Sequence record: PV467748.1
Direction: 5' to 3' (one strand)
From: a phage
DNA length: 64,000 nt
In this document: positions 1-64,000 of the stretch, piece by piece
How the letters are laid out: the number at the start of each line of letters is the position of its first letter
Numbering within the stretch: the stretch's first letter is position 1
Position numbers and translations under genes: made by a program
The notes under the pieces: model-generated
The model's database searches: none
What the model was told of the DNA's origin: nothing
What the model saw: the letters and a program-made list of their open reading frames with translations, nothing else

Positions 1-2
1 TT

Positions 3-347
3 CTAGAGTTGTACATCACTTCTGCAATATTCTAAAAATAATTTATCATTGTCTACTGTATCCCAACGACGCCAAGATGGGTTCCAGACCAAAGCGTTGT
101 CACCACAATCATTGAGCTTAAAATGGTCGTAGTACATAGCTATATGTCTGGTTTCGTCGCCAGAGAACCCTAGTATAGGCTCACCATGAGTATGATACAT
201 ATGATGGTGCATTGAGAGGTCGCATTTGTAAAACATCTCACGTTTACCACGAATGAACAAGAAAGCTTGACCATTCATATAGAATTCTTTATCTGTTTTC
301 AAAAGATATTTGAATACCGAATCTTTATGCATAAGTCCTCCTACCAC
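3..347 (-). CDS. hypothetical protein, His-rich (HHHMYHTH)
   Basis: ORF track; first codon in track is non-ATG, an in-frame ATG (MHKD...) lies 5 codons in; no homolog recognised. Confidence 0.4.
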   Translation of the reverse strand: MVGGLMHKDSVFKYLLKTDKEFYMNGQAFLFIRGKREMFYKCDLSMHHHMYHTHGEPILGFSGDETRHIAMYYDHFKLNDCGDNALVWNPSWRRWDTVDNDKLFLEYCRSDVQL

Positions 348-362
348 ATCCTTGTGGTTAAA

Positions 363-590
363 TTATTTTCCTAACGAAACACGAGTAGGTTTTTTACCAA
401 AATAGTCTTCATAAGACCCATCTAAACGACCTGCTTTAGACCGACAATATGAATCGTACTTTTTGTAATAAGACATCTCAGTATTATACCGCGGGTGTCT
501 ATCAGACATAATAATACTTAACGGCCAACCTTTGGCATAATCGCGAAGACCATTTATTTTACGAATGTATCTTTTCTTTAATTTTAGCAT
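363..590 (-). CDS. hypothetical protein
   Basis: ORF track, ATG start, tightly packed with neighbours on same strand. Confidence 0.4.
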   Translation of the reverse strand: MLKLKKRYIRKINGLRDYAKGWPLSIIMSDRHPRYNTEMSYYKKYDSYCRSKAGRLDGSYEDYFGKKPTRVSLGK

Positions 591-808
591 GAGCTCGGAT
601 ACCAGATTTTACCATCGGCCTGGGCAACGAAGGTACGACCAGCTTCTTCACCATAACAAGAGCTATTCAGCCAATCTTCGAGACGAACTTCGCCGTCATA
701 ATCGTCGAGCTCAACACCAAAACTTTGAGCAGAAGCCATATCTTTTACTTTCTTATACAGTGCAGCCAGTTCAAGTGCCGCTTTTTCTAATTCATTAATA
801 TCAGACAT
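584..808 (-). CDS. small paralog family member D (C-terminus ...KIWYPSSC)
   Basis: ORF track 584..958 trimmed to first ATG after the upstream stop (MSDINELEK...); shares N-terminal helix and terminal W.SS.C with the three upstream ORFs. Confidence 0.5.
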   Translation of the reverse strand: MSDINELEKAALELAALYKKVKDMASAQSFGVELDDYDGEVRLEDWLNSSCYGEEAGRTFVAQADGKIWYPSSC

Positions 809-818
809 TTTTATCGCC

Positions 819-1031
819 TTAGCAAGACATAGAGGATGTAAACCAGAAACCTTCACCATCCGGGATACCGTAATCATCACGGGCCCATTCATAATCATCA
901 TATTCCGGATTCTTTGGAGAAATGTATTGTCCACGACCAGAAACATGGAACTCTTCACCCGTTTCGTCAGCCACGGCCTGGCCTTTACGTACTAATTCGC
1001 GGATTTGTTTTTCAATTTCATCAATAGTCAT
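819..1031 (-). CDS. small paralog family member C (C-terminus ...FWFTSSMSC)
   Basis: ORF track; ATG start 9 nt after upstream stop with GGAAA RBS; family motifs. Confidence 0.55.
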   Translation of the reverse strand: MTIDEIEKQIRELVRKGQAVADETGEEFHVSGRGQYISPKNPEYDDYEWARDDYGIPDGEGFWFTSSMSC

Positions 1032-1040
1032 TTTATTTCC

Positions 1041-1322
1041 TTAACATTCAGAAGAAGAGGACACCCAACCGCCATTTTCTAGGCTGGTGGTGTAATCATG
1101 CTGGTTTACAATAGCGTACTGGGCTTCACCGTATTCTTCCCAGTGGGCAAGGTCGGCTTTCAAGGCGCCAGGAGAATAATAGTCACCGCCCATACCGCGA
1201 GCAGGGTATATATTAAAATGAGTCTCATATTTGTCAGCAATTTCCTCAGCACGACGAATAGCTTTGTGGATATCATTTACTGCGTCAGCCAGCTCTTTAT
1301 TTTTATGGTAATCATTCATCAT
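1041..1322 (-). CDS. small paralog family member B (C-terminus ...GGWVSSSSEC)
   Basis: ORF track; ADKYE..GDYY..W.SSS.C motifs shared with member A. Confidence 0.6.
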   Translation of the reverse strand: MMNDYHKNKELADAVNDIHKAIRRAEEIADKYETHFNIYPARGMGGDYYSPGALKADLAHWEEYGEAQYAIVNQHDYTTSLENGGWVSSSSEC

Positions 1323-1331
1323 AAAATTTCC

Positions 1332-1622
1332 TTAGCACATTGCCGAAGAGGAGATCCAAGCACCAACTGTAACGACGCCATTTTCAACTTCACCACCGTT
1401 GTTTTCAATTTCATCTTTAAACCACTGGGAGCATTCATAACCAACAGGGTAGTATGTACGTCCTGAGCCATAATCACCTGTTCCGAATTGAATACCGTAC
1501 TTATCGGCAATAGCTTCACATTTGGATTCGATGGTATCCACTTTATTCAGAAGAGCATAGATAGCCTTTTCTGCAGATTTCTCGTCGTTGTGTTCTGGGA
1601 TTTCGATTTCAATTTTATTCAT
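1332..1622 (-). CDS. small paralog family member A (C-terminus ...GAWISSSAMC)
   Basis: ORF track; ATGA overlap with upstream gene stop; ADKYG..GDYG..W.SSS.C motifs. Confidence 0.6.
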   Translation of the reverse strand: MNKIEIEIPEHNDEKSAEKAIYALLNKVDTIESKCEAIADKYGIQFGTGDYGSGRTYYPVGYECSQWFKDEIENNGGEVENGVVTVGAWISSSAMC

Positions 1623-1969
1623 GATTTACATTCCTTAATAAAGGTTTCAAGGTCATTACGTTTGGTTTGTTTTACATACTCATTATAATTAGCCATCTCT
1701 AAAGCATATCTCTTTTTACGCGGCTTGTTTATCCTATTGGTGTTGATAATATCCAAGACCAGAGGGATAAAGTATCCTATTAAAGCTGGAACCCAAATCC
1801 AGGCAAGGTTCAATTCAAATAGGTTTTGTGTCGTATCATTAACGACTCCACCAGCAATTAGTCCAACAAATCCGGCAATCGTACCAGTGACAAGTCCAGC
1901 GAATAAAGAAATAGCGATATCATAATCTGCTAATGCGTAACCAGGGTCGGTTTTACTAGGCTTATACAT
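1619..1969 (-). CDS. small membrane protein (two predicted TM helices)
   Basis: ORF track 1619..2005 trimmed to ATG (MYKPSK...) preceded by AGAGG RBS; hydrophobic stretches. Confidence 0.5.
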   Translation of the reverse strand: MYKPSKTDPGYALADYDIAISLFAGLVTGTIAGFVGLIAGGVVNDTTQNLFELNLAWIWVPALIGYFIPLVLDIINTNRINKPRKKRYALEMANYNEYVKQTKRNDLETFIKECKS

Positions 1970-2498
1970 TTTGAACCTCTTTAGCGTATTCACGGCATTC
2001 AGCAATAAAACGATTAAGCTTCCGTTGTTGTTTACGACTTTCTAATGTGTACTCAGTAGTTAAGATACCAAGCTCGGCTTTATCATAATTTTTAATATCA
2101 GTGTAAGATGGGCGACGGTCGACCATTCCAAATACATCACCATTTTCTAAAGCTACATAGCATACTAAATGGTAATCATCGTCTGCTATATTAAGAAGCA
2201 CACAATCAGCGCTCTCGTTTAAAGAATATACTGAATAACGTAGTCCGGCGAATTCCACTCGTTGAATAGCCAGATTTACGTCAATAATTTCCAAAGCATC
2301 TTCAAAAGAAAGGTCTTCAGCTAAAGCAAAAATAAAAGGTAATTTGGTAGTATCGCCACGGCTAGATGTTCTGCTTAAGAAATCGTTTGAATAGCCTAGG
2401 TCTTGGCGAATTCTATAAAGAACTGAATTGGTTTCATGGGAAAGACCGCTATTTTTAAACCAATCAATATTAGATATCAAATTATCATATAAGCTCAT
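1962..2498 (-). CDS. hypothetical protein
   Basis: ORF track; ATG preceded by GGAGGAGAGGAG RBS. Confidence 0.55.
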   Translation of the reverse strand: MSLYDNLISNIDWFKNSGLSHETNSVLYRIRQDLGYSNDFLSRTSSRGDTTKLPFIFALAEDLSFEDALEIIDVNLAIQRVEFAGLRYSVYSLNESADCVLLNIADDDYHLVCYVALENGDVFGMVDRRPSYTDIKNYDKAELGILTTEYTLESRKQQRKLNRFIAECREYAKEVQNV

Positions 2499-2546
2499 AA
2501 TATTCTCCTCTCCTCCAAATAGGGAGACCGAAGTCTCCCGGTAATA

Positions 2547-3140
2547 TTACTTAAGTGAATTAATGTAGTCTTCGATATCAGCAGAAGTCGTATCCATTCC
2601 AACTTGTGGGCCTTTAAACGTTTCTACACGAAGCAGGGTATCTTCAATATCAATCTTAGTCAGTGCAGCGATTTCAACAACATCATCGGCAGTAGCAATA
2701 CCAAGGGCAGCCATATTACGAGTTTCACGGATGTACTCGAGCTTAACGGCTAGTTCCTGACGGGAGTCATCAAGTTCCTTGACCTTCAGTTTAATTTCAT
2801 TACGCATTTCGATATAATCATCGGCTTTCTTACGAAGTTGAGTAGCCGTACGACGGTAAAGGAGGCCAAGTTTAGCATGCACCTGAACATCAGAGCCTTC
2901 TTTAATCAGTTTACGAATTTCGCGTTCTTTAGAACTAGCCAGTTGGTCTTTTTCGTTAGCAAGTTCACGAATACGTTTTTCTTCATTCACCGACTTAACA
3001 TGAGCAGTCTGGAGTTCAGTAATTTTATCAATCAGGGTAGAAGCAGCTTTAGTATACTGGTCTTCGATTGACAGGTTCTGAGTCATTGCGGTACCCAGTT
3101 TAGAACGGATGAACTCAACAATTTTCTTTAAAGTATTCAT
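2547..3140 (-). CDS. coiled-coil protein (PspA-like architecture, speculative)
   Basis: ORF track 2547..3215 trimmed to ATG (MNTLKK...) with GAAGGA RBS; long heptad-like helical sequence. Confidence 0.5.
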
Positions 3141-3218
3141 AGTATTTCCTTCAGTTGGTTGGTATTTTGTAATCCATGAGGACATTATACCCTGTCCTCT
3201 GAGGGGTGTAAACATTTT

Positions 3219-3617
3219 TTATTTCATTTTTGCTAGGCAGATTTCATTGGCTTCCCATTGAGCTTGCTTAATAATAGCTTTGGATACAGGAACCCTTTGG
3301 CCATAAGTTTTTGACGTTGAGAGAACAATGTATTTGTTTGCTTCATTATGCCAGCCCCGTGATTTTTCGCCATGGGTGCCTTTAACTACAGCTGACACCT
3401 CAACAGAGCAACCACCATCAGAAATCTTGGTTTCGACAATCCATTCATTTCTCTCAGCAGCTTCAAGTTCCAATCTAGTTTTTTCTTCATACATCGCGGC
3501 CCAATCAGTTTTTGCCAAGTTGAAAGTAAGAGCTTTCTCTAATTCTTTGGCATATTTTTGTTGTTCAGGTGTTAATGAATTATACAACTCTTGCATTTCT
3601 TTATCTTCGATATTCAT
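3219..3617 (-). CDS. hypothetical protein
   Basis: ORF track; ATG with GAGGAG RBS; early-type promoter just upstream. Confidence 0.6.
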   Translation of the reverse strand: MNIEDKEMQELYNSLTPEQQKYAKELEKALTFNLAKTDWAAMYEEKTRLELEAAERNEWIVETKISDGGCSVEVSAVVKGTHGEKSRGWHNEANKYIVLSTSKTYGQRVPVSKAIIKQAQWEANEICLAKMK

Positions 3618-3642
3618 TATGTTCTCCTCAAATTATGGGCTC

Positions 3643-3672
3643 ATAATATCTTAATCATGGGCCCATGTAAAC
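3643..3672 (-). promoter_or_regulatory. T4 early-type promoter (-35 GTTTAC, 18 nt, -10 TATTAT)
   Basis: Read on minus strand: GTTTACATGGGCCCATGATTAAGATATTAT upstream of the 3219..3617 gene; coordinates approximate. Confidence 0.5.
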
Positions 3673-3675
3673 GTT

Positions 3676-3942
3676 TTATTTCATATTATTGAAATAATCT
3701 TCCGCATCAAAATCATTATCATGATAAACTTTGGTAGACAATTTAACATAACCTTCGGCAGCGAACATATTAACCACAACCTTTACAGTATACCATTGTC
3801 CATCATCTTCATTACCCATTACTGCATAGGTTTCATACACCGGGTGTTCAGGACCGACAACCTTAATATCGTTAACTGTGGCACCAAATTCTTCCGGAAC
3901 ACATTTCATAAAGAAATTAAACACTTCACCATAATTATCCAT
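3676..3942 (-). CDS. hypothetical protein
   Basis: ORF track 3676..3957 begins with GTG inside the RBS; trimmed to ATG (MDNYGE...) preceded by GAAGGAG. Confidence 0.55.
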   Translation of the reverse strand: MDNYGEVFNFFMKCVPEEFGATVNDIKVVGPEHPVYETYAVMGNEDDGQWYTVKVVVNMFAAEGYVKLSTKVYHDNDFDAEDYFNNMK

Positions 3943-3961
3943 TTTACTCTCCTTCACTCTG

Positions 3962-4006
3962 TTGTTTTGATAGGTCTATAGTATCATGTTCTACGAAAGA
4001 GTAAAC
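3962..4006 (-). promoter_or_regulatory. conserved early promoter/leader element, copy 1 (GTTTAC-N17-TACTAT-AGACCTATCAAAACA)
   Basis: Near-identical block recurs at about 7192, 7536 and 42304, each directly upstream of a minus-strand gene start. Confidence 0.55.
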
Positions 4007-4028
4007 ATCTTTTTAAACCTTTTAGAAA

Positions 4029-4057
4029 CAAAAAAGGCCCAACCTTTCGGAAGGGCC
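4029..4057 (-). terminator. rho-independent terminator (hairpin GGCCCTTCCGAAAGGTTGGGCC + T-run on minus strand)
   Basis: Forward strand reads AAAAAAGGCCCAACCTTTCGGAAGGGCC; sits just downstream of the 4063..4617 gene. Confidence 0.6.
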
Positions 4058-4062
4058 TAGAA

Positions 4063-4617
4063 TCAGTTCTTGTAGAACCGGAATGGGTTTATGTGGAAGG
4101 CTAACATAGCCTTAGGGATTTTACGAGACAAAAGGCTCTTAAGCTTCCAACCACAGTACACGCGAAGGTAAAAGGTAATCCCACCAACCTTAAGATATGG
4201 AACTGAAGCAAATACACCCCAGGCGTCGTCATTCCACATCCATAACCACCCGTGATGAGCTTTATCAGGAGAACCGGATTCCACGTCGGGATTACCTCGA
4301 TAATGGAATTCCGAGCTACAATCACGACCGAGTTTATGGTAAGCAAAGTTATAAGCTTTATTTCGCCATAGCCAAGCTACTCTCTGAAGATAAACGCCGC
4401 CCGGCATTTTCCTGATGTTAGCCCAACGTTTAATATGACCTTTATCACCGTCAATTGGATTATCGTATGTCATCATCCAATCAAAGCCGTACGGTAATTT
4501 ACCTGTCTTTTTATTGTGGAAAGGAACCACAAATGGTGCAAGGATAACAGCCAGAACCATAGAGATAAAATCTAGTGGGACCAACAGAACCCAACTCAAA
4601 TATTTTAAAAGTTTCAT
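4063..4617 (-). CDS. membrane-anchored protein, Trp-rich (N-terminal TM helix)
   Basis: ORF track 4063..4722 overlaps the upstream gene; trimmed to first ATG after it (MKLLKYLSWVLLVPLDF...). Confidence 0.5.
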   Translation of the reverse strand: MKLLKYLSWVLLVPLDFISMVLAVILAPFVVPFHNKKTGKLPYGFDWMMTYDNPIDGDKGHIKRWANIRKMPGGVYLQRVAWLWRNKAYNFAYHKLGRDCSSEFHYRGNPDVESGSPDKAHHGWLWMWNDDAWGVFASVPYLKVGGITFYLRVYCGWKLKSLLSRKIPKAMLAFHINPFRFYKN

Positions 4618-4636
4618 ATATTTCTCTAAGTTAACC

Positions 4637-4660
4637 AAAAAGCCCCAGATGGGGCTTTCG
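4637..4660 (-). terminator. terminator-like hairpin (AGCCCCATCTGGGGCT + T-run on minus strand)
   Basis: Forward AAAAAGCCCCAGATGGGGCTTT immediately after the stop of the 4661..5125 gene. Confidence 0.45.
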
Positions 4661-5125
4661 TTATTTGATTTGTTTAGCAGACCAGATACGGTCTTTGATG
4701 ATTTTCTGAATATCTTCAACATACTCTAAGTCGTGAGCATGCGGATTATCTTTGAAGCTATGTGCTCGTGCCAGTTTCTGGCCTTCTGTTTTGATTACTA
4801 AAAGCTCTTTAAGAATTGCTTCATACTTAGAAATAATTCCTTTGGCGATATTTTTTTCTTGAGCGGCTTTAGGGTCCGCTTTTGTCGCAGGTGCTTTACC
4901 TGTAGCTTTCTGGAACAATTCACCTGATGCAGCTAGGCTTTTAAAAACTCGGCTAACAGTATTAGCATTAGTAAAACCTTCGGCTTTAAAATCTTTAATA
5001 AAACGGAAACGTTCTTCATCAGAGGCGTCTTTGTAAGAATATTTACCTGCTTGAATTGCTGCAATAGCAGCGGCTTTTACATCTGAACTAGATTGTTCGG
5101 TCAAAAATTCATTGTAAGTTTTCAT
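4661..5125 (-). CDS. internal head protein with capsid-targeting sequence (MKTYNEFLTE|Q), Lys/Ala-rich
   Basis: N-terminus matches the T4 IPI/IPII/IPIII capsid-targeting sequence MKTYQEFIAE with an L-x-E cleavage motif; basic composition like T4 IPIII. Confidence 0.7.
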   Translation of the reverse strand: MKTYNEFLTEQSSSDVKAAAIAAIQAGKYSYKDASDEERFRFIKDFKAEGFTNANTVSRVFKSLAASGELFQKATGKAPATKADPKAAQEKNIAKGIISKYEAILKELLVIKTEGQKLARAHSFKDNPHAHDLEYVEDIQKIIKDRIWSAKQIK

Positions 5126-5165
5126 TATTATTTCCTAAGTTAATTAACTTATCTATTTATTATGC

Positions 5166-5194
5166 CAAAAAGCCCCAACCTTTCGGAAGGGGCT
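5166..5194 (-). terminator. rho-independent terminator (variant of the GGCCC..GGGCC hairpin) downstream of the tRNA cluster
   Basis: Forward AAAAAGCCCCAACCTTTCGGAAGGGGCT; T-run on minus strand. Confidence 0.55.
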
Positions 5195-5244
5195 ATGCCT
5201 TGCGGCAACCTTGTCGGGGTTCCACCTGCTAAGGCAAGTGTTTG

Positions 5245-5576
5245 TACGAAACGCCGGGATTCGAACCCGGTTATTAAGTAGTTGACGCTACTCAATATTT
5301 TTAAAAGGCCATATCTCGACCATATCCGAACGTTCCGTCAAAAACGCTACTCGGCTTACGGCAAAGATATTTCCTCGAATCGATAATTCTGTGCGCCGTT
5401 TCTGCTGTGATGTAAGGGGACGTTAACAGATCGTAAAGATTTGTTAATGCCAGTCCTTACTCAGGGAACATCAGTCCGACGACTTACCGGTAGCGACCCG
5501 GTTTCTTGTTTGTTGCGCCGGTGAATGCTGGTAATCAGTCTTCATACGACGGCTTGACTATATAATAGTCTTCATT
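5245..5576 (-). ncRNA. untranslated region with tRNA-like 3' element; possible small stable RNAs (T4 species 1/2-like) or degenerate tRNA
   Basis: No ORF over about 330 nt; minus strand carries a perfect T-arm CCGGGTTCGAATCCCGG near 5251..5270 with pairable acceptor strands CGGAACG/CGTTTCG, but I could not fold a canonical D or anticodon arm. Confidence 0.3.
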
Positions 5577-5651
5577 TGGTATCCCGCCCTGGGATCGAAC
5601 CAGGACCGCAAACTTAGAAGGATCGTATGCTATCCATTACACCAGCGGGAC
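5577..5651 (-). tRNA. tRNA-Arg (anticodon TCT), CCA encoded
   Basis: Minus strand: acceptor GTCCCGC/GCGGGAT, T-arm CCTGG-TTCGATC-CCAGG, anticodon loop CTTCTAA, 3' ACCA; T4 encodes a tRNA-Arg(UCU); anticodon stem has one mismatch. Confidence 0.75.
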
Positions 5652-5656
5652 GTAGT

Positions 5657-5733
5657 TGGTGACCCAGACCAGATTTGAACTGGTAACCTTTCCCTTATGA
5701 GGGGACTGCTGCTAACCATTGAGCTACAGGGCC
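5657..5733 (-). tRNA. tRNA with CAT anticodon (Met or Ile-lysidine type), CCA encoded
   Basis: Minus strand: GGCCCTGTAGCTCAATGG...CCCCTCATAAGGG...GGTTCAAATCTGG...CACCA; anticodon loop CTCATAA. Confidence 0.75.
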
Positions 5734-5818
5734 TTAATTCTATTATGAAAGGCTCTTTGAGGGAAGAACCTTTGGTAATAGAGGGTATTAATGATAGAGT
5801 AATAATATCATATAATTC

Positions 5819-6295
5819 TTAAAGCATATCAAGTGCTTTCACATCAGGAATTTTAATTTCTTCTTCAATGATATACAGCTTGACATAAGAAATTACACGG
5901 ATAAAATCGCCATCATATTCACAAGCCATACCAAGGAGCTCAGTAAGGGCTTCATTCAAGTAGTATTCTTCCTCGTCGTCATTCAGCAAAGCTTCTAAGT
6001 CTTGGACCCAAAGGACTTTATCTAAAAATTCAGGAGTCAACTGGCCTGATTTTACACCAGATTCAATGTGAGCAATAACCAAGTGCTTAACTACGTCCCA
6101 TTCCGAATTACCACATTTATCCGGGTTGTTGCAATGCGAACCATGGAAAAGTTCTAGGATATATTTGTACTGTTGGATTTCATGTTCTTCTACGCCAAAT
6201 ACAGTCTGGGTTTTATAGTTATCGCCATCATTTTCCCAGGTTTCAATTTCAATCGCATAACCTTTAGGGATAGTTTGTCCGAATTTAATATTCAT
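5819..6295 (-). CDS. hypothetical protein
   Basis: ORF track 5819..6304 begins with GTG; trimmed to ATG overlapping upstream stop (ATGA). Confidence 0.55.
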   Translation of the reverse strand: MNIKFGQTIPKGYAIEIETWENDGDNYKTQTVFGVEEHEIQQYKYILELFHGSHCNNPDKCGNSEWDVVKHLVIAHIESGVKSGQLTPEFLDKVLWVQDLEALLNDDEEEYYLNEALTELLGMACEYDGDFIRVISYVKLYIIEEEIKIPDVKALDML

Positions 6296-6582
6296 TGCGG
6301 CCACATATTAATGTAATCAAGTTTAATAGAAGCAATCTTCAAAGGATTTTTAAAGATGTCGTATTCGACCAATCCGTTTTCAGTTGCGGTGTAGAAAGTA
6401 AAGTTAACAGAATTATAACGGCGACCATTAACTTTTAGTTTAACGTCGCTTGAACTACGACCAATATTAACCTGTTGGACATCAAGCACAGCATCTTTGC
6501 CAAAGTTGCGAATCAGTAGCTCTGCTGCAACCTGGTCTGAATTATATCCATTCTCTGGATTAGTAACCTTAACGTATAACAT
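6292..6582 (-). CDS. hypothetical protein
   Basis: ORF track; ATG adjacent to upstream stop. Confidence 0.55.
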   Translation of the reverse strand: MLYVKVTNPENGYNSDQVAAELLIRNFGKDAVLDVQQVNIGRSSSDVKLKVNGRRYNSVNFTFYTATENGLVEYDIFKNPLKIASIKLDYINMWPQ

Positions 6583-6984
6583 TTAACCCTCGTCTACAAT
6601 AGTATGGGTATTAGCATTAACAATCTGCCACCAGTCAAAACGATCGGAGCCGTAAAGAAACTTATTCTCGTTTTCTTTAACAATTTCACGTAGTTCATCT
6701 TCAGTGGCAGCTTTAGCGATTAAATCGGTATAGCCACCACGTGGATAGTAGTTATCACCCGCGAACAGAAGGAAATTTACTTTACCAGAAGGAACATATG
6801 CTTCCTTAGGATACTTGTTTCCTGCTTGGTCTACCACTTCAATATAACGGTAAGGAATATCAGTACTTTCAACCCATTGCCAAGCCGCAGCAGGGGATTC
6901 AAAAGCATCTACACCTAAACGGTTATCTTCATCTTTAGACGGATTATTTTCATAATCCGCATATACATAATATTCAACGTTCAT
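6583..6984 (-). CDS. hypothetical protein
   Basis: ORF track; TAATG coupling with upstream gene. Confidence 0.55.
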   Translation of the reverse strand: MNVEYYVYADYENNPSKDEDNRLGVDAFESPAAAWQWVESTDIPYRYIEVVDQAGNKYPKEAYVPSGKVNFLLFAGDNYYPRGGYTDLIAKAATEDELREIVKENENKFLYGSDRFDWWQIVNANTHTIVDEG

Positions 6985-7169
6985 TATTCACCTTTAGAGA
7001 TTTTATCCATAACGAAAGAAATTGAACCAATTAAGAATGCCACTACTAAAGAAATTATATTCTCGGAAGTTGAAAGCATATCGAGCATGAATCCTGTAAA
7101 CATACTAAAGCCAAAAGCGGTAACAGCGGCCAGTGCAGTAACATTTCTAATTAATTCACAACGTTTCAT
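6984..7169 (-). CDS. small membrane protein
   Basis: ORF track 6984..7181 begins with TTG; trimmed to ATG (MKRCEL...) after GGAG; two hydrophobic helices. Confidence 0.5.
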   Translation of the reverse strand: MKRCELIRNVTALAAVTAFGFSMFTGFMLDMLSTSENIISLVVAFLIGSISFVMDKISKGE

Positions 7170-7191
7170 TTTATTCTCCAATCACTCATTT

Positions 7192-7235
7192 GTTTTGATA
7201 GGACTATAGTACCATCACTAAAGCCCGTTGTAAAC
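7192..7235 (-). promoter_or_regulatory. conserved early promoter/leader element, copy 2
   Basis: GTTTAC-N18-TACTAT-AGTCCTATCAAAACA on minus strand, upstream of the 6984..7169 gene. Confidence 0.55.
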
Positions 7236-7237
7236 AA

Positions 7238-7510
7238 TTATTTTAAATAAATTGCATATTTTTTATAACCAGCTGTCTCGTGGCGCAGCCCTTTTTCATT
7301 AGCAAAACGTTCAATATTATTGATTTGATTCTGGTCAAGTTCTGACGTGTCAAATACAAAAAAGTTTCGCTTGTTGCCTAAAGTTACATGATTAGTCAAA
7401 TCGATGTTATAGAGATGATTTATATTATCAATCATGGTCTTAACAGATTTGTTAATTTTTGCTTCTTCATTAAGAATAGATTCAGCGATAAATTCTTGAT
7501 AAGTTTTCAT
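7238..7510 (-). CDS. internal head protein with capsid-targeting sequence (MKTYQEFIAE|S), IPI-like size
   Basis: ORF track 7238..7555 trimmed to MKTYQEFIAE, which is identical to the T4 internal-protein capsid-targeting sequence as I recall it. Confidence 0.7.
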   Translation of the reverse strand: MKTYQEFIAESILNEEAKINKSVKTMIDNINHLYNIDLTNHVTLGNKRNFFVFDTSELDQNQINNIERFANEKGLRHETAGYKKYAIYLK

Positions 7511-7535
7511 TTTGATTTCCGTGTGGTTGGTTTGT

Positions 7536-7576
7536 TTTGATAGGTCTATAGGCATGATACTATAGACCTTGTAAAC
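7536..7576 (-). promoter_or_regulatory. conserved early promoter/leader element, copy 3
   Basis: GTTTAC ... TATAGACCTATCAAAACA on minus strand, upstream of the internal-protein gene at 7238..7510. Confidence 0.5.
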
Positions 7577-7587
7577 ACCTTTTTAAA

Positions 7588-8486
<899 letters not shown>

Positions 8487-8494
<8 letters not shown>

Positions 8495-9248
8495 TTTTAT
8501 TTCCTAATAATTTATCAATAGTGGTGTATAGTTCAGAAAGAGTGCCGTTATTTTCAACAACAACGTCACCAGGTAAAATTGGTAGACCCGCTTCAGTGAT
8601 GTGCGAGTCTTGTACTTGACCGGTTTCAGCGCGAACTACATGAATAATCGTAGCACCCATCGCTCTGAGCGAATCAATTTCGTGTGTTTGACGAACATCA
8701 GGTACGACATAGTATTTCGCATCAGAGTATATTTTATCAAAATAGTCTAAAGCGAACAACTTAACCCAATACATCTTATCAAATTGGTTAACAATAATGT
8801 CGGTCCCAAGGGTCTGCATGAGACGACGTACTGACCAATTGTTATTTTTATTTATTACTTCAAATAGCTGGTCTTTTGTTTCTTCAGACAGATACTGGAC
8901 CGGGGTAAGACCATAATGATATGCGGTACGAATGTCCATTCCTGGAATAGGAAGGATATTATTCAGTTTGACAATAGCATGTTCAAAAATATCAACCACA
9001 TCATATGGTTTTAAAGGAAGGATTTCTTCACGGTCGTAACCGATACCTTCAAAACAGTTGAAATCCAGTTTAGGCATATAACTACGGTCGAATACAGGGT
9101 CATCAGAGATGTATTCATAGGCTTCAGCCAGATACTTTTTAATAGGACCCGCGAGCTGAAATTTTACCGAATCCATATTTTCGATTACATAGTTAGCAAC
9201 GGTATCCTTACCGCTACGTTTGATTCCTACAATTGATATTAGTTTCAT
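8487..9248 (-). CDS. 1: deoxynucleoside monophosphate kinase (gp1)
   Basis: N-terminal P-loop MKLISIVGIKRSGKDT; size and position as T4 gene 1. Confidence 0.85.
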
Positions 9249-9838
9249 TATTTTCTCATAGATGGATGCATAGACATACGAGCCACACGTTGTTCGGCAT
9301 ACGAATCAATTTGTGGACGACCTGTAACTATTGTACCATCTATTTCTACAGCAAACGATTTGAAGTTGAATGTTGCTGTAGCGATTATCGCAGGGTCAGA
9401 ATCTTCTTTATACGAGTACTGGATTTCCGAGAGGTCGGATGGCCATCCACCGTAGTAATGAATGCTCATTACGATTTTCTGTTTGTTGTTATCAAGGATG
9501 TGGAGGGTGATAGCTTCCGGCTGTCCTTTAGGATGCCAGGCTTCTGAATCATGGGTTACATAGTTGTTTAATGACAACATCCACTTATAAACGTCAAGCC
9601 ATGATTTCAATTCTTTGTCCACAAGAAAGTTCACGACCAATGGGTCGAATTCTACAGTAGAACCTGGCAGCTTAGCACGATGTATGCCCTGGGTCGATCC
9701 TGGGACGTCTGAGACCGGAATATGGATACCCGGTAGTGTTACATCTTGTACGTTCAATTTGAATGCCTGCGTCATTCCTGCGTCACTAACCTCTAAGATA
9801 AAGTTAGTAGTGTTAGTTTGGTTAAATAAACCGTTCAT
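9248..9838 (-). CDS. 3: tail completion / sheath stabiliser gp3
   Basis: Synteny 1-3-2-4; ORF track 9248..10003 trimmed to ATG with AGGAA RBS (alternative ATG at 9775 would give 175 aa, closer to T4 size). Confidence 0.6.
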   Translation of the reverse strand: MNGLFNQTNTTNFILEVSDAGMTQAFKLNVQDVTLPGIHIPVSDVPGSTQGIHRAKLPGSTVEFDPLVVNFLVDKELKSWLDVYKWMLSLNNYVTHDSEAWHPKGQPEAITLHILDNNKQKIVMSIHYYGGWPSDLSEIQYSYKEDSDPAIIATATFNFKSFAVEIDGTIVTGRPQIDSYAEQRVARMSMHPSMRK

Positions 9839-9923
9839 AGGGTTCCTATATTGCTTAAGTCCTAGCCAGTGTATAATGGTCCTAGGTCTGTTCCATTCAA
9901 TAACTGGCTGGGATAATAGATTA

Positions 9924-10760
9924 TTATGAGTTCTTCCATACTTTCTGAGCTGAGTAACGCTTACCTTTAGACATAAATTGCTGAAGTGGAAGCATGACCA
10001 CATTAGCCCAATCAGCAGGTTTTATCTCTACTAAAGGTCCCTTAATATTTCCAGGGATATAAGCCTTAATCATCACGTCTGCACCAGCGAATCCTTTTAC
10101 CTTACTCCAATCGATTTTTAATTTAGTCGAGTTAGTAATGGTAGGCGTACTCGCGTATTGCTTCAGCAATTCTTCCAGAAATTGTTGACGTGCTTTAGGT
10201 GGAATATAGTGTAAGTTCAGTCCGTACATTAAATTATGCTTACCTAACCCAAGATAAATGATTAAAGGATATTTGTCCCAGTATGGTAGGGTATCCTTGT
10301 GCTTGGCGTCATAGATATAAGCATAAAGCTTACCAGGAGATGGTTTAGATATCTGGTGTCCACGAATTCCTTTCTTTAATGTTTCTGTAAACCATTTAGC
10401 TGATTTATTGTTTACGGCAGCGCCTTCGTTAGCAATCTTATCACGAATACTCTTTCTAAAACTATTCACCAAAATTAATTGACGTTCGGCTTTGGTTAAT
10501 TTATTGCCAGGTTTCTTCTGAAGTTTTTCAACCTGTACAGCAGTTTTAATTCGACTCGAGTATCGAGACATCGCAGATGTAAAGCTAGAATACTTAATGC
10601 CTTTATCTTCAGCGAATTTCTTAGCCGAAACACCTTTAGCCTTAGCCTTGGCATATTCAACGCCTAAAGTTATCCATTGTTGTTCTGAACGGGTAGGCTT
10701 GGAACCTTTTGTAGTTTCAGTAGCCTCGTTTATGTAAGAAAATATACTCATCCTTTCCAT
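9924..10760 (-). CDS. 2: DNA end-protector protein gp2
   Basis: Synteny and size (278 aa vs 274 in T4); basic protein. Confidence 0.65.
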
Positions 10761-11197
10761 CCTAATTTTTTCAGTGAGTTTTCGGTAATCAATCTGAAAT
10801 TAATTCCCATTTTATCTGCTGTAGCTTTAGCAGCTTTCCATTTATCTTTATTTACACTCCATGTATAATGTTCGTTGATATATCTCTTTTTAGCAGCTGT
10901 AGTCATTTTAGCAGGCGCCGCTGGAGGATGGGTTTCTTTAAAAGGTTTGACTTCGAAAAAGAATTGTTGACCGTTGTCGAACTTCACCCAGAAGTCCATA
11001 AAATACCGACGTTTCTTTCCATCGGCGTTACTAAAATATGGAATCACAACCTCTTCCGAGTTCCACTGGACGACATTAGGATGGTTGTCAAGCCAACGCA
11101 TAAGCCATGCTTCCCAAGAGGAACGATATTGGATTTTCTTCCAATCACCTTTATATTTTTGTAAGTTTGTAGGTTTAAATTTCCCTGAGTAGGCCAT
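10748..11197 (-). CDS. 4: head completion protein gp4
   Basis: Synteny and size (149 aa vs 150 in T4); strong GGAGG RBS. Confidence 0.65.
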
Positions 11198-11209
11198 AGT
11201 GCCTCCTTA

Positions 11210-11217
11210 TAAATATT
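11210..11217 (+). promoter_or_regulatory. T4 late promoter TATAAATA for gene 53
   Basis: Exact TATAAATA about 26 nt upstream of the gene 53 ATG. Confidence 0.6.
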
Positions 11218-11222
11218 AATAT

Positions 11223-11230
11223 TATTTATA
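11223..11230 (-). promoter_or_regulatory. T4 late promoter TATAAATA (minus strand) for gene 4
   Basis: Forward TATTTATA about 26 nt upstream of the gene 4 ATG; divergent with the gene 53 promoter. Confidence 0.55.
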
Positions 11231-11242
11231 CTCGGAGGCACT

Positions 11243-11845
11243 ATGCTCTTCTCATTTTTCGACCCTATAAATTACGAATCAAAAACAGTCAAGGCAGATT
11301 CCGGCTCATTAACAAATGCCGATGTATTGAGCGTACCGATGACTGATATATTTAGAAATTATAAAGAATATTTTGATAGAGTGGCTAAAAATTATACACT
11401 AAAAACTTATTATATCAATGGAGCCCCGCGTCCGGAAGAATTAGCCCATCAACTTTATGGTAACGTGCAATTATATTGGGTTTTATTGATGTGTAATAAT
11501 ATATACGACCCTTATTACGGCTGGATTACAGGCCAAGAAGTTGCATATCAAGCAGCTATTCAACGTTATGCTACTGCAGGCGGAAACCAAGTTCTTTATC
11601 ATGTCAATGAAAAAGGTGAGAAATTCTGGAATCTTGTTAATACCCCAGAAAATCCTTATACTTGGTACGATAAAGGCGATACAGAAAAACGTTATCCTCA
11701 ATATGAAGGTCCTTTGGCCGCAGTAGATATTTACGAGGATGCCATTCGTAAAAATGAATATAAGCGCGAAATAAAGATTATAGACCCTAATGACATCGAG
11801 TCCTTTGTTTCCGCTTTAATTAGAGAAATGGAAAAAGCGCTATGA
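11243..11845 (+). CDS. 53: baseplate wedge protein gp53
   Basis: N-terminus MLFSFFDP and size match T4 gp53 as recalled; synteny. Confidence 0.8.
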   Translation: MLFSFFDPINYESKTVKADSGSLTNADVLSVPMTDIFRNYKEYFDRVAKNYTLKTYYINGAPRPEELAHQLYGNVQLYWVLLMCNNIYDPYYGWITGQEVAYQAAIQRYATAGGNQVLYHVNEKGEKFWNLVNTPENPYTWYDKGDTEKRYPQYEGPLAAVDIYEDAIRKNEYKREIKIIDPNDIESFVSALIREMEKAL

Positions 11846-13629
11846 TTAACATGTCTGATAATGTCAGTTGGTTCGTCGGTGTAGTTGAAGACCGAATGGA
11901 CCCACTCCAACAAGGCCGAGTACGCGTGCGAGTATGGGGTATGCATCCATATGAAAAAGTGCAAGGTCCAGTAAAAGGCCTTCGTACAGAAGATTTACCA
12001 TGGATGTCTGTATTAATGCCTACATCTTCCGCCTCTGTTTCAGGTATTCAAACCGCTATGACTGGTATGGTTCCTGGTACACAGGTTTATGGGCATTTTC
12101 TTGATAAGTGGAAATTAAACGGACTTGTCCTTGGTACATACGGTTCCGCTTCAAGACAGAAGGCTAATCCTAATGAAGGTTTTAGCGATCCAACAGGTCA
12201 ATATCCGCTTTATTTAGGTAACGATGCCGCTGCACTAAACCGAGGTGGTGAAGTTGGATATGATGCCACTTCCAACGTAATACAAGATGCAAACACCGAT
12301 GTAGGTATTAATCCTGATGGTTTAGATTTGAGCCAGGTTAAGCCTGATGATAATCCTAATTTCACAATAGAAAACATGCTTCACCGTGATGAAGGGCTTC
12401 GACTGAAGGTATATTGGGACACCGAAGGATACCCTACTATAGGTATAGGCCACCTTATCGCCCCACAACCTATTAGAGATATGAATCGAATAAACAAAAT
12501 ATTATCTAATCAGGTAGGACGAGAAGTTAAAGGTAACCCTGGTGCAATATCAATGGATGAGGCTTCTAAATTATTCCAAGAAGACCTTAAAAAAGTCCAA
12601 AACGATATAGGTCGGCATAGTGTTGTAGGTCCTGTTTACAATAAAGAAAACCGTTCAAGACAAATGGCTCTTGAAAACATGGCTTTCCAAATGGGATTAG
12701 GTGGATTGGCTAAATTCCGTGGAATGCTTAGTGCAATGCTAATAGGCGATTATAAAAAGGCATTTGAGGAAGCTCGTAATTCAGTATGGTTTAACCAAAC
12801 TAAAGGTCGCGCATCAAGGGTATCAATGATTATCCTTACAGGTAACATGGAATCATATGGTATTATGGCCCCTAAAGAAAGGTCATTTAATGGTCGTTCG
12901 TATAGAATGATTCAAACATTTGCTGCCCCTACAAATTCGGACCCTGCAGACCCGTGGACTCCAGAAGACACAAGGATTCTTTTTAAAGAACCTGATTCTA
13001 GTTATAAAGGCGAATATCCATATGTCCAAACCATGCAAACTGAAGGTGGGCATATCCAAGAATTCGATAATACCCCAGGGCAAGAACGTTATCGATTAAT
13101 CCATCCTACCGGTAGTTATGAAGAAGTTGCTCCTGATGGTCGTAAAACTTCTAAGACGGTAGCCGATGGTTATTATATGACCCAAGGCGATTCAAATACT
13201 TATGTTGGTGGTAATAATAAAGTCAACGTTGGCGGTGATGAAACCTATTATAATATGGCTAACGTTCGCCGTCAGACTGATGGGTCTGAAAGCATTCATA
13301 TTCGAGGTAATGAAACCAAAACTGTAGAAGGTAATGGAACTCTGCTTGTTAAAGGAAATGTTAAAATAGTTATTATGGGTACTGCTGATATAACTGTTGA
13401 ACAAGAAGCATATATTACGGTTGAAAAGGATACAACAGTTAATGTCAACCAGAATGCAGATATAAGCGTTAAACAAAAGGCCACAATCAATGCTCAAAAT
13501 ATGGATGTAAATGTCGAACAAGATTTAAATTTTGCAGCGACGAACATTAATTTAAACGCATCAAATACTGTGCATATGGATGGTGGTTCATTAGCTAAAG
13601 TATCTGGTGGCAACGTACAGGTCGGTTAA
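11842..13629 (+). CDS. 5: baseplate central spike / cell-puncturing device with lysozyme domain gp5
   Basis: OB-fold N-terminus (WFVGVVEDRMDPLQQGRVRVRV), T4-lysozyme-like YWDTEGYPTIGIGHLI, C-terminal beta-helix repeats (VNVNQNADISVKQKATINAQNMDVNVEQ). Confidence 0.9.
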   Translation: MINMSDNVSWFVGVVEDRMDPLQQGRVRVRVWGMHPYEKVQGPVKGLRTEDLPWMSVLMPTSSASVSGIQTAMTGMVPGTQVYGHFLDKWKLNGLVLGTYGSASRQKANPNEGFSDPTGQYPLYLGNDAAALNRGGEVGYDATSNVIQDANTDVGINPDGLDLSQVKPDDNPNFTIENMLHRDEGLRLKVYWDTEGYPTIGIGHLIAPQPIRDMNRINKILSNQVGREVKGNPGAISMDEASKLFQEDLKKVQNDIGRHSVVGPVYNKENRSRQMALENMAFQMGLGGLAKFRGMLSAMLIGDYKKAFEEARNSVWFNQTKGRASRVSMIILTGNMESYGIMAPKERSFNGRSYRMIQTFAAPTNSDPADPWTPEDTRILFKEPDSSYKGEYPYVQTMQTEGGHIQEFDNTPGQERYRLIHPTGSYEEVAPDGRKTSKTVADGYYMTQGDSNTYVGGNNKVNVGGDETYYNMANVRRQTDGSESIHIRGNETKTVEGNGTLLVKGNVKIVIMGTADITVEQEAYITVEKDTTVNVNQNADISVKQKATINAQNMDVNVEQDLNFAATNINLNASNTVHMDGGSLAKVSGGNVQVG

Positions 13630-13630
13630 T

Positions 13631-15694
13631 ATGAATTACTACGATAAAGTTGATGAAGTGGTAGGGACTGTAACAAGTCCCTGTGATGACGCAGTAGGAC
13701 CCGGTGAATATCGCCGGGTTAAATGGGAATTATATAACCCAACAGGTGCTTTTATTCAACCCGGGAATGGCGTTGAATGGGATACCGAGATTATTCCACT
13801 AGCTACACATTTATACACACAAAATCCATTTGGTAATAAGTCCGAAACTTTTCCTGCACCTCCCCCGCCGGAAGATGGAACAAGTCAAGGTATCTGGTGT
13901 GCTAAACTCGGAATATTCTTTATTACGCAATTGGATTTAGAAAATTATGTAGAATCGATTGGTGCAACTCTTTTGCCCGGTAATGATTGGTATGGCGCTG
14001 ATTTATCAAAATCTGTATTGTATAAAACATCTATTGAATATGATATGTATCGCATCGAAAACTGTGGCGGTGTATGGACGTCACAAGGCCCCAGAATGGA
14101 CCCCAGGACGATGATTGCAGTTACGGCTGATTATCATATGTATGTCAACTTTAACGGCCTTGGTGACTCCCGCAGGGCTTATTTGAAGTACTATGAGACA
14201 AAACCTTGTACTTATGTTGGACTGGTATTAAATCTAGATGTTGATATGAGTATCCCAGGAACTCCGATTCCAGGACCGGTATCCATCGGGTCTTTACCAC
14301 CAGAAATAACCGGGCGAGCCAGGGCAATAAGCTGTGTTCCTTTTACAGCGGAATTCCCTTACAACGGATTGACCAATGCGATTATGGCTTCATGGAATAC
14401 ATCTAGGAATTCATTCAAATTATATTGGGATATGCTCCCTGGATGGCCATCATCTGGTGGGACCGATTGGGAAAAATTCTTCGATTCTGGGTATAGTAAG
14501 CTATCGGTCGCAATGGAAGAGCTAGGCAACTCAGCTGTTGCTATGTGTCAATATGTTCAGCAAATGGCTTTTCTTGCATTTAAAGATGCCATATCACAGG
14601 TCTTGAATATTGTTGGTGGTGGGTGGGACTTACTTAAAAGCTTTTTACCCTCGATTACTATTATGGGCATGACTATTGACCTGGAAGACCTCTGCACTTC
14701 AGGTGATGGTGTACAGAAATTAAAAGAAGCATGGAAAAACTTTAATTTAGAAGAAACCATCCAATCGATTTATTCTGCCATTGGGTCGGCATACGATTAT
14801 TCGGTTGAACGCGTCAAGATGTATTCGCGTGACCTTATTGATGCAATTACAGACTTGTATGACTGGGCCTGGTCTCAATTGCTTATGGCTGGTGTTGCAT
14901 TATCAAAACTGTGTGTAGACCTCGCTCAAATATGGAGTATGCCTCCTATAGTTCCGAACCCAGTTTGGAGCGTTATTACTGCGGTCAAGGAAATGATGAA
15001 GCAAGTTAAACCACTGGACATGATAATGAGCGGTAACTTTCCAGGATTCACGGCATCAGATGTTTATCAAGTGGTTATGGAAAAGGTAGACCAGAAAATA
15101 GACGAAGCTTATGCAATGATTGAGGCTCTTAAAACCCAGGCACTCAATCTGTGGAATGAGATTAAGCTCAAAAAGCAAGAAGTACAAAAACAAGCTATTG
15201 AATTTAAACAATATCTTTCAGGAATGTACGAAAAAGTTACAGACGAGCTAACTGCTCAGAAGGAAGCCGCATTAGCACAAGCTGAAGCTGCACTTGAACT
15301 TTTAAAGAATAAATATAAACAGATTAAGAACTCTATTACCGAAAGTCAAACCTCCGTTTCTGATGTATTAGATATGGCTTTAGAAGAATTCAAAAAACTT
15401 CCTATTGTGGCTCAAATGGAAGAACTTCTCGGTATGCTCGGAGCTACTGTAGATGATATCATGGTTATATACGAGAACTCAGTAACTAAAGCAAAATCTT
15501 TATATCACGAATTTACTGATGGTTCCAGGTCAATGAAAGACTTGTGCAAATCAATGTATAACCAAATATCAACATTATCCTTAAGTAAGGTGGTACAATG
15601 GATTAATAAGATGCTGGGAATATTCGGTTTAACGATTGCATTTCCATCCCTTTCCATTTGCATACCTTGTTTAGAATCTCCTACTAGGAATTAA
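13631..15694 (+). CDS. large protein of unknown function between gene 5 and gene 6 (687 aa), C-terminal coiled coil
   Basis: ORF track 13607..15694 trimmed to ATG 1 nt after gp5 stop; ends 1 nt before gp6 ATG; no PAAR-like repeats seen. Confidence 0.7.
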   Translation: MNYYDKVDEVVGTVTSPCDDAVGPGEYRRVKWELYNPTGAFIQPGNGVEWDTEIIPLATHLYTQNPFGNKSETFPAPPPPEDGTSQGIWCAKLGIFFITQLDLENYVESIGATLLPGNDWYGADLSKSVLYKTSIEYDMYRIENCGGVWTSQGPRMDPRTMIAVTADYHMYVNFNGLGDSRRAYLKYYETKPCTYVGLVLNLDVDMSIPGTPIPGPVSIGSLPPEITGRARAISCVPFTAEFPYNGLTNAIMASWNTSRNSFKLYWDMLPGWPSSGGTDWEKFFDSGYSKLSVAMEELGNSAVAMCQYVQQMAFLAFKDAISQVLNIVGGGWDLLKSFLPSITIMGMTIDLEDLCTSGDGVQKLKEAWKNFNLEETIQSIYSAIGSAYDYSVERVKMYSRDLIDAITDLYDWAWSQLLMAGVALSKLCVDLAQIWSMPPIVPNPVWSVITAVKEMMKQVKPLDMIMSGNFPGFTASDVYQVVMEKVDQKIDEAYAMIEALKTQALNLWNEIKLKKQEVQKQAIEFKQYLSGMYEKVTDELTAQKEAALAQAEAALELLKNKYKQIKNSITESQTSVSDVLDMALEEFKKLPIVAQMEELLGMLGATVDDIMVIYENSVTKAKSLYHEFTDGSRSMKDLCKSMYNQISTLSLSKVVQWINKMLGIFGLTIAFPSLSICIPCLESPTRN

Positions 15695-15695
15695 A

Positions 15696-17654
15696 ATGGC
15701 TACTCCTACGAATTACCAATTAACAAGAACCGTTAACGCTATCCCAAAAGTATTTGTGGGAGCTACGTTTGAAGAGATTAAAAAGAATATTATCGATTGG
15801 CTTTCTAGCCAGGACGAATTTAAGGATTACGATTTCGTTGGTTCGCGAATGAATATCCTGATTGACATGTTAGCTTACAACACCCTGTATATGCAGCAGT
15901 TTGCTAATACCGCGGTATATGAATCTTTCATCGGTACTGCTAACTTGCGTTCCTCCGTCGTCCAGGCTGCACAGGATAACGGCTATTTGCCAAGTTCTAA
16001 ATCAGCAGCCAAAACAAGTATCATGTTGACATGTACTCAAGCCCTGAATGAAAAGAATATTCGTATCCCACGTGGTACTAAATTCCTGGCCTATGCCCGT
16101 GATACTTCAGCGGACCCATATGCTTTTGTTACCACGGAAAACGTTATTGCCGTACGTGATGTTAATAACCAATATCTTCCTATCGTATCTTTAGCACAGG
16201 GCCGTATTATTCGTACCGAACTTAAGTATGACCCTAAAACCCCTATTCTTATTCGTGACCCGGATATCGATAGACAAGAAGTTAAACTTTATGTTGATGG
16301 CGCAGAATGGGCTAACTGGACTAATAAATCCATGGTTCATGCTGGTAGTACATCAACAATTTACTATATGCGTGAAACCGTAGATGGTAATACTGAATTC
16401 TTCTTTGGTGAAGGTGTTGCTGAAAAATCAGTTGCAGGTGGGGTATTAGAAGCTAATTATATTGGTGGTTTAAAACCTGTTAAAGATGCCACCATTGTTA
16501 TAGAATACCTTCGTACAGACGGCGAAGTTGCTAATGGGGCAGTGGACTTTAGTTATGCGGATTCTTTGGCATATATTACGGTTGAAAAAATTACAGAAAA
16601 CTACGATGAAAATCCGGATTATGTAGGTGCTGATGGTGGTGGTGACCCTGAAGATATTGAACGTATTCGTGAATTGGCTGTAGTTAAACGTGAAGCCCAG
16701 ATGCGTGCTGTAACTGGTACAGATTATGATACATTCGTTTCAGAGCGATTTGGTTCTATTGTACAAGCAGTACAAACCTTTACAGACCCAAATAAACCGG
16801 GTTACGCCTTTGTTACCATTAAACCTAAATCAGGATTGTATTTGACGGCAGTACAACGTGAAGATATCCAAAATTATCTTTCAGAATTTAACTTGGCACC
16901 TATTACCCCTTCGGTTATTTCTCCTGACTACTTGTTCTTGAAGCATAAAATTAAGGTTTCATATGCACTGAACAAATTACAGGAATCCGAACAATGGCTA
17001 ACGGCCCAAATCCTTTCCCAAATAGACCGTTATTATATTAACGAAGTTGAAATATTCAACCATGGGTTTGCCAAGTCTAAAATGTTGACTTATATTGATA
17101 ATGCAGACCACAGTATCCTTGGCTCTTCGGCTACGGTAACAATGGTTCGCGAAGTATTAAACTTCTTCAAAACACCTGAAGCAGGTATTAAATACTATAA
17201 TCAATACACCAACCGTTCTGTAACTTCTAGTGAATTTGAGTTCGTCCCAACAAACGTATCGGATGTTGTTAAATCTTACAACGTACGTATTGTTGCCACA
17301 GATAAAGACGAACGAGGCGATGGTAAAATGGTTATAGGTCCTTTCCGACCTGGCGATGTAATTGAAAACCAATACATTCAACCTTATACCGGAGATGACT
17401 TTGATAAAATGGCAGCGCCTGCAGACCAATCAGTCTACTATATTATTGGCGAAATTGATTATTACTCAGATTTTATTTTCTGGGATATCGCCGCAATAGG
17501 CCTTACTTCCGACCGTTTTGAAGTCCAGTCTATTGAACTTTATGCAGGGCCAGACCAAGACAACATCTTTACCAAAGACGGTTCTTTAATCGTATTTGAA
17601 GATGACCTTCGTCCTCAGTACACAACTATAGAGTTGGAACCAATTACAATATAA
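15696..17654 (+). CDS. 6: baseplate wedge protein gp6
   Basis: N-terminus NYQLTRTVNAIPKVFVGATFEEIK matches T4 gp6 as recalled; size 652 vs 660 aa. Confidence 0.9.
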   Translation: MATPTNYQLTRTVNAIPKVFVGATFEEIKKNIIDWLSSQDEFKDYDFVGSRMNILIDMLAYNTLYMQQFANTAVYESFIGTANLRSSVVQAAQDNGYLPSSKSAAKTSIMLTCTQALNEKNIRIPRGTKFLAYARDTSADPYAFVTTENVIAVRDVNNQYLPIVSLAQGRIIRTELKYDPKTPILIRDPDIDRQEVKLYVDGAEWANWTNKSMVHAGSTSTIYYMRETVDGNTEFFFGEGVAEKSVAGGVLEANYIGGLKPVKDATIVIEYLRTDGEVANGAVDFSYADSLAYITVEKITENYDENPDYVGADGGGDPEDIERIRELAVVKREAQMRAVTGTDYDTFVSERFGSIVQAVQTFTDPNKPGYAFVTIKPKSGLYLTAVQREDIQNYLSEFNLAPITPSVISPDYLFLKHKIKVSYALNKLQESEQWLTAQILSQIDRYYINEVEIFNHGFAKSKMLTYIDNADHSILGSSATVTMVREVLNFFKTPEAGIKYYNQYTNRSVTSSEFEFVPTNVSDVVKSYNVRIVATDKDERGDGKMVIGPFRPGDVIENQYIQPYTGDDFDKMAAPADQSVYYIIGEIDYYSDFIFWDIAAIGLTSDRFEVQSIELYAGPDQDNIFTKDGSLIVFEDDLRPQYTTIELEPITI

Positions 17655-17681
17655 GCCTCTTCGGAGGTTTAAGGAGATTTA

Positions 17682-20600
17682 ATGTCTGTACAAGCGCCTT
17701 ATGTTACTAGTCTGAGAATTGATAAACTCTCGGCTAACCATGTGAGCATTCTTTGGGATGACGTAGGCGCCAACTTCTATTATTTCGTAGAACTGGCCCA
17801 AACGAAGGATGCGGGTGTAGAAATTCCCGACGATAGATTATTTTGGAGAAATTTAGGTTACACCCCTAATAACGAATGGTTTGAAGAGGCATTCATTTCT
17901 CCTAATTCATTTTATAAAATGCGAGTTGCGGTGGCCGCCCAGGGGTTTGAGCAGTCTGAATGGGTTTACACTGAAGAATTTGAAACTTTCTCTACCAACG
18001 CATATACGTTTGAGCATATGCGTGAATTCACTTTATCTAATAAATTTATTGAAGAAAAATTCACAAAAAATAATCAGAATTATGTGAACTTTAATACTGA
18101 TGCCATTATGGCTTCCTTAATGACGGAAGATTTTAACTTTACGCCGGCGTATTCGCATTTGTCATCTATATCAAATTATGTTTTAAAAGCAGACCGGTTC
18201 CATGAAATCCAAGGAAGCATTCAAGCAGTTTGTAAAGACCCTAAACGTTCTATTTTAATGGAACTTGGTGGTGTACTTTACCTTTTAGAAAGGTTCCAAA
18301 GTACTGCTAAGGTTTCTAATGATAAAGGGCAGAACTGGCATTATATCCGTTTGTTTAATGACCGAGTAGGTAACCCTGTTTCACGTACGGCACATTACCA
18401 AACTGAAACTACTACGTATGTTCTAGGTTATGACCAAATATTTTACGGACGTAAATCAAGTGATATTCGTTGGTCTGCTGATGATGTCCGTTTTAGCTCC
18501 CAAGATATAACATTTGCTAAAATAGGTAGTGATATCGACCTTCCATTTGAAATCGAGATATTTGGGTCATATGCAAAACTTCCTTTGCCTATTTCCACTA
18601 TTGCCGAAGCTATATGCGCTTCTGATGATTTCATTTATGTTGCAGGTAGAGACAGAGTTTATAAAGCAAAAACATCTGAGGCCCCTATAGACACCGACCC
18701 TAGTTCTCCGACTTATGGAGAGAAGATATTTGAAAGCGGATATTCGACTATCACAGGGAACCCTAAAGCTGTTTGTTATAAATTAGATTCTATCCAAGGC
18801 CATACATTTGCTTTAATTACAGGTGAAGTTAAAGAAGAAAAAATGGACCCTACGGTCGAATCCAATGTGGTTGATTCTGAATCCAAAGGTGTTTATTGGT
18901 TAGACACTTCAACTGATACATGGATCCGTGTATTTGGAAACACTGAAGAAGAACGTCGTCGTATAGAGCATGGATATACCAGCATGTCTACTGATGGAGA
19001 GGAATTATTTTTCAGTTCAAGCAACTTTAGATATGAAGTAGAGGTTGATTCTGAGCTTCCTTTGGAATACCCTGAAATTGTCACCTCCGCCGTTAAATAT
19101 GTTAAAGATGAACAATGGATTCACGATAAACATTATTTGATGATGAGTTTTAGGTCTAACTCTAAATCCGATTTCAAAGAATTTAAACCCGGGCGTATGG
19201 CTTATTATGCCGAACCATTCTTTAGTTGGTCTCGACGCGATGGAACCCGTTCATGGATTACCACTGGTGGCCATGCGATGGTTGTTTATAACGATGCTTT
19301 ATACCAGAAAATTATCGACCTGAACAGTGGTTCTTCACCTGAACGTATTGTTCATGAGATTTGGAATAAAGGTTTTTGTAAAGTCACATCTCCTAATATA
19401 GAGTTCAACGGCTTTAAGAAATATTCTTCTGGAATGATGATTCACAAATCTACAGGTGAATTGGTTGGATATTTTGAATTCGACTATCGTGTACGCGATG
19501 AAGTCCGTGTTATTTGGAAGCCTAAAGAAATTATGTTTACGGCTGAATTGCAAAACCAAGAACATGAAATCCCGTGGAAACCTAAAGAGGAAGTTGGTGA
19601 GCAAGACCCGGACCTCCAGCCTTTACTGGTTAAAATGATTCCAGATAGTTATTTGCTTCAAGATAGCAACTTTGAAAAATTCTGTGAATACTATCTCCAA
19701 TTTATTAGTGATGGCTCAGGTACACACTATAATAATTTGTTGAATCTTATTCGTAACCAATACCCACGTGAAGAAGATTCATGGGAATATTTGTGGTCGG
19801 AAATCTATAAGCGTAATATCTATTTGTCGAAAGAAAAACGCGACGAAGTAGTTCGTTTTTTCCAGGCACGCCAAACCGATTTTTGGTCTACAAAAGGTAC
19901 CGAAGCTTCTTATAAGTTCCTGTTTAAATTGCTTTATAACGAAGATGTCGAAATTGATATCGAGTCCAAGAACTCTATCGAATATGATATCATCGTAGAA
20001 TCCGACAATATCAGTGAAGATATCGTAGGCCAAACGATTTATACTCCTACAGGTCGTAGTAATGTTACTTATATAGAACGAAATTACAAAGATGGTAAAC
20101 TGCAATGGCGTTTAACCATTCATAATCTTTTAGGTCGTTTTATAGTCGGACAGGAAATTAAATCTGAACGTACTTCGTTCAAGGGTATGATTGTTCAGGG
20201 CGTACGTGGTAAAGAGCTTTTGAGTAACAATATCGACTATATCAACCGTAACCGTTCTTATTATGTGATGACCATTAAGTCTAATCTCCCTACCTCTCGT
20301 TATCGCAACGATGTTTTGAGATTTGTTCATCCAGTAGGTTTCGGCTTTGTAGGTATAACTTTGCTTTCTATGTTCGTTAACGTAGGTTTAACGCTAAAAC
20401 ATACAGAAACTATTATTAATATCCTTAAGAACTACAAATGGGACTCAGGTTTGCCATCTGAATGGTATGATAGAGTTGCTGTAATAGGTTTTGATGGTAA
20501 TATAGAACGAGACCCTAGAACAGGACTTCCGGTTTATAACGTTGGGCCTAAAGCAGGAGAACCGTTTGATATTCCTGTTGATTATGATGCAGAAAATGAT

Positions 20601-20777
20601 TTCTCTGTATTCCAAGGTCAATTACCACACGAACGTATTAAAAAGCATAGTCCATTGTTTGACCAAAGTGCTGTGACCTTTGCCAATTGGCGTGCACTGG
20701 TTGATAAGCGTCTTAAAGACGATATTGGAAATCCTAGAGACCCTAAAGTTCCAACTCAGGTAAAAATTAATGATTAA
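17682..20777 (+). CDS. 7: baseplate wedge protein gp7
   Basis: Size 1031 aa (T4 1032) and position. Confidence 0.85.
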   Translation: MSVQAPYVTSLRIDKLSANHVSILWDDVGANFYYFVELAQTKDAGVEIPDDRLFWRNLGYTPNNEWFEEAFISPNSFYKMRVAVAAQGFEQSEWVYTEEFETFSTNAYTFEHMREFTLSNKFIEEKFTKNNQNYVNFNTDAIMASLMTEDFNFTPAYSHLSSISNYVLKADRFHEIQGSIQAVCKDPKRSILMELGGVLYLLERFQSTAKVSNDKGQNWHYIRLFNDRVGNPVSRTAHYQTETTTYVLGYDQIFYGRKSSDIRWSADDVRFSSQDITFAKIGSDIDLPFEIEIFGSYAKLPLPISTIAEAICASDDFIYVAGRDRVYKAKTSEAPIDTDPSSPTYGEKIFESGYSTITGNPKAVCYKLDSIQGHTFALITGEVKEEKMDPTVESNVVDSESKGVYWLDTSTDTWIRVFGNTEEERRRIEHGYTSMSTDGEELFFSSSNFRYEVEVDSELPLEYPEIVTSAVKYVKDEQWIHDKHYLMMSFRSNSKSDFKEFKPGRMAYYAEPFFSWSRRDGTRSWITTGGHAMVVYNDALYQKIIDLNSGSSPERIVHEIWNKGFCKVTSPNIEFNGFKKYSSGMMIHKSTGELVGYFEFDYRVRDEVRVIWKPKEIMFTAELQNQEHEIPWKPKEEVGEQDPDLQPLLVKMIPDSYLLQDSNFEKFCEYYLQFISDGSGTHYNNLLNLIRNQYPREEDSWEYLWSEIYKRNIYLSKEKRDEVVRFFQARQTDFWSTKGTEASYKFLFKLLYNEDVEIDIESKNSIEYDIIVESDNISEDIVGQTIYTPTGRSNVTYIERNYKDGKLQWRLTIHNLLGRFIVGQEIKSERTSFKGMIVQGVRGKELLSNNIDYINRNRSYYVMTIKSNLPTSRYRNDVLRFVHPVGFGFVGITLLSMFVNVGLTLKHTETIINILKNYKWDSGLPSEWYDRVAVIGFDGNIERDPRTGLPVYNVGPKAGEPFDIPVDYDAENDFSVFQGQLPHERIKKHSPLFDQSAVTFANWRALVDKRLKDDIGNPRDPKVPTQVKIND

Positions 20778-21774
20778 TTCTACAGTAGTTTATCGTTCTA
20801 TTGTTACTTCAAAATTTAGAACGGAAAAAATGTACAACTTTTACAGAACAATAGGTGATGGCGAAGACCAGAACACTATGTATGTATCTTTCGGAAGGGC
20901 CCGACCATGGGCCGATAACGAAAATGACCCTGGTTTTGCTCCGCCTTATCCTGTAGATGATTCTGAGGGCGTAGAAGACGTCTGGACAAACATGATGGGT
21001 TGTGTTAAGGTTTATAAGAGTATGTTGGATTGTGTTGTTCCTCGCAAAGACTGGGGCGATACCTCTTATCCTAATCCGTTTACTTTCCAGATTGGTGAAA
21101 TTGTAGTGGCGAACAGCCAGCCGCAAAACCGTACTGATGTCGGTGCCGGGTGGATGGTTTATCGTTGTGTAGATATTCCGGAATCAGGTACATGTTCTAT
21201 TTTGTCCCTTGATAATAAAACTGAGTGTATTAAACTTGGTGGTAAATGGACTTCAAACGTACAATCGGTTAAAGCCCCTGCAGGACAAGGCGATACGGAA
21301 GGTATGGTTGATACAGGTGATGGTTATCTCTGGGAATATTTGTATGAGATTCCGCCTGATGTAAGTATCAACCGTTGCACTAATGAATATATTGTGGTTC
21401 CATGGCCGGAAGAAATTGCCGAAGACCCAGAACGTTGGGGATACGAGAATAACCTTACTTGGCAGCAAGACGATTATGGATTGATTTATCGTATTAAAGG
21501 CAATACCATTCGTTTTAAAGCATTCTTAGATTCAGTTTACTTCCCTGAATTTAGTCTTCCTGGTAACAAAGGATTTAGACAGCTTTCGATAATCTCTAAT
21601 CCATTAGAAGCTAAAGCTCACCCATCCGATCCGATCATTAAAGCCGAAAAAGAGTACTATGATGTTATAGACCTCTCCCGCCATTCAGGTGAAATGATTT
21701 ATATGGAAAACCGCCCTCCGGTTATTCGTTCCATGGACCAAACAGAAGAAATTAACATTATCTTCGAATTCTAA
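20770..21774 (+). CDS. 8: baseplate wedge protein gp8
   Basis: Closely matches T4 gp8 as recalled (VYRSIVTSKFRTEKM..., NEYIVVPWPEE...); 334 aa. Confidence 0.9.
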   Translation: MINSTVVYRSIVTSKFRTEKMYNFYRTIGDGEDQNTMYVSFGRARPWADNENDPGFAPPYPVDDSEGVEDVWTNMMGCVKVYKSMLDCVVPRKDWGDTSYPNPFTFQIGEIVVANSQPQNRTDVGAGWMVYRCVDIPESGTCSILSLDNKTECIKLGGKWTSNVQSVKAPAGQGDTEGMVDTGDGYLWEYLYEIPPDVSINRCTNEYIVVPWPEEIAEDPERWGYENNLTWQQDDYGLIYRIKGNTIRFKAFLDSVYFPEFSLPGNKGFRQLSIISNPLEAKAHPSDPIIKAEKEYYDVIDLSRHSGEMIYMENRPPVIRSMDQTEEINIIFEF

Positions 21775-21777
21775 TAA

Positions 21778-21800
21778 GGGCCGCAAGGCCCTTTCGGGTT
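21778..21800 (+). terminator. terminator-like hairpin GGGCCGCAAGGCCC + TTTCGGGTTT
   Basis: GC stem with GCAA loop directly after the gp8 stop. Confidence 0.45.
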
Positions 21801-21835
21801 TAATAAATACAGTATATCAATAATGAGGCATACCT

Positions 21836-22696
21836 ATGATTAAGCAAACTGGTAAAGAACTAATTGACGTCGGTGAAATTGGTAATGCCAGCACCGGCGA
21901 CATTCTTTATGATGGCGGTGTTAAACTGAACACTGACTTAAACAACATCTATAATACTTTCGGCGACCAACGTAAAACTGCTTTAACTGGCGAATTAACC
22001 GGTCAGAAATTACACGCTACAGGTTATTATCAAAAATTTGGTGATATGGACCAAGCAAGCTCAGTAGATTTAGGCTCTTTGGTGGATATCGATGCTTCTA
22101 CCGGTTCTATCGTGTTAACCACTGTAAAAGGTGCGGTCGGTGAAGGTATTGAAATAATTAACTCTAATGGAAGTATTTCAGCTACCAACTATCTTGAAAT
22201 CCGTATATTGGATACTTTCGCAAGCCATTCATCTTCGTCTTTGCGTATTGTGACACCTTATACACGAGTTCTTTTATGGTGTGTATCAGATACAAACGGC
22301 ATTGCAGTATGGGATTATTCAATTGAAAGTATGTTTGGTGATAAACGTGTTCCATTAAATAAGACATATAATATATCTTCTGTTGCTCGTGATATTCCGG
22401 TGGTTTATTCTGGCCAGTATTCATTGGTCAAACTTTTAGTTACAGCAGTGAATGCCAACGAAACCATTTACAAAGCTTCAGAATACCTTGTGTTTATCGA
22501 CAACCAAGCTAGAAAGATTTATTCCACCGAATACGCCGTTATTAAACGTGGACAAACTTCAGATGATGACGAAATTTATTCCCTAGATTTTAAATTCGAT
22601 ACATCAAACTATATTATCGCGACCGCTTCTTCTGTCAATCCTATGAGGCTTGCAATTAAGGTCGTAGAAACCCAAACTATTGGAGTTCCAGTATAA
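21836..22696 (+). CDS. 9: baseplate wedge / long-tail-fibre socket protein gp9
   Basis: N-terminus ...LIDVGEIGNASTGDILYDGG... matches T4 gp9 as recalled. Confidence 0.85.
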   Translation: MIKQTGKELIDVGEIGNASTGDILYDGGVKLNTDLNNIYNTFGDQRKTALTGELTGQKLHATGYYQKFGDMDQASSVDLGSLVDIDASTGSIVLTTVKGAVGEGIEIINSNGSISATNYLEIRILDTFASHSSSSLRIVTPYTRVLLWCVSDTNGIAVWDYSIESMFGDKRVPLNKTYNISSVARDIPVVYSGQYSLVKLLVTAVNANETIYKASEYLVFIDNQARKIYSTEYAVIKRGQTSDDDEIYSLDFKFDTSNYIIATASSVNPMRLAIKVVETQTIGVPV

Positions 22697-24507
22697 TGAA
22701 ACAAGACTTAAAAGTAGGTTCCGCTGTTGATGACGGGTCCGGTGATTACCTGCGTGCAGGTGGTCTTAAAATTAATAACAACTTCAATGAGCTTTATTAC
22801 CAATTAGGTGATGGCAACAACCCGCATGCAGCAGGCGCTTGGAAACAGCATTCTACTGCAGATGGTGCTTTGTTGAACGCTGTAATGGGTCATAGCTATA
22901 CACTTAATACTCAAGGTGGGCGTATTAACGTTCAGCTTCCTAAAGGCTCCCCTGAAGAATATAACTTTGTTATCCGTGTACGTGACGTGTATTCTTCATG
23001 GCAAGCTAACCCAGTAACCCTAATCCCTGCCACAGGTGATACCATTAAGGGTTCAGCTACTCAAGTAGAAATTGCTCGCAACTTCTCTGACCTTGAATTA
23101 GTTTATTGTGCGCCAGGACGTTGGGAATATGTTGAAAATAAGCAAGTAAACCGTATTCCAAATAACGACCTCGCTACTGTAGCAACTAAGCAGTTTATTG
23201 CCACTGAAGGCCAAACGGATTTTCTAGACATTTTCCCAGGGCTTTCTTATAACGTGGCGAGTTTAAGCGTTTCACAACGTGGTAACAATTTGTTCTACGG
23301 TGTTGATGATATTTTTGATGCTGCTACCGCAGAGTTCGGTTCTCCAGGTGCTCAACCAGGTGAATTGGTAGCTTTGAATGGTAAGGACATCCGTTTAAAA
23401 TATCCTTGTGAAGCCGGTGATACTGTTATTATCAAATCATATAATGACGGACTTGCCCAATGGCGTAGCTCTTATAACCGCCGTGATATAACAATCCAAA
23501 GTTCAGAATTGACTAAAAACGTTTCTGTTCCTGGTTCTTCTTTCGTCGGAGATTTGAATACTTCGCATGTTATATCGGCCGCTGATTTGAATATTTCTGT
23601 TAACAGCCCTATCAACCCAAATGCTTGTCAAGTCATGCTTAATAGCACATTACTTCATCAAGCTGGTACAGCTGGACTTCCTTCGTTTTATTGTGAAGGT
23701 GCTGATGGCCGTACTGCTACCGAGTGTTTTAATGCTGGTGGCCAATGGACCCAATCTAAATCAGACTATATTTTTAATTTGACTCCTGAAGATAAGATTG
23801 AATCCATCGAATTTGGACGTAACTTTGAACACGGTGATATTCTTACAGTAATTTGGTACAATAATGATATCGGTACCACCATGGAAATTGATGAGATTTT
23901 GGATTATACCAACAACATCTATATTTCTAAAGGGCCTTCTATCGATATAACAGGTCAAGTTCGTATCACTGATGTAGACAATCCTTTTGCACCTAACGTT
24001 GAACCGGTCGCCGCATCCAATATTACAATAGACACAGCAGCAACGTTTTTTGATTTGATTTATCCAATAGGAACCATCTATGAGAACACAGTGAACCCTA
24101 ATAACCCTAAAACTTATATGGGCTTTGGTTCATGGAAGCGTTTATCTGATGTGTTCTTAGTAGGTTGGTCTCCTGACGCTAGTTCTTTGTTTAATGCAAA
24201 TAACAACGATCTGGATTCTGCTGGTATTCCACAGTCAACTGCCGGTGGTACTGGTGGCGCTCATGTGGCTAATTTGAAATATGAGAATATCCCTGAACTT
24301 AATACCGATGATAAAGTCCTTATTGCTGATAACGATGGCCCTATTTTTGTAGGTGGATGTTTAGTTGACCCTGATTCACAAGGACCAGCTTATACAAAAT
24401 ATCGTGAAGATAAAGCCAGTATTAATAAGGCTCAAGGAACCACTCCTATCCCGGTTAATACTCTACCACCATACTTAACTGTTCATCGCTGGATGAGGAT
24501 TGCATAA
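22696..24507 (+). CDS. 10: baseplate wedge protein gp10
   Basis: Size 603 aa (T4 602) and synteny. Confidence 0.8.
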   Translation: MKQDLKVGSAVDDGSGDYLRAGGLKINNNFNELYYQLGDGNNPHAAGAWKQHSTADGALLNAVMGHSYTLNTQGGRINVQLPKGSPEEYNFVIRVRDVYSSWQANPVTLIPATGDTIKGSATQVEIARNFSDLELVYCAPGRWEYVENKQVNRIPNNDLATVATKQFIATEGQTDFLDIFPGLSYNVASLSVSQRGNNLFYGVDDIFDAATAEFGSPGAQPGELVALNGKDIRLKYPCEAGDTVIIKSYNDGLAQWRSSYNRRDITIQSSELTKNVSVPGSSFVGDLNTSHVISAADLNISVNSPINPNACQVMLNSTLLHQAGTAGLPSFYCEGADGRTATECFNAGGQWTQSKSDYIFNLTPEDKIESIEFGRNFEHGDILTVIWYNNDIGTTMEIDEILDYTNNIYISKGPSIDITGQVRITDVDNPFAPNVEPVAASNITIDTAATFFDLIYPIGTIYENTVNPNNPKTYMGFGSWKRLSDVFLVGWSPDASSLFNANNNDLDSAGIPQSTAGGTGGAHVANLKYENIPELNTDDKVLIADNDGPIFVGGCLVDPDSQGPAYTKYREDKASINKAQGTTPIPVNTLPPYLTVHRWMRIA

Positions 24508-25172
24508 TGACTTTAACTGAAATGAAAAGCGGGTTAAAATCCCGCTTAGCCGATTATTTGGAATTATCTTACACTAGTGACAAGCCTACTGCTGTCGCTG
24601 ACCAACGTCCTATCGGTGGGCCTTCTGCAAACCAAACCCAGAAGGGTGTTTATTTTCCTACAGTCCAAAGTGCAATAGATGATATTGCATTTAGAACAGA
24701 GCTTCCTGTGAACTCTGTTATTATTACCACAGAAAACAGAGCACCTGGATTTATTCAGCAATCTGATAAAATTACATTTACCGGTTCTATTTCTTCAGGT
24801 GGTGAACTTGGCGACCCGGTTATTATTAAAGTGTTCGGACTTCCTGTAGAGGTCTTAGTTGGCGATTCATCTGTATTGGTTGCATCTAAAGTAAATGATG
24901 TGTTTTTAGACGCTATTGCTAATAGCTATATTTTAGCCGAAACTGCTATTGATGCCTTAGACCAATCTACCTTGAATATTAAATACAATGACTATCAGAA
25001 TCATATTTTTTCACCATATAAACAATCGGGTTGTACAATTTCCCATACTATAGTCCAACAGCCAAGGGCTGGATACGGTAAGTGGGAATACTTAGGTAAC
25101 TCTACCCAATCGTTAGCAGGTGGTACAGTTAACGGCACGATTCCTTTATATTACTATAAGAGATTATATTAA
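24507..25172 (+). CDS. 11: baseplate wedge protein gp11
   Basis: Size 221 aa (T4 219) and synteny. Confidence 0.8.
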   Translation: MTLTEMKSGLKSRLADYLELSYTSDKPTAVADQRPIGGPSANQTQKGVYFPTVQSAIDDIAFRTELPVNSVIITTENRAPGFIQQSDKITFTGSISSGGELGDPVIIKVFGLPVEVLVGDSSVLVASKVNDVFLDAIANSYILAETAIDALDQSTLNIKYNDYQNHIFSPYKQSGCTISHTIVQQPRAGYGKWEYLGNSTQSLAGGTVNGTIPLYYYKRLY

Positions 25173-26698
25173 TGTCAACAAACACACTAAAACACATTAG
25201 TGATAAATCGGAATTCAAATCATTCGACCCTACTGGGTCGAATTTCCCGCCTGATATTACTAATGTTCAAGAAGCATTGGCAACTATTTCATTAATCGGC
25301 GTCACAGGTAATGTTCCTTCAGCTACAGAAACGTCCCAAGGCATTATTCGTCTTGCCACAACACAAGAAGTAATGGATGGTCTGGATGCTTATAGTGCAG
25401 TGACACCAGCAACTTTAAAAGCTCGTTTAGATATTCCTACTCAGGCAACAGAAACTTATGTAGGTATCACCCGTTATGCTACTAATGCTGAAGCTATAGC
25501 AGGCACAGAGCCCCAGGCTGCAATCGTAGCAACCTCTTTGAAAGCGGTAATGGATTATACATTTGAGAACCGTTTATCAACAGAGAACGCCACAGGCGTT
25601 ATCAAGATTTCAACTACACCTGCCGCATTAGCTGGTACCGACGATACCACAGCAATGACCCCACTTAAAGTATCGCAAGCAATTGGCGCGGCCACAGCGG
25701 CGTTACCGGTTTATTCTACAGCAACGACCACAAATGAAGGTTTGGTTCGTTTAGCTACTAATGCTGAAGTTGGCAATGGAAGTCTTTCGGTAGGTATTGC
25801 TATTTCTCCAGCCGGATTAGCCACATTAACTTCCACCGAAGCTCGAAGCGGTATTATTAAACTCGCTGGTTGGGATATGGTATCTAATGGTACCGACCAC
25901 ACTGCCGCTGTTACACCGGCTTCTTTGTTAGCTCGTACAGGTAATACCGGACGTATTGGGTTGGTTCGTTTATCTACTACCGTAGGTCAAGGTGATGGTA
26001 ATACAGCACTGGCTTATAATGCTAACGTTATTTCTACTTCAGGTGGTGAAATATGGGGTACTTTAAACGTTAATGGCGCGTTACGTCGTAACGGTGTTGA
26101 TGTTGTTACACATGACCAATTATCAGATAGCGTTCCGGTAGGTACTATTTGTATGTGGGGTGGCAATGAAGGTAATATACCTGGTAAATGGCGAGCTTGT
26201 GTAGGTGGGACTTATACTGGCGGTGCATATTTAAATGCTGTTGGTGGGCGTTGGGGATGGTGGGGTGCTATTCCAGATTTCCGTGGATTATATCCTCGTG
26301 GCGCTAACATGGTTGGTGGATATTCTGAAGGCGAAGTTAACCCACATATTGCTGGTAACCGAGGACAAGACGGTAAAGGTAAAGCCCGTTTAGGTAACGG
26401 TGTCGGTTCGTTCCCACAATCTTCCGTTCAAGCCCAAGCATTACGTTATCATAAACATGCCGGTGGTTTTGGTGAACATGATAACTATGGCGCTTTTGGT
26501 AACACCGCTAACTCCGGGTATGTTGGTACTCGTAAAGGCCTTGACTGGGATAACCGTAGTTATTATACCAACGAAGGTTTTGAGACCACCGATCCTTGGA
26601 ACCGTGATGGACATACCACATTGAATAGTGAAGGTCTTATTGCCAACGAAACACGTCCATGGACAATGTCCGTTCTTTTTATTATTAAAGTAGAATAA
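25172..26698 (+). CDS. 12: short tail fibre gp12
   Basis: Size 508 aa, Ala/Thr/Gly-rich repeats, synteny after gp11. Confidence 0.8.
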   Translation: MSTNTLKHISDKSEFKSFDPTGSNFPPDITNVQEALATISLIGVTGNVPSATETSQGIIRLATTQEVMDGLDAYSAVTPATLKARLDIPTQATETYVGITRYATNAEAIAGTEPQAAIVATSLKAVMDYTFENRLSTENATGVIKISTTPAALAGTDDTTAMTPLKVSQAIGAATAALPVYSTATTTNEGLVRLATNAEVGNGSLSVGIAISPAGLATLTSTEARSGIIKLAGWDMVSNGTDHTAAVTPASLLARTGNTGRIGLVRLSTTVGQGDGNTALAYNANVISTSGGEIWGTLNVNGALRRNGVDVVTHDQLSDSVPVGTICMWGGNEGNIPGKWRACVGGTYTGGAYLNAVGGRWGWWGAIPDFRGLYPRGANMVGGYSEGEVNPHIAGNRGQDGKGKARLGNGVGSFPQSSVQAQALRYHKHAGGFGEHDNYGAFGNTANSGYVGTRKGLDWDNRSYYTNEGFETTDPWNRDGHTTLNSEGLIANETRPWTMSVLFIIKVE

Positions 26699-26707
26699 GG
26701 GTAAAAA

Positions 26708-28297
26708 ATGATTAACAAATTGGAACTTAGTGAGTTACCATTTGTTGACGGCGTACCTGATGCTCCTCAAAAGCGTATCCAATGGATACGCGAGGGTGAT
26801 TGTATGTCTGCAGCAAAAACAAAATACGGCAATGAAGGTAATTTGAACGCTGCTGCTTTAGGAGTTCAGAAAAACGTTGAAGCTCTTGATGCGAATGATT
26901 TGAAAACCGCAGATAAAGTTAACGAACTGGTAGAAAACGTTAATAATATCAATGATGCCTTAGAAATGGCTACGGATATTTCCGTCATCCAACAAATTGA
27001 GAAAAACCGTGTTGATATCGTAGAGCTTAAGAGAGTAGAAGGCGAAACCACTACTGGGCTAAACAATTTAACCATAAATTTCGACCACCTAAAAGAAGAC
27101 GTTGGTTACCATGACCCTTTACAAGATGGCCCATATTTAACTGTACGTGAAAATATTGTTCTTCTTAAAACCGAAATAGGTCATTATGAAAACCAGGATA
27201 TAAATGGTAATCCGTTGCCTCCTGGTGAAACCAGTGAAGCCACCGGTATGAAACGTCGCATCATTGATAATACCACTCAATTGGTCGACCATCGTCTTCG
27301 CATTGATACCCTTGAAAGGAATTATGAAGATTCTGACGTCGGGCAACTAGGTATTAAATTAAATGAAATTCGTGCTGAACTTGGCCCTCATTCTGATACT
27401 GTAGGTAAACAACAGGCTTATACCCGAATTTCTGTATTAGAAACGGCTGCAATTAATTTCAATACATCTATCGACGAAATTAAGACTAATATTGATTTCT
27501 CCGGTATGCCTATAAAGGACCGAGTAACTACTTTAGAAAACAAAACTCTTACCCTAGAAAATTCAGTCAACGTTGATTTAAAACCTCGTGTAACATCAAT
27601 TGAAACCCAAATAGGTTCTGAATCAACTCCTACTTCTATTAATGGACGTTTAAGCGGTCTTCGTACTGATGTAAATGACCTTAAAACCATAGTGGGTGTT
27701 AGTTCAAGTGATGGCTTACGTTTCCAAGTTACTGATATCAACCGCCGTTTAGGTAGTGAAGTATCTCCGGCAGCTGGGACCGTTAATAAGCGTTTAAATG
27801 ACGTTATTATCCAAGCAAACCAATCTACTTCATCTATCCAGGATATTCAAGTAGAAATTGGAAATAACCAATCCGGTATTAAGGGTACTTTACTTAAACT
27901 CACCAATAAGGTTGACGGGACAAACCCTAACGGTACTACTGTAGAAGAACGTGGTCTTATTAATGCGGTTACTTCTTTAGAAACCCAGATGTTAGGTAAG
28001 TTGAATGATGCCCCTTCCGATGGTAAGCTTTATGCTCGTCGTAATGCTACGTGGACCGAAGTTCCTAACGTTTCTACTGAAATAGGGACCGTTAAAGCTG
28101 ATTTAGTTGTTACCGATGGTAATGTGGCAGCTTTAACTTCTAGAGTTACTACGGCAGAAGATAAAATCACTGCATTAGAAACTGAACTTGCTAAACGTCC
28201 GCCAGTGGCTCCTGTTGCTGATGGACTTCCGTATGTTCTGGTTGATAATGCGTGGGTGCTATTGTCAGATTTTGTGACTTTAAACCCATCACCATAA
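26708..28297 (+). CDS. wac: fibritin (whisker) Wac
   Basis: Long segmented coiled coil, synteny between 12 and 13. Confidence 0.8.
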   Translation: MINKLELSELPFVDGVPDAPQKRIQWIREGDCMSAAKTKYGNEGNLNAAALGVQKNVEALDANDLKTADKVNELVENVNNINDALEMATDISVIQQIEKNRVDIVELKRVEGETTTGLNNLTINFDHLKEDVGYHDPLQDGPYLTVRENIVLLKTEIGHYENQDINGNPLPPGETSEATGMKRRIIDNTTQLVDHRLRIDTLERNYEDSDVGQLGIKLNEIRAELGPHSDTVGKQQAYTRISVLETAAINFNTSIDEIKTNIDFSGMPIKDRVTTLENKTLTLENSVNVDLKPRVTSIETQIGSESTPTSINGRLSGLRTDVNDLKTIVGVSSSDGLRFQVTDINRRLGSEVSPAAGTVNKRLNDVIIQANQSTSSIQDIQVEIGNNQSGIKGTLLKLTNKVDGTNPNGTTVEERGLINAVTSLETQMLGKLNDAPSDGKLYARRNATWTEVPNVSTEIGTVKADLVVTDGNVAALTSRVTTAEDKITALETELAKRPPVAPVADGLPYVLVDNAWVLLSDFVTLNPSP

Positions 28298-28300
28298 TAA

Positions 28301-28319
28301 AGGGCTTCGGCCCTTTTTT
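28301..28319 (+). terminator. rho-independent terminator GGGCTTCGGCCC + TTTTTT
   Basis: Stem with TTCG tetraloop and T-run directly after the wac stop. Confidence 0.7.
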
Positions 28320-28321
28320 GC

Positions 28322-28329
28322 TATAAATA
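28322..28329 (+). promoter_or_regulatory. T4 late promoter TATAAATA for gene 13
   Basis: Exact TATAAATA about 22 nt upstream of the gene 13 ATG. Confidence 0.6.
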
Positions 28330-28350
28330 CGGTTATTAGAGGAATAAACC

Positions 28351-29286
28351 ATGGCAAGTGAATCATATAACCCTAAGCAACTCAAGGACGCAATCCTGCG
28401 CCGCCTGGGTGCACCGATTACGAATATTGAAGTAACTACAGACCAAGTATACGATTGCATCCAGCGCGCCCTGGAGCTCTACGGTGAGTATCATTATAAC
28501 GGCTATAACAAAGGTTATCAGGCTTTTTATATAGGTCATGATGATGAAGAAAAATTCCGTAACGGCGTATTTGACCTTAAAGGTCGTAATATATTTGCAG
28601 TGACACAAATTTTAAGAACCAATGTGGGTTCTTTAACATCTATGGACGGTCAAGCGACTTATCCATGGTTTACTGATTTTGTATTGGGCCTAGCTGGTAT
28701 TAATGGTGGTCTTGGAACTTCTTGTAATAGCTTTGGACCTAATGCCTTCGGTGCTGACCTCGGTTATTTTACCCAACTGATGCAATATCGTTCTATGATG
28801 CAGGACCTTTTGGTTCCATTGCCTGATTATTGGTATAACGATGCCACCGAACAATTGAAGGTAATGGGCAACTTTGTTAAAGGCGACTTTATTGTAATTG
28901 AAGTTTATACCCGTTCATTTAATGGCGTTGATTCCATGGTTGGGAATACAGCAGGATATGGATATGCTTCTGGTGGCTGTGACGAAAATGAATGGAGCCC
29001 TGGGGCTATTTGGGATAACCCGGCTCGTCGTATTTCAGGTATGAGGGCAGGTGAAGACCTTGGTTTGCAAGATGGTTCATATAATAACCGTTGGGTCAAA
29101 GATTATGCCACGGCATTGGTTAAAGAAGTCAATGGTAATATTTTGGCCAAACACCAAGGCATGCAACTTGCGGGTGGAACCACTGTAGATGGTATTCGAT
29201 TGATTGAAGAAGCCCGTTTAGAAAAAGAACGTCTTCGCGAAGAATTAGATTTACTCGACCCACCAACACCTATTTTAATTGGATAA
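28351..29286 (+). CDS. 13: neck protein gp13
   Basis: Size 311 aa (T4 309) and synteny. Confidence 0.85.
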
Positions 29287-29288
29287 TT

Positions 29289-29933
29289 ATGAACTATAAT
29301 AAGATTTACAAATCTTTAATAAATAAGGGCCTCGAAAGAGGTCTAAATAAAAAGAAGGTAGGGTTTTATACAGAGAAGCATCATATTGTCCCTAAATCCA
29401 TGGGTGGTAGTGAAGACAAATCCAATTTTGTCCTTTTAACCGCTAGAGAACATTTTGTAGCTCATCAATTATTGTATAAAATACACAAAAACCGTTCTAT
29501 GGCCCATGCTATGATTAATATGTGTGCTGATAGCACAGGTAATAGGGTTAATTCTAAGTTATTAGATTGGCACCGTAAAGCTAAGGCTAAGGCCCAAAGT
29601 GAGATGGTTTCAGGTGAAAACCATCCTATGTATAACAAGAAACATAAAAAAGAAACATTAGAAAAAATGAGATTGGCCAAATTAGGCGTCCCATGGACTG
29701 AAGAAGTTAAGGAATCTAGAAGAGAAGAATTACTTAAAACCTCTGAACACGCTAGGACTTTCATCGACTATAAATCTGGCGGAGAAAATTCAGCCGCAAA
29801 GAAAATATGTATAGAAGGTATAGTATTTGATTATATGGAAGAAGCGGTTCCTTGGTGTAATATATCAAGAAGAACTCTTTTAAATAGAATCAAATCTTCA
29901 GACCCTAAATGGAGGGATTGGAATTATGTCTAA
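29289..29933 (+). CDS. HNH-family homing endonuclease
   Basis: HNH core [31 protein letters not shown]; basic C-terminal region; absent from this position in T4. Confidence 0.8.
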
Positions 29934-30702
29934 CACTTTTGATTCAAGCTTATTTGCTAGGCTTGAGGATGGTTCAGGTTACGTTAATACAAATAAAAGC
30001 GAAATTCTCAATCCGTTCGTCAACTTTTATCGCCATGAGAATACTCAAACATTGGCCGATGCTTTAGTTGCAGAATCTATCCAAATGAGGGGAATTCCTT
30101 TATATTATATCCCTAGACAGTATGTTAAGCCTGACCAATTGTTCGGCGAAGACCTCCAAAACAAGTTTACAGTGGCCTGGAAATTTGCAGGGTATTTGGA
30201 TTCCTTTGAAGGTTATTCCGGTGACAATACTTATTTCAGTAAGTTCGGTATGATGGTTAATGATGAAGTAACAATCACAATTAACCCTAACCTTTTTAAA
30301 CATCAATGCAATGGCACTGAACCTGTTTCAGGCGATTTGATTTATTTCCCAATGGACAACAGCCTATTCGAAATTAACTGGGTACAACCTTACGACCCAT
30401 TCTATCAAGTAGGAGCTAACGTCCAGCGTCGCATCACTGCTACCAAGTTCATTTACAATGGTGAAGAACTTCGTCCTGAATTACAGAGAAATGAAGGTAT
30501 TAATATTCCTGAGTTTAGTGAGCTTGATTTAATGCCCGTTAAGAATATCGACGGATTGGCTGATATCTCCGACATTCAATACGAAGAGGTCAATGAGATT
30601 AATGCTGAAGCGGCTGAATTCGTACATCCTTATGTTGTAATTAATGGACGAGGAGAGGATGCTCCTCCTACAGCATTTGATGATGCTTTTTTAGATGATT
30701 AA
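29926..30702 (+). CDS. 14: neck protein gp14
   Basis: Size 258 aa (T4 256) and synteny. Confidence 0.8.
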
Positions 30703-30711
30703 ATAATACAT

Positions 30712-30731
30712 GGCGCATGGTGCGCCATTTT
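30712..30731 (+). terminator. terminator-like hairpin GGCGCA..TGCGCC + ATTTT
   Basis: Palindrome after the gp14 stop. Confidence 0.45.
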
Positions 30732-30741
30732 AGGAGGTTTG

Positions 30742-31604
30742 ATGTTTGGACATTGGTATAATAGTTCGCTACGTCGCTATATTGTTTTGATGGGTGATTT
30801 ATTTTCCCATGTTCAAGTAGCACGTCAAAGAGAAGATACAGGACTTAAATTTATTAAGGTTCCTATTACATATGCTTCTAAAGAAAGATTTATGGCTAAC
30901 TTAGGTAAATGGACGGCAGTACAGAATATTCCAAATCCTAATATGACAGCTAAAGAACGGGCCGAACAAAAAGCTAAAGTGGAAACAGTTCTTCCGCGTA
31001 TGAACCTCCAAATGGTTGATATGCTTTACAACTCACAATATAAAACGGCCCTTCAAAACAGAACACAAATTCAATTTGAGAATGGCGACCCACGTAAGCG
31101 TGTCAGCCAATATTCTCCTACTCCGGTTAAAATGATTTTCGAACTGGGTATTTACACTAGAACCCAAGATGATATGTTCCAAATTGTAGAACAGATTATG
31201 CCTTATTTCCAACCTCACTTCAATACAACTATCACTGAACTCTATACAAACGAAATTAAATTTGACCGTGATATCCGTATTGTGTTCCAATCTATAGCAA
31301 TGGATGAACAATTAGAAGGTGATACCACTTCTAGACGTCGCTTAGAGTGGTCTATGATGTTTGAGGTTAATGGTTGGTTATATCCTCCTGTGAAGGAAAT
31401 GGAAGGCGAAATTAAAACCATTTATCTTGATTTCTTTGCCAACTCAAAGGAACTCGCTCCTGAAGGTAATTTCGAATCGGTTGATAGCGAAGTGGTTCCT
31501 AGAGGTGTAGAAGAAAAAGAATGGGACGGTAGGTCCATTCAAACATATTCACAAGATATTCCAGTGCCTGTCGAGCCAGCGCCTCCAGCACCAAGGAGAA
31601 ACCC

Positions 31605-31608
<4 letters not shown>
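30742..31608 (+). CDS. 15: tail sheath stabiliser / tail completion protein gp15
   Basis: ORF track starts with TTG at 30739; ATG at 30742 gives [13 protein letters not shown]..., matching T4 gp15 as recalled. Confidence 0.9.
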
Positions 31609-33918
<2,310 letters not shown>

Positions 33919-33947
33919 ACAATAAAGCATAACCAAGAGGATTCAAA

Positions 33948-35930
33948 ATGTCTTTATTATCACCGGGCATTGAGCTCAAAGAAACGTCCGTACAGAGTAC
34001 TGTCGTTCGTAACGCAACGGGTCGTGCAGCGCTGGTTGGTAAATTCCAGTGGGGCCCTGCTTTCCAGGTAACTCAAATTACTAACGAAGTTGAACTGGTG
34101 GATTTGTTTGGAGGTCCTAACAACGAAGTGGCAGATTATTTTATGTCTGGTATGAACTTCCTCCAATATGGTAACGACCTTCGTACTGTTCGTGTTGTTA
34201 ACCGTGAATTCGCTAAAAACGCATCTCCTGTTGCAGGCAATATCGAAACCACTATTACTACGGCTGGTTCTAACTATGCAGTAGGCGATAAAATTAATAT
34301 CAAGCACAACCAAACTGTTGTTGAATCTGAAGGTCGTGTGACTTCTGTAGATACGGATGGTAAAATTCTTTCCGTGTTTATCCCATCAGCAAAAATTATT
34401 GCTTATGCACGTTCTTTAAACCAGTATCCTACCCTGGGCCCGGCTTGGACGGCTGAAGTTACTTCCGCTTCTTCTGGTGTTTCCGGTACTATTACCGTAG
34501 GTAAAATTGTTACGGATTCAGGTATTCTTTTAACTGAAGCAGAGAACAGTGAAGAAGCTATTACTTCCCTGGAATTCCAAGCATCTCTTAAGAAATTTGC
34601 TATGCCAGGCGTAGTTGCTCTTTATCCAGGCGAAATTGGTTCCACCTTAGAAGTAGAAATCGTTTCCAAAGCCGCTTATGATGTTGGTTCTTCTAAAATG
34701 CTGGATATTTATCCGGGCGGTGGTTCTCGTGCTTCTATTGCCAAGGCGGTATTTAATTACGGGCCACAAACAGATGACCAATACGCGATTATTGTTCGTC
34801 GTGATGGCGCTATCGTAGAATCTGTCGTACTTTCTACCAAAGAAGGTGAAAAAGACGTTTACGGTAATAACATTTATCTTGACGACTATTTCGCTAAAGG
34901 TACTTCTAACTATATTTTTGCTACCTCTTTGAACTGGCCTAAAGGCTTCAGCGGTATCATTAATCTGATGGGTGGTGTATCTGCTAACGATCAGGTTACT
35001 GCGAGTGATTTGATGCAGGGTTGGGATTTGTTCGCCGACCGTGAAGCCCTCCATATTAACCTTTTGATTGCCGGGGCCGTTGCCGGTGAAGGTGATGAAG
35101 TTGCTTCTACCGTCCAGAAACACGTTGTTAGTATTGCTGATGAACGTCAGGATTGCTTGGCATTTATTTCTCCTCCTAAAGGACTGTTGGTTAACGTTCC
35201 ATTGACTCGTGCAGTAGATAATCTTATCGACTGGCGTACCGGTGCAGGTACTTTCGATACCAACAACATGAACATTAGCACCACTTATGCTGCTATTGAC
35301 GGTAACTATAAATATCAGTATGACAAATATAATGACGTAAACCGTTGGGTGCCTCTGGCAGCTGATATGGCTGGTTTGTGTGCGCGTACAGATGATGTTT
35401 CTCAGCCTTGGATGTCTCCGGCCGGTTATAACCGTGGTCAGATTCTTAACGTTTTGAAATTGGCAATTGAACCCCGTCAAGCTCAACGCGACCGCATGTA
35501 CCAAGAAGCTATTAACCCGGTTGTTGGTTTTGCTGGTGGCGATGGTTTCGTATTGTTTGGTGATAAGACTGCAACTAAAGTTCCATCTCCGATGGACCAT
35601 ATTAACGTTCGCCGTCTGTTCAATATGCTTAAGAAAAATATCGGTGATGCCTCTAAATATAAACTGTTTGAATTGAACGATAACTTCACTCGTTCAAGCT
35701 TCCGTATGGAAGTTTCTCAGTACTTAGATGGTATTAAGGCACTTGGTGGGATTTATGAAGGACGTGTGGTTTGTGATACTACAGTGAACACCCCTGCGGT
35801 TATAGACCGTAATGAGTTTATTGCTAATATCTACGTTAAACCTTCTCGTTCCATTAACTACATCACGTTGAACTTCGTTGCAACGAGCACTGGTGCTGAT
35901 TTTGATGAATTGATTGGACCTTTAGTATAA
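33948..35930 (+). CDS. 18: tail sheath protein gp18
   Basis: Size 660 aa (T4 659) and synteny. Confidence 0.9.
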   Translation: MSLLSPGIELKETSVQSTVVRNATGRAALVGKFQWGPAFQVTQITNEVELVDLFGGPNNEVADYFMSGMNFLQYGNDLRTVRVVNREFAKNASPVAGNIETTITTAGSNYAVGDKINIKHNQTVVESEGRVTSVDTDGKILSVFIPSAKIIAYARSLNQYPTLGPAWTAEVTSASSGVSGTITVGKIVTDSGILLTEAENSEEAITSLEFQASLKKFAMPGVVALYPGEIGSTLEVEIVSKAAYDVGSSKMLDIYPGGGSRASIAKAVFNYGPQTDDQYAIIVRRDGAIVESVVLSTKEGEKDVYGNNIYLDDYFAKGTSNYIFATSLNWPKGFSGIINLMGGVSANDQVTASDLMQGWDLFADREALHINLLIAGAVAGEGDEVASTVQKHVVSIADERQDCLAFISPPKGLLVNVPLTRAVDNLIDWRTGAGTFDTNNMNISTTYAAIDGNYKYQYDKYNDVNRWVPLAADMAGLCARTDDVSQPWMSPAGYNRGQILNVLKLAIEPRQAQRDRMYQEAINPVVGFAGGDGFVLFGDKTATKVPSPMDHINVRRLFNMLKKNIGDASKYKLFELNDNFTRSSFRMEVSQYLDGIKALGGIYEGRVVCDTTVNTPAVIDRNEFIANIYVKPSRSINYITLNFVATSTGADFDELIGPLV

Positions 35931-36055
35931 TCTATTATCCCAGGCTGTAATATAAAGAACCTAAAACCATTATACCATGAGTTTGGTTACAGCGTACATC
36001 ACGTAGAATTGCGCCTGGGATTGATTAACTATCAGGAATATGATTTATCAACTGT

Positions 36056-36063
36056 TATAAATA
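36056..36063 (+). promoter_or_regulatory. T4 late promoter TATAAATA for gene 19
   Basis: Exact TATAAATA upstream of gene 19. Confidence 0.55.
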
Positions 36064-36115
36064 AATTAATCAGAATGTTCCTGGTGGGTCCAGGAACTGA
36101 CTTATGAGGCATCCC

Positions 36116-36607
36116 ATGGAACTTACCGATATCACTAGGGCTTTTGAATCAGGTGACTTTGCACGCCCTAACCTTTTCGAAGTGGAAATTCCATTTCTTG
36201 GTAAAAACTTTAGCTTTAAATGTAAAGCAGCACCTATGCCGGCAGGCATTGTAGAAAAAGTACCGGTTGGCTACATGAACCGTAAAATTAACGTAGCTGG
36301 TGACCGTACGTTTGATGATTGGACAATTACCATTTATAACGATGATGCACATGACACTCGTCAAGCCATTGTTGATTGGCAGAATCTCTGTCATGGTATG
36401 ACCAATGAAATTACCGGTGCAGCACCTGCAGAATATAAGAAACAAGCAGTAGTTCGCCAGTTCCATCGTGACGGCAAGACTGTGACCAAAGAAGTTACAA
36501 TTTACGGCTTATGGCCTACTAACGTTGGTGAAGTCCAGATGGATTGGGATTCGAACAACGAAGTTGAAACGTTTGAAAGTACGTTCGCTATCGATTGGTG
36601 GGAATGA
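36116..36607 (+). CDS. 19: tail tube protein gp19
   Basis: ORF track 36104 trimmed to ATG giving MELTDITRAFESGDFARPNLFEVEIP..., matching T4 gp19 as recalled. Confidence 0.9.
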   Translation: MELTDITRAFESGDFARPNLFEVEIPFLGKNFSFKCKAAPMPAGIVEKVPVGYMNRKINVAGDRTFDDWTITIYNDDAHDTRQAIVDWQNLCHGMTNEITGAAPAEYKKQAVVRQFHRDGKTVTKEVTIYGLWPTNVGEVQMDWDSNNEVETFESTFAIDWWE

Positions 36608-36608
36608 G

Positions 36609-36616
36609 TATAAATA
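36609..36616 (+). promoter_or_regulatory. T4 late promoter TATAAATA for gene 20
   Basis: Exact TATAAATA about 48 nt upstream of the gene 20 ATG. Confidence 0.55.
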
Positions 36617-36664
36617 GAATTATCAAGGAGCTTCGGCTCCTTATCCCATTCATCGGAGACTCTA

Positions 36665-38239
36665 ATGGCAAACTTTAATACAATATTAAGTTTTCTTAAG
36701 CCATGGGCTAATGAAGACGAAAAAGAATATAAACAACAAATTAATAACAATTTAGAGTCTGTCACCGCACCTAAGCTTGATGATGGCGCTCGCGAAATTG
36801 AGACACAAGAGCAAAATATTCCTTATAATGCTCTTATGCAACAGATGTTTGGTAGTAATGAGCCTGAAGTTAAAAATACCAGGGAACTTATTGATACCTA
36901 CCGTAATTTAATGAACAACTATGAAGTCGACAACGCCGTACAGGAAATTGTGTCTGACGCTATTGTCTATGAGGATGATAAAGAAGTAGTTGCATTGAAT
37001 TTAGACGGGACAGAATTTAGTCAAGCAATTAAAGATAAAATCTTGGCCGAATTCAGTGAAGTTTTAAACCTTTTAAATTTCCAACGTAAAGGCACTGACC
37101 ATTTCCAACGCTGGTATGTAGACTCAAGAATTTTCTTTCATAAAATTATAAACCCTAAAAAAATGAAAGATGGCGTACAAGAGCTTCGTCGCTTAGACCC
37201 ACGCCAAGTCCAATATATTCGAGAAATCGTTACACGTATGGAAGATGGTGTTAAAGTTGTAGACGGATATCGCGAGTTTTTCGTTTATGATACAGGCCAT
37301 GAAAGTTATTGCGCTGATGGACGCATTTATTCGGCCGGGACTAAAGTTAAAATTCCTCGTGCTGCAGTGGTTTATGCACATTCTGGATTATTAGATTGTT
37401 GTGGTAAAAACATCATTGGCTATTTGCAACGTGCTATTAAGCCTGCAAACCAGCTTAAATTGATGGAAGACGCAATGGTCATTTACCGTATTACCCGTGC
37501 TCCCGACCGTCGTGTGTTTTATATCGATACTGGTAATATGCCTTCACGTAAGGCGGCAGCACAAATGCAACATATCATGAACACGATGAAAAACCGTGTT
37601 GTGTATGATGCTTCGACAGGTAAAATTAAAAACCAACAACACAATATGTCCATGACTGAAGACTATTGGTTGCAACGTCGTGATGGTAAAGCGGTAACAG
37701 AAGTTGATACAATGCCAGGTGCTACTGGTATGAGTGATATGGATGACGTTCTTTATTTCCGCACAGCACTTTACCGTGCGTTGCGTGTTCCTGAATCACG
37801 TATCCCTAGCGAGTCTAATTCTGGCGTTATGTTTGATGCTGGTACAGCAATCACTCGTGACGAATTAAAATTCTCTAAATGGATTCGTCAACTACAAAAC
37901 AAATTTGAAGAAATTTTCCTAGACCCGTTAAAAACAAACCTCATTCTTAAAAAGATTATTACAGAAGATGAGTGGGAAAAGGAAATAAATAATATTAAAG
38001 TTACGTTTAACCGTGATAGCTATTTCAGTGAAATGAAAGATGCTGAAATCATGGAACGCAGAATCAATATGCTAACGATGGCTGAACCATTTATTGGTAA
38101 GTATATTTCACATCAAACGGCTATGAAAGATTTCCTCCAAATGACCGACGAAGAAATTAATCAAGAAGCTAAGCAAATTGAAGAAGAGTCTAAAGAGGCT
38201 CGTTTCCAAAACCCAGATGAAGAAGAAGAGGATTTCTAA
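36665..38239 (+). CDS. 20: portal vertex protein gp20
   Basis: 524 aa; long near-identical stretches to T4 gp20 as recalled. Confidence 0.95.
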
Positions 38240-38484
38240 TGGAAGATTTAATCGAAGCTATTAAATCAAACGACCTCGTAGCAGTTCGTAAAGCAGCAGC
38301 CCCGCTTATCGAATCTCGAGTAACCGCTTTGATTGAAGCCCGTAAAGCAGAAATTGCTCGCTCCGTTATGATTGAAGGCGAAGAAGCTGACGAAGATGAC
38401 GAAGACGACGAAAAATCCGATAAAGCAGATAAGAAAGACAAAAAAGAATCTGACGATGCGGATGACGACGAGGACGACGAATAA
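38239..38484 (+). CDS. 67: prohead core protein gp67
   Basis: 81 aa, highly acidic C-terminus; synteny between 20 and 68. Confidence 0.75.
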
Positions 38485-38912
38485 TGTTCCTTATCCCTGA
38501 TGATTACGAATTAACTCTAGAAAGTGTAGAGGCCAAAATTCCAGAAGCACAGGGACGTTTTGCTGCTCTTTCTGAAGCGCTCGAGAAAAGCGATATAAAT
38601 AATCTTGTAGAGAACATGATTGCTGAAGGCGATATCGAATGTGCTATCGCTCTTGGTTCTTTAAATGAATCAATGCCTCTTAACGAATTTATCGTTAAAC
38701 ACGTTTCCTCTAAAGGTGAGCTTACTCGTACTAAAGATATTAAAACCCGTCAACGTAACGCATTCCAAACGACCGGTTTATCTAAAGCAAAGCGCCGTCA
38801 GATTGCTCGCAAAGCATCTAAAACCAAACGTGCTAATCCATCTACTCAAGTGCGTGCTGAACGTAAGCGTAAGAAAGCCCGTTCTAAACGTAAAGCTTTT
38901 GGACTTAACTAA
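38484..38912 (+). CDS. 68: prohead core protein gp68
   Basis: 142 aa, basic C-terminus; synteny. Confidence 0.75.
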
Positions 38913-39547
38913 TGAAACCTGAATTGCTCATCGAACATTGGGGACAACCAGGTGAAATTATCGATGGGGTTCCTATGTTGGAATCTCATGATGGAAAAAA
39001 TTCTGGGCTTGCTCCCGGCCTTTATATAGAAGGCATTTTCATGCAAGCAGAGGTAGTTAACCGTAATAAACGCCTTTACCCAAAACCTATTTTGGAAAAA
39101 GCCGTTGCCGATTATATGGCTGAACAGGTTGCTACTAAACAAGCTTTAGGAGAATTAAACCATCCACCTCGTGCTAACGTTGACCCTATGCAAGCTGCTA
39201 TCATTATTGAAGATATGTGGTGGAAAGGTAATGATGTTTATGGACGTGCACGTATCATCGAAGGTGACCATGGCCCGGGTGATAAACTAGCCGCAAATAT
39301 TCGAGCGGGTTGGGTTCCTGGTGTTAGTTCTCGTGGTCTTGGTTCTTTAACCGAAACCAATAAAGGATATAAGCGTGTAAACGAAGGTTATAAATTAACC
39401 GTCGGCGTTGATGCAGTATGGGGACCATCTGCTCCTGATGCTTATGTAACTCCGAAGCAAATTACAGAATCACAAACGGTAGAAACCGATACCAGTGCCG
39501 ATGACGCCTTTATGGCTCTCGCAGAGGCCATGAAAAAAGCGTTATAA
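38912..39547 (+). CDS. 21: prohead core protease gp21
   Basis: Size 211 aa (T4 212) and synteny. Confidence 0.85.
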   Translation: MKPELLIEHWGQPGEIIDGVPMLESHDGKNSGLAPGLYIEGIFMQAEVVNRNKRLYPKPILEKAVADYMAEQVATKQALGELNHPPRANVDPMQAAIIIEDMWWKGNDVYGRARIIEGDHGPGDKLAANIRAGWVPGVSSRGLGSLTETNKGYKRVNEGYKLTVGVDAVWGPSAPDAYVTPKQITESQTVETDTSADDAFMALAEAMKKAL

Positions 39548-39550
39548 ATA
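39543..39550 (+). promoter_or_regulatory. T4 late promoter TATAAATA for gene 22
   Basis: Exact TATAAATA about 28 nt upstream of the gene 22 ATG. Confidence 0.6.
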
Positions 39551-39577
39551 TTATTATCTAAACAACAGGACTACAAA

Positions 39578-40393
39578 ATGCTTAAAGAACAACTAATCGC
39601 CGAAGCACAGAATATTGATGCTTCCGTTGCTCTTGACAGTATTTTCGAATCAGTTAATATTTCTCCGGAAGCAAAAGAAACTTTCGGCACTGTATTCGAA
39701 GCTACCGTCAAGCAACACGCCGTGAAACTGGCTGAATCTCACATCGCTGAAATCGCTGAAAAAGCGGAAGAAGAAGTCGAGAAAAATAAAGAAGAAGCTG
39801 AAGAAAAAGCCGATAAGAAAATCCAAGAAGCTGCCGGTCGTTTCCTTGACCACGTTGCTAAAGAATGGATGGCTGAAAACCAGCTGGCTGTTGATAAAGG
39901 TATTAAAGCCGAACTGTTCGAATCCATGTTGATGGGTATGAAAGAACTGTTTGTTGAACACAATGTGGTTGTTCCAGAAGAAGCAGTAGATGTTGTTGCT
40001 GAAATGGAAGAAGAGCTCCAAGAGCAGAAAGATGAAACCGCTCGTCTGTTCGAAGAAGTTGGTAAGCGCGATGCGTATATTAATTACGTACAGCGTGAAG
40101 TTGCTGTTACGGAAGCAACTAAAGACCTGACTGAATCTCAAAAAGAAAAAGTTAGTTCTCTGGTAGAAGGCATGGATTATTCCGATGCATTCGGTAAAAA
40201 AATTGGCGCTATTGTTGAAATGGTTAAAGGTCAGTCTGACGTTGAAAACCCAATCACTGAAGCCGCTATAAATAAAAATGTAGACGATGCTGCGGCACTG
40301 AATTACATTTCAGAAGCAGTTGAAGAAAAAGGCTCTAAGCCTACCCTGTCCTTCGCGGACCTGTCTGCAATCGCAGCATCACGAATTTCTTAA
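39578..40393 (+). CDS. 22: major prohead scaffold core protein gp22
   Basis: Acidic helical 271 aa protein (T4 269); synteny. Confidence 0.85.
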   Translation: MLKEQLIAEAQNIDASVALDSIFESVNISPEAKETFGTVFEATVKQHAVKLAESHIAEIAEKAEEEVEKNKEEAEEKADKKIQEAAGRFLDHVAKEWMAENQLAVDKGIKAELFESMLMGMKELFVEHNVVVPEEAVDVVAEMEEELQEQKDETARLFEEVGKRDAYINYVQREVAVTEATKDLTESQKEKVSSLVEGMDYSDAFGKKIGAIVEMVKGQSDVENPITEAAINKNVDDAAALNYISEAVEEKGSKPTLSFADLSAIAASRIS

Positions 40394-40414
40394 TTTAATA
40401 AGGTTATACAACAC

Positions 40415-41974
40415 ATGAAAAAGAATGCATTAGTTCAAAAATGGTCCGCTCTGCTGGAAAACGAAGCCCTTCCTGAAATCGTGGGTGCTTCTAAACAAGC
40501 TATCATCGCTAAAATTTTCGAAAACCAGGAACAAGACATCCTGACTGCTCCGGAATACCGTGATGAAAAAATCTCTGAAGCATTTGGTTCTTTCCTGACC
40601 GAAGCTGAAATTGGTGGTGACCACGGTTATGATGCTACCAATATCGCAGCTGGCCAGACTTCTGGTGCTGTAACTCAGATTGGGCCGGCAGTAATGGGTA
40701 TGGTTCGTCGTGCTATTCCTCATCTGATTGCTTTTGATATTTGTGGTGTTCAGCCTCTGAATAACCCTACCGGCCAGGTATTTGCCCTTCGTGCAGTTTA
40801 TGGTAAAGACCCTATCGCTGCTGGCGCTAAAGAAGCTTTCCATCCGATGTATTCTCCGGACGCTATGTTCTCTGGTCAGGGCGCTGCTCAGACTTTTGAA
40901 GCACTGGCTGCAAGCAAAGTTCTGGAAGTTGGTAAAATTTATTCTCACTTCTTCGAAGCTACCGGTGCTGCACACTTCCAGGCTGTTGAAGCTGTAACCG
41001 TTGATGCTGCTGCTACCGATGCCGCTAAACTGGATGCTGCTGTTACCGCTTTGATTGAAGCTGGTAAGTTGGCTGAATTGGCTGAAGGTATGGCTACTTC
41101 TATCGCTGAACTTCAGGAAGGCTTTAACGGTTCTACTGATAACCCGTGGAACGAAATGGGCTTCCGTATCGATAAACAAGTTATCGAAGCTAAATCTCGT
41201 CAGCTGAAAGCAAGCTACTCTATCGAACTGGCACAGGACCTTCGTGCAGTACACGGTATGGATGCAGATGCTGAACTGTCCGGTATCCTTGCTACCGAAA
41301 TTATGCTCGAAATCAACCGTGAAGTTATCGATTGGATTAACTACTCTGCACAGGTTGGTAAATCTGGTATGACCAACACCGTTGGCGCTAAAGCTGGTGT
41401 GTTTGACTTCCAGGACCCGATTGATATCCGTGGTGCTCGTTGGGCCGGTGAGAGCTTTAAAGCCCTTCTGTTCCAGATTGATAAAGAAGCAGCCGAAATC
41501 GCTCGTCAGACCGGTCGTGGTGCTGGTAACTTCATCATCGCTTCCCGTAACGTAGTTAACGTACTGGCTGCAGTTGATACTTCTGTAAGTTATGCAGCTC
41601 AAGGTCTGGGTCAGGGTTTCAACGTTGACACAACCAAAGCAGTATTTGCCGGTGTTCTTGGTGGTAAATATCGTGTTTACATCGACCAGTATGCTCGTTC
41701 CGATTACTTCACCATCGGTTATAAAGGTTCCAACGAAATGGACGCAGGTATCTACTATGCTCCGTACGTTGCACTGACTCCGCTGCGTGGTTCCGATCCG
41801 AAGAACTTCCAACCGGTAATGGGCTTCAAAACTCGTTACGGTATCGGTATTAACCCGTTCGCTGACCCAGCTGCTCAGGCGCCTACCAAACGTATTCAGA
41901 ATGGTATGCCTGACATCGTTAACAGCCTCGGTCTGAATGGTTACTTCCGTCGCGTATATGTTAAAGGTATCTAA
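40415..41974 (+). CDS. 23: major capsid protein gp23
   Basis: Long near-identical stretches to T4 gp23 as recalled (QAIIAKIFENQE..., GDHGY.ATNIAAGQTSGAVTQIGPAVMGMVRRAIP). Confidence 0.97.
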   Translation: MKKNALVQKWSALLENEALPEIVGASKQAIIAKIFENQEQDILTAPEYRDEKISEAFGSFLTEAEIGGDHGYDATNIAAGQTSGAVTQIGPAVMGMVRRAIPHLIAFDICGVQPLNNPTGQVFALRAVYGKDPIAAGAKEAFHPMYSPDAMFSGQGAAQTFEALAASKVLEVGKIYSHFFEATGAAHFQAVEAVTVDAAATDAAKLDAAVTALIEAGKLAELAEGMATSIAELQEGFNGSTDNPWNEMGFRIDKQVIEAKSRQLKASYSIELAQDLRAVHGMDADAELSGILATEIMLEINREVIDWINYSAQVGKSGMTNTVGAKAGVFDFQDPIDIRGARWAGESFKALLFQIDKEAAEIARQTGRGAGNFIIASRNVVNVLAAVDTSVSYAAQGLGQGFNVDTTKAVFAGVLGGKYRVYIDQYARSDYFTIGYKGSNEMDAGIYYAPYVALTPLRGSDPKNFQPVMGFKTRYGIGINPFADPAAQAPTKRIQNGMPDIVNSLGLNGYFRRVYVKGI

Positions 41975-41989
41975 TATAAACCTTATTAT

Positions 41990-42018
41990 GGGAGACTTCG
42001 GTCTCCCATTCTTGTTTC
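41990..42018 (+). terminator. rho-independent terminator GGGAGACTTCGGTCTCCC after gene 23
   Basis: Perfect 7-bp stem with TTCG loop, then ATTCTTGTTT. Confidence 0.65.
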
Positions 42019-42022
42019 TATA

Positions 42023-42289
42023 CTATGCAATCTTAACACGATGGTTGATGATATCACGGAAGTCAATACGATTTTCTTGGATTTTCAGCCAGTTACCAGA
42101 TTTGTCTTTGGTATGGGTAGAGTATTCACCGTTCCACCAGAAGTCGGTAGCATAAGCCATGGCTTCGTATTTCTTAACTAGTGCATTCACTGCATTACCG
42201 TTAGGATTGGAACCATATTTTTCTACCAGGGCTTTGATGTCTTTATCAAGAGCGGAAAGAGTAGTACGAATAAAGTTTAACTTGTTCAT
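42023..42289 (-). CDS. hypothetical protein (antisense gene inside capsid cluster)
   Basis: ORF track 42023..42304 trimmed to ATG (MNKLNF...) 8 nt after GAGGAG; own early promoter upstream. Confidence 0.6.
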   Translation of the reverse strand: MNKLNFIRTTLSALDKDIKALVEKYGSNPNGNAVNALVKKYEAMAYATDFWWNGEYSTHTKDKSGNWLKIQENRIDFRDIINHRVKIA

Positions 42290-42303
42290 TTTTAATCTCC
42301 TCA

Positions 42304-42348
42304 TGTTTTGATAGGTCTATAGTAACATGTGATAACCTTGCTGTAAAC
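42304..42348 (-). promoter_or_regulatory. conserved early promoter/leader element, copy 4
   Basis: GTTTAC-N18-TACTAT-AGACCTATCAAAACA on minus strand, upstream of the 42023..42289 gene. Confidence 0.55.
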
Positions 42349-42354
42349 AACTTT

Positions 42355-42362
42355 TATAAATA
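42355..42362 (+). promoter_or_regulatory. T4 late promoter TATAAATA for gene 24
   Basis: Exact TATAAATA about 29 nt upstream of the gene 24 ATG. Confidence 0.6.
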
Positions 42363-42390
42363 AACATATACCCTCAATAAGGAAAGCGCA

Positions 42391-43674
42391 ATGGCAAAGA
42401 TTAACGAATTACTGCGCGAGTCAACAACTACTTCTAGCAACTCATTGGGTCGCCCTAATCTTGTTGCTTTGACCCGTGCTACAACCAAATTGATTTACCG
42501 TGATATTATTGCTGAACAACGTACTAGCCAGCCTATTGCTGCATTGTATGGTGTCAAATATCTTACTCCTGATAATGAATTTAGCTTCCAAACTGGTGCC
42601 GTTTATGGTGGTGAAGTTGGTTCTAAAGACCGTGAAACTATCCCGGAACTCACAGATAAGGCCCAGGCTATTGCCAAGGGTGAATATTTCAAGTATCAGA
42701 ACATAGTTTATAAGGCTCTTCAAGCAAGCCCACTCGCATCCACTAGCGCTACAGGATTGGCTGATGCTCTTCAAGAAGGTTTAGTGTCATTAACATGTCG
42801 TCTGGTTCCGGACGCTGCTCATACCACTAAATTCGAAGCGAGTGATGTAGAAATCTCTGATGCTGTATTCCAGGTAAATAAATGGAATGCTCCTGTTAAG
42901 ACTCGTAAATTGAAGACTGCTTTGACAGTAGAATTGGCACAGGATATGGAATCAAATGGATTCGACGCCCCTGCATTCTTAGAAGACCTCCTGGCTACAG
43001 TAATGGCAGATGAAATTAATAAAGACGTTCTGCAATCCTTGATTACGGTATCTAAACGTTATAAAGTTACCGGTGTATCTGATAACGGCATCATAGATTT
43101 GACTTATGATAGTGCTCCGGAATCTGCACGTAAACTTTATGAAATTGTTTGTGAGATGAATTCTGAAATCCAGAAAACTACTTCTTATTCTGGTACGTTT
43201 GTTGTGGCTTCAAGTCGTGTGGCTGCAATGCTTGCAGGTTCTGGCTGGTTAAAACATAAACCTGAAGATAATAATTGGCTCCCAGAAACCGCCTATGGGT
43301 ATTTGTTGAATGGATTACCTCTGTTCTGTGACGTTAACAGCCCGTTGGATTATGTTATCGTCGGTGTTAAAGAGAACTATGGTGGTAATGAAGTTGTCGG
43401 TTCTATTTTCTATGCCCCGTATACAGAAGGCCTGGATTTAGACGACCAAGAACACGTTGGCGCTTATAAGGTTATTGTCGACCCGGATTCATTACAGCCT
43501 TCTATTTCTCTGATGGTTCGTTATGCACTGTCCGCTAATCCATACACCGTAGCTAAAGACGATAAAGAAGCTCGTGTTATAGATGCAACTAATATGGATT
43601 TAATGGCGGGCCAGAGTAATATGTCTTATCTGCTTGGTGTTAAACTTCCAGCAATTATTTACGAGGCTGATTAA
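42391..43674 (+). CDS. 24: capsid vertex protein gp24
   Basis: 427 aa as in T4; position after gene 23. Confidence 0.85.
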   Translation: MAKINELLRESTTTSSNSLGRPNLVALTRATTKLIYRDIIAEQRTSQPIAALYGVKYLTPDNEFSFQTGAVYGGEVGSKDRETIPELTDKAQAIAKGEYFKYQNIVYKALQASPLASTSATGLADALQEGLVSLTCRLVPDAAHTTKFEASDVEISDAVFQVNKWNAPVKTRKLKTALTVELAQDMESNGFDAPAFLEDLLATVMADEINKDVLQSLITVSKRYKVTGVSDNGIIDLTYDSAPESARKLYEIVCEMNSEIQKTTSYSGTFVVASSRVAAMLAGSGWLKHKPEDNNWLPETAYGYLLNGLPLFCDVNSPLDYVIVGVKENYGGNEVVGSIFYAPYTEGLDLDDQEHVGAYKVIVDPDSLQPSISLMVRYALSANPYTVAKDDKEARVIDATNMDLMAGQSNMSYLLGVKLPAIIYEAD

Positions 43675-44954
43675 TGTCTAAGATTGTAGACCTAATTAAA
43701 GAATCCACATTGACGGCTGCCAACTCGGTTGGCCGTCCTGCTCTTCTTTCATACACCCAAGCAACTAATAAACGAATCTTTAAAGCCTTAGTTGCTGAAC
43801 AAAAAACAAGTCAACCTGTTGCCGCTCTGTACGGGGTTCGTGTACTTAATCCTGATGACAAAATGACTTATCTTGGTGGCGCTACATTTGCAGGCCAGAT
43901 TGGTATGTCGGAACGTGAAAATATTCCTGAATTTACCGATTCGTCTACAGCTTATGCAGCCGGCGATATGTTCCAGTTTGAAAGTGTAGTGTTTAAAGTT
44001 CTGGAAGCATCTCCTTTCGCCGGAACCACAGAAACTGACCTCGGTGAAGTTATTTCTGAAGCAGTGGCTGCTGGGCATATTCGTATGGTATCAGATGCGG
44101 CTATTACTTCTAAATTCGAACAGGGCCATCCTGAAATTGCTGAAGCAGGCTTCCGTATTGATAAGTGGCAGACTGAAGTTAAATCACGTAAACTGAAAAC
44201 TTCATTGACCGTCGAATTAGCCCAAGATCTAGAATCAAACGGGTTTAATGCTCCTAATTTCGTTGAAAACCTGCTAGGCATTCAAATGGCAGAAGAAATT
44301 AATAAGGACGTATTACAGTCATTAATTACGGTGAGTTCTCGTTTTAAAGTCCAGGGTGTTTCCGAAAAGGGTGTATTGGACCTTACCAACCCACGTTACG
44401 ATAATGCTCAGGACCGTGCTCGTACATTGTATTATTACATGTGTGAGATGAACTCTGCCGTACAACGCCAGACTTCTTTCGCTGGGACTTATGCAGTAGC
44501 TAGTTCTCGTTGTGCCGCTATTCTTGCCGCATCTGGTTGGGTTGAGAAAAAGGAAGACCAAGACGAACTGGCTTACGGTATATTAAAAAATGGCCTGCCT
44601 CTTTATGCCGATATGAATAGTCCGTGTGATTATGTTATTGTTGGTGTAAATGCTCAGATGGGTGAAGGACAGACGGTCGCATCTTTATATTATGCGCCTT
44701 ATACGGAAGGTTTGAATGAGGTTGATGAGGAAGGGGATACTTCAGTAGGTGAATTTAAGGTTATTGTTGACCCGGAAAGCTTACAACCTACAGTAGCATT
44801 GCTTGCTCGTTATGCATTGACTGCAAACCCTTATACCGTCGCTAAGGACGATAAAGAAGCCCGCATTATTGATGGTTCTGATATGGACAAAATGGCTAAT
44901 CAAAGTCAATTGAGTTCTTATCTCGGTGTAAAATTACCACCTTTAGAAAAATAA
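43674..44954 (+). CDS. second gp24-like capsid vertex protein (diverged tandem paralog)
   Basis: 426 aa, alignable along its length to the preceding ORF (shared LAQD.ESNGF.AP.F.E.LL, ALSANPYTVAKDDKEAR.ID). Confidence 0.85.
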   Translation: MSKIVDLIKESTLTAANSVGRPALLSYTQATNKRIFKALVAEQKTSQPVAALYGVRVLNPDDKMTYLGGATFAGQIGMSERENIPEFTDSSTAYAAGDMFQFESVVFKVLEASPFAGTTETDLGEVISEAVAAGHIRMVSDAAITSKFEQGHPEIAEAGFRIDKWQTEVKSRKLKTSLTVELAQDLESNGFNAPNFVENLLGIQMAEEINKDVLQSLITVSSRFKVQGVSEKGVLDLTNPRYDNAQDRARTLYYYMCEMNSAVQRQTSFAGTYAVASSRCAAILAASGWVEKKEDQDELAYGILKNGLPLYADMNSPCDYVIVGVNAQMGEGQTVASLYYAPYTEGLNEVDEEGDTSVGEFKVIVDPESLQPTVALLARYALTANPYTVAKDDKEARIIDGSDMDKMANQSQLSSYLGVKLPPLEK

Positions 44955-44978
44955 AAGGGACCGTGAGGTCCCTTTTTC
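44953..44978. terminator. bidirectional terminator AAAAGGGACCGTGAGGTCCCTTTTT
   Basis: GC stem flanked by A-run and T-run between convergent genes. Confidence 0.7.
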
Positions 44979-44980
44979 AT

Positions 44981-45988
44981 TTATTTGGATACTAGGTCAA
45001 TCCATACTGCTCGTAGGGTATCTTTTACACACTCAACGAGCTGCTTTTTAACTTCAACAGGATTTTCAGCATCAGTTAATTCTAATTCTTCACGGGCAGC
45101 TTCTTCTAAGATATCTTGGACTGTCAAGCCCATTACCTTTCCAAAATCCTTCGGCGATACTTCACCAATCTTACTGATGACGTTGTTAATGCGGTTAACA
45201 GTCACATAATCAGTGAATTGCCACATCAAGTCCATATCGTCTTGGGATAAAACCACTGCAACTTTAATAGGCTTATCAGACTTTTTCTTCTCGCTGAATT
45301 TAGAGTTCTTACATTTAATCGCTACACGATTTCCGTTTGGAAGCCAGATAGGAACATCAGGTTTCAGTACAAAGCCTTCGGCGGTGAATACTTTACCTTC
45401 TACCTTAGGAATAAAATCTGTTGAGTTCGCAATAGTTAGGCCAGCATTATCCACTGCAAAATTATAATCAGGAACAACAGAATCAAAATCATTAGGAAGT
45501 TTAATAAGGTCTTCAAAGCTACCAGTGGCCAGACATGGCGCAACCTTAAACTTATGGATAATACAGAAGGCTTCCATCAATGTATCGGATAGAACAGATT
45601 CTGAGCCATCTTCCTTAGTAACTCGGATATCGAACACATAAAAGTCTTTATCACCGTAATCCACATTCTTCTGGATACCCGGCCCAGCGAATTCGCCGTA
45701 AATTTGATATGACTGATAATTAATCGATTCAATTAGATGTTGAACGGATTTAATAGAATCAGCATAATTCTTTAAAACAATTTCATAACCAAAGAAATCT
45801 TCAGCAGGGAGGATAGGGCCAGTGCGCTTGGCGCATGTGACTGCGTCACGTTCTATGATTAAACTAAAGTTGGTCCCATGAATCTTCTCACGTGCCACCC
45901 ATTCACCACCAGTCAAACCGTTAGTACGGAGTTTTTCGATAAACTTACTGTTGTAGTGGTTTTCGAGACTGCTATATTTCTTGAACAT
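44981..45988 (-). CDS. rnlB: RNA ligase 2 (Rnl2)
   Basis: N-terminus [20 protein letters not shown]...[22 protein letters not shown] matches T4 Rnl2 as recalled, including the KxHGxN nucleotidyltransferase motif. Confidence 0.93.
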
Positions 45989-46102
45989 AAATCACCATAA
46001 TAAATATAATTAAATAGAAGAGCTAGTAGTCTTCTGTCACCAAGCCAAATGGTTTAACGGAAGGACCTAGACCCATTATATCACACCTAAATTTAAAGCA
46101 TA

Positions 46103-46312
46103 TTACTTTGAACCAGAACGCGCTTTGCGCCGAACCTTGTTGTTCAATCTTTTACGATAAACAACCTTTTCTTTCGCTTTAAATTTGGCCTTGGCTTGTT
46201 CTACATCAACCCATGCTTTGGCCATGTCCTTAGCGGTCCCGCCCATTTTTTTAGCAATTTCTATAAAATTCAACCCAGATTCGTGTAAAAAATGTACTTT
46301 AACCTTGTCCAT
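46103..46312 (-). CDS. small basic hypothetical protein
   Basis: ORF track; ATG start; Lys/Arg-rich C-terminus. Confidence 0.5.
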   Translation of the reverse strand: MDKVKVHFLHESGLNFIEIAKKMGGTAKDMAKAWVDVEQAKAKFKAKEKVVYRKRLNNKVRRKARSGSK

Positions 46313-46392
46313 AACAATTCTCTCGTTGAGCCGGTAAAACTCATCTTAACATAGAATTTTTAACTTGTAAACAGGAATTTTGTACTTTAATG

Positions 46393-46412
46393 CAAAATGG
46401 GCCTTGCGGCCC
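46393..46412 (-). terminator. terminator GGGCCGCAAGGCCC + ATTTTG (minus strand) after hoc
   Basis: GC hairpin directly downstream of the hoc stop. Confidence 0.55.
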
Positions 46413-46416
46413 ATAA

Positions 46417-47265
46417 TTAATAAACGTAATCGTATATAATACCAGCTTCTAAAGTGGTGCGATGAATAATTCGACCATTACGAGATTCTTGTACATCAAC
46501 CTCTGGATAGTCGGTAATCATTTTTTGAAGTGTATACCGGTGCAAATAATACGGGCTATCCGGGTCATCTGTTTTCCAGTCTTTGCCTTCAAGAGTCATT
46601 TTCTGGATTTCATCCATAACCCACCAACCGCACCAAATATAAGCTGAATTACGTACTGGCAATGGATGAACGTAAGGTAATTCGCCATCCGGAACCGGTG
46701 CGACTTTAGCCGTGACCGTTACATTACCGGTTTTTGTGACAGTCGCCTGGTTATAATCAGCCGCCGAAACCACAACAGAAACTTCAATAACCTGTGAACC
46801 TTCGGTGCTTGTGTCGATTGTTAGAGTATCCGTGGTGCCAACTACAGGAGAACCGTCTTTCTTCCAAGAATAGGCAAAAGTAGCGCCAGCAGGCGCGCCG
46901 ACTACATCCGCTTTAAAAGAAGCTGGAGTGCCTTCCGGAACATTAATTGATTCTGGGGTTAATGTCACAGAAACACCAGACATAGTTTTATTCTGGATAG
47001 TTAAAGTCGTCTCAGCTTCAGCAGTTTCCGGTTCGCCGTCCGCTGGTGTAGTTGTTGCAACAACTTTAATAGTCTTGCTGCCTGCTGGACCAACAGCAAC
47101 ATAATCCATTGCAGCAGTCACAGAAGATTGAGGAACGCCATCAACGGTCCAGACAAATGATTCAGTACCTTCAGCTGCAGCACCGGAACCGGTCGCAGTG
47201 AAATTGGTTGTTGCTCCAATAACGGCCGTAGCCGCCAAAGGAGAAATATCTACGGTATAAGCCAT
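46417..47265 (-). CDS. hoc: highly immunogenic outer capsid protein Hoc (shortened)
   Basis: N-terminal Ig-like repeats and C-terminal capsid-binding region (GELPYVHPLP...IWCGWWVMDEIQKMT...YYLHRYTLQKM) match T4 Hoc as recalled; 282 vs 376 aa. Confidence 0.85.
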   Translation of the reverse strand: MAYTVDISPLAATAVIGATTNFTATGSGAAAEGTESFVWTVDGVPQSSVTAAMDYVAVGPAGSKTIKVVATTTPADGEPETAEAETTLTIQNKTMSGVSVTLTPESINVPEGTPASFKADVVGAPAGATFAYSWKKDGSPVVGTTDTLTIDTSTEGSQVIEVSVVVSAADYNQATVTKTGNVTVTAKVAPVPDGELPYVHPLPVRNSAYIWCGWWVMDEIQKMTLEGKDWKTDDPDSPYYLHRYTLQKMITDYPEVDVQESRNGRIIHRTTLEAGIIYDYVY

Positions 47266-47274
47266 AATAAACCC

Positions 47275-47946
47275 TTATTTTAAAGTGACAAAAGATGAGT
47301 TACGAGTTTCTCGTACTAGAACAGACCCATTACGATTGATGTAATAAATCAAGCTGAATAGTGTTTGGTGTGCGGTAGGATGTTGGAAAGCAGTTGGACG
47401 TTCTTTCCAATCCGGAGTCTCAGAAATCCATTGGTAAATCCACCAAGGAACAGTGCAATAACCTGGGTTCTTACCGATAAGCAAAAGATTAGGACTGAAG
47501 TTTTCAGGTAAAGAGAATACAGGTTTTTCAGATTCAACAACCTTGGCTACAGCCTTTTTGAATTTCTCTTCGTCAAATGGAACATCCTCTTCGATAATCT
47601 CTACCTTAGGAAGTTCGGCTACCTCTATTACTTCAACAACTGCCTCAGGAGCATCGAACAACAGGGTTGCTTCTTCTTTAGCTGGTTCTACACCTTCGAT
47701 AAAATCATTATCACCAGTGAGTTCGTCAGCAGCATCAATCAAATCAGAAATAGACAACCCGTCTGTTTCCGGAAGTGGTTCGTCAGCCAAGGCTTTAAGG
47801 CCTTCAGAGATATCGATAATCAAATTATCAAACGAACGGGTTTTCTTAAGTTTTAAACCGAACTGTTCGCCGTATTCGATTAACTTAGCTTTAGCTTCTT
47901 TTTTGTCTTTGAGTGCACGAAGCTCTTCAATATATTGAGTATCCAT
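47275..47946 (-). CDS. inh: Inh-like protein (inhibitor of prohead protease), by synteny
   Basis: Size 223 aa (T4 225) and position between hoc and uvsW; identity not verified. Confidence 0.55.
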   Translation of the reverse strand: MDTQYIEELRALKDKKEAKAKLIEYGEQFGLKLKKTRSFDNLIIDISEGLKALADEPLPETDGLSISDLIDAADELTGDNDFIEGVEPAKEEATLLFDAPEAVVEVIEVAELPKVEIIEEDVPFDEEKFKKAVAKVVESEKPVFSLPENFSPNLLLIGKNPGYCTVPWWIYQWISETPDWKERPTAFQHPTAHQTLFSLIYYINRNGSVLVRETRNSSFVTLK

Positions 47947-47965
47947 AATTAGTCTCTTGTTGGTG

Positions 47966-47987
47966 TATAAATATAACTATATTTATA
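47966..47987. promoter_or_regulatory. divergent late promoters: TATAAATA (+) for uvsW and TATAAATA (-) for inh
   Basis: Forward TATAAATA near 47966 and forward TATTTATA near 47980. Confidence 0.5.
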
Positions 47988-48001
47988 ACTGAGAATTACT
48001 T

Positions 48002-49498
48002 ATGCAAATTCAAGTACATTTTGATAATTTTAGTCATGTCCGTATCGAGTGTGATGAATCCACATTCTACGAACTCAGAGACTATTTTAGCTTTGAAGCT
48101 GATGGGTATAAATTCAACCCTAAATTTCGTTATGGGCAATGGGATGGACGTATTCGTCTTCTGGATTATAACCGTAAACTTCCTTATGGATTGGTTCCGC
48201 AAATTAAAAAGTTCGCCGAACAATTTGAATATTCTCTGTGGATTGACCCACGTATTCTTGAACAGGAAGATATTTCTCGTGAAGATTTTGACTCATGGGT
48301 AGCTTCTCAAGAAATTTATTCAGGGTCTACCAAGATTGAGCCTCATTGGTATCAGAATGAAGCTGTATACAACGGCCTGACAAAACGTCGCGCAATTCTG
48401 AATTTACCTACATCCGCAGGTAAATCATTGATTCAGGCGCTCCTGAGTCGATATTACGTTGAGAACTATGAAGGTAAAATTCTTATATTAGTTCCTACTA
48501 CTGCACTTGTCGACCAGATGATTAATGACTTCATCGATTATAGATTGTTCCCTAAAGCAGAAATGCTTGGTATTCGTTCAGGTACTGCTCGTGATTCTGA
48601 TGCAATGATTTACGTTTCAACTTATCAAACTGCTATCAAGCAACCTAAAGAATGGTTTGCTCAGTTTGGTATGTTTATGAACGATGAATGCCACTTGGCT
48701 ACAGGTAAATCTATTTCTACTATCATCGAAGGCCTAACCAACTGTATGTTTAAATTCGGTTTGTCTGGTTCTTTAAAAGATGGTAAAGCTAATTTAATGC
48801 AATATATGGGTTTGTTTGGTGATGTGTTTAAGCCAGTATCCACCTCCCAGTTAATGGAAGAAGGACAGGTTACCGACCTTAAAATCAACAGTATTTTCCT
48901 TCGATACCCAGACGAATTCACTGTTAAGATGAAAGGTAAAGATTACCAATCAGAAATCAAGGTCATTACTAAGGCTACTCGTCGTAATAAATGGGTTGCT
49001 AATTTAGCTGTTAAACTCGCTAAGAAAGAAGAGAACGTATTCCTGATGTTTAAAAACATCGAACACGGTAAAACTCTTTTTGAAATGGTTAAAGAGCAAC
49101 ATAAAGAAGTTTATTACGTATCAGGTGAAGTTAATACCGAAACGCGTAATGCTCTGAAAGTAATGGCGGAAAATGGTAAGGGTATTATTGTTGTTGCAAG
49201 TTATGGTGTGTTCTCTACTGGTATTTCCGTTAAGAACCTTCATCACGTTGTATTTGCCCACCCAGTAAAATCCAAAATCATTGTACTCCAGACAATTGGT
49301 CGTGTACTCCGTAAACATGCCTCTAAATCAACAGCACAGGTATGGGATATCATCGACGACATGGGTGTTAAGCCTAAATCAGCTACGGCTAAAAAGAAAT
49401 ATGTTCATTTGAACTACGCCCTCAAACACGCTTTAGAACGTATTCAACGTTATGCTGATGAGAAATTTAATTACGTAATGAAACAGGTGGATTTATGA
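48002..49498 (+). CDS. uvsW: UvsW DNA/RNA helicase
   Basis: Long near-identical stretches to T4 UvsW as recalled (HFDNFSHVRIECDESTF.ELRD.FSFEADGY.FNP.FRYG.WDGRIRLLDYNR...). Confidence 0.95.
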   Translation: MQIQVHFDNFSHVRIECDESTFYELRDYFSFEADGYKFNPKFRYGQWDGRIRLLDYNRKLPYGLVPQIKKFAEQFEYSLWIDPRILEQEDISREDFDSWVASQEIYSGSTKIEPHWYQNEAVYNGLTKRRAILNLPTSAGKSLIQALLSRYYVENYEGKILILVPTTALVDQMINDFIDYRLFPKAEMLGIRSGTARDSDAMIYVSTYQTAIKQPKEWFAQFGMFMNDECHLATGKSISTIIEGLTNCMFKFGLSGSLKDGKANLMQYMGLFGDVFKPVSTSQLMEEGQVTDLKINSIFLRYPDEFTVKMKGKDYQSEIKVITKATRRNKWVANLAVKLAKKEENVFLMFKNIEHGKTLFEMVKEQHKEVYYVSGEVNTETRNALKVMAENGKGIIVVASYGVFSTGISVKNLHHVVFAHPVKSKIIVLQTIGRVLRKHASKSTAQVWDIIDDMGVKPKSATAKKKYVHLNYALKHALERIQRYADEKFNYVMKQVDL

Positions 49499-49722
49499 AA
49501 ACCTTTAAAGAAGTTATTCAAGAAGCATCTATTGAAAGCTTCATGGCTAAAATTGGTTCTTGTCAGACTATGGATGGTCTGAAGGAATTAGAAAAGTATT
49601 ACAAAACTCGTAGTAAGGAAGCTGAACTTCGTGATTCGGACGATATTAGCGTGCGTGATGCATTGGCTGGTAAGAGAGCTGAATTGGAGTCGATGGACGA
49701 CGAGGAAGAGGAAGATTTCTAA
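49495..49722 (+). CDS. uvsW.1: UvsW.1-like small acidic protein
   Basis: 75 aa, overlaps the uvsW stop, as in T4. Confidence 0.7.
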   Translation: MKTFKEVIQEASIESFMAKIGSCQTMDGLKELEKYYKTRSKEAELRDSDDISVRDALAGKRAELESMDDEEEEDF

Positions 49723-49724
49723 AC

Positions 49725-49752
49725 AAAAAAGGCCCAACCTTTCGGAAGGGCC
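49725..49752 (-). terminator. rho-independent terminator (GGCCC..GGGCC hairpin + T-run on minus strand)
   Basis: Forward AAAAAAGGCCCAACCTTTCGGAAGGGCC; same hairpin as near 4036. Confidence 0.6.
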
Positions 49753-49781
49753 AATAACCATAAATGGCTATACACACTAGA

Positions 49782-49949
49782 CTAAAGTAGTAATTGGGTT
49801 TCGTTCAGCTGTTCTTCAGTGTTTTCCGTAACAGGCATGCTTTGAACGTAATTATAACATGAGCCCGGATGAACCGGACCTTTTTCTGTTTCAACAACCA
49901 ATGCAGCATCGATTGGAGTTTTACAGACAACGCAAATCTTATCTGACAT
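49782..49949 (-). CDS. small Cys-containing protein (CxxC...C), 55 aa
   Basis: Not in ORF track (under 60 aa); hand translation MSDKICVVCKTPIDAALVVETEKGPVHPGSCYNYVQ...; ATG start, terminator downstream. Confidence 0.45.
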   Translation of the reverse strand: MSDKICVVCKTPIDAALVVETEKGPVHPGSCYNYVQSMPVTENTEEQLNETQLLL

Positions 49950-49977
49950 GATTGTCTCCTTAGTTTAACTTACATAT

Positions 49978-50076
49978 CTATTTATTACTTGATAAAGCAG
50001 TATTAATGAATTCTTGAAGAAGTTTCATTTTATCGGCATCTACTTTAATGGGTTTGGTATTTTTAGTACGTCTCAT
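49978..50076 (-). CDS. possible 32-aa basic peptide coupled to uvsY stop
   Basis: ATG directly abuts the uvsY stop (TAAATG); hand translation MRRTKNTKPIKVDADKMKLLQEFINTALSSNK. Confidence 0.3.
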   Translation of the reverse strand: MRRTKNTKPIKVDADKMKLLQEFINTALSSNK

Positions 50077-50511
50077 TTATTTACCTGCCTCAAATTGTCT
50101 CATCTCATGCATGGTCTTAAGGTTAAAACCACGCGCCTTAATAGCATCAAGTGCTGAACTACAAAAGTCCTGTAATAAAGCCCAATACTGAATTGATGTG
50201 TCGATTTTAATTACACTAGAATCCGCAGCCATAACGGTCTTTAATTCAGACTTCTCATACTGGTCCATACAAACCTCATCACCAGGCTCTCCACGTCCCG
50301 TGTAGAAATCTAATCGCTTCTTAAGTGAGGTCTTTTTCTGGATTTCTAATCTCATTATTTCTTTCTTACAATTCGTATACAGCCTTAGCCATTTGCTGTG
50401 CAGCAAAACGTTGTTCTGTACTTCATATTGTAAACGAGTTCCATCAATCTTTAAATCCTCGTCTAATGCGTCCTGAAATGATTCTAATTTATATTCAATC
50501 TCTTTACTCAT
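50077..50511 (-). CDS. uvsY: UvsY recombination mediator
   Basis: ORF track 50077..50544 trimmed to ATG (MSKEIEYKLESF...); matches T4 UvsY as recalled (YEKSE.KTV..AD..V.K.DTS.QYW..L.DFCS.ALDAIK.RGF). Confidence 0.9.
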   Translation of the reverse strand: MSKEIEYKLESFQDALDEDLKIDGTRLQYEVQNNVLLHSKWLRLYTNCKKEIMRLEIQKKTSLKKRLDFYTGRGEPGDEVCMDQYEKSELKTVMAADSSVIKIDTSIQYWALLQDFCSSALDAIKARGFNLKTMHEMRQFEAGK

Positions 50512-50569
50512 CGCATGTTTCCTGTGTAATAACCATAGGACCATTATACACTATTCATTTGAACAGCAA

Positions 50570-50959
50570 TTAACCACTCTGTGAGAGCTGGATTCTAATT
50601 TGCTCTAATGTATCCGGGTCATCAACTATACTAAACTGAACCGTCACTATAATCGAGTTATCATCATACACAGGTGTCACACCTACAGCCAGGGTAGAAA
50701 TTCTGGGTTCGAAGTTCCGCACAGCGGAAACTATATTACGCTTAATGGTATCCGTGATTAGTGGAGTAATATTCTCAAACAATTGGTTACTGATGTCACA
50801 ACCAAATTCAGGCATAAAAGGGCGTGAACCTTTGCGAGTAGTAATAATGCCTAACAAACTATTTTTTACTGCACGAGCGCCTGTGGCTTTAGCGACGTCT
50901 CTATTCCAAGACGTCCTCATTTCAGGGTCTAAATCTGAATACATTTTATTGATATTCAT
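50570..50959 (-). CDS. 25: baseplate wedge protein gp25 (lysozyme-like fold)
   Basis: 129 aa (T4 132); synteny. Confidence 0.85.
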   Translation of the reverse strand: MNINKMYSDLDPEMRTSWNRDVAKATGARAVKNSLLGIITTRKGSRPFMPEFGCDISNQLFENITPLITDTIKRNIVSAVRNFEPRISTLAVGVTPVYDDNSIIVTVQFSIVDDPDTLEQIRIQLSQSG

Positions 50960-51582
50960 TACATCACCTTAAAGAACTCTTTAAGTCCCTCAATAACGTG
51001 GACGGTATGTTCACCACATTCACAAGAAATAGGTATAGCCAAAATAGGCTTAGGGGCGACTAGTGCATCATAAACTTCTTTTATGTCTTTTTCTGTTATC
51101 GCAGAATAAAGGTCATCAAGTTCCGCATCACTTAAATCGGAAAGAAAAAGCTTTTCGCCTGCAGAAGTTAAAATATAATCGATACACCCTGCGACCATCA
51201 TAGCCCTATTTTTATCTTCAAAGAGTTTAGGATATCTGAAAACAATTTTAAAGTTGCCAAAGTCTTTAATAACATCCGGCTCTTTACCTAATGTTGCGCG
51301 AGTTAGTGTCATAGGGACAACCTGTGAGCGACCGCAACTACAAACCCACTCACGTTCTATATTCACTTCAGCTAATGAATGGGCCCACAGGTTTATCACC
51401 AGGAGCTCAGATTCTTGCTTGTTTAAATCACGAGCATCTGTGCAATTCGAAATGAGTTCATTGATAAAGGACTCTATTCTGCCTTCTAATTTAGCTTGGA
51501 GCAAGTCCTTATACTCTCTGAGGGTAAATGCTCTGCATTTTATGGTTTTGTTTTTAATTTTTACGTCAAAAGTATAATTCAT
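50959..51582 (-). CDS. 26: baseplate hub protein gp26, by synteny
   Basis: 207 aa (T4 208), position between 25 and 51. Confidence 0.7.
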   Translation of the reverse strand: MNYTFDVKIKNKTIKCRAFTLREYKDLLQAKLEGRIESFINELISNCTDARDLNKQESELLVINLWAHSLAEVNIEREWVCSCGRSQVVPMTLTRATLGKEPDVIKDFGNFKIVFRYPKLFEDKNRAMMVAGCIDYILTSAGEKLFLSDLSDAELDDLYSAITEKDIKEVYDALVAPKPILAIPISCECGEHTVHVIEGLKEFFKVM

Positions 51583-51600
51583 TGTCTTCTCCTTTAAGCT

Positions 51601-51612
51601 TATTTATAAATA
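51601..51612. promoter_or_regulatory. overlapping divergent late promoters (TATTTATAAATA) for gene 26 (-) and gene 51 (+)
   Basis: Forward TATTTATAAATA contains TATAAATA on both strands. Confidence 0.55.
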
Positions 51613-51632
51613 CATCAATAAGAGGACACCCT

Positions 51633-52385
51633 ATGGCTAATATAGTACGTTGTGAAATGCCTGATGGAGTCCACCGATTTAAACCTTTTACAGTAGCTGA
51701 TTATCGTGATTTTATTTTGATTCGAAATGACATGAATAATAAATCACCTGAAGAGCAAAAACAAATTTTAGATGAGTTACTGGAAGAATACTTCGGTGAA
51801 TATCCTATGTCATGGCGCCCGTATATGTTCATTGAACTTTACACATCATCACTCGGCAAGACCAAAATTCCTATCCGATACACTTGTAGTAAGTGTGAAA
51901 AGGATAGACAAGTTTTATTCAATTTGAAACAGACCAAGTTAGATAATCCCACAATTGAAGTGGCCGGCTTGAAGCTAGCATTCAAATTTCCGGAAATAGA
52001 ATATCAAGACAAATCCGAATTGATTCTGAACACCCTCCAAACCGTGGAAGATGAAAACGGGAAATATAATTGGACTGACCTTTCTGAAGAAGACCAATTA
52101 GCCGTAATAGATGCTATAGACTTATCCACTTTAGAGGATATAGTCAAACAAACTAGCCCTATTAATTTTGAACTAAAATATGGATGCTGTAATCGTAGAA
52201 CAATTACGTATACCGATATTTTAGAGGTGTTTAAGCTTATAGTCAATCCGGATGAGATATTTTTATTTTACCAAATAAACCATTTATTGGTAAAGAACAA
52301 TTATTCATTAGAAAGCATTATGCAGATGATTCCAATCGAACGCGGTATTGCTTTGTCTTTGGTTGAAAAGGACCTTAAGAAATGA
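51633..52385 (+). CDS. 51: baseplate hub assembly catalyst gp51, by synteny
   Basis: ORF track 51582 trimmed to ATG after AGAGGA RBS; 250 aa (T4 249). Confidence 0.7.
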
Positions 52386-53551
52386 GTTCAAAAACTATGC
52401 AACGTGAAGGCTTTCCTAATATTAGTATACGCCTTTACGAAGATTATGACGCCTGGTTAGAGCATCGTTTTGTTGAACTAGGCGCGACATTTACTACTCT
52501 AACAATGCGAGATGGACTTTACGGTAGTAATGAAGGATTGCTCCAGTTTTATGATGCAAAGAACCTTCATACTAAAATGGACGGTGAGCAGATTATTCAA
52601 ATTTCTGTTAAGAATGCTAACTCTGAGCGTACCCAATCAAGAATTTATGGAAGTAAGCACTTTGCTGTAGGAGTGGATTCTAAGGGCGACAATATCATAA
52701 CAATACAACTCGCCCCAATCCACTTTTTAGAAAATCTTAAATTCGGACGTATGTTCTTCCCTAGTGTTCAAGAAACATTAACTGAAATGATTGGTGTTAT
52801 TTATCAAGACCGTCCACTTCTTGCACCTCCATTGAACGGGATAAACGTTTACGTTCCTAATGTTCCTTGGTGCGATTCAATGGACCGTTATATGGAATTT
52901 GTACGAGAAGTAGGTATGGCTGTTGAATCTGATAAATTTGTATTTGTCTGGGAAGATATAGATGGTATTTCTATTATGGACTACGAATTTATGGTTAATC
53001 AAGAGCCAATTAATTTTGTGGTAGGTGAGCCGCGTTTAATAGGCCAATACGTTCAAGATATGGATACTCCTATCGCATTTGATTTTGAATGGTTAACTAA
53101 AGCCAACCAGCATTCCAGAAAGCCATATGAAAACGCTACTATATACGCCCACTCTTTCTTAGACAAAAACGCCACACGAATTACTTTTGGCGATGGGCAA
53201 AACAGTATATTGGTTTCTCGCTCTGGCGGATATTCCGATTATACCTATCGAAATGGATATGAAGAAGCTGATAGATTAGTTACAATGGCCCAATACGACG
53301 GCTACGCGCATTGTAAGGTATACGGTAACTTTGAACTAACTCCAGGCGATAAGATTAATTTCTATGACCCTAAAAACCAATTCCAATACGATTTTTATGT
53401 AGACGAAGTTATTCATGAAGTGAGTAACAATACATCAATTACAAACCTTTATATGTTTACTAATGGTAAGCCTATTAAGATTGAAGAACCACCGAAGGTT
53501 AAAAATGAACTTAAAACTGATACTCCCTATCAAGAAAATAACGCTGGGTGA
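52382..53551 (+). CDS. 27: baseplate hub protein gp27
   Basis: 389 aa (T4 391); synteny upstream of 28-29. Confidence 0.8.
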
Positions 53552-54032
53552 TAAAGAGATTTCTATTCCTAAATTGGGTCTTAAACACCAGAAATTGGTT
53601 AAAGATGAAAAAGACCCTTACAAGGCTCTTCACATATTAATGAATTCCATTTATAAAGATTTATCCGCGGCAGAGACTGATTTTGCCGCTCTTCACCTTT
53701 TAGAATTCAATGGAAGATTAAAAAGTAAAGTAACCAAAGACGGGTTTACTTATAACTTAAATGACCTTTATATTTGCCAACGACTTGAATTCCAATTCCA
53801 AGGTAAAACATTTAAATTTAAATCACATGAACCATTTCAAACATTTGGGCCTGTTGATAGTGTATTACAGTCCCTTTACCTTGGTGATGATGTACCAGAT
53901 TTTCTGGATATGCCTGCCTTTGTTGCTACATGGGCCGACGATATAACTTCTACTATAGCTATCCCTGGTCCTAATGGTCCTATCAAAGGATTGCTTAAAA
54001 TCATGGATATCTTAAATGAAGAACGAATCTAA
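53505..54032 (+). CDS. 28: baseplate hub distal subunit gp28, by synteny
   Basis: ORF track 53463 trimmed to internal ATG with GAAGG RBS giving 175 aa (T4 177); start uncertain. Confidence 0.6.
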
Positions 54033-55752
54033 TCAGAATAGTTTTCGTCGCAATAAACTGATTGAAGAAATGGCTCCTCAGCGTCGTGCTGAGGCGCTAG
54101 CCCAAACTCAGAACGACGAATTAGGAAATATATCAGATGTTTTATCCGATTCCCAGGCGGCGTCTGAATTGCTCTCTGAAGTGGTTGAGACAAAGTCCAA
54201 TCAGATTATTAGTTCTGTAGACCGAGTAGATAAAAGCGTCCAAGATGTTGTTGCTGGGACAGAATTAACGGCTGAAGCTATATCAGAACAAACTCAACAA
54301 TCTAAAGCTCTTTCGGATGCACTAAACGAAAAGATTAATAAGCTTTCTAATATGTTAGAGGCTAAATTTTCTGGTATTTCTATTCCACCGGAAGGGAGTT
54401 CATTAAAGGTTATTGAAGACTCTATTCCGGAAGAACCTAAGGCCGAAACTCCTAAAGTTCCTGCTGTTGTTGAAGATATTCTTCCGCCTGAAGATAATAA
54501 ACCTGACGCTGAATTTATGCCCGAGCCTCCTAAAAATTCAGATGAAGGTAAAGAAGGTGATAAGACTTCTCTTTCTGATAAAATTGAAGCCCTTACTAAA
54601 ATAACTGAAAAGGGATTTAAAGCTTCTATAGGCGTCGCTGATAGAATTTCAGGCATGCTTTTTAAGTATACCATTACCGCTGCCGCTGAAGCTGCTAAAC
54701 TCGCAGCAGGTTTAGTCCTTTTAATATTTGGTATAGATGCCATTCGCGTATACTTCCAATATTTCATGGACCAATTTGAGTCAGGGTGGAAAGAATTTAA
54801 CGATAAGTTTAAAGAGTGGGGACCATTACTTGAAGGGCTAATGACATGGGCCAAGAATGCTGAAGCCATGTTTAGTGAAGGAAACTGGTTAGGTCTGGCT
54901 GAAGCTATTATTCGTGGTATGGTTAATCTTACCAAAAATATGGCACAACTTTTAATGCTTGGTATTTCTAAGTTGATTTCTGCTATTTTAAGTAAAATAC
55001 CTGGTATGGGTGATTTAGCTGAAAACGTAGAGGCTTCTGCTTTAATGTCATATCAGCAAAATACCGGAGCCACTTTGGACGATGAAGACCAAACTAAAGT
55101 GGCCAAGTACCATGATAGACGTTCAGCCGAGGCTTTAGAAACAGCCGAGAAAATGAATAAGAAGTATAAGGATAAACCTGAGCTTATAAACCAGGCAGAG
55201 AAATACGGTAATCTTACTAAAGAACAAGCCGACCAATTACGCGCAGGTGGAATTGACACAAGCTTCCGTGACCTCCCTGAAGAAGAACGTTTAGAGTATT
55301 TCAAGAAACGTGATAAAGCTCAGGCTGATATTATTCGTTTGACACAAACCGCTGATAATATAATGAAGCCAGATTCTAAAGATATCGAAAATGCTAAAGC
55401 ATTTAAAGCTGATATCGAGAAACAATTGGCCGACCCTATTATGGCTAAAGGTGGGGCACCGAAAGACCTTAATATCCAGCAATTACTCGATAAGATGAAT
55501 AAATCTTTAGAGAAATTTAATGAAGCTGAAAAGCCTAAACCTGCTTCTGTAGCGGAATCTCCTGAAAATACCCAGGTTAAAAAGGTTGATGAGCAAATGA
55601 GAGCAAAGGAAAATGCTAAATATAGTCAGCAAGCTCCAACTCAAATAAATCAGCAAACGAATATCAAGAAAACGAGTAAGACAAGCTATAATATGCCTCC
55701 ACAGTCCTCTACTCCTGCTCCTGGTATGCGTCAAGCTACTAAAGTTAATTAG
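54016..55752 (+). CDS. 29: tail length tape-measure / baseplate hub protein gp29
   Basis: 578 aa (T4 590), helical low-complexity sequence; synteny. Confidence 0.8.
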   Translation: MKNESNQNSFRRNKLIEEMAPQRRAEALAQTQNDELGNISDVLSDSQAASELLSEVVETKSNQIISSVDRVDKSVQDVVAGTELTAEAISEQTQQSKALSDALNEKINKLSNMLEAKFSGISIPPEGSSLKVIEDSIPEEPKAETPKVPAVVEDILPPEDNKPDAEFMPEPPKNSDEGKEGDKTSLSDKIEALTKITEKGFKASIGVADRISGMLFKYTITAAAEAAKLAAGLVLLIFGIDAIRVYFQYFMDQFESGWKEFNDKFKEWGPLLEGLMTWAKNAEAMFSEGNWLGLAEAIIRGMVNLTKNMAQLLMLGISKLISAILSKIPGMGDLAENVEASALMSYQQNTGATLDDEDQTKVAKYHDRRSAEALETAEKMNKKYKDKPELINQAEKYGNLTKEQADQLRAGGIDTSFRDLPEEERLEYFKKRDKAQADIIRLTQTADNIMKPDSKDIENAKAFKADIEKQLADPIMAKGGAPKDLNIQQLLDKMNKSLEKFNEAEKPKPASVAESPENTQVKKVDEQMRAKENAKYSQQAPTQINQQTNIKKTSKTSYNMPPQSSTPAPGMRQATKVN

Positions 55753-55760
55753 GATTAATA

Positions 55761-56849
55761 ATGAAAGTAAAAGAACTTGACTTTGATGTAGCCTCCTTGT
55801 TTAAAGGAGGTTCAAAGACCTCCGCAGGTCAATCTAAAACACCTCCAATAAAAACCACGGTAACCGCTCAGTATCCAGCTGAGCGGGCTTCAGGTAATGA
55901 TACCTCAACCGATATGGTATTAAACGACCTCTATAAAAATGGATTGCTTTTTACTGCATATAATTTTAGTTCTCGTGTATCTCCGGATTTGCGTAACGAC
56001 CGTTCGAGTCAAATGACTAAAAAGTTCTCAAGTGCAGCCAGCAAATTAACAGGTAATAGTGGAACATATAGTGCTGTTAAAAACTTGTTTAGTAATAACT
56101 CTAAGGGCGTTAAATTTGATAGCCAAGCCTTAGCCAATATTCTTTTACCTCGTTCTAAATCTGATGTGGATTCCGTGTCACATAAATTTAACGATGTAGG
56201 CGAATCATTGATTACTAAAGGTGGTGGTACTGCTACAGGTATTTTAAGTAACGTTGCAAGTACTGCGGTATTTGGTGCGTTGGAATCTGTGACTAATGGC
56301 GTAATGGCTGATTCAGGTGAACAGATATACACCACTGCCCGTAGTATGTACGCCGGCCCGGATAACCGTACTAAGGTATTTACTTGGGAAATGACTCCAC
56401 GAAACGCCCAAGACCTTATCCAGATTATTAAAATATATGAAATCTTTAATTACTATTCTTATGGTGAAACCGGCAACTCAGCCTTCGCAGGCGAATTAAA
56501 AGATAAGATTGATACTTGGTACCGTTCTACATTTAAAAAAGAAGCTATTGACAAGTTTGATGGTAAGCTATTAGGGGAAAGTATTACAAGCTTCCTTTCT
56601 AATGTTATTGTGGTAAGTAACCCTACCATTTGGTATATCCGAAACTTTGGCGATAGCAGTTCATATGATGGTCGTGAAGATATTTTCGGCCCGTGTCAAA
56701 TCCAAAGTATCCGTTTCGATAAAACTCCGGACGGGCATTTTAACGGATTGGCTATTGCTCCTAACTTACCATCTACATTTAGTTTAGAAGTTACTTTCCG
56801 TGAAATCATTACTTTGAACCGTGGCTCACTTTATACGGAAGGATTCTAA
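55761..56849 (+). CDS. 48: baseplate tail-tube junction protein gp48
   Basis: 362 aa (T4 364); synteny. Confidence 0.8.
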   Translation: MKVKELDFDVASLFKGGSKTSAGQSKTPPIKTTVTAQYPAERASGNDTSTDMVLNDLYKNGLLFTAYNFSSRVSPDLRNDRSSQMTKKFSSAASKLTGNSGTYSAVKNLFSNNSKGVKFDSQALANILLPRSKSDVDSVSHKFNDVGESLITKGGGTATGILSNVASTAVFGALESVTNGVMADSGEQIYTTARSMYAGPDNRTKVFTWEMTPRNAQDLIQIIKIYEIFNYYSYGETGNSAFAGELKDKIDTWYRSTFKKEAIDKFDGKLLGESITSFLSNVIVVSNPTIWYIRNFGDSSSYDGREDIFGPCQIQSIRFDKTPDGHFNGLAIAPNLPSTFSLEVTFREIITLNRGSLYTEGF

Positions 56850-57778
56850 TGTATACTTTACAAGAATTTCAGAACCAGGCAATTAATATTGACCTACAGA
56901 GGAATAACCTGTTTAGTGTAGTATTTGCTACAGTTCCTTCTTCTAAATCCCAAGCGCTCCTCGACCAGTTCGGTGGAGCTTTATTTAACAATATCCCATT
57001 GAATAGCGATTTGTTTGGTATTACACAAGGAGAGTTGACCCAAGGTGTTACGACATTAGTGACAGCGGGCACTCAGAAGTTGATTCGTAAGTCAGGCATA
57101 AGTAAATATCTGATTGGAGCTATGTCATCCAGGGTTGTGCAGAGCTTACTAGGAGAGTTTGAAGTAGGTACATATCTGATGGATTTTTTCAATATGGCCT
57201 ATCCTACGGCAGGTCTTTTAGTCCACGCCGTTAAAATCCCAGATAATACTTTGAGCTATGAAATGGATTTGAACCACAACTCGCCTAACATCAAAATTAC
57301 CGGAAGAGAATATTCTCCATTGGTATTAAGCTTCCGTATGGATTCTGAAGCTGCTAACTACCGTGCTTTTAATGATTGGGTCAATAGTGTTCAAGACCCT
57401 ATTACACAATTAAGAGCATTGCCTGAGGATGTTGAAGCCGACATTCAAGTCAACCTTCATTCTCGTAATGGATTGCCACATACGGTAGTAATGCTTAATG
57501 GTTGTGTTCCAATGAGCGTATCTTCCCCGGAATTATCTTACGACGGTGATAACCAAATTGCTTCGTTTGATGTTACATTTGCTTATAGAAGTGTACAGAC
57601 AGGCGCAGTCGGTAAACAGGCTGCTTACGAATGGCTGGAAGATAAGATTATTAAAGGCGTCGCTGGGCTAAGTGAGAATAATTCACTGAGTTCTTCAGTA
57701 GCTAAATTAAGTCGACTTTCAGGAGCGGCTAGTGGATTAACAGGATTGGTTAATAGTAGAATATCGAGGTTGCTATAG
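56849..57778 (+). CDS. 54: baseplate tail-tube initiator gp54
   Basis: 309 aa (T4 320); synteny. Confidence 0.8.
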   Translation: MYTLQEFQNQAINIDLQRNNLFSVVFATVPSSKSQALLDQFGGALFNNIPLNSDLFGITQGELTQGVTTLVTAGTQKLIRKSGISKYLIGAMSSRVVQSLLGEFEVGTYLMDFFNMAYPTAGLLVHAVKIPDNTLSYEMDLNHNSPNIKITGREYSPLVLSFRMDSEAANYRAFNDWVNSVQDPITQLRALPEDVEADIQVNLHSRNGLPHTVVMLNGCVPMSVSSPELSYDGDNQIASFDVTFAYRSVQTGAVGKQAAYEWLEDKIIKGVAGLSENNSLSSSVAKLSRLSGAASGLTGLVNSRISRLL

Positions 57779-57785
57779 CAAAAAA

Positions 57786-57810
57786 GGAGAGCGTACGCTC
57801 TCCTTTAGGG
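57786..57810. terminator. terminator palindrome GGAGAGCGTACGCTCTCC (A-run upstream, TTT downstream)
   Basis: Perfect 18-nt palindrome between convergent gene 54 and the 57813..58103 gene; stronger for the minus strand. Confidence 0.65.
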
Positions 57811-57812
57811 GG

Positions 57813-58103
57813 TTATTTACGGAACGAAATGAAACCTGCTGCAGTCATTAGTGGTTGCTTTTTATCAAACACCGTAACTGAAATAGGAGCTTCAGATTCG
57901 AGTTGTCCTGTCACTACACCGTTAAAAATGTTTTCGGTTTGTTCTGGATGAGAAAAATTCTCAACAGGCCGGATATCAAACTGTTTGTCTTCACCGAAAA
58001 CTCGACGTAATTCATTACCCACTGCACTGTCAAACTCTTCAGAAGCAGGGATAACGTTTTCAACCACCAGTTCTTGACCATTAAAACGGAATGCAGATTT
58101 CAT
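57813..58103 (-). CDS. hypothetical protein downstream of alt
   Basis: ORF track; ATG start; own early-type promoter upstream. Confidence 0.55.
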   Translation of the reverse strand: MKSAFRFNGQELVVENVIPASEEFDSAVGNELRRVFGEDKQFDIRPVENFSHPEQTENIFNGVVTGQLESEAPISVTVFDKKQPLMTAAGFISFRK

Positions 58104-58130
58104 AATGTTCTCCTCATGTTTGTGTAAGGT

Positions 58131-58160
58131 AATAGTACCACATCCTTGTGGTGTTGTAAA
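58131..58160 (-). promoter_or_regulatory. T4 early-type promoter (GTTTAC-N18-TACTAT)
   Basis: Minus strand GTTTACAACACCACAAGGATGTGGTACTAT between the altA stop and the 57813..58103 gene. Confidence 0.5.
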
Positions 58161-60284
58161 CTACATTTTGAATTTATTTGATAAAGAAGAGATATCCAAA
58201 GACGCTGCAAGGATTTCCATAGCTTCGTTGCTTTCAGAAACGGATTCATTAACCAAGAATTGACTAAATCCATCCATCAGGCGAACTTCACCAGTTTCCA
58301 TCAAATGGTCACCATCGTAAACAGATTCGCTGAGCTCTGAAGGAGGTGTTACGGTAGCTTCCATAAGGTATTTGTGAGATACTCTATCATTCATGGCAAA
58401 AGCCGCTACTTTATCAACCTTCAACAATAATCCGCGCGGAAGGATAATTTCTGCTTCTTCGGCATATTCTGTAAGGTCACCAGGAGCGATAACTTTAACT
58501 GCTTCAGCACCTCGAATAACCATACCAATTTCAGCAATTCTATCTGCAGGACCTTCAGGTGCAATTGGATTACCAAACTCGTCTTCTTCCCATTCTACCT
58601 CTTCGTCATCGACTTCACCCACATCAGATGAACTACCACTAGCCAATTTAAACAACTCATCAGCTGAGGACAAAGAACCTTCACCACCAACAAAAACGGC
58701 TTGGTTGTCGAGGGCCATATAATTTTTACCGAATTCACCAAAGATGTTAGGCTTTAATGAGGCTGACACAAAGTTCTTAAAGTAAAATGTTTTGTTATCG
58801 ATATTATGGCGCAGAATTTTGTATGGCAAATCCTGACCACGATACAAAATAGTACCCTTAGGAAGTTTAATACCCTTAGTAAATGCTGAGTCTAAATCCT
58901 TAATCAATTTAATAGCCGTTGTATTGTTTTCGGATTCAGGTTTACCTAAAAGGAATAAGTTCATAGGAGCATATTCAGCCGCGCAATATTCAATAATAGC
59001 ATTGCTTTCGTCTTTGGTTAGGTCCTTAGGTTTAATGAGCTCGCCTGAATAAGCATATGCATCACTAATAGAATCGTTAACCAGTTTATAAACTGCTTCC
59101 ATAGCGAAAGCAATTCGAGAGGCCTTTTCTGAAGGGGAACCCTTAAAACGGGTACTCAGGTTATTAACAATTTTCTTAATAATATCCAGACTATTGGTTG
59201 TATTGATTTGCGAAAGACCACTTAAAAGTCTATCGACTTCTGTATTAAAAAATGCCATATTATTAGAGTAAATTTCAAACCCTTGTTTATCTCTATTAGC
59301 ATAATTTAGTTTAAATTTACTATCAGTCATTAAAGCGTGTGTGAGAGCAATAGTGTATCTAAAGTTGGCAAGGTCCTCGCTCTTAGATTTAAACTGAGAA
59401 GCCTGGCGCATTTTAGTAATAGCACCTTTTTTAAAGTTCTGGCTAATCTGTTCAATACCTTCATTCTCAGGGCCTTCAGCCGTGTGAACAGGTACAGAAG
59501 CTTCAAACTCATTATAAACCTGCAATTCTTTAGGGGACAAAGTTTCAGGTTCGGCAGTAGAATACTGCGCCGCTGCTGCCATACGACGGGAAATCTTAGT
59601 ACGGGTAATGACAGCCTTATCGGTACGTTTCTCTTCAACTTGTGCAATAGATGCCGCTACTGCTTCAACCTTACTTACGGCCTGGCCGGTTTTCTTAGAA
59701 ACATACACTTCGCCAACTTTAGACTCAACTTTAGTATAAAGATCGGCATTAATTTCAGGCATACCCTTGATATCTTCAATATTAGCACCACGACGTACTA
59801 AAAGAACGTAGGTATGTTTTCCGCTGAATTGGAACATGTCGTCAACAACTTTAAACTTACCACCGGTACGAGCCATAGCCAAACGAGCTAATACGCGCTG
59901 AACGGTAGGGCCCTTACCTTTCATTTTCTTAGTAGGGAAACGGAACAGAACTGCGTCCATTTTAAGTTTGTTTATTTGTTCGTATATGGTATCGAAAATG
60001 GTGTTCAGTGTACCAAGTGGATCGGTACCCAACCCGCCCTTGAGTTCTGCCGGAGCGCCTTTAGCTGACAAACTCATCAAAATAACATGAACATATTTGT
60101 CGCCCGGCTTAACCATTTTAATAGCGTCTCCTTGAGACGCATAAGATACCATACGAGCAACCAGATTATCATTACCTGGTGCTTGGATAGAGAAAATCTG
60201 TGGAATACCGGAACCCGGTTTAAGATTTGTTACTGGATAGTTTTTAGCGGAATCACTATCAAAAACCTCATTTAAATTTTCCAT
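58161..60284 (-). CDS. alt: Alt-like mono-ADP-ribosyltransferase, paralog A (packaged and injected in T4)
   Basis: 707 aa (T4 Alt 682); conserved N-terminal about 230 aa; C-terminal R-S-E motifs (YRGQ, SASL, EAE). Confidence 0.85.
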   Translation of the reverse strand: MENLNEVFDSDSAKNYPVTNLKPGSGIPQIFSIQAPGNDNLVARMVSYASQGDAIKMVKPGDKYVHVILMSLSAKGAPAELKGGLGTDPLGTLNTIFDTIYEQINKLKMDAVLFRFPTKKMKGKGPTVQRVLARLAMARTGGKFKVVDDMFQFSGKHTYVLLVRRGANIEDIKGMPEINADLYTKVESKVGEVYVSKKTGQAVSKVEAVAASIAQVEEKRTDKAVITRTKISRRMAAAAQYSTAEPETLSPKELQVYNEFEASVPVHTAEGPENEGIEQISQNFKKGAITKMRQASQFKSKSEDLANFRYTIALTHALMTDSKFKLNYANRDKQGFEIYSNNMAFFNTEVDRLLSGLSQINTTNSLDIIKKIVNNLSTRFKGSPSEKASRIAFAMEAVYKLVNDSISDAYAYSGELIKPKDLTKDESNAIIEYCAAEYAPMNLFLLGKPESENNTTAIKLIKDLDSAFTKGIKLPKGTILYRGQDLPYKILRHNIDNKTFYFKNFVSASLKPNIFGEFGKNYMALDNQAVFVGGEGSLSSADELFKLASGSSSDVGEVDDEEVEWEEDEFGNPIAPEGPADRIAEIGMVIRGAEAVKVIAPGDLTEYAEEAEIILPRGLLLKVDKVAAFAMNDRVSHKYLMEATVTPPSELSESVYDGDHLMETGEVRLMDGFSQFLVNESVSESNEAMEILAASLDISSLSNKFKM

Positions 60285-60287
60285 TAT

Positions 60288-62372
60288 TTACCCTTGGATG
60301 AATTTTTCTGGGATGTCATAGAGGTCTATGCATGAAGCCAAAAGAGGCAGTACATCAAACCGGGTAGATTTAACAAATGAATCAAAAGATACAGGGCTTT
60401 CGGAAGTATCGAAGTCATCTTGGTATACAACCAATTCACCAGTTTCCATTAGTACGTCACCATCATACACTACAGATTCTTGAAGCTCATCTGTTGTCAT
60501 AACTTCAGCTTGAATGAGTTTTGTATTATTAGATGTTGTTCCATCATTATTAGAAGCATCTGTTATTTTATTAACTTTGACCATTAATCCACGTGGTAGA
60601 ATAACTTCAGCTTCAGTTGCTATTCCGAGATTTCCTGGATATACAACATTAACTTTATGAGCACCGTCAATTGCCCATCCTATTTGAGCTTTAACGTAAT
60701 CAGGATTTTCCTTATACGCCCTTATTTCATTAGGGTTAATAGTTATTCCTTCTTCATTTTTATCGACTGTCAATTCATTGCGAACTTCCGGTTCTAAAAG
60801 ACCGATACCAGCGTGTGTAACACCAAATCGTCCAAAAATGATAGGGGTTAAAGAAGTAGATACAAAATTTCTGAAATAGAACACTTTATTTTTAACTAGT
60901 GCTTCGTATATAGGAGCAGTCATACTCTGGGCACGATAAACTGTGATGCCTTCTGGTATACGGTCGCCGTTTTCAAAAGCTGAATCTAAATTATTTATCG
61001 CAGATTCAATTTCTTTTTCACTCATTACCTCATATCGTTCTGGATTGTAGCGACCTAAAAGAAGATTATTGATGTCAGTATATCCTGAACCACAATATTC
61101 TCTGATACCACGCTTTTGTGATGGAGTATATTTAGAACCCTCACGAGCAATAGTAATATCAACCATAATACCGCCACCTACACCAGCAAAACTATAAACA
61201 CATTTTTTAATGAACTTGGTCTTAGTGGCTTTCCACTTGGACTCGGTTAATTCATTCCAGACGTCGTCAGGTTGACCTTTACGAGTTTTGTTATGCTTGG
61301 CCAACCATTTGGCTTTGTATTCTTCGAAAATGGTATTAATAGCAGAGGCATATTTTTCTAGAGCTTTAACAGATGTCAAAGGTTCGTTTTTGATGGCCGC
61401 AAGAATTTTATCTTTAATTTTCTCTTGGATTTCACCTATACCGTGAAGAGGAAACATTTTGTAATCGTAATGCAATTCTTCAGCAGTGCCTTCAGCTATT
61501 ATATTAGCAACCTTATTTTTAGCCGCAGGAGAATTGTTATTAGTAACCATTTCCTGGGCCTCAGGGATTAATGGAGCTGTTGCTGGTTTATTAAAATCCA
61601 CTGCAGTAGCTTCATATTTCTTAAACAGTTCACTTTCATTACGATAAGATTCTAACGATTGACTTGCTGCAATAGCACGACGCGAAATCTTAGTCTTGGT
61701 TATAACCATTTTATCAGTGCGACGTTCTTCAACTTTAGCAATACTGCCGGCAATAGCAGTTTCTTTAGTAACCTGCACACCTTCTTTTTTAGAAATATAA
61801 ACTTCACCGACATCAGAATCTACCTTAGTGTATAATTCGGAATTAATTCCAGGCATACCTTTGATATCTTCGATATCAGCTTGTTTACGAACTACTAGAA
61901 TATAAGTATGTTTACCAGTAAATTGGTACATAGCCGGAACTACTTTGAAGCGTCCACCTGTTTTTTGAGTTGCCAAACGTTGGATAATCCGTTGGACGAT
62001 AGGTCCTTGCCCTTTCATTTTCTTGGTTGGAAAACGGAACATCACAGCATCCATACGAAGCTTTTTAACTTGTTCGAATACTACGTCGAAAATGGTATTA
62101 ATAGCATCAATAGGAGTAGGGCCTAAGCCGCCTTTAAGTTCGGCTGGAGAACCTTTAGCTGAAAGGCTCATAAGGATAATGTGGGCGTATTTATCACCTA
62201 ATTTAACCTGTTTAATAGCATCGCCTTCAGAGGCATAAGATACCATACGAGCAACCAATTGGGATTCAGCATCGCCAATCTTCCAAATCTGGGGTACTTT
62301 AAGTTTTGGGTTTAAGTTTACAGTAGGCAGGGTGCCTTCGGACTCAAACACCTCATTCAATTGTTCGGTCAT
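60288..62372 (-). CDS. Alt-like mono-ADP-ribosyltransferase, paralog B
   Basis: 694 aa; N-terminal region highly similar to paralog A, divergent middle; R-S-E motifs (YRAQ, STSL, EAE). Confidence 0.85.
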   Translation of the reverse strand: MTEQLNEVFESEGTLPTVNLNPKLKVPQIWKIGDAESQLVARMVSYASEGDAIKQVKLGDKYAHIILMSLSAKGSPAELKGGLGPTPIDAINTIFDVVFEQVKKLRMDAVMFRFPTKKMKGQGPIVQRIIQRLATQKTGGRFKVVPAMYQFTGKHTYILVVRKQADIEDIKGMPGINSELYTKVDSDVGEVYISKKEGVQVTKETAIAGSIAKVEERRTDKMVITKTKISRRAIAASQSLESYRNESELFKKYEATAVDFNKPATAPLIPEAQEMVTNNNSPAAKNKVANIIAEGTAEELHYDYKMFPLHGIGEIQEKIKDKILAAIKNEPLTSVKALEKYASAINTIFEEYKAKWLAKHNKTRKGQPDDVWNELTESKWKATKTKFIKKCVYSFAGVGGGIMVDITIAREGSKYTPSQKRGIREYCGSGYTDINNLLLGRYNPERYEVMSEKEIESAINNLDSAFENGDRIPEGITVYRAQSMTAPIYEALVKNKVFYFRNFVSTSLTPIIFGRFGVTHAGIGLLEPEVRNELTVDKNEEGITINPNEIRAYKENPDYVKAQIGWAIDGAHKVNVVYPGNLGIATEAEVILPRGLMVKVNKITDASNNDGTTSNNTKLIQAEVMTTDELQESVVYDGDVLMETGELVVYQDDFDTSESPVSFDSFVKSTRFDVLPLLASCIDLYDIPEKFIQG

Positions 62373-62380
62373 AATAATTC

Positions 62381-64000
62381 CTATTTAAATAAATTTGATA
62401 ATTTTTCCATAGAATCTTCGTAAAGGATTTTATCATAACTTTCAAATGAAAGTACTGTGCTATACGAATTTTCTTCTGTGATTTGTTCAGAACCAATAAC
62501 TTCGCACTCCACCAATACGTACTTACCTATAGAACCCATAAGACCTTTAGAAGCACCATACACTTTATTAATTTTAAGCATTACGCCTCTAGGAAGAATA
62601 ACCTCAGTTTCTGTAGACCAATTTGCCAAATTACCTGGTACGATAACTTTAATTTTGTCCGCGCCTTTAATAATTAATCCAAGCTTAATTGTCTCTCTAG
62701 CACTTCCGGTTGCACTTTTAATTGTGTCTTCTAGATTATTATCTATATCGCTAGAAAGAGCTTCGGGATCTAAATTTGATTGAGCGTGTCCCATTTCGCC
62801 AAAAATATTAGGAGCTAATGAGGTAGATGCGAAAATAGGAAGATACATTACTTTATGTTTTATTGAATTCAAAGCCATTTCGGTGGGCATTATTTGAGAT
62901 CGATACACTATAGTTCCTTTAGGGAGCTTTGTACCGTTTTCAAAAGCAGAATCCATATCACCAATCATTTTTATCATTTCATCAGTAGTATCTGTTTTAC
63001 CTAATAAAAAGTTGTTAATGTGATTATATCCACCGCGAGTGTACTTTTTGATAGCCTCTTCTTGAGGTTTAGTTAAATTGGGATTGTCATCTATTTTAAA
63101 CAAAGGTTGTATAGATTTGGTATAGACTGCTACTAATGATTTTATTACTTCTTTTATTTTAGATTCTCTAGCCCATGTACCTTTAACTGAACCATCTAAA
63201 AGAGATGCGGCAACTAATCTAAGGACGTCCACATGTGTTTTACCTGATTTTAAAGCATTTATAACACCATTAGATTTATCTAAAGAATCTGATGATTCTA
63301 AAGCAAACTTTATATCTTTAATTAATTTAAGCCTATGCTCATCTATTTCAAACGACGGATTAACACCATTAAAAATATAATCTAAATATTCTGCCATTTC
63401 TTTAGAAGTATCTTTTAATACTTTAATACCGGCTGACGCTATTTGGCTTTCTTTAGAACCTTCAGAAGAATGCACTGAACTAGTAATAGATAAATCGGAG
63501 TAAACTTTTTTATGTTCTTCTGAAAATTTATTCAATCCTGACGGTTCTGATGTTGAGTATAGTGCATTTATTGCGGCTCGTTTAGAAACCTTTGTTTTGG
63601 TTATAACCATTTTATCTGAACGAGATTTTTCTATTTCATCTATAGATTTAGCTATGGCTTCTAGTTTAGTAACATCTTCACCTGTTTTCTTTGAAACATA
63701 TACATCACCAACTTCAGATTCAACTTTAGTATATAACTCAGCATTAATATTTGGGATGCCTTTTATAGATTCTATATTTTTATTTTTACGGTAGATAAAA
63801 ACATATGAATGTTTACCACTGAATTGGTACAAGGCGTCAAGGACCTTGAATTGTCCACCCGCTCTAGAAGCTATCAATTTGGCTAGGACTCTCTGTACGG
63901 TTTTTTCCTGCCCTTTCATTTTCTTGGTTGGAAAACGGAACATCACAGCATCCATACGAAGAGCTTTAATTTGTTCATAGACTATATCAAATATGGAACG
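62381..64000 (-). CDS. Alt-like mono-ADP-ribosyltransferase, paralog C (N-terminus beyond window)
   Basis: Reading frame stays open to the window edge (RSIFDIVYEQIKALRMDAVMFRFPTKK... aligns with about residue 95 of paralogs A and B); R-S-E motifs (YRSQ, STSL, ETE). Confidence 0.8.
   Translation of the reverse strand, partial: RSIFDIVYEQIKALRMDAVMFRFPTKKMKGQEKTVQRVLAKLIASRAGGQFKVLDALYQFSGKHSYVFIYRKNKNIESIKGIPNINAELYTKVESEVGDVYVSKKTGEDVTKLEAIAKSIDEIEKSRSDKMVITKTKVSKRAAINALYSTSEPSGLNKFSEEHKKVYSDLSITSSVHSSEGSKESQIASAGIKVLKDTSKEMAEYLDYIFNGVNPSFEIDEHRLKLIKDIKFALESSDSLDKSNGVINALKSGKTHVDVLRLVAASLLDGSVKGTWARESKIKEVIKSLVAVYTKSIQPLFKIDDNPNLTKPQEEAIKKYTRGGYNHINNFLLGKTDTTDEMIKMIGDMDSAFENGTKLPKGTIVYRSQIMPTEMALNSIKHKVMYLPIFASTSLAPNIFGEMGHAQSNLDPEALSSDIDNNLEDTIKSATGSARETIKLGLIIKGADKIKVIVPGNLANWSTETEVILPRGVMLKINKVYGASKGLMGSIGKYVLVECEVIGSEQITEENSYSTVLSFESYDKILYEDSMEKLSNLFK

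Follow-up and report, generated by a model that had tools for sequence, protein, structure and literature searches.

A tandem array of four small genes in a Dhakavirus and the phage protein family with a conserved Ser-Ser...Cys tail to which they belong

What kind of protein is encoded by four small genes that lie end to end on the minus strand of a T4-type phage, and what might be done by the cysteine on which each of their products ends? The question arises from a stretch of phage DNA of 64,000 nucleotides (sequence record PV467748.1), which was analysed at its full length and is called the window below. Its genes A to D (Table 1) encode proteins whose last residue is Cys in all four cases, with W-x-(S/T/P)-S-S ahead of it. 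An earlier note on this DNA, made from the sequence alone, had taken them for tandem and fast-diverging paralogs of a family that it did not recognise. Bases 1-4000 share 92-95% identity with the Dhakavirus genomes PSD9, WG01, JS98 and Bp7, and on this similarity the window belongs to a JS98/WG01-like Dhakavirus, a T4-type phage. The array is set in the e-to-tRNA region; its counterpart in JS98 and PSD9, flanked by lysozyme e/nudE and by the tRNA cluster, is known as the 'e-segB intergenic region' of T4-type phages. All genes matching the array are annotated there as 'hypothetical protein'.

Table 1. Genes of the array, their junctions and nearby features in the window
Feature	Position	Strand	Details
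Paralog A	1332..1622	-	96 aa; ORF; phrog_899 E 2.1e-23; family HMM E ~7e-25; AlphaFold2 pLDDT 91.7
Paralog B	1041..1322	-	93 aa; ORF; phrog_899 E 1.5e-20; family HMM E ~1e-25
Paralog C	819..1031	-	70 aa; ORF; phrog_899 E 2.9e-14; family HMM E ~4e-18
Paralog D	584..808	-	74 aa; divergent short form; phrog_899 E 1.4e-9; family HMM E only 0.05
ATGA overlap, stop of upstream membrane-protein gene (1619-1969, phrog_2330) and start of A	1619..1622	-	
A/B junction	1323..1334	-	TAA stop of A within TAAGGA ribosome-binding site; ATG of B 9 nt on
B/C junction	1032-1043	-	Layout as A/B; TAAGGAAATAAA; gap 9 nt
C/D junction	809-821	-	Layout as A/B; TAAGGCGATAAAA; gap 10 nt
Candidate T4-type middle promoter (MotA box TGCTTTA, 12 nt, TATAAT)	1682..1706	-	~60 nt upstream of A; consensus match only
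Strong sigma-70-like promoter (TTTACA, 17 nt, TATAAT; 11/12)	3184..3212	-	Precedes the e.6-like gene
tRNA-Arg and tRNA-Met	5577-5733		

Relatedness of the four genes

A, B and C are plainly homologous. Their pairwise Smith-Waterman comparisons (A/B, A/C and B/C) gave z values of 5.9-6.7 against 2000 shuffles, and the profile phrog_899 was matched by all four proteins (E from 2e-23 to 1.4e-9), at profile positions ~133-221. An ending of the form W..S..C was found in 4 of the 717 stop-to-stop ORFs of the window, all adjacent and identical with A-D, and in T4 in a single unrelated ORF out of 1836. That the shared motifs are a low-complexity coincidence, or the genes over-called ORFs, is hardly credible: the weak similarity of D to A-C in direct comparisons speaks for it, and the profile E-values, the shuffle tests, the restriction of the tail to four neighbouring ORFs, the purifying selection and the 373 related clusters described below speak against it. 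A chance origin was rejected for A-C on the profile, shuffle, selection and tail-uniqueness evidence.

The standing of D called for separate consideration. In direct tests it is weakly placed, with z values of 1.0-2.4 against A-C, a score of 5 bits against a family HMM from which D-like sequences had been left out, and an hhalign probability of 1% for an alignment of D-type sequences compared with the main family. Started from D, jackhmmer reaches convergence on the family by way of P0047, P0133 and P0153, among other intermediates that have a DW-x-x-SS-C-YGEE element in common with D, and D-like genes sit within the family arrays of other genera. We count D as a member because of this convergence, its match to phrog_899, its tail and the presence of D-like genes within arrays elsewhere. 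The description of the locus as four tandem paralogs of one family is thus upheld, the shuffles supporting it for A-C and the common profile match for all four, with D as a divergent member that is weak in direct tests.

Each protein displays the family features to a different degree. The central hairpin, YG(M/S)GG-TYYP, is present in A and B, degenerate in C and missing from D. In A, a helix at residues 14-42 with AIADKYG at its end is followed by the hairpin GDYGSGRTYYP (the hairpin motif itself reading YGSGRTYYP) and by the tail GAWISSSAMC; B has EIADKYE, ARGMGGDYYSPG, an RGMGGDYYSP hairpin and the tail GGWVSSSSEC; and C has AVADETG, SGRGQYISP in the place of the hairpin, and the tail GFWFTSSMSC. 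D retains the helix, lacks the YGMGG hairpin, carries DWLNSSCYGEE internally and terminates in KIWYPSSC. D starts at the ATG at position 808, which has a ribosome-binding site ahead of it, and not at the GTG at 958 of the longer ORF called mechanically.

The genes are tightly coupled, as the earlier note had proposed. At all three junctions within the array (3/3), the TAA stop forms the first part of a TAAGG ribosome-binding site; the start of A overlaps the preceding stop as ATGA, D and the next gene overlap by 7 nt, and the gaps of 9, 9 and 10 nt require a correction of a single nucleotide to the 'within 9' that had been claimed. Since each stop lies inside the next start or at most 10 nt from it, this arrangement suggests that A-D are made in roughly equal amounts, before the late period.

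Spread, conservation and age of the family

When 1.84 billion representative proteins were searched exhaustively with a profile, 373 clusters at 50% identity were returned (E <= 1e-3); among the 150 matches listed, lengths ranged from 64 to 144 aa, and the alignment reached the last profile position in nearly all. Every named record of the family is a phage. Members were found in Dhaka-, Mosig-, Gapriver- and Karamvirus, in phages of Aeromonas, Serratia, Citrobacter, Yersinia, Acinetobacter, Ralstonia, Acidovorax and Myxococcus, and in jumbo phages of 300-390 kb, and abutting arrays of 2-5 copies are common in many unrelated phages. A scan of 185,579 bacterial and archaeal genomes for the DNA pattern of AYGMGGTY detected no family member. 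It gave 5 matches, when ~17 were expected by our estimate, 4 of them in S24 LexA-like repressors; the S24 repressors are not family members, and mimicry of the LexA cleavage site was rejected, the short motif being shared by chance.

The proteins are small and acidic (median pI 4.46 for 178 sequences), and we take them as cytoplasmic because their composition gives no hint of export. An amphipathic helix, closing with A-E-x-I-A-D-E/K-x-G-h-x-F, makes up their N-terminal half, and (A)YGMGGTYYP or GDYGSGRTYYP comes after it. Cys is the terminal residue in 166 of the 178 sequences and next to last in most of the others, and in 100 of the 178 this terminal Cys is the sole one. Across the 166 sequences the tail reads (E/D)-G-G-W-[VIL]-S-S-S-x-x-C, with W at P-7 in 159, S at P-4 in 161 and S at P-3 in 162 of them; extra internal W-x-SS-x-C units occur in 18 members, including D (WLNSSC). 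Seven positions are invariant in an alignment of 22 sequences (D40, F46, G54, W89, S92, S93 and the terminal C96). Three traits first remarked on in the four proteins, namely the helix, an aromatic/Gly segment at the centre and the W-x-SS-x-x-C ending, are indeed true signatures of the family, as this alignment and the 166 Cys endings indicate.

With regard to known proteins, searches of Pfam, NCBIfam, PADLOC and PDB sequence profiles produced only noise for the family. PHROG 899, which is the same family, is a catalogue entry with neither name, function, structure nor publication, and our literature search found no work on it. Its members bear the name 'hypothetical protein' in their sources, apart from a few evidently spurious automatic labels. 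RB69 ORF136c/137c/139c, JS98 orf126-129, 44RR2 ORF063c and Bas47 gene 0236 are orthologues or paralogs from the same e-to-tRNA region; all are uncharacterised, and order and copy number vary (five in JS98, four in the window, two to three in some genera). The family HMM found no T4 homologue when ORFs from all six frames were scanned over 127 kb of the 169-kb T4 genome, comprising all early and middle regions on either side of the late structural genes at 76-118 kb; the T4 e-to-segB interval yielded zero matches. The best T4 match was the marginal one of Tk.1 (62 aa, uncharacterised; E 0.0065 among T4 ORFs), which resembles the family over the central strand and hairpin (LSFEISSEYGDAETYY), does not possess the C-terminal W-SSS-C tail and is not a significant match. 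The T4 internal head proteins (IPI/II/III) are marked by a capsid-targeting leader of the MKTYQEFIAE type and a gp21 cleavage site; such an identity was rejected for A-D, whose N-termini (MNKIEIEIPE, MMNDYHKNKE, MTIDEIEKQI and MSDINELEKA) are unlike this leader. The earlier note, which did not recognise the family, is borne out in this respect: Pfam, NCBIfam, PADLOC, PDB and the scanned part of T4 give no match. The family fits no known kind, and it is novel in the sense that no characterised relative was found.

The evolution of the array was informative as to its age. In Mosigvirus- and Karamvirus-like loci, a single orthologue corresponds to each paralog type and occupies a place of its own; the cross-genus identities are 45-48% (A), 59-62% (B), 37-47% (C) and 62-70% (D). 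The overall range of orthologue identity in other T4-like genera, 34-70%, is similar to that of the adjacent e.6-like gene (51-72%). In other genera the genes run A,B,D,C, or, in a single locus, D,A,B; A and B alone, or A, B and D, are what some lineages carry, and several neighbours (phrog_8788, phrog_7065) have no counterpart in the Mosigvirus- and Karamvirus-like loci. Relative to JS98, dN/dS was 0.13 for A, 0.19 for B, 0.30 for C and 0.09 for D; a local rise of dS in B and C hints at an exchange of alleles. Between B and C, JS98 carries one more short paralog, its fifth (orf127, ending in SWVSSSYEC), absent from the window. The separate orthologues of each type and the low dN/dS values point to old duplications and to genes retained under constraint, not to a rapidly evolving array; the label 'fast-diverging' accordingly finds no support. 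On these comparisons, A-D are ancient paralogs within a large and phage-restricted family.

The earlier note had called such arrays typical of host-interaction or anti-defence genes. On an anti-defence reading the paralogs would be inhibitors, each with a separate host immune protein, or a separate allele of the same protein, as its target. Small acidic proteins encoded among pre-late genes in a variable region with gain and loss of neighbours, a copy number that differs among close relatives (as with JS98 orf127), arrays that are common across phages, and the raised local dS of B and C are all in line with it. It is nevertheless on the unlikely side, as dN/dS values of 0.09-0.30 and stable one-to-one orthologues are no arms-race signature, and a motif that is invariant from phages of Escherichia to those of Myxococcus argues for a universal target or a ligand. 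Furthermore, no likeness of fold was found in the PDB, which includes solved structures of phage inhibitors, no literature on the family was found, and the family is absent from the scanned T4.

Expression context and predicted fold

Genes from the sigma-70-like promoter at 3184..3212 down to A-D are all co-directional, and this promoter could drive the whole run through the array. The sole minus-strand terminator-like match ahead of the array lies at 1872-1887, within the upstream membrane-protein gene, and no late promoter (TATAAATA) was found in positions 1-6000. Where the family occurs in unrelated phages, it is bordered by genes of replication, nucleotide metabolism and RNA repair, as is typical of pre-late regions. 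We infer from the sequence that A-D are probably co-expressed before the late period; the consensus promoter matches are not enriched over chance, the MotA-box-type pattern occurring 4 times in the window when 1.96 are expected. As for a functional association with neighbours, no recurring partner enzyme was found beside family loci (121 neighbour proteins in related loci). A link to tRNA was rejected, as tRNA genes lie within 6 kb of 10 of 40 loci, of which 8 are T4-like loci sharing gene order and the other two are L031 and L033.

From a structural point of view, paralog A was modelled with confidence by AlphaFold2 from an alignment of 22 sequences (pLDDT 91.7, pTM 0.78). In order, the model shows a long amphipathic helix at the N-terminus with (A/V)-A-D at its end, a short strand with the invariant Phe, the hairpin YG(M/S)GG-TYYP, a variable and very acidic segment with a conserved Trp, and a last strand and turn, G-G-W-[VIL]-S-S-S-x-x-Cys-COOH. 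In residue numbers, the model places helix 14-42, strands 46-48 and 55-58 on either side of the Gly-rich loop, helix 66-74 bearing the conserved Trp, three short strands, and the terminal turn 92-95 (SSAM), so that the tail falls within the predicted fold. It resembles the BFVD models of family members (RB69ORF139c, for example, E 8e-6), and a fold search gave no significant match among the solved PDB structures. The fold of A is thus predicted to be new, with no solved relative. The model of D, from an alignment of 6 sequences, is too poor (pLDDT 58.5) for its fold to be compared with that of A.

The position of the tail in this model weighs against another reading of the array, in which its members would be precursor peptides whose Ser/Cys-rich tails are modified post-translationally in the manner of RiPPs (lanthipeptide, thiazole/oxazole or thioether). 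Lanthionine rings join Ser at i to Cys at i+3 or i+4, which is the spacing found in the tail; the layout of the proteins, in which a long N-terminal part precedes a short Ser/Cys tail, superficially recalls the 'leader' and 'core' of such precursors, and tandem precursor copies are typical of RiPP loci. Yet no dehydratase, cyclase, radical-SAM or YcaO protein was found among the 121 neighbour proteins, the tail lies within a confidently predicted fold and not in a disordered core, and the family occurs in virulent large phages, with no bacterial-genome member by the YGMGG DNA pattern. This reading is very improbable, and we rejected it because the 121 neighbour proteins include no modifying enzyme and the tail is folded in the model of A.

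Possible roles of the array

The best explanation of these observations, which we put forward tentatively, is that A-D are co-produced pre-late proteins that bind one or more host factors, the thiol tail being the working end. From a mechanistic point of view, the four proteins, possibly assembled into homo- or hetero-oligomers, would bind the host component or components in a fixed proportion. The conserved scaffold would consist of the helix and the hairpin, the acidic variable segment would confer specificity on each paralog, and chemical activity or contact with a ligand would fall to the Ser-Ser...Cys thiol at the very end of the chain. The thiol may act by coordination of a metal or ligand, by formation of a mixed disulfide or persulfide, or by docking into a pocket of the partner. 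Up to co-expression, this account consists of what is read in, or predicted from, the sequence; the binding of host factors and the role of the thiol are what we infer beyond that. D, which has no hairpin and whose model is poor, means that the four may not share one mode of action, and the terminal Cys could be purely structural.

Small acidic early proteins of T4 that bind host factors (Arn, AsiA) and phage sponges (Acb2/Vs.4, Tad2) provide analogues for such a role. The family may be likened to them in size, acidity, pre-late setting and presumed binding in fixed proportion, whereas it displays no sequence similarity to them and no significant fold match in the PDB.

That D, F, G-G, W, S-S and C do not vary among phages of very distant hosts is explained by a conserved small ligand, or by a chemical function, no less readily than by the binding of variable host proteins. 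This leads to the main rival of the host-factor explanation, in which a metal, an Fe-S cluster or a small ligand with a phosphate would be held by the hairpin together with the Ser-Ser...Cys tail, perhaps at a site that subunits share, or in which the terminal Cys would carry a persulfide as acceptor, or as mimic, of the mobile catalytic loop of the host cysteine desulfurase IscS. The terminal Cys, the two Ser, the Asp and the Gly-rich loop are indeed near-invariant over 373 clusters and very different hosts, the W-x-SS-x-C unit is repeated internally in 18 members, D among them, and the invariance of the motif across very distant hosts gives this rival some additional weight. In addition, the mobile catalytic loop of IscS/NifS (SSGSAC; V-S-S-G-S-A-C328 in Escherichia coli IscS, 1p3w) resembles [VIL]-S-S-S-x-x-C of the family, both comprising a hydrophobic residue, Ser-Ser, three residues and Cys. 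In the DsrC/TusE sulfur carriers a C-terminal arm has a Cys at its tip, and by analogy the loop, the arm and the family tail may be compared as terminal or mobile elements tipped with a reactive Cys.

This likeness to IscS/NifS is, however, no more than a lead, a post hoc pattern of 7 Ser-rich residues, for which we estimate ~10 chance matches per E. coli-sized proteome, and it is accompanied by neither homology, fold match nor supporting gene context. Position P-3 is an invariant Ser in the family and Gly in IscS, no sulfur-relay, Fe-S or tRNA-thiolation gene recurs nearby, and nearby tRNA genes occur only where T4-like gene order places them. Because the terminal Cys is the sole one in 100 of the 178 sequences, thiol chemistry would need a partner or an oligomer. 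Overall, we consider the ligand or sulfur reading unlikely.

A bolder proposal, to be regarded as a long shot, is that the family represents a new class of phage thiol-tail proteins, in which the C-terminal Ser-Ser-x-x-Cys would carry or intercept persulfide sulfur, bind a metal or an Fe-S cluster between subunits, or trap a host enzyme through a covalent bond. A universal host pathway would then be rewired by large virulent phages of hosts from Escherichia to Myxococcus, the four types forming a hetero-oligomer.

Whichever role is retained, the family counts among the larger phage protein families without a function, with its 373 clusters at 50% identity, and it is present in therapeutic and model isolates (RB69, JS98 and BASEL Bas47). 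It is at present one uncharacterised family among many, and it is also widespread, structurally novel and chemically suggestive. It is both tractable and unusual, by virtue of a confidently predicted fold with no solved relative, a near-invariant C-terminal Cys and conserved multi-copy arrays. Its study could reveal a mechanism of host takeover or counter-defence which the classic T4 model cannot show, since T4 lacks the family in the regions scanned. A binding partner or a chemistry, once found, would annotate hundreds of genomes.

Gene junctions and upstream signals

At each of the three junctions between the four tandem paralogs, the TAA stop of the preceding copy (A, B or C) forms the beginning of the TAAGG ribosome-binding site that serves the following copy; the termination and re-initiation signals are therefore fused. 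A site resembling a T4 middle promoter (TGCTTTA, 12 nt, TATAAT) was found by pattern matching about 60 nt ahead of A, where it falls within the 3'-terminal part of the gene for the upstream membrane protein; this pattern was not enriched in the window as a whole (4 found versus 1.96 expected).

Features of the array, its flanks and the compared phages
Feature	Sequence	Position	Strand	Remark
Middle-promoter-like site	window	1682-1706	-	pattern match
Fused stop/ribosome-binding site	window	1323-1334	-	A/B junction
Fused stop/ribosome-binding site	window	1032-1043	-	B/C junction
Fused stop/ribosome-binding site	window	809-821	-	C/D junction
Predicted membrane protein, phrog_2330	window	1619-1969	-	upstream neighbour
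75-aa protein, phrog_7065	window	363-590	-	downstream neighbour
tk.1	T4 (L055)	10346-10534		marginal family similarity
orf127, 65 aa	JS98 (L001, EF469154)	6563-6760	-	tail SWVSSSYEC
C-type gene	JS98 (L001, EF469154)	6344-6553	-	not annotated in GenBank record

Likeness to other proteins and database labels

Among T4 ORFs, Tk.1 showed marginal similarity to the central strand and hairpin of the family (LSFEISSEYGDAETYY; E 0.0065), and it lacks the Cys tail. Tk.1 may be a truncated remote relative, or the match may be noise. The string IDLAYGMGGTY occurs just upstream of the peptidase domain in S24 LexA-like repressors of alphaproteobacterial and Mycobacterium MAG genomes (L049, L050, L052, L053), with identity to the hairpin motif over 9 residues; this likeness was judged a chance short-motif match. 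In GenBank records of relatives, some B, C and D orthologues are named "tail completion protein", "DNA helicase" or "major capsid protein", labels which are evidently errors propagated by automatic pipelines.

Comparison with JS98 and divergence across the array

In the related Dhakavirus JS98, a fifth family-like gene, orf127, lies between the B-type and C-type genes; the window has no such gene. As regards the flanking genes, the predicted membrane protein shares only 59% identity with its counterpart in JS98, and for the phrog_7065 protein the other genera examined had no counterpart.

Synonymous divergence from JS98, compared between window 819-1322 and the flanks (363-590 and 1332-3140), reached 0.43-0.55 in B and C versus 0.10-0.22 in A and the three flanking genes tested, D being intermediate (0.36). 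This pattern points to a possible mosaic or recombination patch confined to part of the array.

Follow-up and report, generated by a model that had tools for sequence, protein, structure and literature searches.

A gene-free stretch behind two phage tRNAs corresponds to the small stable RNAs D and C of bacteriophage T4

Introduction

What does a phage encode in about 330 nt that lie downstream of two tRNA genes, hold no evident gene and end in a perfect T arm? The question is raised by minus-strand positions 5576..5246 of sequence record PV467748.1, whose 64,000 nt, all of which were analysed, are called the window below. The initial annotation of this DNA had noted acceptor strands that could pair and had failed to draw a canonical cloverleaf, leaving a choice between tRNA-like small stable RNAs (such as species 1 and 2 of T4), a degenerate type-II tRNA and processing signals. 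The first of these proposals was right, the stretch being the orthologue of T4 rnaD and rnaC. The locus belongs to these two RNA families and is a rediscovery of something already known, as both RNAs have been catalogued in T4 since the 1970s and are annotated in the T4 reference genome; their roles in T4 are unknown (PMC3014915).

With a probability of about 0.88, positions 5160..5733 of the minus strand belong to a Dhakavirus-like T-even phage and make up the distal part of its T4-type tRNA operon, reading tRNA-Ile, tRNA-Arg, a 65-nt RNA D-like module, RNA D, RNA C, a trailer hairpin and a terminator. Here we describe this arrangement, compare the two RNAs with their homologues and weigh what RNA C might do.

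Results

Layout of the locus

The features of the region, in order of transcription, are as follows.

5657..5733, minus strand: tRNA with CAU anticodon, CCA encoded (ARAGORN; Rfam, 53.9 bits)
5577..5651, minus strand: tRNA-Arg (UCU), CCA encoded (ARAGORN; Rfam, 48.8 bits)
5512..5576, minus strand: extra module of 65 nt, lineage-specific, missing in T4 and JS98 (fold z = -3.15)
5391..5506, minus strand: core of RNA D (T4 'species 2', rnaD), from identity to T4 rnaD, T4 annotation and paired homologues
5246..5382, minus strand: RNA C (T4 'species 1', rnaC), from T4 identity, covariance model and fold (z = -4.6)
5223..5240, minus strand: trailer hairpin CACUUGC-CUUA-GCAGGUG, immediately 3' of RNA C
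5167..5194, minus strand: intrinsic terminator GCCCCUUCC-GAAA-GGUUGGGGC followed by UUUUU, from direct reading of the sequence

A blastn search against phage genomes places the region in the Tevenvirinae, with best matches of 98.9% to Dhakavirus-type coliphages such as UGJNEcP3 and QL01, and in T4 records rnaC and rnaD are annotated beneath the match. The alignment with T4 is collinear from tRNA-Arg to the terminator, over which the T4 reference lists tRNA-Arg, rnaD ('small stable RNA, species 2'), rnaC ('species 1') and a potential terminator in that order; transcription of the T4 cluster yields one precursor for the tRNAs and the species I and II RNAs, and stops after the species I gene (PMC2330249). 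The trailer hairpin is kept in T4 and also, despite the deletion of rnaC, in phages JS98 and MX01. A simple terminator scan missed the element at 5167..5194, which we attribute to U·U mismatches in its stem; the homologous T4 site is a potential terminator in the annotation of X03016.

Two tRNAs and the codons that they read

Only two tRNAs are found by ARAGORN in the whole 64 kb, both on the minus strand, and Rfam model RF00005 agrees on both, with nothing else reaching gathering thresholds. The earlier count of two clear tRNAs against eight in T4 is thereby borne out for the window, the T4 locus showing eight; the six further tRNAs of T4, together with segB, are all absent here. The CAU tRNA is identical to T4 tRNA-Ile (AF158101) at 74 of 74 positions, and the tRNA-Arg to its T4 counterpart at 75 of 75; the CCA end of tRNA-Ile is encoded in the window and not in the T4 copy. 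What had been overlooked is that the CAU tRNA is by this identity the T4 tRNA-Ile, a reader of AUA, and not a tRNA-Met. The T4 orthologue is an AUA reader after lysidine modification, so that the two tRNAs of the window read AUA and AGA. In relatives, automatic annotation names the CAU tRNA tRNA-Met. AUA and AGA are both rare codons in E. coli and occur at 12.1 and 6.2 per 1000 codons, respectively, in the ORFs of the window; this codon use, taken with their rarity in the host, offers a rationale for a tRNA set pared down to just this pair.

Reading frames, T arm and tRNA scanners

The ORFs of 5576..5246 (minus strand) are short (27-48 aa) and unconserved, and none of the frames, whichever the strand, stays open through all 22 homologues of RNA C or all 13 of RNA D, so that the description of about 330 nt without an ORF stands in the sense that there is no conserved ORF. 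Automated 'hypothetical protein' CDSs overlap the region in many GenBank records and imply that it encodes small proteins, for which the 27-48 aa ORFs of the window could be taken; against a frame that fails to stay open in all homologues, and substitutions in the helices that are compensatory, the probability of this reading is close to negligible.

At the end of the stretch lies the T arm CCGGG-TTCGAAT-CCCGG (5270..5254). The motif GGTTCRAWYCC is found three times in the window, against 0.18 occurrences expected from shuffles, and two of the matches are the T arm of RNA C and tRNA-Arg; with its canonical 5-bp stem and this excess of motifs, the T arm noted in the initial annotation is real. 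The third match (57265..57275) was set aside as chance, being antisense within a 309-aa ORF and having no stem.

Both scanners were run on the stretch and neither called a canonical tRNA in 5246..5576, where ARAGORN finds no gene and RF00005 has no match even at E up to 10. The best Rfam match there is tRNA-Sec (RF01852), at 17 bits (E = 2.1) against a gathering score of 47. It uses as internal acceptor partner ACGGAACG (5338..5331), which can pair in T4-type sequences; over the homologues this pairing is 84% kept with 0 compensatory changes, below the shuffle mean, and in 14 of 22 sequences one of its pairs is not formed. A tRNA-Sec identity was rejected, given the score below gathering and the 8-bp pairing with 0 compensatory changes. 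A tmRNA was likewise discarded, neither ARAGORN nor Rfam reporting one and no conserved ORF being available for a tag. Searches of Rfam with T4-type and Marfavirus-type copies of RNA C at E up to 10 gave no match, YrlA included. Of the two strands that can pair with the 3' acceptor strand, the 5' end of RNA C, CGAUUCG (5382..5376), is backed by covariation, and the internal strand ACGGAACG has no such support.

Fold and covariation of RNA C

RNA C is identical to T4 rnaC at 136 of 137 positions over its full length (AF158101 70908..71046, 139 nt; X03016 4741..4877, 137 nt), the sole difference being a C/U within a helix of the long arm; the two share the same predicted fold and the same place, with RNA D ahead of them and the trailer hairpin and terminator behind. 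In T4 both RNAs accumulate in stable form; RNAC has been shown by Northern blot, and RNAC and RNAD are classed as late RNAs (PMC9697503); compared by eye, the probe oligo of that study is the first 57 nt of the RNA C of the window.

The fold obtained from the single sequence (z = -4.6) has the same architecture as that given by RNAalifold. An acceptor stem of seven positions joins 5382..5376 with 5253..5247 (C-G, G-C, A-U, U·U, U·U, C-G, G-C) and contains a tandem U·U of invariant mismatches. At the position of a D arm, a 3-bp AGG/CCU helix bears an arm of about 63 nt with the apical loop UUUGACG (UUGACG being 5341..5336); there follow an A-rich linker, an arm of 9-10 bp with the 6-nt loop CGUCAA (5287..5282), the letters UAA, the T arm and the discriminator U5246. 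The acceptor and T-arm half is of tRNA type, with its 7-position stem, 5-bp T stem and 7-nt TTCRANY loop; a D arm and a 5-bp anticodon arm with a 7-nt loop are both absent from the fold. A tRNA-like untranslated region, as the initial annotation put it, is an apt description of the last 137 nt, and not of the remainder, which is not tRNA-like.

Comparison with related phages, which had been suggested as a check, returned conserved and covarying folds for both RNA C and RNA D. Across the 22 distinct homologues of RNA C, standard pairs fill 98.3% of pair cells and compensatory changes are seen at 24 of 44 pairs, against 36-52% paired and 3-7 compensatory pairs in slid controls; in the RNAalifold consensus, compensatory pairs number 21 of 39. 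Acceptor pair 3:70 covaries between A-U (7 sequences, T4-type) and G-C (15), while the 3-bp AGG/CCU helix and four of the five Watson-Crick acceptor pairs are invariant and thus draw no support from covariation. The two arms vary freely in sequence while pairing, and the top half, the junction letters and the two loops stay constant: AGGA, GGCCUU, AAAAU, both loops and the tandem U·U are invariant unpaired letters across at least ten T4-like genera or groups.

The loops UUGACG and CGUCAA form a 6-nt complement, paired in 22 of 22 sequences, and in the Marfavirus group they change together to UUGGCG and CGCCAA. Among the unpaired segments of RNA C a complement of this length has p ~0.016 by shuffles. 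These data, in which a single compensatory event is seen, support a predicted 6-bp kissing contact between the loops, which could also be intermolecular.

A covariance model built from the family scores RNA C at 145 bits (E = 2e-30), its only match in the window. The same model touched one real tRNA, the tRNA-Asn of JS98-type loci (L004, L020 and L028), at 15 bits, in a search set that included only three tRNA-array loci.

Two readings of RNA C as a tRNA can be judged on this evidence. A functional decoding tRNA, of suppressor or selenocysteine-like type and missed by the scanners, would account for the weak tRNA-Sec match (17 bits, E = 2.1) and for the T arm and acceptor stem; it is extremely improbable in view of the negative ARAGORN and RF00005 results, a candidate loop that has 6 nt instead of 7 and pairs with the other loop, and a Sec-type pairing without covariation. 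Slightly less so, and still very improbable, is a decaying pseudo-tRNA, that is, a degenerate type-II tRNA gene without a function of its own. Such an origin would fit the occurrence of RNA C in tRNA arrays and its possession of an acceptor stem, a T arm and, immediately ahead of the latter, a long extra arm, but decay sits badly with 98% pairing, 24 compensatory pairs and loops invariant over at least ten genera or groups, and with the 136/137 identity of RNA C from T4 to Dhakavirus next to 102/115 for the neighbouring RNA D. The degenerate type-II tRNA of the initial annotation describes the shape of RNA C, and perhaps its origin, though not its membership, since the D arm, the 7-nt anticodon loop and a scanner match are all missing.

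RNA C across T4-like phages

Homologues of RNA C came from Tequatro-, Dhaka-, Gapriver-, Karam-, Winkler-, Gelderland-, Kanagawa-, Moon- and Marfavirus, from the unclassified Citrobacter phage Ursula and from IMG/VR contigs, so that RNA C is present in at least ten T4-like genera or groups. Databases contain roughly 800 copies of it. Beyond the T4 and Dhaka groups it often lies between tRNA genes. It does so with tRNA-like spacing in Karam-, Gelderland- and Winklervirus and in Citrobacter phage Ursula; in myPSH1140 and CF-SP2 it stands between tRNA-Trp and tRNA-Gly with tRNA-like spacers, and in LC53 and Ursula tRNA genes flank it on both sides. Position -1 of RNA C is U, and the acceptor stem is followed by an encoded U-CCA in the Marfavirus copies and by U-ACA in the others.

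In JS98 and MX01, rnaC is cleanly deleted and RNA D kept; RNA C is therefore dispensable in at least some backgrounds. T4 deletions of the region are reportedly viable on laboratory hosts.

A host origin, or mimicry of a host RNA, was rejected, as blastn against 5,426 complete E. coli genomes returned nothing. When 241 million metagenome records were scanned for the motif, one more Marfavirus-like copy of RNA C came up, and the other matches, in GC-rich genes, were dismissed as chance. A scan that covered 185,579 species of bacteria and archaea, with one genome for each, pointed to ten places; against the RNA C model, nine of these give nothing at E up to 1 and the last reaches 14 bits (E = 0.37). 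The family appears to be confined to T4-like phages of Enterobacterales.

These placements bear on whether the two RNAs are cis-acting processing or stability devices, which punctuate the tRNA precursor and shield its 3' end, the stable RNAs themselves being functionless by-products. The location of both RNAs at the operon's 3' end, in T4 as in the window, beside the trailer hairpin and terminator, the clean loss of rnaC from JS98 and MX01 and the lack of any function found in 50 years (PMC3014915) speak in its favour. Other genera, however, place RNA C in the middle of a tRNA array, where protection of an end is needless, RNA D can follow straight after an ORF stop with no tRNA upstream, and unpaired letters invariant over at least ten genera or groups exceed the needs of a cleavage site; on balance we consider the proposal unlikely. 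The processing signals once suggested for this stretch are apt in so far as the RNAs are excised from the transcript of a tRNA operon, and fall short of a conservation that goes far beyond what cleavage sites need.

RNA D and an additional module

The core of RNA D matches T4 rnaD (AF158101 71053..71171, 119 nt) at 102 of 115 positions. Over the basal 45 nt and the last 25 nt the two hardly differ, and they share a two-hairpin architecture and a location between tRNA-Arg and RNA C; in the apical third the sequence is different and the pairing is kept. The 5' hairpin is ACCGG[GUCGCUA]CCGGU, and the second is long and irregular, closed by GUCGUCG/CGGCG-CAC. T4 RNA D ends in ...GCACCA, with an encoded CCA, whereas that of the window ends in ...GCACAGA.

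Over 13 distinct homologues of RNA D, 93.8% of pairs are kept and 9 of 30 show compensatory changes, against 31-48% pairing in slid controls. The near-invariance of the basal 45 and last 25 nt is in part a product of the search pattern, in which some of these positions were fixed; the apical third has undergone complete sequence turnover between lineages and is still paired. RNA D can also stand with neither tRNAs nor RNA C beside it, as where it comes immediately after an ORF stop. It is a separate structured RNA and is not tRNA-like.

A regulatory role by base pairing with phage or host mRNAs has been considered for RNA C, RNA D or both. The RNAs have been termed small regulatory RNAs that accumulate late (PMC9697503), and when the T4-like phage BW1 was evolved on the semi-permissive E. 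coli ECOR34, one SNP in rnaD appeared in each of the three lines (PMC12685909). Conserved single-stranded stretches that could serve as seeds are nevertheless few, the two conserved loops of RNA C complement each other, and, at the sensitivity of blastn, E. coli genomes contain nothing that matches the region. The balance makes such a role rather improbable.

Upstream of RNA D the window departs from T4. T4 RNA D begins 2 nt past tRNA-Arg, whereas the window has a 65-nt module and a 5-nt linker in front of RNA D, the distance from tRNA-Arg to the RNA D core being 70 nt in the window versus 5-7 nt in T4 and JS98. This lineage-specific module, which the initial annotation had missed, consists of the hairpin GACUAU-UAU-AUAGUC, the letters AA and a stem GCCGUCG...CGGCGCAAC, and its closing motifs match those of RNA D (AAG-CGUCG ... 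CGGCGCA). It is found in only 27 database records, all of them Dhakavirus-like and at least 98.6% identical. Ordinary local alignment of the module with RNA D is not significant (90 of 1000 shuffles), and collinear blocks shared by the two reach p ~0.01 when one long cheap gap is allowed. From its sequence, the module is likely to be a recent truncated duplicate of RNA D; its 27 copies differ too little for covariation to be read from them. It could either extend RNA D at the 5' end or form an RNA of its own, about 65 nt long.

Discussion

Processing and possible functions

The stacking of the 7-bp acceptor stem on a canonical T arm leads us to infer a cut by host RNase P, which would fall between U5383 and C5382. 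The 3' trailer of RNA C would then be trimmed to the discriminator U5246 and CCA be added, to give ...CGUUUCGU-CCA. The 137 encoded nt plus CCA would amount to 140 nt, which is the length reported for T4 species 1. RNA D would be what remains between the 3' cut of tRNA-Arg and the RNase P cut, trimmed to its closing stem, and the hairpin 5240..5223 together with the terminator 5194..5167 would end the transcription unit. RNase P cleavage and CCA addition are steps that the fold predicts for RNA C.

A tentative reading of RNA C, which we regard as possible, is that of a non-decoding tRNA mimic, which would occupy or divert a host or phage factor that binds tRNA. Such an RNA would keep the 'top half' of a tRNA (acceptor stem, T arm and CCA end), which is recognised by tRNA-handling proteins, and would have its anticodon half replaced by two arms joined through the 6-bp loop-loop contact. 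A related idea, which seems to us doubtful, casts RNA C as a dedicated mimic that T4-like phages of Enterobacterales retain, a decoy or sponge against some host factor directed at tRNA; it would be a non-coding anti-defence device. The acceptor/T-arm half with its invariant U·U would be the bait, and the kissing contact would lock or multimerise the body; conceivable targets include defence nucleases that attack the anticodon or the acceptor, and enzymes of processing or modification. If true, the decoy reading would explain the 50-year-old orphan 'species 1 RNA'.

What the comparison adds

The covariation-backed four-way fold of RNA C with its kissing loops and invariant U·U may be new, as may the spread of this RNA over at least ten genera or groups, often between tRNAs, and the Dhakavirus-specific RNA D-like module. 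For annotation, the results are of use in that many related GenBank records leave the stretch blank or carry spurious 'hypothetical protein' CDSs, and in that the AUA-reading tRNA-Ile is mislabelled 'tRNA-Met' in related records. The comparative data also sharpen the old question of what RNAs C and D do in T4, by supplying a structure and a set of invariant unpaired letters, and experimental handles are at hand in JS98 and MX01, which are natural knock-outs of rnaC, and in the natural variant with the extra RNA D-like module.

Comparison with other tRNA-like RNAs

The tRNA-like domain of tmRNA, the tRNA-like structures at the 3' ends of plant viruses and the bacterial YrlA RNA are tRNA-like domains of RNAs that do not decode. 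In such domains the top half of acceptor and T arm is kept for RNase P, the CCA-adding enzyme and other proteins, and the anticodon half is replaced. RNA C resembles them in both respects, with its top half kept and its anticodon half replaced, although it has no sequence or Rfam relationship to any of them. RNA C contains neither a tag ORF nor a pseudoknot in its acceptor. The acceptor stem is built from its own two ends, whereas the termini of YrlA make up a Ro-binding stem and the tRNA-like module is internal; its body, within a total of 137 nt, is built around kissing loops. In summary, RNA C is neither a tRNA or tRNA-Sec nor a member of these groups, and would work like the tRNA-like domains that they contain.

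Natural loss and variation of RNA C

In Dhakaviruses JS98 (L004 1318..1330) and MX01 (L005 1385..1400), rnaC, the counterpart of T4 species 1, is cleanly deleted, so that the trailer hairpin that otherwise lies just 3' of RNA C (CACTTGCC...) is joined straight to RNA D, the counterpart of T4 species 2; these two phages are natural rnaC knock-outs. Where the gene is retained, four homologous loci of Marfavirus type (L009, L012, L013 and L031) encode U-CCA after the RNA C acceptor stem and carry a compensated variant of the kissing loops, UUGGCG/CGCCAA, in place of UUGACG/CGUCAA; every RNA C copy outside this group has U-ACA after the acceptor stem. In Serratia phage LC53 the T loop is degenerate, with UGCAUCC replacing UUCGAAU (L010 1227..1243), and the fold of its RNA C is otherwise intact.

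Elsewhere in the window, a T-loop-like sequence, GGTTCAAATCC, occurs at 57265..57275; it is a chance match, antisense within a 309-aa ORF and bordered by no stem.

RNA D and its hairpin loop

At four loci (L021, L022, L029 and L019) RNA D follows immediately upon the stop codon of an ORF, with no upstream tRNA, and the RNA D of L022 and L027 has a third apical sequence, unrelated to the others, with pairing retained. The RNA D hairpin loop of the window, GUCGCUAC (5498..5491), is complementary to GUAGCG, a motif found twice in RNA C (5349..5344 and 5290..5285), each copy within a stem; this complementarity may be due to chance. The same loop is unchanged in phages that lack rnaC.

Many GenBank records (matches H46-H90 and H188-H218) leave rnaC and rnaD unannotated or overlay them with automated "hypothetical protein" CDSs; neither gene has a conserved reading frame.

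The CAU tRNA and codon usage

In the closest relatives, UGJNEcP3 among them, the interval from a 161-aa ORF to the CAU tRNA is longer than in the window by about 315 bp, an insert that includes a 267-nt hypothetical ORF and is absent at the following site:

5734..5818, minus strand, site of the insert difference, compared with 1512..1912 of homologous locus L003

In ORFs of at least 150 aa across the whole window, AUA occurs 12.1 times and AGA 6.2 times per 1000 codons, which amounts to 17.6% of the codons for Ile and 15.5% of those for Arg, respectively. These are exactly the codons decoded by the two retained tRNAs. The CAU tRNA (5657..5733), auto-annotated as tRNA-Met in GenBank records of relatives, is identical to T4 tRNA-Ile at 74 of 74 positions, and differs from it in that CCA is encoded in the window copy whereas the T4 copy lacks it.

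Follow-up and report, generated by a model that had tools for sequence, protein, structure and literature searches.

A putative, large non-PAAR spike-tip protein encoded between genes 5 and 6 of a Dhakavirus phage

A central question about T4-like tails is how puncture of the outer membrane leads on to a path for the DNA through the periplasm and inner membrane; of all tail components, the spike tip meets the envelope first. A T4-like genome in which the gene for the usual tip cannot be recognised raises the question of what occupies this position. Here, we analyzed such a locus in a stretch of 64,000 nucleotides of phage DNA (sequence record PV467748.1; hereafter, the window). A preliminary description had noted, correctly, that the interval between genes 5 and 6 of T4 holds small genes including gp5.4 (the T4 genes are 5.1, segC, 5.3 and 5.4) and had proposed that here a single 687-aa open reading frame (ORF) takes up this interval, encoding a structural add-on or a spike-associated cargo.

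The ORF opens with an ATG 1 nt past the TAA stop of the gp5 homolog (13627-13629) and closes with a stop at 15692-15694, 1 nt before the gp6 ATG at 15696, and it fills the interval exactly, as had been described. The program-made ORF list had opened the same frame upstream at a GTG at 13607 (695 aa); the ATG start is the one annotated in relatives (WG01_156). The ORF is not a product of chance, since the probability of meeting no stop over 687 codons at the base composition of the window is 1.7e-20, the codon differences from its WG01 counterpart are mostly synonymous (14 synonymous, 2 non-synonymous), and full-length homologs are found in 216 phage records. With respect to GC content, neither the ORF (0.403) nor the end of gp5 (0.347) stands out against the window average (0.396).

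The gene lies in a late operon of the order 53-5-ORF-6-7, headed by a T4-type late promoter motif (Table 1), with the downstream genes tightly packed (gaps of 0-4 nt or overlaps). In the Pfam scan of flanking genes, gp53 was matched at 2e-72 and gp5 by Gp5_OB (3.3e-61), Phage_lysozyme (1.4e-10), Gp5_trimer_C and Gp5_C, with gp5 also assigned to PHROG 430 at 3.6e-231. At the junction between gp5 and the ORF, we observe an arrangement suggestive of translational coupling; CAGGTnGGnTAA is found closely before the ATG in RB43, SG1 and S13 as well, and in S13 the stop and start codons overlap.

Table 1. Positions in the window of the features of the spike locus and of the parts of the putative tip protein
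Feature	Position	Strand	Basis or remark
T4-type late promoter motif TATAAATA	11208..11215	+	Exact motif match; 28 nt upstream of gene 53
gp5, baseplate hub subunit/tail lysozyme/central spike, 595 aa	11842..13629	+	Pfam and PHROG
Variant gp5 beta-helix C-terminal module, ~residues 521-595, ending ...SLAKVSGGNVQVG	13402..13629	+	VR25 alignment, record counts
Coupling junction	13619..13633	+	Shine-Dalgarno-like AGGTCGG in last gp5 codons, TAA, 1 nt, ATG
687-aa ORF, putative non-PAAR spike-tip protein	13631..15694	+	PHROG 5296, RB43 orf205w ortholog
N-terminal alpha/beta domain, residues 1-200	13631..14230	+	Fold without PDB neighbour
Pro-rich linker or wrapping segment, residues 201-290	14231..14500	+	Confident only with helical part modelled
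Helical core, residues 291-475	14501..15055	+	Highest conservation within the protein
Long antiparallel coiled-coil hairpin, residues 476-590	15056..15400	+	Sequence variable
Conserved C-terminal helices, residues 591-687	15401..15691	+	Model helices 591-602, 631-647, 649-664
Hydrophobic C-terminal tail LGIFGLTIAFPSLSICIPC, residues 662-680	15614..15670	+	Kyte-Doolittle 19-residue score 1.87
gp6 baseplate wedge subunit	15696..17654	+	Five Pfam gp6 domain families, ~1e-37 to 1e-47

We observe that the 687-aa protein matches PHROG 5296 at E=0 over residues 1-682 (profile of 685 positions) and is 42.9% identical, over 99% coverage, to RB43ORF205w (YP_239181.1), matches that identify it as the RB43 orf205w ortholog of a T4-like phage of the JS98/Bp7 type (Dhakavirus). 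The gene directly follows gp5 in the window, WG01, S13, RB43, SG1, phT4A and two metagenomic contigs, and this linkage is kept across lineages down to 31% identity, even with gp6 not the next gene. The two most divergent members, both from metagenomes, still follow a gp5-like protein that ends in ...FTGGTVSVG or ...FTGGTVVVG. The N-terminal truncation of the phT4A homolog is due to an assembly gap of 100 N and does not represent a true deletion. When 1.84 billion representative proteins were searched exhaustively with the profile, only 8 full-length clusters were returned, together with fragments and weakly matching tape-measure tails, and among these proteins no bacterial or functionally annotated relatives were found. 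In the records of relatives, the product is usually called 'hypothetical protein'; 'tape measure' or 'baseplate hub' appear in a few cases as automatic labels, and the gene does not turn out to be an already known conserved baseplate component under another name.

In a recent preprint, Mattenberger et al. (bioRxiv 2025; PMC12407873) described orf205w as a putative, unusually large spike tip of RB43, reported that RB43, RB16 and Lw1 are without gene 5.4, with orf205w filling the 5.1-5.4 locus, and attempted to obtain a stable complex of orf205w with gp5-beta, which failed. Their cryo-EM of RB43 revealed a larger protein at the spike tip, and the orf205w model fits the enlarged density, in a 17.7 Å map with C6 symmetry imposed and with the assignment to orf205w being putative. 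The protein studied here shares with RB43 orf205w the position right after gp5, an N-terminal alpha/beta part followed by helices and a genome without gene 5.4, and differs from it in lineage (Tevenvirinae/Dhakavirus rather than Pseudotevenvirus) and in the gap to gp6 (1 nt versus 84 nt in RB43). The preprint model is a low-confidence one and came without cassette analysis or family-wide co-occurrence; the Dhakavirus protein is known from sequence and model. New here are the co-occurrence with the gp5 end, the exclusivity of the alleles as judged by genus-level counts, the cassette exchange and a confident AlphaFold model.

With respect to a T4-type tip, we observe that PAAR is absent from both the protein and the genome as searched. 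Neither PAAR nor DUF4150 was listed for the 687-aa protein in the Pfam scan at E<=1, and the family profile, compared with T4 gp5.4 by hhalign, reached a probability of 0.1%, which agrees with the earlier impression that PAAR-like repeats are missing and gives no sign of an embedded PAAR domain. By hhalign there is no relation to T4 gp5.1 either, and the protein does not have the conical beta-structure fold of PAAR proteins. A gp5.4 gene located elsewhere, as envisaged in the preliminary description, was sought by tblastn with five diverse gp5.4 queries and with a gp5.4 HMM run on all 1,717 stretches between stops that reach 40 aa or more. The sequence searched was a composite Dhakavirus genome made up of the window and the rest of the near-identical WG01, shown to be collinear with it; no gp5.4 or PAAR homolog turned up in this composite, which comprised the window and positions 1-70000 and 125000-169936 of WG01 (best E-value 2.3). 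What the ORF shares with T4 gp5.4 and other PAAR tips (PF05488; PDB 4KU0, 4JIV, 4JIW) is the slot between genes 5 and 6 and a proposed seat at the blunt beta-helix end of gp5/VgrG.

The gp5 protein itself has a different C-terminal end in these phages (...GGNVQVG, versus ...IDGSRIDIG in T4), which in the alignment is ~15 residues longer than the T4 type. Compared to the gp5 of VR25, identity is 92-100% over alignment columns 401-520 and drops over the three final 40-column blocks, to 0.72, 0.33 and then 0.15, and at the nucleotide level (blastn) homology to VR25 stops at window position 13401 and resumes at 15685. Homology to gp5.4-type phages restarts ~10 nt before the gp6 start, which defines the right edge of the cassette. 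Tequatrovirus SG1 has 97% nucleotide identity to T4 up to codon ~502 of gene 5, and this identity returns 10 nt ahead of gene 6, where the blastn alignment resumes at SG1 5029, matching T4 L004 5072; between these points SG1 carries the variant gp5 end and the large ORF. As read from these alignments, the putative tip gene is exchanged together with the final 75-90 codons of gene 5, as a single cassette.

Furthermore, we observe that the last 80 aa of gp5 retrieve 216 phage records, the same number as the ORF, and that the top-ten organism and top-eight host counts of the variant gp5 end and the ORF are identical among those listed. At the genus level (Klebsiella, Enterobacter and Shigella, respectively), the gp5 N-terminus is counted 275, 56 and 84 times; the variant gp5 C-terminus and the large ORF are each counted 113, 20 and 3 times, versus 162, 36 and 80 for the T4-type gp5 C-terminus and 161, 36 and 80 for gp5.4. 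Partitioned by genus in this way, the counts agree with two spike-end/tip alleles that exclude each other, one with gp5.4 and the other with the large ORF.

The AlphaFold2 monomer model of the 687-aa protein has a mean pLDDT of 87.1 and a pTM of 0.78. In the N-terminal domain, the fold of which is apparently new according to the model, C18, Y27, R28, W50, W120, G122, A123, D124, K127, E136, E143, N144, G146 and C193 are invariant. The pLDDT of the linker per 10-residue block is 69-90 (mostly 74-90) in the full-length model versus 33-79 when only the N-terminal part is modelled. Among the four main segments, the helical core is on average the closest to the query (mean identity 0.61), at an entropy of 1.23, which is undercut only by the 640-687 sub-block (1.19); it holds the invariant PP..PNP and G.FPGFT motifs as well as a hydrophobic helix at residues 417-435 (Kyte-Doolittle 19-residue window score of 1.51). 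Nearly invariant columns are also present in the C-terminal helices, with an entropy of 0.85 over residues 631-660. Within the tail region, residues 673-682 form a beta hairpin in the model, and C677 and P679 show a conservation of at least 90%. The preliminary description had anticipated much of this layout: the richness in Trp (17 residues, 2.5%), the C-terminal coiled coil (long helices at 475-575) and the hydrophobic tail with cysteines (Cys677 and Cys680) were all recovered, whereas a Pro/Gly-rich N-terminal part is seen locally (FPAPPPPEDG at 75-84, PGTPIPGP at 208-215) but not overall (5.2% Pro, 6.6% Gly).

Pfam, NCBIfam and PHROG scans, which had been proposed as a check, revealed no toxin, lipase or peptidase domain in addition to the missing PAAR, with only coiled-coil families appearing below threshold. 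A Foldseek search of the full model against the PDB gave nothing at E<0.1, the top rows being ABC-exporter helices, and the best match in the PDB profile search was Hbl-B at a non-significant E of 0.007, with no stretch passing on its own. For MakA, Foldseek gave an E of 0.65 and TM-scores of 0.13 when normalised to the query and 0.22 when normalised to the target, and membership in the ClyA family was rejected, as neither Hbl-B nor MakA shows significant sequence or structural similarity. The likeness to ClyA-family alpha-pore-forming toxins (Hbl-B 2NRJ, MakA 7P3R) and to the coiled coil of the T3SS translocator IpaB consists of long helical hairpins plus a single short hydrophobic element for which a beta-hairpin model is possible. 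Residues 473-615 also align to the helical C-terminal part of a tape-measure protein of the kind that has PhageMin_Tail (PF10145) and apolipoprotein-like helices (90% hhalign probability, 19% identity), but the 687-aa protein has no PhageMin_Tail match in Pfam and the likeness does not extend beyond coiled-coil sequence. The phage has its own gp27, gp48 and gp29, the last a separate, unrelated gene at 54016-55752 (PHROG 1283, 1.8e-220), and the ORF is therefore not its tape measure. T6SS 'evolved' PAAR/PIPY effectors, with their DUF2169 chaperones that strictly co-occur with VgrG-PIPY spikes (PMC11883445), offer an analogy in that a tip carries extra domains and a spike variant is strictly paired with a partner gene; the 687-aa protein is set in a phage, has no PAAR/PIPY or recognisable toxin domain, and showed no detectable homology to them.

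Taken together, the gene most likely encodes a virion protein of the spike tip, and we consider it probable that this is a large (77 kDa) non-PAAR tip, the Dhakavirus counterpart of RB43 orf205w. The idea of a structural add-on in place of the missing PAAR tip gains support from the orthology with orf205w, the co-exchange with the gp5 end and the absence of a PAAR gene. The protein would be expressed late from the 53-5-ORF-6 operon through translational coupling to gp5, and would dock on the end of the trimeric gp5 beta-helix formed with the variant last 75-90 residues; docked there, it would therefore stand in for T4 gp5.4, with its gene replacing the entire 5.1-5.4 interval. At sheath contraction, it would be the first phage component to enter the host envelope and would reach the periplasm with the spike. 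A size of 77 kDa runs against the idea that the tip 'sharpens' the spike. Proteomic detection in virions was not found in the literature: the virion table of Morganella MP1 has nothing between gp141 and gp147, an interval that by synteny should include gp5 itself, mass spectrometry is not part of the KP15/KP27 and phiEap-3 papers, literature on RB43 and mass spectrometry gave nothing relevant, and a 2026 Klebsiella paper deals with gp5.4-type Jiaodavirus phages.

After penetration, the helical core and hydrophobic tail might engage the membrane or an inner-membrane partner and so help to open the DNA path, with the coiled coil serving as a variable spacer; suggestions along similar lines exist for the T4 tip, in its contact with PpiD, and for tape-measure proteins. 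We infer such membrane activity from hydropathy and from weak helical similarities that possibly reflect coiled-coil composition. A stronger version, which we regard as unlikely, is that the tip is not merely a cap but a spike-delivered membrane-active device, whose core and C-terminal hydrophobic hairpin would refold into the membrane after the outer membrane is crossed, in the manner of a translocator or alpha-pore former, and whose insertion would nucleate a DNA channel across the periplasm or inner membrane.

The strict pairing with the gp5 end could also be that of an assembly chaperone or adaptor, which would fold or cap the longer, divergent last gp5 strands during hub assembly and then be released, leaving the finished particle without it. 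One would expect a dedicated chaperone to match the gp5 C-terminus in record counts and to be transferred along with it, DUF2169 of the T6SS likewise has a novel fold (PMC11883445), and the stable complex with gp5-beta was not obtained (PMC12407873). We nevertheless hold this to be decidedly unlikely: the RB43 particle has extra mass at its tip (PMC12407873), for which there is no other obvious explanation, since the variant gp5 is only ~15 residues longer and no other tip gene was found, and a protein of this length (687 aa), with its conserved hydrophobic tail and long coiled coil, is oversized for serving ~90 residues.

Carriage inside the tail, in the hub or tube lumen, followed by ejection as a tape-measure-like, membrane-channel-forming protein, would account for the weak but repeated similarity of residues ~363-667 to tape-measure proteins (PHROG 305 and 8462 at E ~1e-3, PhageMin_Tail proteins in library-wide HMM matches at 5e-6 to 4e-4, and the hhalign result above) and for the few GenBank records automatically labelled 'tail length tape measure protein'. 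It appears very improbable, as that similarity may be compositional, the normal gp29 is dissimilar to the ORF (hhalign probability of 0.2%), and the tracking with the outermost 75-90 gp5 residues is left unexplained. If the product were instead a late protein with no structural role, held in the host inner membrane through its hydrophobic C-terminal segment and acting, for example, in superinfection exclusion or lysis timing, its adjacency to gene 5 would be a genomic accident. Indeed, the one segment of strong hydrophobicity lies at the very C-terminus and a signal peptide is missing, and the T4 interval includes genes without a known structural role (5.1, segC, 5.3); the persistence of the gp5 linkage in distant lineages, the co-transfer with the gp5 end, the translational coupling within a structural late operon and the extra tip density of RB43 (PMC12407873) make such a role extremely unlikely.

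The preferred reading, a spike-tip protein, has consequences for how tips are viewed and studied. A second, unrelated tip of eight times the PAAR size would indicate that the tip position tolerates radically different solutions, and, were it membrane-active, it would be a phage counterpart of T6SS tip-borne effectors on a new fold. Across records, the gene is annotated as 'hypothetical', 'tape measure' or 'baseplate hub', labels that would need to be revised accordingly. The family is found in 216 sequenced Enterobacterales phages, many of them therapy candidates against Klebsiella, Enterobacter and Cronobacter. T4 and the SG1/G8 group, with 97% identity in the sequence surrounding the swap and the gp5 end plus tip as the difference, are natural controls, and effects of tip type on host range, dependence on the LPS core and injection should therefore be directly measurable.

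As the preliminary description stated, a single 687-aa ORF fills the interval between gp5 (the lysozyme-bearing central spike) and gp6, starting 1 nt past the gp5 stop and ending 1 nt ahead of the gp6 start, with the assignments of the flanking genes gp5, gp6 and gp53 being solid on the basis of their protein-family matches. A stop-free run of 687 codons has a chance probability of 1.7e-20 at the base composition of the window, and the codon differences from the copy in the near-identical genome WG01 comprise 14 synonymous and 2 nonsynonymous changes, indicating that the ORF is a real gene. The late promoter motif, together with a gp5/ORF junction of the AGGTCGG type that is also present in RB43, SG1 and S13, places it, coupled to gp5, within the late baseplate operon.

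Positions of the spike operon and of other features in the window
Feature	Position	Strand	Evidence or remark
tRNA-Arg(tct) and tRNA-Met(cat)	5577-5733	-	
Patch adjoining the tRNAs	within 5577-7520		aligns to WG01 only piecewise, 88-91% vs 95-98% elsewhere; by this alignment a locally variable region
T4-type late promoter motif TATAAATA	11208		upstream of gene 53
gp53	11243-11845	+	family match, 2e-72
gp5	11842-13629	+	Gp5_OB, 3e-61, plus lysozyme and Gp5_C families
Shine-Dalgarno-like AGGTCGG	within final gp5 codons		5' of the ORF start
ORF of 687 codons	ATG 13631, stop 15692-15694	+	between gp5 and gp6
gp6	15696-17654	+	matches to five gp6 domain families
gp7	3' of gp6	+	last of the gp53-gp5-ORF-gp6-gp7 series
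Three tandem Alt-like RNA polymerase ADP-ribosyltransferase paralogs	58161-63955	-	706, 693 and 523 aa; PHROG 802, E from 1e-147 to 7e-264; identity to WG01 falls to 86% and 75%

Bp7, WG01 (classified as Dhakavirus), SP18 and related phages encode "hypothetical proteins" sharing 99.1-99.7% identity with the ORF product, which is matched along its entire length by PHROG 5296 ("unknown function"; E=0). Of 50,697 phage records, 216 contain a full-length homolog, with carriers including Dhakavirus, KM16, phages of Proteus, Providencia and Morganella, SG1 (Tequatrovirus in the NCBI classification, with an equally similar ORF in G8 and PD112), RB43 (classed as Pseudotevenvirus), Lw1, Miller, phT4A (classed as Slopekvirus, with near-identical copies in KP27, Matisse and Miro), and phages of Cronobacter, Citrobacter, Enterobacter, Pantoea, Yersinia and Pectobacterium. 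When 1.84 billion representative proteins were searched exhaustively with a profile, the full-length matches came to just eight clusters at 50% identity, alongside fragments, and judged by these searches the family is narrow and limited to phages. The homolog of Escherichia phage phT4A (NC_055712.1, 485 aa) is seemingly truncated at its N terminus; a natural deletion was rejected, since the 100-N run at 3400-3500 of the examined stretch is an assembly gap. Annotation of the large ORF is inconsistent, a few records labeling it "tail length tape measure protein" or "baseplate hub structural protein."

The RB43 homolog, RB43ORF205w (42.9% identity, 99% coverage), was treated by Mattenberger et al. 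(2025, bioRxiv preprint, PMC12407873), who reported that gene 5.4 is absent from RB43, RB16 and Lw1 and that orf205w, a protein of ~690 aa with mixed alpha/beta residues 1 to 220 and a helical remainder, fills the 5.1-5.4 locus. Their cryo-EM of the RB43 baseplate (17.7 Å) has a larger protein on the tip of the spike, whose density accommodates a low-confidence AlphaFold model of orf205w; co-production of orf205w with a gp5 beta-helix fragment was unsuccessful. The homology and that proposal together make the ORF the Dhakavirus member of the orf205w family, a proposed, still unproven alternative spike tip, and because the family was already flagged for RB43 in 2025, it is not a new kind of element.

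Pfam and NCBIfam scans of the ORF product gave no family above threshold and no match to PAAR, DUF4150, toxin, lipase or peptidase families; the preliminary description had likewise noted no PAAR-like repeats. With T4 gp5.4, the small PAAR tip, tblastn found no match in the window. Since the window is collinear with only ~63.3-127.2 kb of WG01, we added WG01 1-70000 and 125000-169936 to it and searched this composite genome with a diverse set of gp5.4 proteins from five phages (T4, Aeromonas Aes012, Acinetobacter Meroveus, Vibrio D508 and Campylobacter CPX) and with an HMM built from the five proteins, run on all 1,717 stop-to-stop segments that reached 40 aa. No gp5.4 was found in the composite (best E-values, 2.3 for the HMM and 2.1 for tblastn), an absence that is meaningful because the T4 query recovers gp5.4 in 1,471 phage records, at identities down to 25%. 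Labels of gp5.4 in the phage collection are inconsistent ("phospholipase," "PAAR motif of membran proteins," "baseplate hub needle," "RegA").

In an alignment of seven gp5 proteins, those of gp5.4 phages end in ...IDGSRI(D/N)(I/L)G, whereas those of phages with the large ORF are ~15 residues longer and end in ...(K)(V/I)(S/T)GG(N/T)VQVG. Across the whole phage collection, 216 records match the C-terminal 80 residues of gp5 from the window, and this variant C terminus and the ORF have equal counts for the organism genera and hosts listed (beyond the genera tabulated, Cronobacter 18, Citrobacter 13, Proteus 7 and Salmonella 4), the comparison being one of listed counts rather than record by record. 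The sum of both C-terminus types equals the count for the gp5 N terminus in Klebsiella and Enterobacter, is 1 lower in Shigella and is 3 higher in Escherichia. At the level of genus counts, the two gp5-end/tip alleles partition cleanly, the large ORF being mutually exclusive with gp5.4; the small Escherichia surplus in the gp5.4 count fits fragment records or non-T4-like phages.

Record counts for gp5 regions and tip genes, by listed genus
Query	Klebsiella	Enterobacter	Shigella	Escherichia
gp5 N terminus, 206 aa	275	56	84	607
T4-type gp5 C terminus	162	36	80	583
Variant gp5 C terminus	113	20	3	27
gp5.4	161	36	80	591
687-aa ORF	113	20	3	27

The most divergent family members retain the linkage to gp5. 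A 764-aa metagenomic homolog (31% identity) lies downstream of a beta-helix ending in ...FTGGTVSVG and is followed by gp25, gp6 and gp7, and a 743-aa homolog (metagenome contig Ga0620835_007198), the most divergent of all, is preceded by a 389-aa gp5 (219-1388 of the examined stretch) with an OB domain and a beta-helix, lacking the lysozyme domain and ending in ...FTGGTVVVG. In Cronobacter S13 (NC_028773.1) the homolog directly follows gp5 and the next gene is not gp6, showing that the linkage is to gp5 rather than gp6. The S13 spike region also has gp48 before gp53, an extra 385-aa "tail protein" between gp53 and gp5, and, 3' of the homolog in place of gp6, ~18 small ORFs that, with few exceptions, run on the other strand.

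The gp5 end type changes partway along proteins that are nearly identical elsewhere. Through alignment column 520, SG1 and T4 gp5 share 95-100% identity, which then falls to 35% and 15%, the SG1 remainder being 90-93% identical to the window gp5; likewise, the window gp5 and that of VR25, a Gaprivervirus with genes 5.1 and 5.4, are 92-100% identical over columns 401-520 (68-80% in the lysozyme region before column 401) and then 33% and 15%. In nucleotide sequence, SG1 matches T4 at 97.4% identity as far as gene-5 codon ~502 and at 95.6% from 10 nt before gene 6, with unrelated sequence between (2.3 kb in SG1, 1.6 kb in T4), and the window/VR25 breakpoints agree (window 13401, ~gp5 codon 520, and 15685). 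These shared boundaries indicate that the exchange unit consists of the last 75-90 gene-5 codons plus the tip gene(s). In SG1 (Salmonella phage, NC_054936.1), which is classified in the same genus as T4, the cassette replaces 5.1, segC, 5.3 and 5.4.

The AlphaFold2 monomer model, built with a 61-sequence alignment, is confident (mean pLDDT 87.1, pTM 0.78). It predicts an alpha/beta domain (residues 1 to ~200), a Pro-rich segment (201-290) that is ordered only together with the helical part, a helical core (291-475), a long antiparallel coiled coil (476-590), and, after C-terminal helices, a hydrophobic hairpin (673-682). The helical core and residues 631-660 are the best conserved parts and the coiled coil the least conserved, and the sole strongly hydrophobic stretch is 662-680 (Kyte-Doolittle 19-residue score, 1.87). 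As weak leads, residues 473-615 resemble the helical region of a PhageMin_Tail tape-measure protein (hhalign probability 90%, 19% identity), and similarities to Hbl-B and MakA fall below significance. The phage has its own gp29, which is unrelated to the ORF.

The best-supported reading is that the ORF encodes a virion spike-tip protein that takes the place of gp5.4 and is bound to a co-adapted gp5 end. The present analysis shows the orf205w homology, the conserved gene order, the lack of PAAR, the match in counts with the gp5 variant, the mutual exclusivity with gp5.4 in genus counts and the cassette boundaries, and others have shown the enlarged tip density of RB43; the spike-associated structural role first suggested for the ORF is supported. 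The main rival is that it serves the variant gp5 end as a dedicated chaperone, strict co-occurrence being also typical of T6SS DUF2169 chaperones (PMC11883445); against this, RB43 particles carry extra tip mass, the variant gp5 is longer by only ~15 residues, and the genome has no other tip gene. Presence in the virion of this phage, stoichiometry, the identity of the gp5-docking domain and any membrane activity are inferred. In T4, contact of the tip complex with PpiD, a chaperone anchored in the inner membrane, has been reported (PMC7600766), and gp5.4 is important when DNA is injected into deep-rough LPS mutants (PMC12407873). With its conserved helical core and hydrophobic tail, a larger tip could do more of this work after puncture, as hydropathy and weak helical similarities hint.

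New here are the Dhakavirus and Tequatrovirus members of the family, the existence of two gp5-end/tip alleles, the boundaries of the cassette and an apparently new fold of the N-terminal domain in the AlphaFold2 model. SG1 and T4, with flanks 95-97% identical, form a natural near-isogenic pair for experiments.

Follow-up and report, generated by a model that had tools for sequence, protein, structure and literature searches.

Results

Gene organization at the 13/14 junction

The window analyzed here is a 64,000-nucleotide stretch of phage DNA (record PV467748.1). It belongs to Dhakavirus (JS98-like), and its nearest records from gene 13 to gene 14 are vB_EcoM_FB (97.9%) and vB_EcoM_ESCO10 (94.7%), hereafter FB and ESCO10. 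Between the neck genes 13 and 14, and on the same strand, both the ORF list and the raw sequence place a 214-aa ORF (Table 1), as a first-pass annotation of this DNA had reported; further along, the product of gene 15 matched the T4-gp15_tss profile.

Table 1. Features in and around the 13/14 junction of the window (positions are those of the window).
Feature	Position	Strand	Basis or remark
Terminator-like hairpin after wac	28299..28316	+	7-bp stem, 4 G-C pairs, then T run; consensus scan
Putative T4-type late promoter TATAAATA	28322..28329	+	22 nt upstream of gene 13 ATG; pattern search
Gene 13, neck protein, head-tail adaptor	28351..29286	+	phrog_211 6.7e-41 ('head-tail adaptor Ad2'); gp13 in JS98 and FB annotation
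Probable HNH homing endonuclease gene, free-standing	29289..29933	+	phrog_655 'homing endonuclease' 7.4e-49; 214 aa
HNH catalytic motif, aa 29-59 (E29, H31, H32, N46, H55, H59)	29373..29465	+	invariant columns
NUMOD3 DNA-binding motif (predicted), aa 104-128	29598..29672	+	Pfam PF07460, 29.9 bits vs cut-off 20.4
I-TevI-type helix-turn-helix tail (putative), aa 164-213	29778..29927	+	PF20987 and 1i3j matches
Rebuilt gene 14 initiation region	29911..29928	+	GGAGGG 29911-29916, ATG 29926-29928; read from sequence, function inferred
Gene 14, neck protein	29926..30702	+	Pfam T4_neck-protein 1.8e-103
Foreign gene 14 5' block (putative co-conversion tract, probable immune allele)	29926..30198	+	sequence comparison

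The same annotation had put the ATG of the ORF 3 nt past the gene 13 stop and its own stop over the gene 14 start. Both statements held. The gene 13 TAA occupies 29284-29286 and is followed by a 2-nt spacer, TT, so that the ATG begins three positions after the last stop base, while the TAA of the ORF (29931-29933) and the gene 14 ATG form an 8-nt overlap, ATGTCTAA. On the left side, all genomes compared were identical up to ...ATTGGATAATT-ATG, indicating that the ATG of the ORF lies exactly where the gene 14 ATG stands in an empty site. On the right side, the last codons of the ORF (K-W-R-D-W-N-Y-V) spell the GGAGGG...ATG used by gene 14, which is one codon longer in the window than without the insert (MSNTF at the start vs MATF). 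The gp13 and gp14 ORFs are both full length beside the insert, and the inserted gene is thus intergenic, not an intron or intein. Because its last codons provide a new Shine-Dalgarno sequence and ATG for gene 14, the essential neck operon stays intact. The GC content of the insert is 34-35% compared to 39-42% in the flanks.

In T4, a 1-nt spacer is all that separates genes 13 and 14, and none of the 15 T4 homing endonuclease genes is listed at this position (Table 1 of PMC2988022), in agreement with the first-pass annotation, which placed no T4 gene here.

Transcription and translation signals

A pattern search found a single late promoter motif between wac and gene 17, the TATAAATA that lies upstream of gene 13 and past the terminator-like hairpin, and we infer that the endonuclease mRNA originates there. 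The assignment of this motif as a promoter is putative; TATAAATA matched 16 times in the window, against 7.7 matches expected. No late promoter motif was found by this search inside or just upstream of the ORF, and a consensus scan found no terminator in or next to it. Most simply, the endonuclease gene would lack a promoter and ride on the late 13-14 message, as mobE does on that of nrdA.

An RNA structure that hides the ribosome site has precedents in I-TevI and Aeh1 mobE. We considered such a structure for the window and rejected it, since the folds at both starts were no better than those of shuffled sequences (z = +0.37 and -0.62). Elsewhere in the window, at 11208-11230, 47966-47987, and 51601-51612, we observed copies of TATAAATA on opposite strands, 4-22 nt apart, in divergent or overlapping arrangement.

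The ORF encodes a predicted HNH head, a NUMOD3 motif and an I-TevI-type tail

To describe the protein, we aligned it with 59 homologues from a collection of 5.8 billion proteins. The columns E29, H31, H32, P35, G39, N46, H55, H59, and L62 were invariant across these 60 sequences. The residues of the HNH catalytic set are among them and all are present, indicating that the set is intact; the canonical HNH motif of the first-pass annotation was thus found at aa 29-59, and a loss of the catalytic His/Asn/His residues, for which the alignment was also inspected, was not seen. The Pfam HNH profile (PF01844) matched aa 28-50 at 20.2 bits (E 6.9e-4), just under its cut-off of 21.4, and the motif aligned residue for residue with the HNH of the group II intron maturase 6me0. 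Among the PHROGs, phrog_655 (7.4e-49) covers aa 1-169, while phrog_314 is matched by the C-terminal half only.

The C-terminal region had been described as basic, and its pI is indeed 9.1 (aa 101-214; 9.7 for the whole protein), although it can be described more precisely as a NUMOD3 motif followed by an I-TevI-type tail. For this tail, PF20987 (I-TevI_DNA-bd) gave 23.5 bits over aa 164-213, under the cut-off of 27, and the match by sequence to PDB 1i3j, the DNA-binding domain of I-TevI, had an E value of 0.044. With Foldseek, 1i3j_A was the top match (probability 1.00, E 3.8e-3). The AlphaFold2 model had a pLDDT of 85.7, with a core strand-strand-helix (E29-32, E47-50, H52-66) at pLDDT >95; beyond this core the model shows long helices and then a C-terminal strand-strand-helix-turn-helix unit.

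Over the first ~100 residues, identity is 51-57% to three relatives, which are inserted between the members of three different conserved gene pairs: the RB3/T4-type MobE at nrdA/nrdB; an endonuclease of Jiaodavirus, flanked by adjacent baseplate wedge genes; and one of a Proteus phage, flanked by two ORFs annotated as helicases (a split UvsW-type gene). Taken further, the loci of relatives include nrdA/nrdB, gp6/gp7, uvsW, and primase. No paralogue of the gene was found elsewhere in the window. As judged from these profile, alignment, and model matches, the protein is modular, combining a MobE-like head with an I-TevI-like tail.

At the DNA level, the first 201 nt of the gene (29289-29489) are ~75% identical to endonuclease genes located between baseplate wedge genes in Klebsiella Jiaodavirus phages (LilPanda, L010, positions 1501-1701), with no DNA match there past these 201 nt. 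That the DNA match is confined to the first 201 nt is consistent with a module exchange near codon 67-100.

The insert is sporadic among Dhakavirus relatives

We used megablast to compare the region from gene 13 to gene 14 with 50,697 phage records. There were 112 matching records, 52 of them at the Dhakavirus level (at least 80% identity). Only two of these 52, FB and ESCO10, contain the HNH insert, and they are also the only records among the 112 that cover it. Among the 40 records listed, all but FB, ESCO10, and MX01 have a span of 1709-1712 nt rather than 2352 nt, with genes 13 and 14 adjacent; the insert-free records listed include JS98, JS10, Bp7, WG01, QL01, IME08, and PSD2002, and the empty sites of PSD2002 and JS98 were read directly. 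Universal presence in the lineage, which would sit poorly with a mobile gene, was therefore not what we observed. An identical protein was present on six metagenome or read-archive contigs, and the order gene 13, endonuclease gene, gene 14 was seen in all five for which gene order was shown. Across the genomes compared and these six contigs, which represent several diverged backbones, the protein is at least 99% identical.

Our literature searches found no description of an HNH gene at 13/14. The database records name the protein variously: it is a 'hypothetical protein' in FB and a 'baseplate hub subunit and tail lysozyme' in ESCO10 (L002, OM386655.1). Within 1501-5349 of the latter, gp13 is labelled 'hypothetical protein' and gp14 'baseplate wedge subunit', and the terminase subunits of this record are labelled 'DNA end protector' and 'tail completion'. 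The ESCO10 product names are thus mismatched to their genes and are unreliable in this interval.

Because the gene is close to terminase genes 16 and 17 (31605-33915), two genes upstream of them, and HNH genes beside terminase genes are a described class (PMC3592412), we asked whether its product could be a terminase-associated packaging helper of the kind found in HK97-like cos phages. This seems very improbable. The gene is absent from about 96% of the Dhakavirus records and from T4, indicating that it is not a required packaging factor. Furthermore, the long, predicted sequence-reading DNA-binding tail is typical of homing enzymes, and the relatives are found at many unrelated loci, as listed above.

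The insert and the 5' end of gene 14 are near-identical on diverged backbones

Comparison of the window with ESCO10 revealed 7 mismatches in 912 positions over 29289-30200, compared to 189 in 2342 in the flanks, which consist of gp13, distal gp14, and gp15 (Fisher p = 6.5e-20). Relative to insert-free PSD2002, the pattern was the opposite: 60 of 266 positions differed in the first ~270 nt of gene 14 and 68 of 2346 in the flanks (p = 2.7e-28). This part of gene 14 is thus 22% diverged from insert-free alleles. One contig (L014), with 96.3% identity overall, has a single mismatch in 29215-30197, and in three others (L016-L018) the mismatches stop at 29214-29253. Altogether, at least five distinguishable backbones (the window included) that are 1-8% different elsewhere carry near-identical copies of the insert and of the initial ~270 nt of gene 14. 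This near-identity indicates that a unit from 29289 to ~30198 moved recently among several Dhakavirus backbones.

The last ~40-75 nt of gene 13 are identical in carriers and empty sites and constitute a left homology arm. The ends of the tract lie where homology to the recipient resumes: 35-75 nt into gene 13 on the left and, on the right, where the diverged stretch of gene 14 stops. We read the combined pattern of insert and block, a population signature, as the trace that homing with one-sided co-conversion would leave.

To look for a donor of the gene 14 5' block, we ran blastn against all phage records; no match exceeded 78%. In direct comparison, the block was 79% identical to Dhakavirus and had 70% nucleotide identity to Gaprivervirus SP18, with which it has in common the residues ARLEDG and PRQ.VKPD and the extra N-terminal residue. 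Its source is judged to be an unsampled lineage related to Dhakavirus and Gaprivervirus.

The first 92 codons of gene 14 contain 34 synonymous and 13 non-synonymous changes plus the one extra codon, compared to 7 synonymous changes and 1 non-synonymous change in the remaining 165 codons. Such a distribution raises the question of whether the gene 14 allele itself was swept through the population by ordinary recombination, with the HNH gene as a passive or dead hitch-hiker. The variant gp14 N-terminus (13 aa changes and an extra residue) would then be advantageous, for instance in escape from host defence or in fit to a partner. The 13 non-synonymous codons among the 47 changed ones would suit this explanation, as would the unsampled donor, whose best database match is 78%, and the free recombination of T4-like phages, since gp13 and wac are visibly mosaic here. 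However, the gene 14 block never occurs without the endonuclease gene in the records searched, and the catalytic residues of the endonuclease are intact. Seg-type carriers of the same junction, described below, bear on this question as well.

A second alternative is that the gene is a decaying or inactive remnant, kept because precise deletion is rare and because the gene 14 start depends on the 3' end of the insert. Many endonuclease genes of the T4 family are defunct, such as I-TevIII in T4 (PMC2790892), and removal of the ORF would take the present Shine-Dalgarno sequence and start context of gene 14 with it. Against this, the ORF is full length with every invariant residue of the family, both domains are confidently modelled, and the protein identity of at least 99% over several diverged backbones speaks for recent spread rather than long vertical decay. 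(The 8 variable sites among the copies of the endonuclease gene are too few for a test of purifying selection.) We consider a remnant improbable, slightly more so than a sweep of gene 14, and favor a homing endonuclease that is active or was so until very recently.

Mosaicism was also observed outside this unit. Within gene 13, a patch at 28884-29003 is 95-100% identical to JS98 and 85-90% identical to FB and PSD2002, whereas in the rest of gene 13 this relationship is reversed, which suggests a separate recombination event in the patch. The fibritin gene wac (26708-28297) is highly mosaic: for ESCO10 the identity is 45-80% along most of the gene, only the distal part aligns in MX01, JS98, and PSD2002, and large gaps are needed near 28147.

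Seg-type endonucleases occupy the same junction

In another Dhakavirus, MX01, a different endonuclease of 208 aa is located at exactly the same point between genes 13 and 14. Homologues of the MX01 protein (phrog_314) lie between 13 and 14 in Mosigvirus, Gaprivervirus (SP18), and Krischvirus (G5211); the Mosigvirus carriers, which include moskry and RPN187, make up 13 of 154 records. For the N-terminal domain of these Seg-type occupants (MX01 ORF161, moskry gp190, SP18 'segC', and G5211_00151), Pfam, NCBIfam, and PDB profiles gave no direct match, and the GIY-YIG identity was established through homology of the domain to SegH, to proteins annotated as GIY-YIG, and to a T4 match in the region annotated as gene 69. 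The 13/14 site of Dhakavirus can thus be empty (JS98), Seg-type (MX01), or HNH-type (FB, ESCO10, and the window).

We compared each Seg-type carrier with an empty relative: moskry with mar005P1 in Mosigvirus, G5211 with RB49 in Krischvirus, and MX01 with PSD2002 in Dhakavirus. In each pair, the 3' end of gene 13 was largely unchanged and substitutions were concentrated at the start of gene 14. For moskry, 37 of the 42 gene 14 mismatches fell within the first 111 nt; for G5211, about 47 of 67 fell within the first 117 nt; and MX01 had 7 mismatches within the first 27 nt. The same 5' divergence of gene 14 therefore accompanies an unrelated endonuclease in all three genera, which points to the endonucleases, and not selection on gp14, as its cause and makes a sweep of the gene 14 allele an unlikely account of the window. 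From the position of these substitutions, the likely target is the 5' end of gene 14 or the junction itself. Taken together, the comparisons identify the 13/14 junction as an apparent recurrent homing site for two nuclease classes in at least four genera. Different endonuclease classes are known to converge on one target, as with mobE and hef at nrdB and seg and mob genes at nrdD/nrdG (PMC2988022).

The N-termini of gp14 were also compared across genera (window 29926-30030, L008, and L009). Carriers of different genera share residues that insert-free relatives lack: SP18 has FARLEDGTGY and G5211 has FARLENGSGY, whereas insert-free Dhakavirus has FAKLENNTGY and the Krischvirus RB49 has FARLESQKDY. 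These shared residues could reflect either common ancestry of the co-converted block or convergent immunity of the target site.

The Seg-type occupant of MX01 has the same geometry of a rebuilt gene 14 start, AAGGAG...ATG. In both HNH and Seg-type occupants (window 29900-29928; L003 3030-3054), the conserved C-terminal K-W-x-x-W-x-Y-V codons spell the Shine-Dalgarno-like GGAGG or AGGAG together with the gene 14 ATG, such that a motif of the I-TevI-type tail doubles as the presumed gene 14 initiation region. In the SP18 record (L008, GQ981382.1; 1811-1913), gene 14 is annotated ~34 codons too short; its real ATG at 1811 overlaps the stop of the Seg-type gene as ATGCGTAA, an 8-nt geometry like that of ATGTCTAA.

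Similarity between the HNH and Seg-type tails

Given that two unrelated nucleases occupy one site, we considered the possibility that the HNH and Seg-type enzymes at 13/14 share a site-specific DNA-binding tail, one module having been re-armed with a different nuclease head. Residues 1-100 have no similarity to the Seg-type occupants, and aa 101-214 are 30-36% identical to them. The window protein itself was rejected as a Seg-type GIY-YIG enzyme, since its N-terminal head is unrelated and only its C-terminal half matches phrog_314. When aa 100-214 were searched against sequenced phages, the non-self matches listed were mostly 13/14 occupants, including all of those above the first exception, and the Seg-type 13/14 tails outscored the tails of 120 HNH relatives. 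A word-indexed protein search with the C-terminal half alone gave no match. An exhaustive HMMER search of 1.84 billion representatives, on the other hand, found equally close or closer tails at unrelated loci, belonging to GIY-YIG enzymes beside ribonucleotide reductase genes (P0212) or beside a Laminin_G-like gene (P0121), and HNH-linked tails (P0139) were only about 3 bits weaker in the HMMER scan. Close tails at unrelated loci weaken the case for a specific common origin of the 13/14 tails, and 35-45% identity over about 50 residues is too little to infer target specificity from.

Modular exchange of heads and tails is a known theme among phage endonucleases (PMC10448857; PMC3943268). A shared, re-armed tail at 13/14 is a tentative idea that we think rather doubtful. 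If true, two nuclease classes would compete for one homing site within one genus, and the junction would be a natural head-swap experiment in which one head can stand in for another while the tail determines where homing occurs.

Discussion

At a probability of roughly 80%, we take the ORF for a free-standing HNH homing endonuclease gene of the T4 Mob type that is active or was so until very recently. The first-pass annotation had likewise taken it for a free-standing homing endonuclease, and this reading is supported by the sporadic occurrence of the gene, the retention of its catalytic residues, and the near-identity of the insert and ~270 nt of gene 14 across backbones.

We propose that the gene would be transcribed late, from TATAAATA upstream of gene 13 and without a promoter of its own, and translated through what was originally the initiation region of gene 14, right where gene 13 ends. 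When an insert-free Dhakavirus infects the same cell, the NUMOD3 motif and helix-turn-helix tail would bind its uninterrupted junction or the start of its gene 14, and the HNH head would nick or cut nearby. One-strand nicking has been reported for MobE and MobA. In the recombination-dependent repair that follows, the carrier genome would be the template from which the endonuclease gene is copied along with the 5' block of gene 14 next to it. The carrier itself would be immune because the insert splits the site and because the 5' end of its gene 14 is heavily substituted.

The closest known system may be the T4-type MobE. The RB3 protein is 51% identical to the window protein over aa 1-97 (E 1.4e-29), and identity to T4-type MobE over aa 1-177 is 39.5%. 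Like the window gene, mobE is free-standing, shares the orientation of the two conserved genes that flank it, lacks its own promoter, and is sporadic among relatives. The mobE gene has been shown to be promoterless, and its product nicks the 5' region of nrdB, the next gene downstream, in an HNH-dependent manner (PMC2790892). Crosses with MobE showed co-conversion and placed the recombination point inside the first 189 nt of nrdB (Wilson & Edgell 2009, PMC2790892). A co-conversion signature in the 5' end of the downstream gene is thus common to both, in the first 189 nt of nrdB for MobE and in the first ~270 nt of gene 14 for the window. There are also differences. MobE belongs to an early/middle nucleotide-metabolism operon, whereas the window gene is in a late structural operon; no significant match extends beyond about aa 177, and the window protein ends in a putative I-TevI-type helix-turn-helix; and no internal terminator was detected in the window gene.

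The Seg-type enzymes at 13/14 resemble the window gene in insertion point, orientation, size (208-214 aa), and the overlap of their stop with a rebuilt gene 14 start, but their N-terminal nuclease is unrelated to HNH. I-HmuI of the Bacillus phage SPO1 (PDB 1u3e) has a similar layout of nuclease head, extended NUMOD-type linkers, and a C-terminal helix-turn-helix for reading a long site (PMC3943268). I-HmuI, an HNH nicking enzyme, is intron-encoded, whereas the window protein is not, and the head of the window protein falls in the Mob subgroup. The whole-chain structural match to 1u3e was not significant (Foldseek rank 24, E 4). Finally, according to Sandegren et al. (2005), as related in PMC2988022, segH replaces mobC and hef replaces mobE in T-even phages. 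As far as that account goes, these cases are alike in that one intergenic site is either empty or holds either of two unrelated endonucleases; they concern another locus, while the Dhakavirus case lies in a late structural operon.

With this gene, the Mob-type family appears to gain a member at a site that is empty in T4, and the population footprint of recent homing is, by the comparisons made here, unusually clean. Correction of the database annotation follows directly, both for FB, where the protein is 'hypothetical', and for ESCO10, where it is misnamed. Among T4-like phages, localised gene exchange and marker exclusion are driven in large part by free-standing homing endonucleases, and the window would add a well-defined natural case of homing in a late structural operon. 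Here the mobile unit, which seems to comprise the endonuclease gene and ~270 nt of an essential neck gene, can be read from population data. For phage-therapy cocktails that combine Dhakavirus and Mosigvirus isolates, the presence of such genes may predict which neck-region alleles win in co-infection.

Follow-up and report, generated by a model that had tools for sequence, protein, structure and literature searches.

A small antisense gene, preceded by a promoter of the T4 early type, lies between the capsid genes 23 and 24 in the phage DNA studied here (sequence record PV467748.1; the whole stretch of 64,000 nucleotides is called the window). It stands back-to-back with the gene 24 late promoter. 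This had been proposed in an earlier note on the same DNA and was supported by all in-silico tests, namely by selection on the ORF, by the family to which its promoter belongs, by conservation in three genera and by the early RNA of segD in T4. From these sequence features and by analogy with T4, we infer that the ORF is transcribed early in the window phage. Judged by genome comparison, the best reading of the locus is an ordinary variable cassette, dispensable and horizontally exchanged, and no new kind of element. It is probably, though by no means certainly, an autonomous early accessory cassette that functions through its protein, which would be made early from a sigma-70 promoter and act on a host or defence target.

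The gene and its relatives

The coding sequence occupies positions 42023-42289 on the minus strand with the stop codon included (ATG 42289-42287, TAG 42025-42023), in agreement with the 88-aa minus-strand ORF described before. The GAGGAG ribosome-binding site claimed for it is present as well, at 42302-42297 on the minus strand and 7 nt 5' of the ATG, as read from the sequence. A GGAG/GAGGAG Shine-Dalgarno sequence is kept in the orthologues of PhAPEC2 and VR7, and the start is conserved among orthologues as M-[NT]-K. A mechanical ORF list gives a 93-aa version that begins at an upstream in-frame ATG at 42304, and some annotations use this start, too. It was rejected as it overlaps the Shine-Dalgarno sequence, has no such sequence of its own and is missing from the Mosigvirus orthologue.

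The length of a reading frame is by itself no evidence for coding in this genome, since a stop-free antisense frame of 460 aa lies opposite gene 23 (40430-41812, minus strand). This frame is almost certainly spurious, since it starts with TTG and has a composition of low complexity, mirroring the codon bias of gp23. Long spurious frames of this kind would also be the argument for regarding the 88-aa ORF as a chance antisense reading frame and no gene, a view with next to no probability that the comparative data have already refuted. Against JS10, VR5, Bp7, IME08 and VR7, the dN/dS of the ORF is 0.06-0.26 and the substitutions are biased to the third codon position. Its start, length and Shine-Dalgarno sequence are conserved down to 34% amino acid identity, family members were found in unrelated phages and the structure model is confident. 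A profile search, which the earlier note had suggested, returned a match to the phrog_6003 HMM over the full length (E = 1.6e-49; ORF residues 1-88 aligned to positions 1-88 of the profile, which has 90), a family that gives no lead to a function. It is on account of the third-position bias, the dN/dS values and this full-length match that the ORF was taken as coding, and on these comparisons it is a real protein gene under purifying selection.

The 551 bases around the ORF are 99.6-99.8% identical to Escherichia phages JS98, EcWhh-1, NC-G and MN04, and the window is therefore that of a JS98-like Dhakavirus (Straboviridae, Tevenvirinae). Its gene order equals the one of JS98, with 20-67-68-21-22-23 followed by the minus-strand 'hypothetical protein orf173', 24, a second 24 and the minus-strand rnlB. 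JS98 orf173 (YP_001595302; phrog_6003, labelled unknown function) is the same gene as the window ORF. The two are 98.9% identical and differ in one residue, H83 in the window and R83 in JS98. The same gene was recognised in VR7 as VR7ORF190c (63% identical) and, in fragments, as RB69ORF188c and RB69ORF189c, while the intact Mosigvirus form in PhAPEC2 is 34% identical to the window ORF. Position, orientation, promoter and terminator at the JS98, VR7 and Mosigvirus loci are as in the window, and nothing material differs. As a separate observation, gene 24 (head vertex protein) is present in the window as tandem copies at 42391-43674 and 43674-44954 with 56% protein identity. This duplication is also found in JS98 and VR7; Mosigvirus and T4 have one copy.

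With the ORF protein as query, tblastn matched 238 phage records, all with a coverage of at least 80%. The identities fall into tiers of >90% for Dhakavirus, approx. 61-63% for Gaprivervirus such as VR7 and approx. 34% for Mosigvirus such as PhAPEC2. The amino acid conservation of >90% within Dhakavirus indicates that the gene is not freely lost there. As about 2,440 records with a T4-type gp23 exist, the ORF is absent from most relatives. In every record inspected (JS98, IME08, VR7, PhAPEC2, RB69, JS10, VR5, Bp7 and 310Ecol104PP), it lies in antisense between genes 23 and 24. The ORF is already annotated in JS98, VR7, RB69 and about 230 other genomes and the arrangement is not new. A literature search by locus tags and accessions of the gene gave no match, and a search on 'anti-late RNA' gave irrelevant papers only.

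A profile search of 1.84 billion representatives added a few short true members (P0016, P0018, P0019). P0017, P0020 and P0022 were rejected, being long repeat proteins whose score is the sum of weak stretches, and so was P0021, which looks like a chimeric contig. The distant members sit in co-directional blocks of small ORFs in unrelated phages or after a tail-fibre gene. The family is thus not bound to capsid genes.

Divergent promoters and a hairpin in common

A T4-type early (sigma-70) promoter was predicted at 42312-42355 on the minus strand from a promoter scan and homologous sites. It has the form GTTTACA-N14-TGt-TACTAT (42348-42319), with GTTTACA as the -35 element at 42348-42342, the TG of an extended -10 at -15/-14 (42327-42326), TACTAT as the -10 element at 42324-42319 and an A-tract, AAAA, at about -43 to -40 (42355-42352). 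Transcription is predicted to start near 42312 on the same strand, from where a 23-nt leader runs on to 42290. Read as TTTACA (42347-42342), a 17-bp spacer and TACTAT, the promoter conforms to the T4/PST early promoter consensus TTTACW-N17-TAYWAT (PMC4122927). No other sigma-70-like site was found in 41800-42500.

The earlier note had spoken of an early promoter/leader element belonging to the ORF itself, and this element turned out to be a real repeated motif. The window contains five matches to GTTTAC-N18-TAYWAT, all of them on the minus strand, with 0.13 expected. For the 17-mer of the -10 and start region, TACTATAGACCTATCAA, six matches with up to three mismatches were counted vs 0.21 expected, and the copy at 3967-3983 on the minus strand is identical. 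The aligned early promoter/leader copies are alike over the whole region from -45 to +15. An A-rich stretch at -40 to -44 is a feature of T4-type early promoters (Nolan et al., PMC1524935). By its sequence, the minus-strand promoter 5' of the ORF belongs to the window's family of T4-type early promoters. Additional copies of the promoter/leader were seen on the minus strand at 3967-3983, 7195-7211 and 7537-7553 and, elsewhere in the window, at 3184-3213, 3643-3672 and 58132-58161. They stand 5' of minus-strand ORFs and are candidate recombination substrates of the PeSL kind, with upstream stem-loops not evident.

The gene 24 late promoter box TATAAATA occupies plus-strand positions 42355-42362 and precedes the ATG of gene 24 (42391) by 29 nt. 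It has 16 copies in the window vs 7.7 expected and is also present in the relatives with an empty site. Its reverse complement makes up the A/T-rich region just 5' of the early -35 element, and the A-rich stretch of the early promoter (approx. -40 to -43) is complementary to the late box and to the four bases in front of it. The distance between GTTTAC, which ends at 42348, and TATAAATA, which starts at 42355, is 6 bp. This fits the previous statement that the early promoter and the gene 24 late promoter lie within about 10 nt of each other.

On the other side of the ORF, a terminator scan located the gene 23 terminator hairpin at 41988-42009 on the plus strand, downstream of the end of gene 23 at 41974. 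It consists of a 9-bp stem and a UUCG loop, ATGGGAGAC-UUCG-GTCTCCCAT, followed by the T-rich tail TCTTGTTTCT. The fold has -15.4 kcal/mol (z = -4.3) on the plus strand and -20 kcal/mol (z = -5.7) on the minus strand. With the hairpin on one side and the late box on the other, the position noted before for the ORF, between the terminator of gene 23 and the late promoter of gene 24, is correct. The minus-strand transcript forms the same hairpin 13 nt past the ORF stop, without a U-tract in the window, and the U-tract is likewise missing from the minus-strand hairpin of PhAPEC2 and T4. The same gene 23 hairpin occurs in the empty-site phage KLB31 and in PhAPEC2. The hairpin of VR7 is truly bidirectional and a strong terminator in the ORF direction. 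An Rfam search of 41800-42500 yielded nothing but one sub-threshold terminator-like match. At the orthologous loci in three genera, there is likewise a TTTACA-17-TAnnAT promoter directly beside the late box, with a hairpin after the ORF stop.

For RB69, this architecture was predicted in 2006. In the additional files of Nolan et al. (PMC1524935), Pe:109605 is entered as a minus-strand early promoter and Pl:109573 as a plus-strand late promoter, and a terminator there bears the label '23-><-RB69ORF188c'. This is the layout that the earlier note described, and it was thus already known.

The missing minus-strand U-tract speaks against a cassette that serves its protein. Without it, the early transcript may read through in antisense into gene 23, which would make a role at the RNA level possible, and this keeps the main rival explanation alive. 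According to this rival, the main effect of the cassette is exerted by its RNA or its promoter and delays or tunes head-gene expression, either by an early promoter that occludes or pre-loads the adjacent gene 24 late promoter, or by read-through past a weak minus-strand terminator, which makes RNA in antisense to gene 23 at its 3' end. The polymerase footprints of two promoters 6 bp apart must overlap, and the divergent pair is kept whatever the cargo, segD or ORF. Such a role is nevertheless unlikely. Many relatives share the late promoter and the terminator and yet have neither the early promoter nor the insert, which implies that head-gene expression needs no early promoter. The strong purifying selection at the protein level is not expected from an RNA-only function, the VR7 terminator is strong in the direction of the ORF and the distant family members are found away from capsid genes.

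A further explanation takes the ORF as incidental and the minus-strand early transcript as a primer of replication or recombination, forming an R-loop at an origin. The geometry, with an early-type promoter directed against a late operon, is similar to the one of T4, where the primer RNAs of oriE and oriG oppose the late genes 5 and 34 (T4 annotation). This is very improbable, given that the T4 record has no origin annotated between 23 and 24, that the ORF is clearly selected as a protein and that the element is missing from many relatives.

States of the 23-24 junction

The extent of the cassette was derived by comparing window positions 41975-42390, a gap of 416 bp, with ACG-C40 and KLB31. 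Relative to phages with an 83-bp gap, the inserted cassette of promoter, RBS and ORF covers approx. 42013-42352 on the minus strand, with approximate boundaries. The empty-site comparison places the insert exactly between the terminator tail and TATAAATA. The 83-bp gap holds only the terminator and the late promoter in Kanagawavirus KLB31 and in the Tequatrovirus phages ACG-C40 and PhiZZ30. A similarly short, unoccupied gap was found in Moonvirus and in Klebsiella phage Roth76. Other occupants are two tiny sense ORFs of 45 and 50 aa in Krischvirus AV108 and, in the Slopekvirus Klebsiella phage Matisse, a SegD-like GIY-YIG gene in sense orientation.

In T4, the gap carries segD, in the same slot and the same antisense orientation as the window ORF. 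A promoter scan gave a candidate promoter for T4 segD at about 107253-107281 of NC_000866 (minus strand). It reads TTTACA-17-TATTAT with a TG, is a homologue of the window promoter and abuts the complement of the gene 24 late box. The UUCG hairpin of gene 23 is situated downstream, again as in the window. The products differ, since T4 SegD is a GIY-YIG nuclease of 223 aa and the product of the window ORF is an unrelated helical protein of 88 aa. With the phrog_6003-family HMM, the best match among T4 ORFs of at least 30 aa (all of T4 except for approx. 2 kb in genes 18-19) had E = 0.33. The earlier note had stated that its reading would fall if T4 had the same gene with a known function at this position; T4 has a different gene there, segD, and the HMM revealed no homologue of the ORF in the T4 sequence covered. 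In the window, the family HMM matched only the ORF itself among ORFs of at least 30 aa and revealed no paralogue. DsbA and AsiA, two small helical early transcription factors of T4, were considered for their size and charge and dismissed as relatives: the dsbA ORF gave E = 4.6 with the family HMM and asiA gave no match.

According to a review of 2010 (PMC2988022), a promoter specific for segD could not be found and its transcripts are probably vanishingly low. Contrary to this, the comparison made here yields a candidate promoter for T4 segD. In a time-resolved omics study of T4 from 2022, segD was classified as 'early-RNA_middle-Protein' and its protein was quantified (PMC9697503, supplementary files 4-6). 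The early segD RNA is consistent with an active homologous promoter. By analogy, these T4 data would be the nearest experimental support for early firing of the promoter socket between 23 and 24.

IME08 combines both types of cargo. Its segD, 56% identical to T4 SegD at the protein level, begins 3 nt past the ORF stop and reaches almost to the shared hairpin, so that early promoter, ORF and segD form an apparent operon. IME341 gave a match in two pieces as in IME08. These arrangements, together with the position and orientation of segD in T4 and the SegD-like gene that Slopekvirus Matisse has in this gap, could speak for an ORF that is part or partner of a homing-endonuclease element and persists by segD-driven gene conversion at the 23/24 junction, be it as helper, immunity factor or target-site carrier for SegD. 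This link is quite improbable. The ORF occurs without an adjoining endonuclease in JS98, the window, VR7 and the annotated Mosigvirus PhAPEC2, while T4 has segD without the ORF. Moreover, the ORF product has no nuclease or DNA-binding domain match, and the distant members in other phages are not beside endonuclease genes.

Broken copies were found in two phages. The RB69 copy differs from the one of PhAPEC2 by two indels, +1 and -1, and is annotated as ORF188c and ORF189c; the cause is either decay to a pseudogene or an error in the old sequencing. In the Tequatrovirus 310Ecol104PP, the cassette is approx. 95% identical to the window at the DNA level, with promoter and hairpin included, and the reading frame is destroyed by two changes of 10 bp each, a deletion and a tandem duplication (GAAAATCCAA). 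The C-terminus of its gp23 shares only 87% protein identity with the one of the window. Taken together, the similar cassette, the more different gp23 C-terminus and the broken ORF suggest a recent horizontal transfer between genera with subsequent decay. The empty gaps and the broken copies speak for a dispensable cassette, and this transfer and the distant family members in unrelated phages for its horizontal mobility.

Protein, proposed mechanism and likeness to mobile units

The ORF product has 10.2 kDa, a pI of 9.4 and a hydrophilic character (GRAVY -0.65), and contains the peptides ALVEK and YGSNPNGNAVNALVK. The orthologues of VR7 and PhAPEC2 have a pI of 9.6, and the values stay between 9.4 and 9.6 over all lineages. 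AlphaFold2, run with an alignment of 11 sequences, gave a model with pLDDT 84 and pTM 0.67, in which residues 3-25, 31-48 and 77-87 are helical and residues 49-76 form an ordered, Trp-rich loop. The product is thus predicted by the model to be a three-helix bundle with a Trp-rich loop. Conserved positions are K3, F6, L14, the NGNxxN turn at 30-35, W51, G65 and Q71. The product had no match in Pfam, noise only in NCBIfam, nothing beyond noise among the curated defence-system profiles of PADLOC and, in a profile search of the PDB, a best E of 0.13. The sequence and fold searches thus returned no informative relative. An identity as Seg (GIY-YIG) endonuclease was rejected on the basis of the missing Pfam and NCBIfam matches and of a protein that is all-helical and only 88 aa long.

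As an autonomous early cassette, the unit would work as follows. Right after infection, host sigma-70 polymerase would start near 42312 at the T4-type early promoter and transcribe leftward. The resulting short mRNA would comprise the 23-nt leader, a strong Shine-Dalgarno sequence and 88 codons, and it would end at the hairpin in common with gene 23 or gain stability from it. The small, basic and soluble three-helix product would act in the cytoplasm early on and presumably bind a macromolecule of the host or of its defence. Its role would be host takeover or counter-defence, useful in some hosts and expendable in others. Later, the early promoter would fall silent like the early promoters of T4. 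The polymerase with gp55/gp33/gp45 would then use TATAAATA 6 bp away and transcribe gene 24 rightward. The two overlapping promoters would be used at different times, and their overlap would have no regulatory effect beyond temporal exclusivity. The same promoter-and-terminator socket would bear other cargo in other phages, segD in T4 and ORF plus segD in IME08.

In sequence terms, the early promoter and the hairpin can be read as a conserved socket with exchangeable cargo (ORF, segD or both). This reading is based on the homology of the T4 segD promoter, the early RNA of segD and the promoter-ORF-segD arrangement of IME08. A more far-reaching and tentative proposal is that the phrog_6003 protein is an uncharacterised early effector and the 23/24 junction an 'expression socket' whose cargo is swapped by recombination. 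The effector may then bind a host protein or nucleic acid via the NGNxxN turn and the Trp-rich loop, and the socket may consist of the shared hairpin and of an early promoter joined to the late box of gene 24.

The cassette resembles the PeSL cassettes (Arbiol et al. 2010, PMC2839356; Comeau et al. 2014, PMC4122927) in several respects. Its promoter is likewise repeated in the genome in near-identical form and matches TTTACW-N17-TAYWAT. It accompanies an ORFan whose presence varies among close relatives, the slot being empty or filled with segD, the ORF or the ORF and segD. PeSL motifs within the conserved core accompany plastic non-essential genes (PMC4122927), and the window cassette is inside the conserved core as well. 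It differs in having no stem-loop immediately 5' of the promoter, where the gene 24 late promoter is found instead. No hairpin was detected between 42349 and gene 24, and the only one, at 41988-42009, is 3' of the ORF. Full PeSL status was rejected, as the defining upstream stem-loop is absent.

The best explanation is a moron-like cassette in a lytic phage. Like the morons of temperate phages, it is a unit of promoter, ORF and terminator between conserved structural genes that is absent from relatives, and it is predicted to be transcribed independently of the surrounding late operon. In contrast to morons, it belongs to a strictly lytic phage, so that it would be expressed early in infection and not from a prophage, and any benefit would fall to the phage and not to a lysogen.

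The family is easily overlooked when early proteins are searched for by their homology to T4. In a screen of early proteins of the Mosigvirus AV110, candidates were picked by homology to T4 early proteins (bioRxiv 10.64898/2026.09.14.751387). As T4 lacks the family, this screen would have missed phrog_6003, and the same holds for T4-homology screens in general. T-even phages have many small early ORFs of this kind, and the importance of the gene beyond annotation is small. The cassette is, however, a clean example of an autonomous early unit inside the most conserved late operon. With its natural empty, occupied, decayed and segD-bearing alleles, the junction offers a convenient slot for comparative and engineering work.
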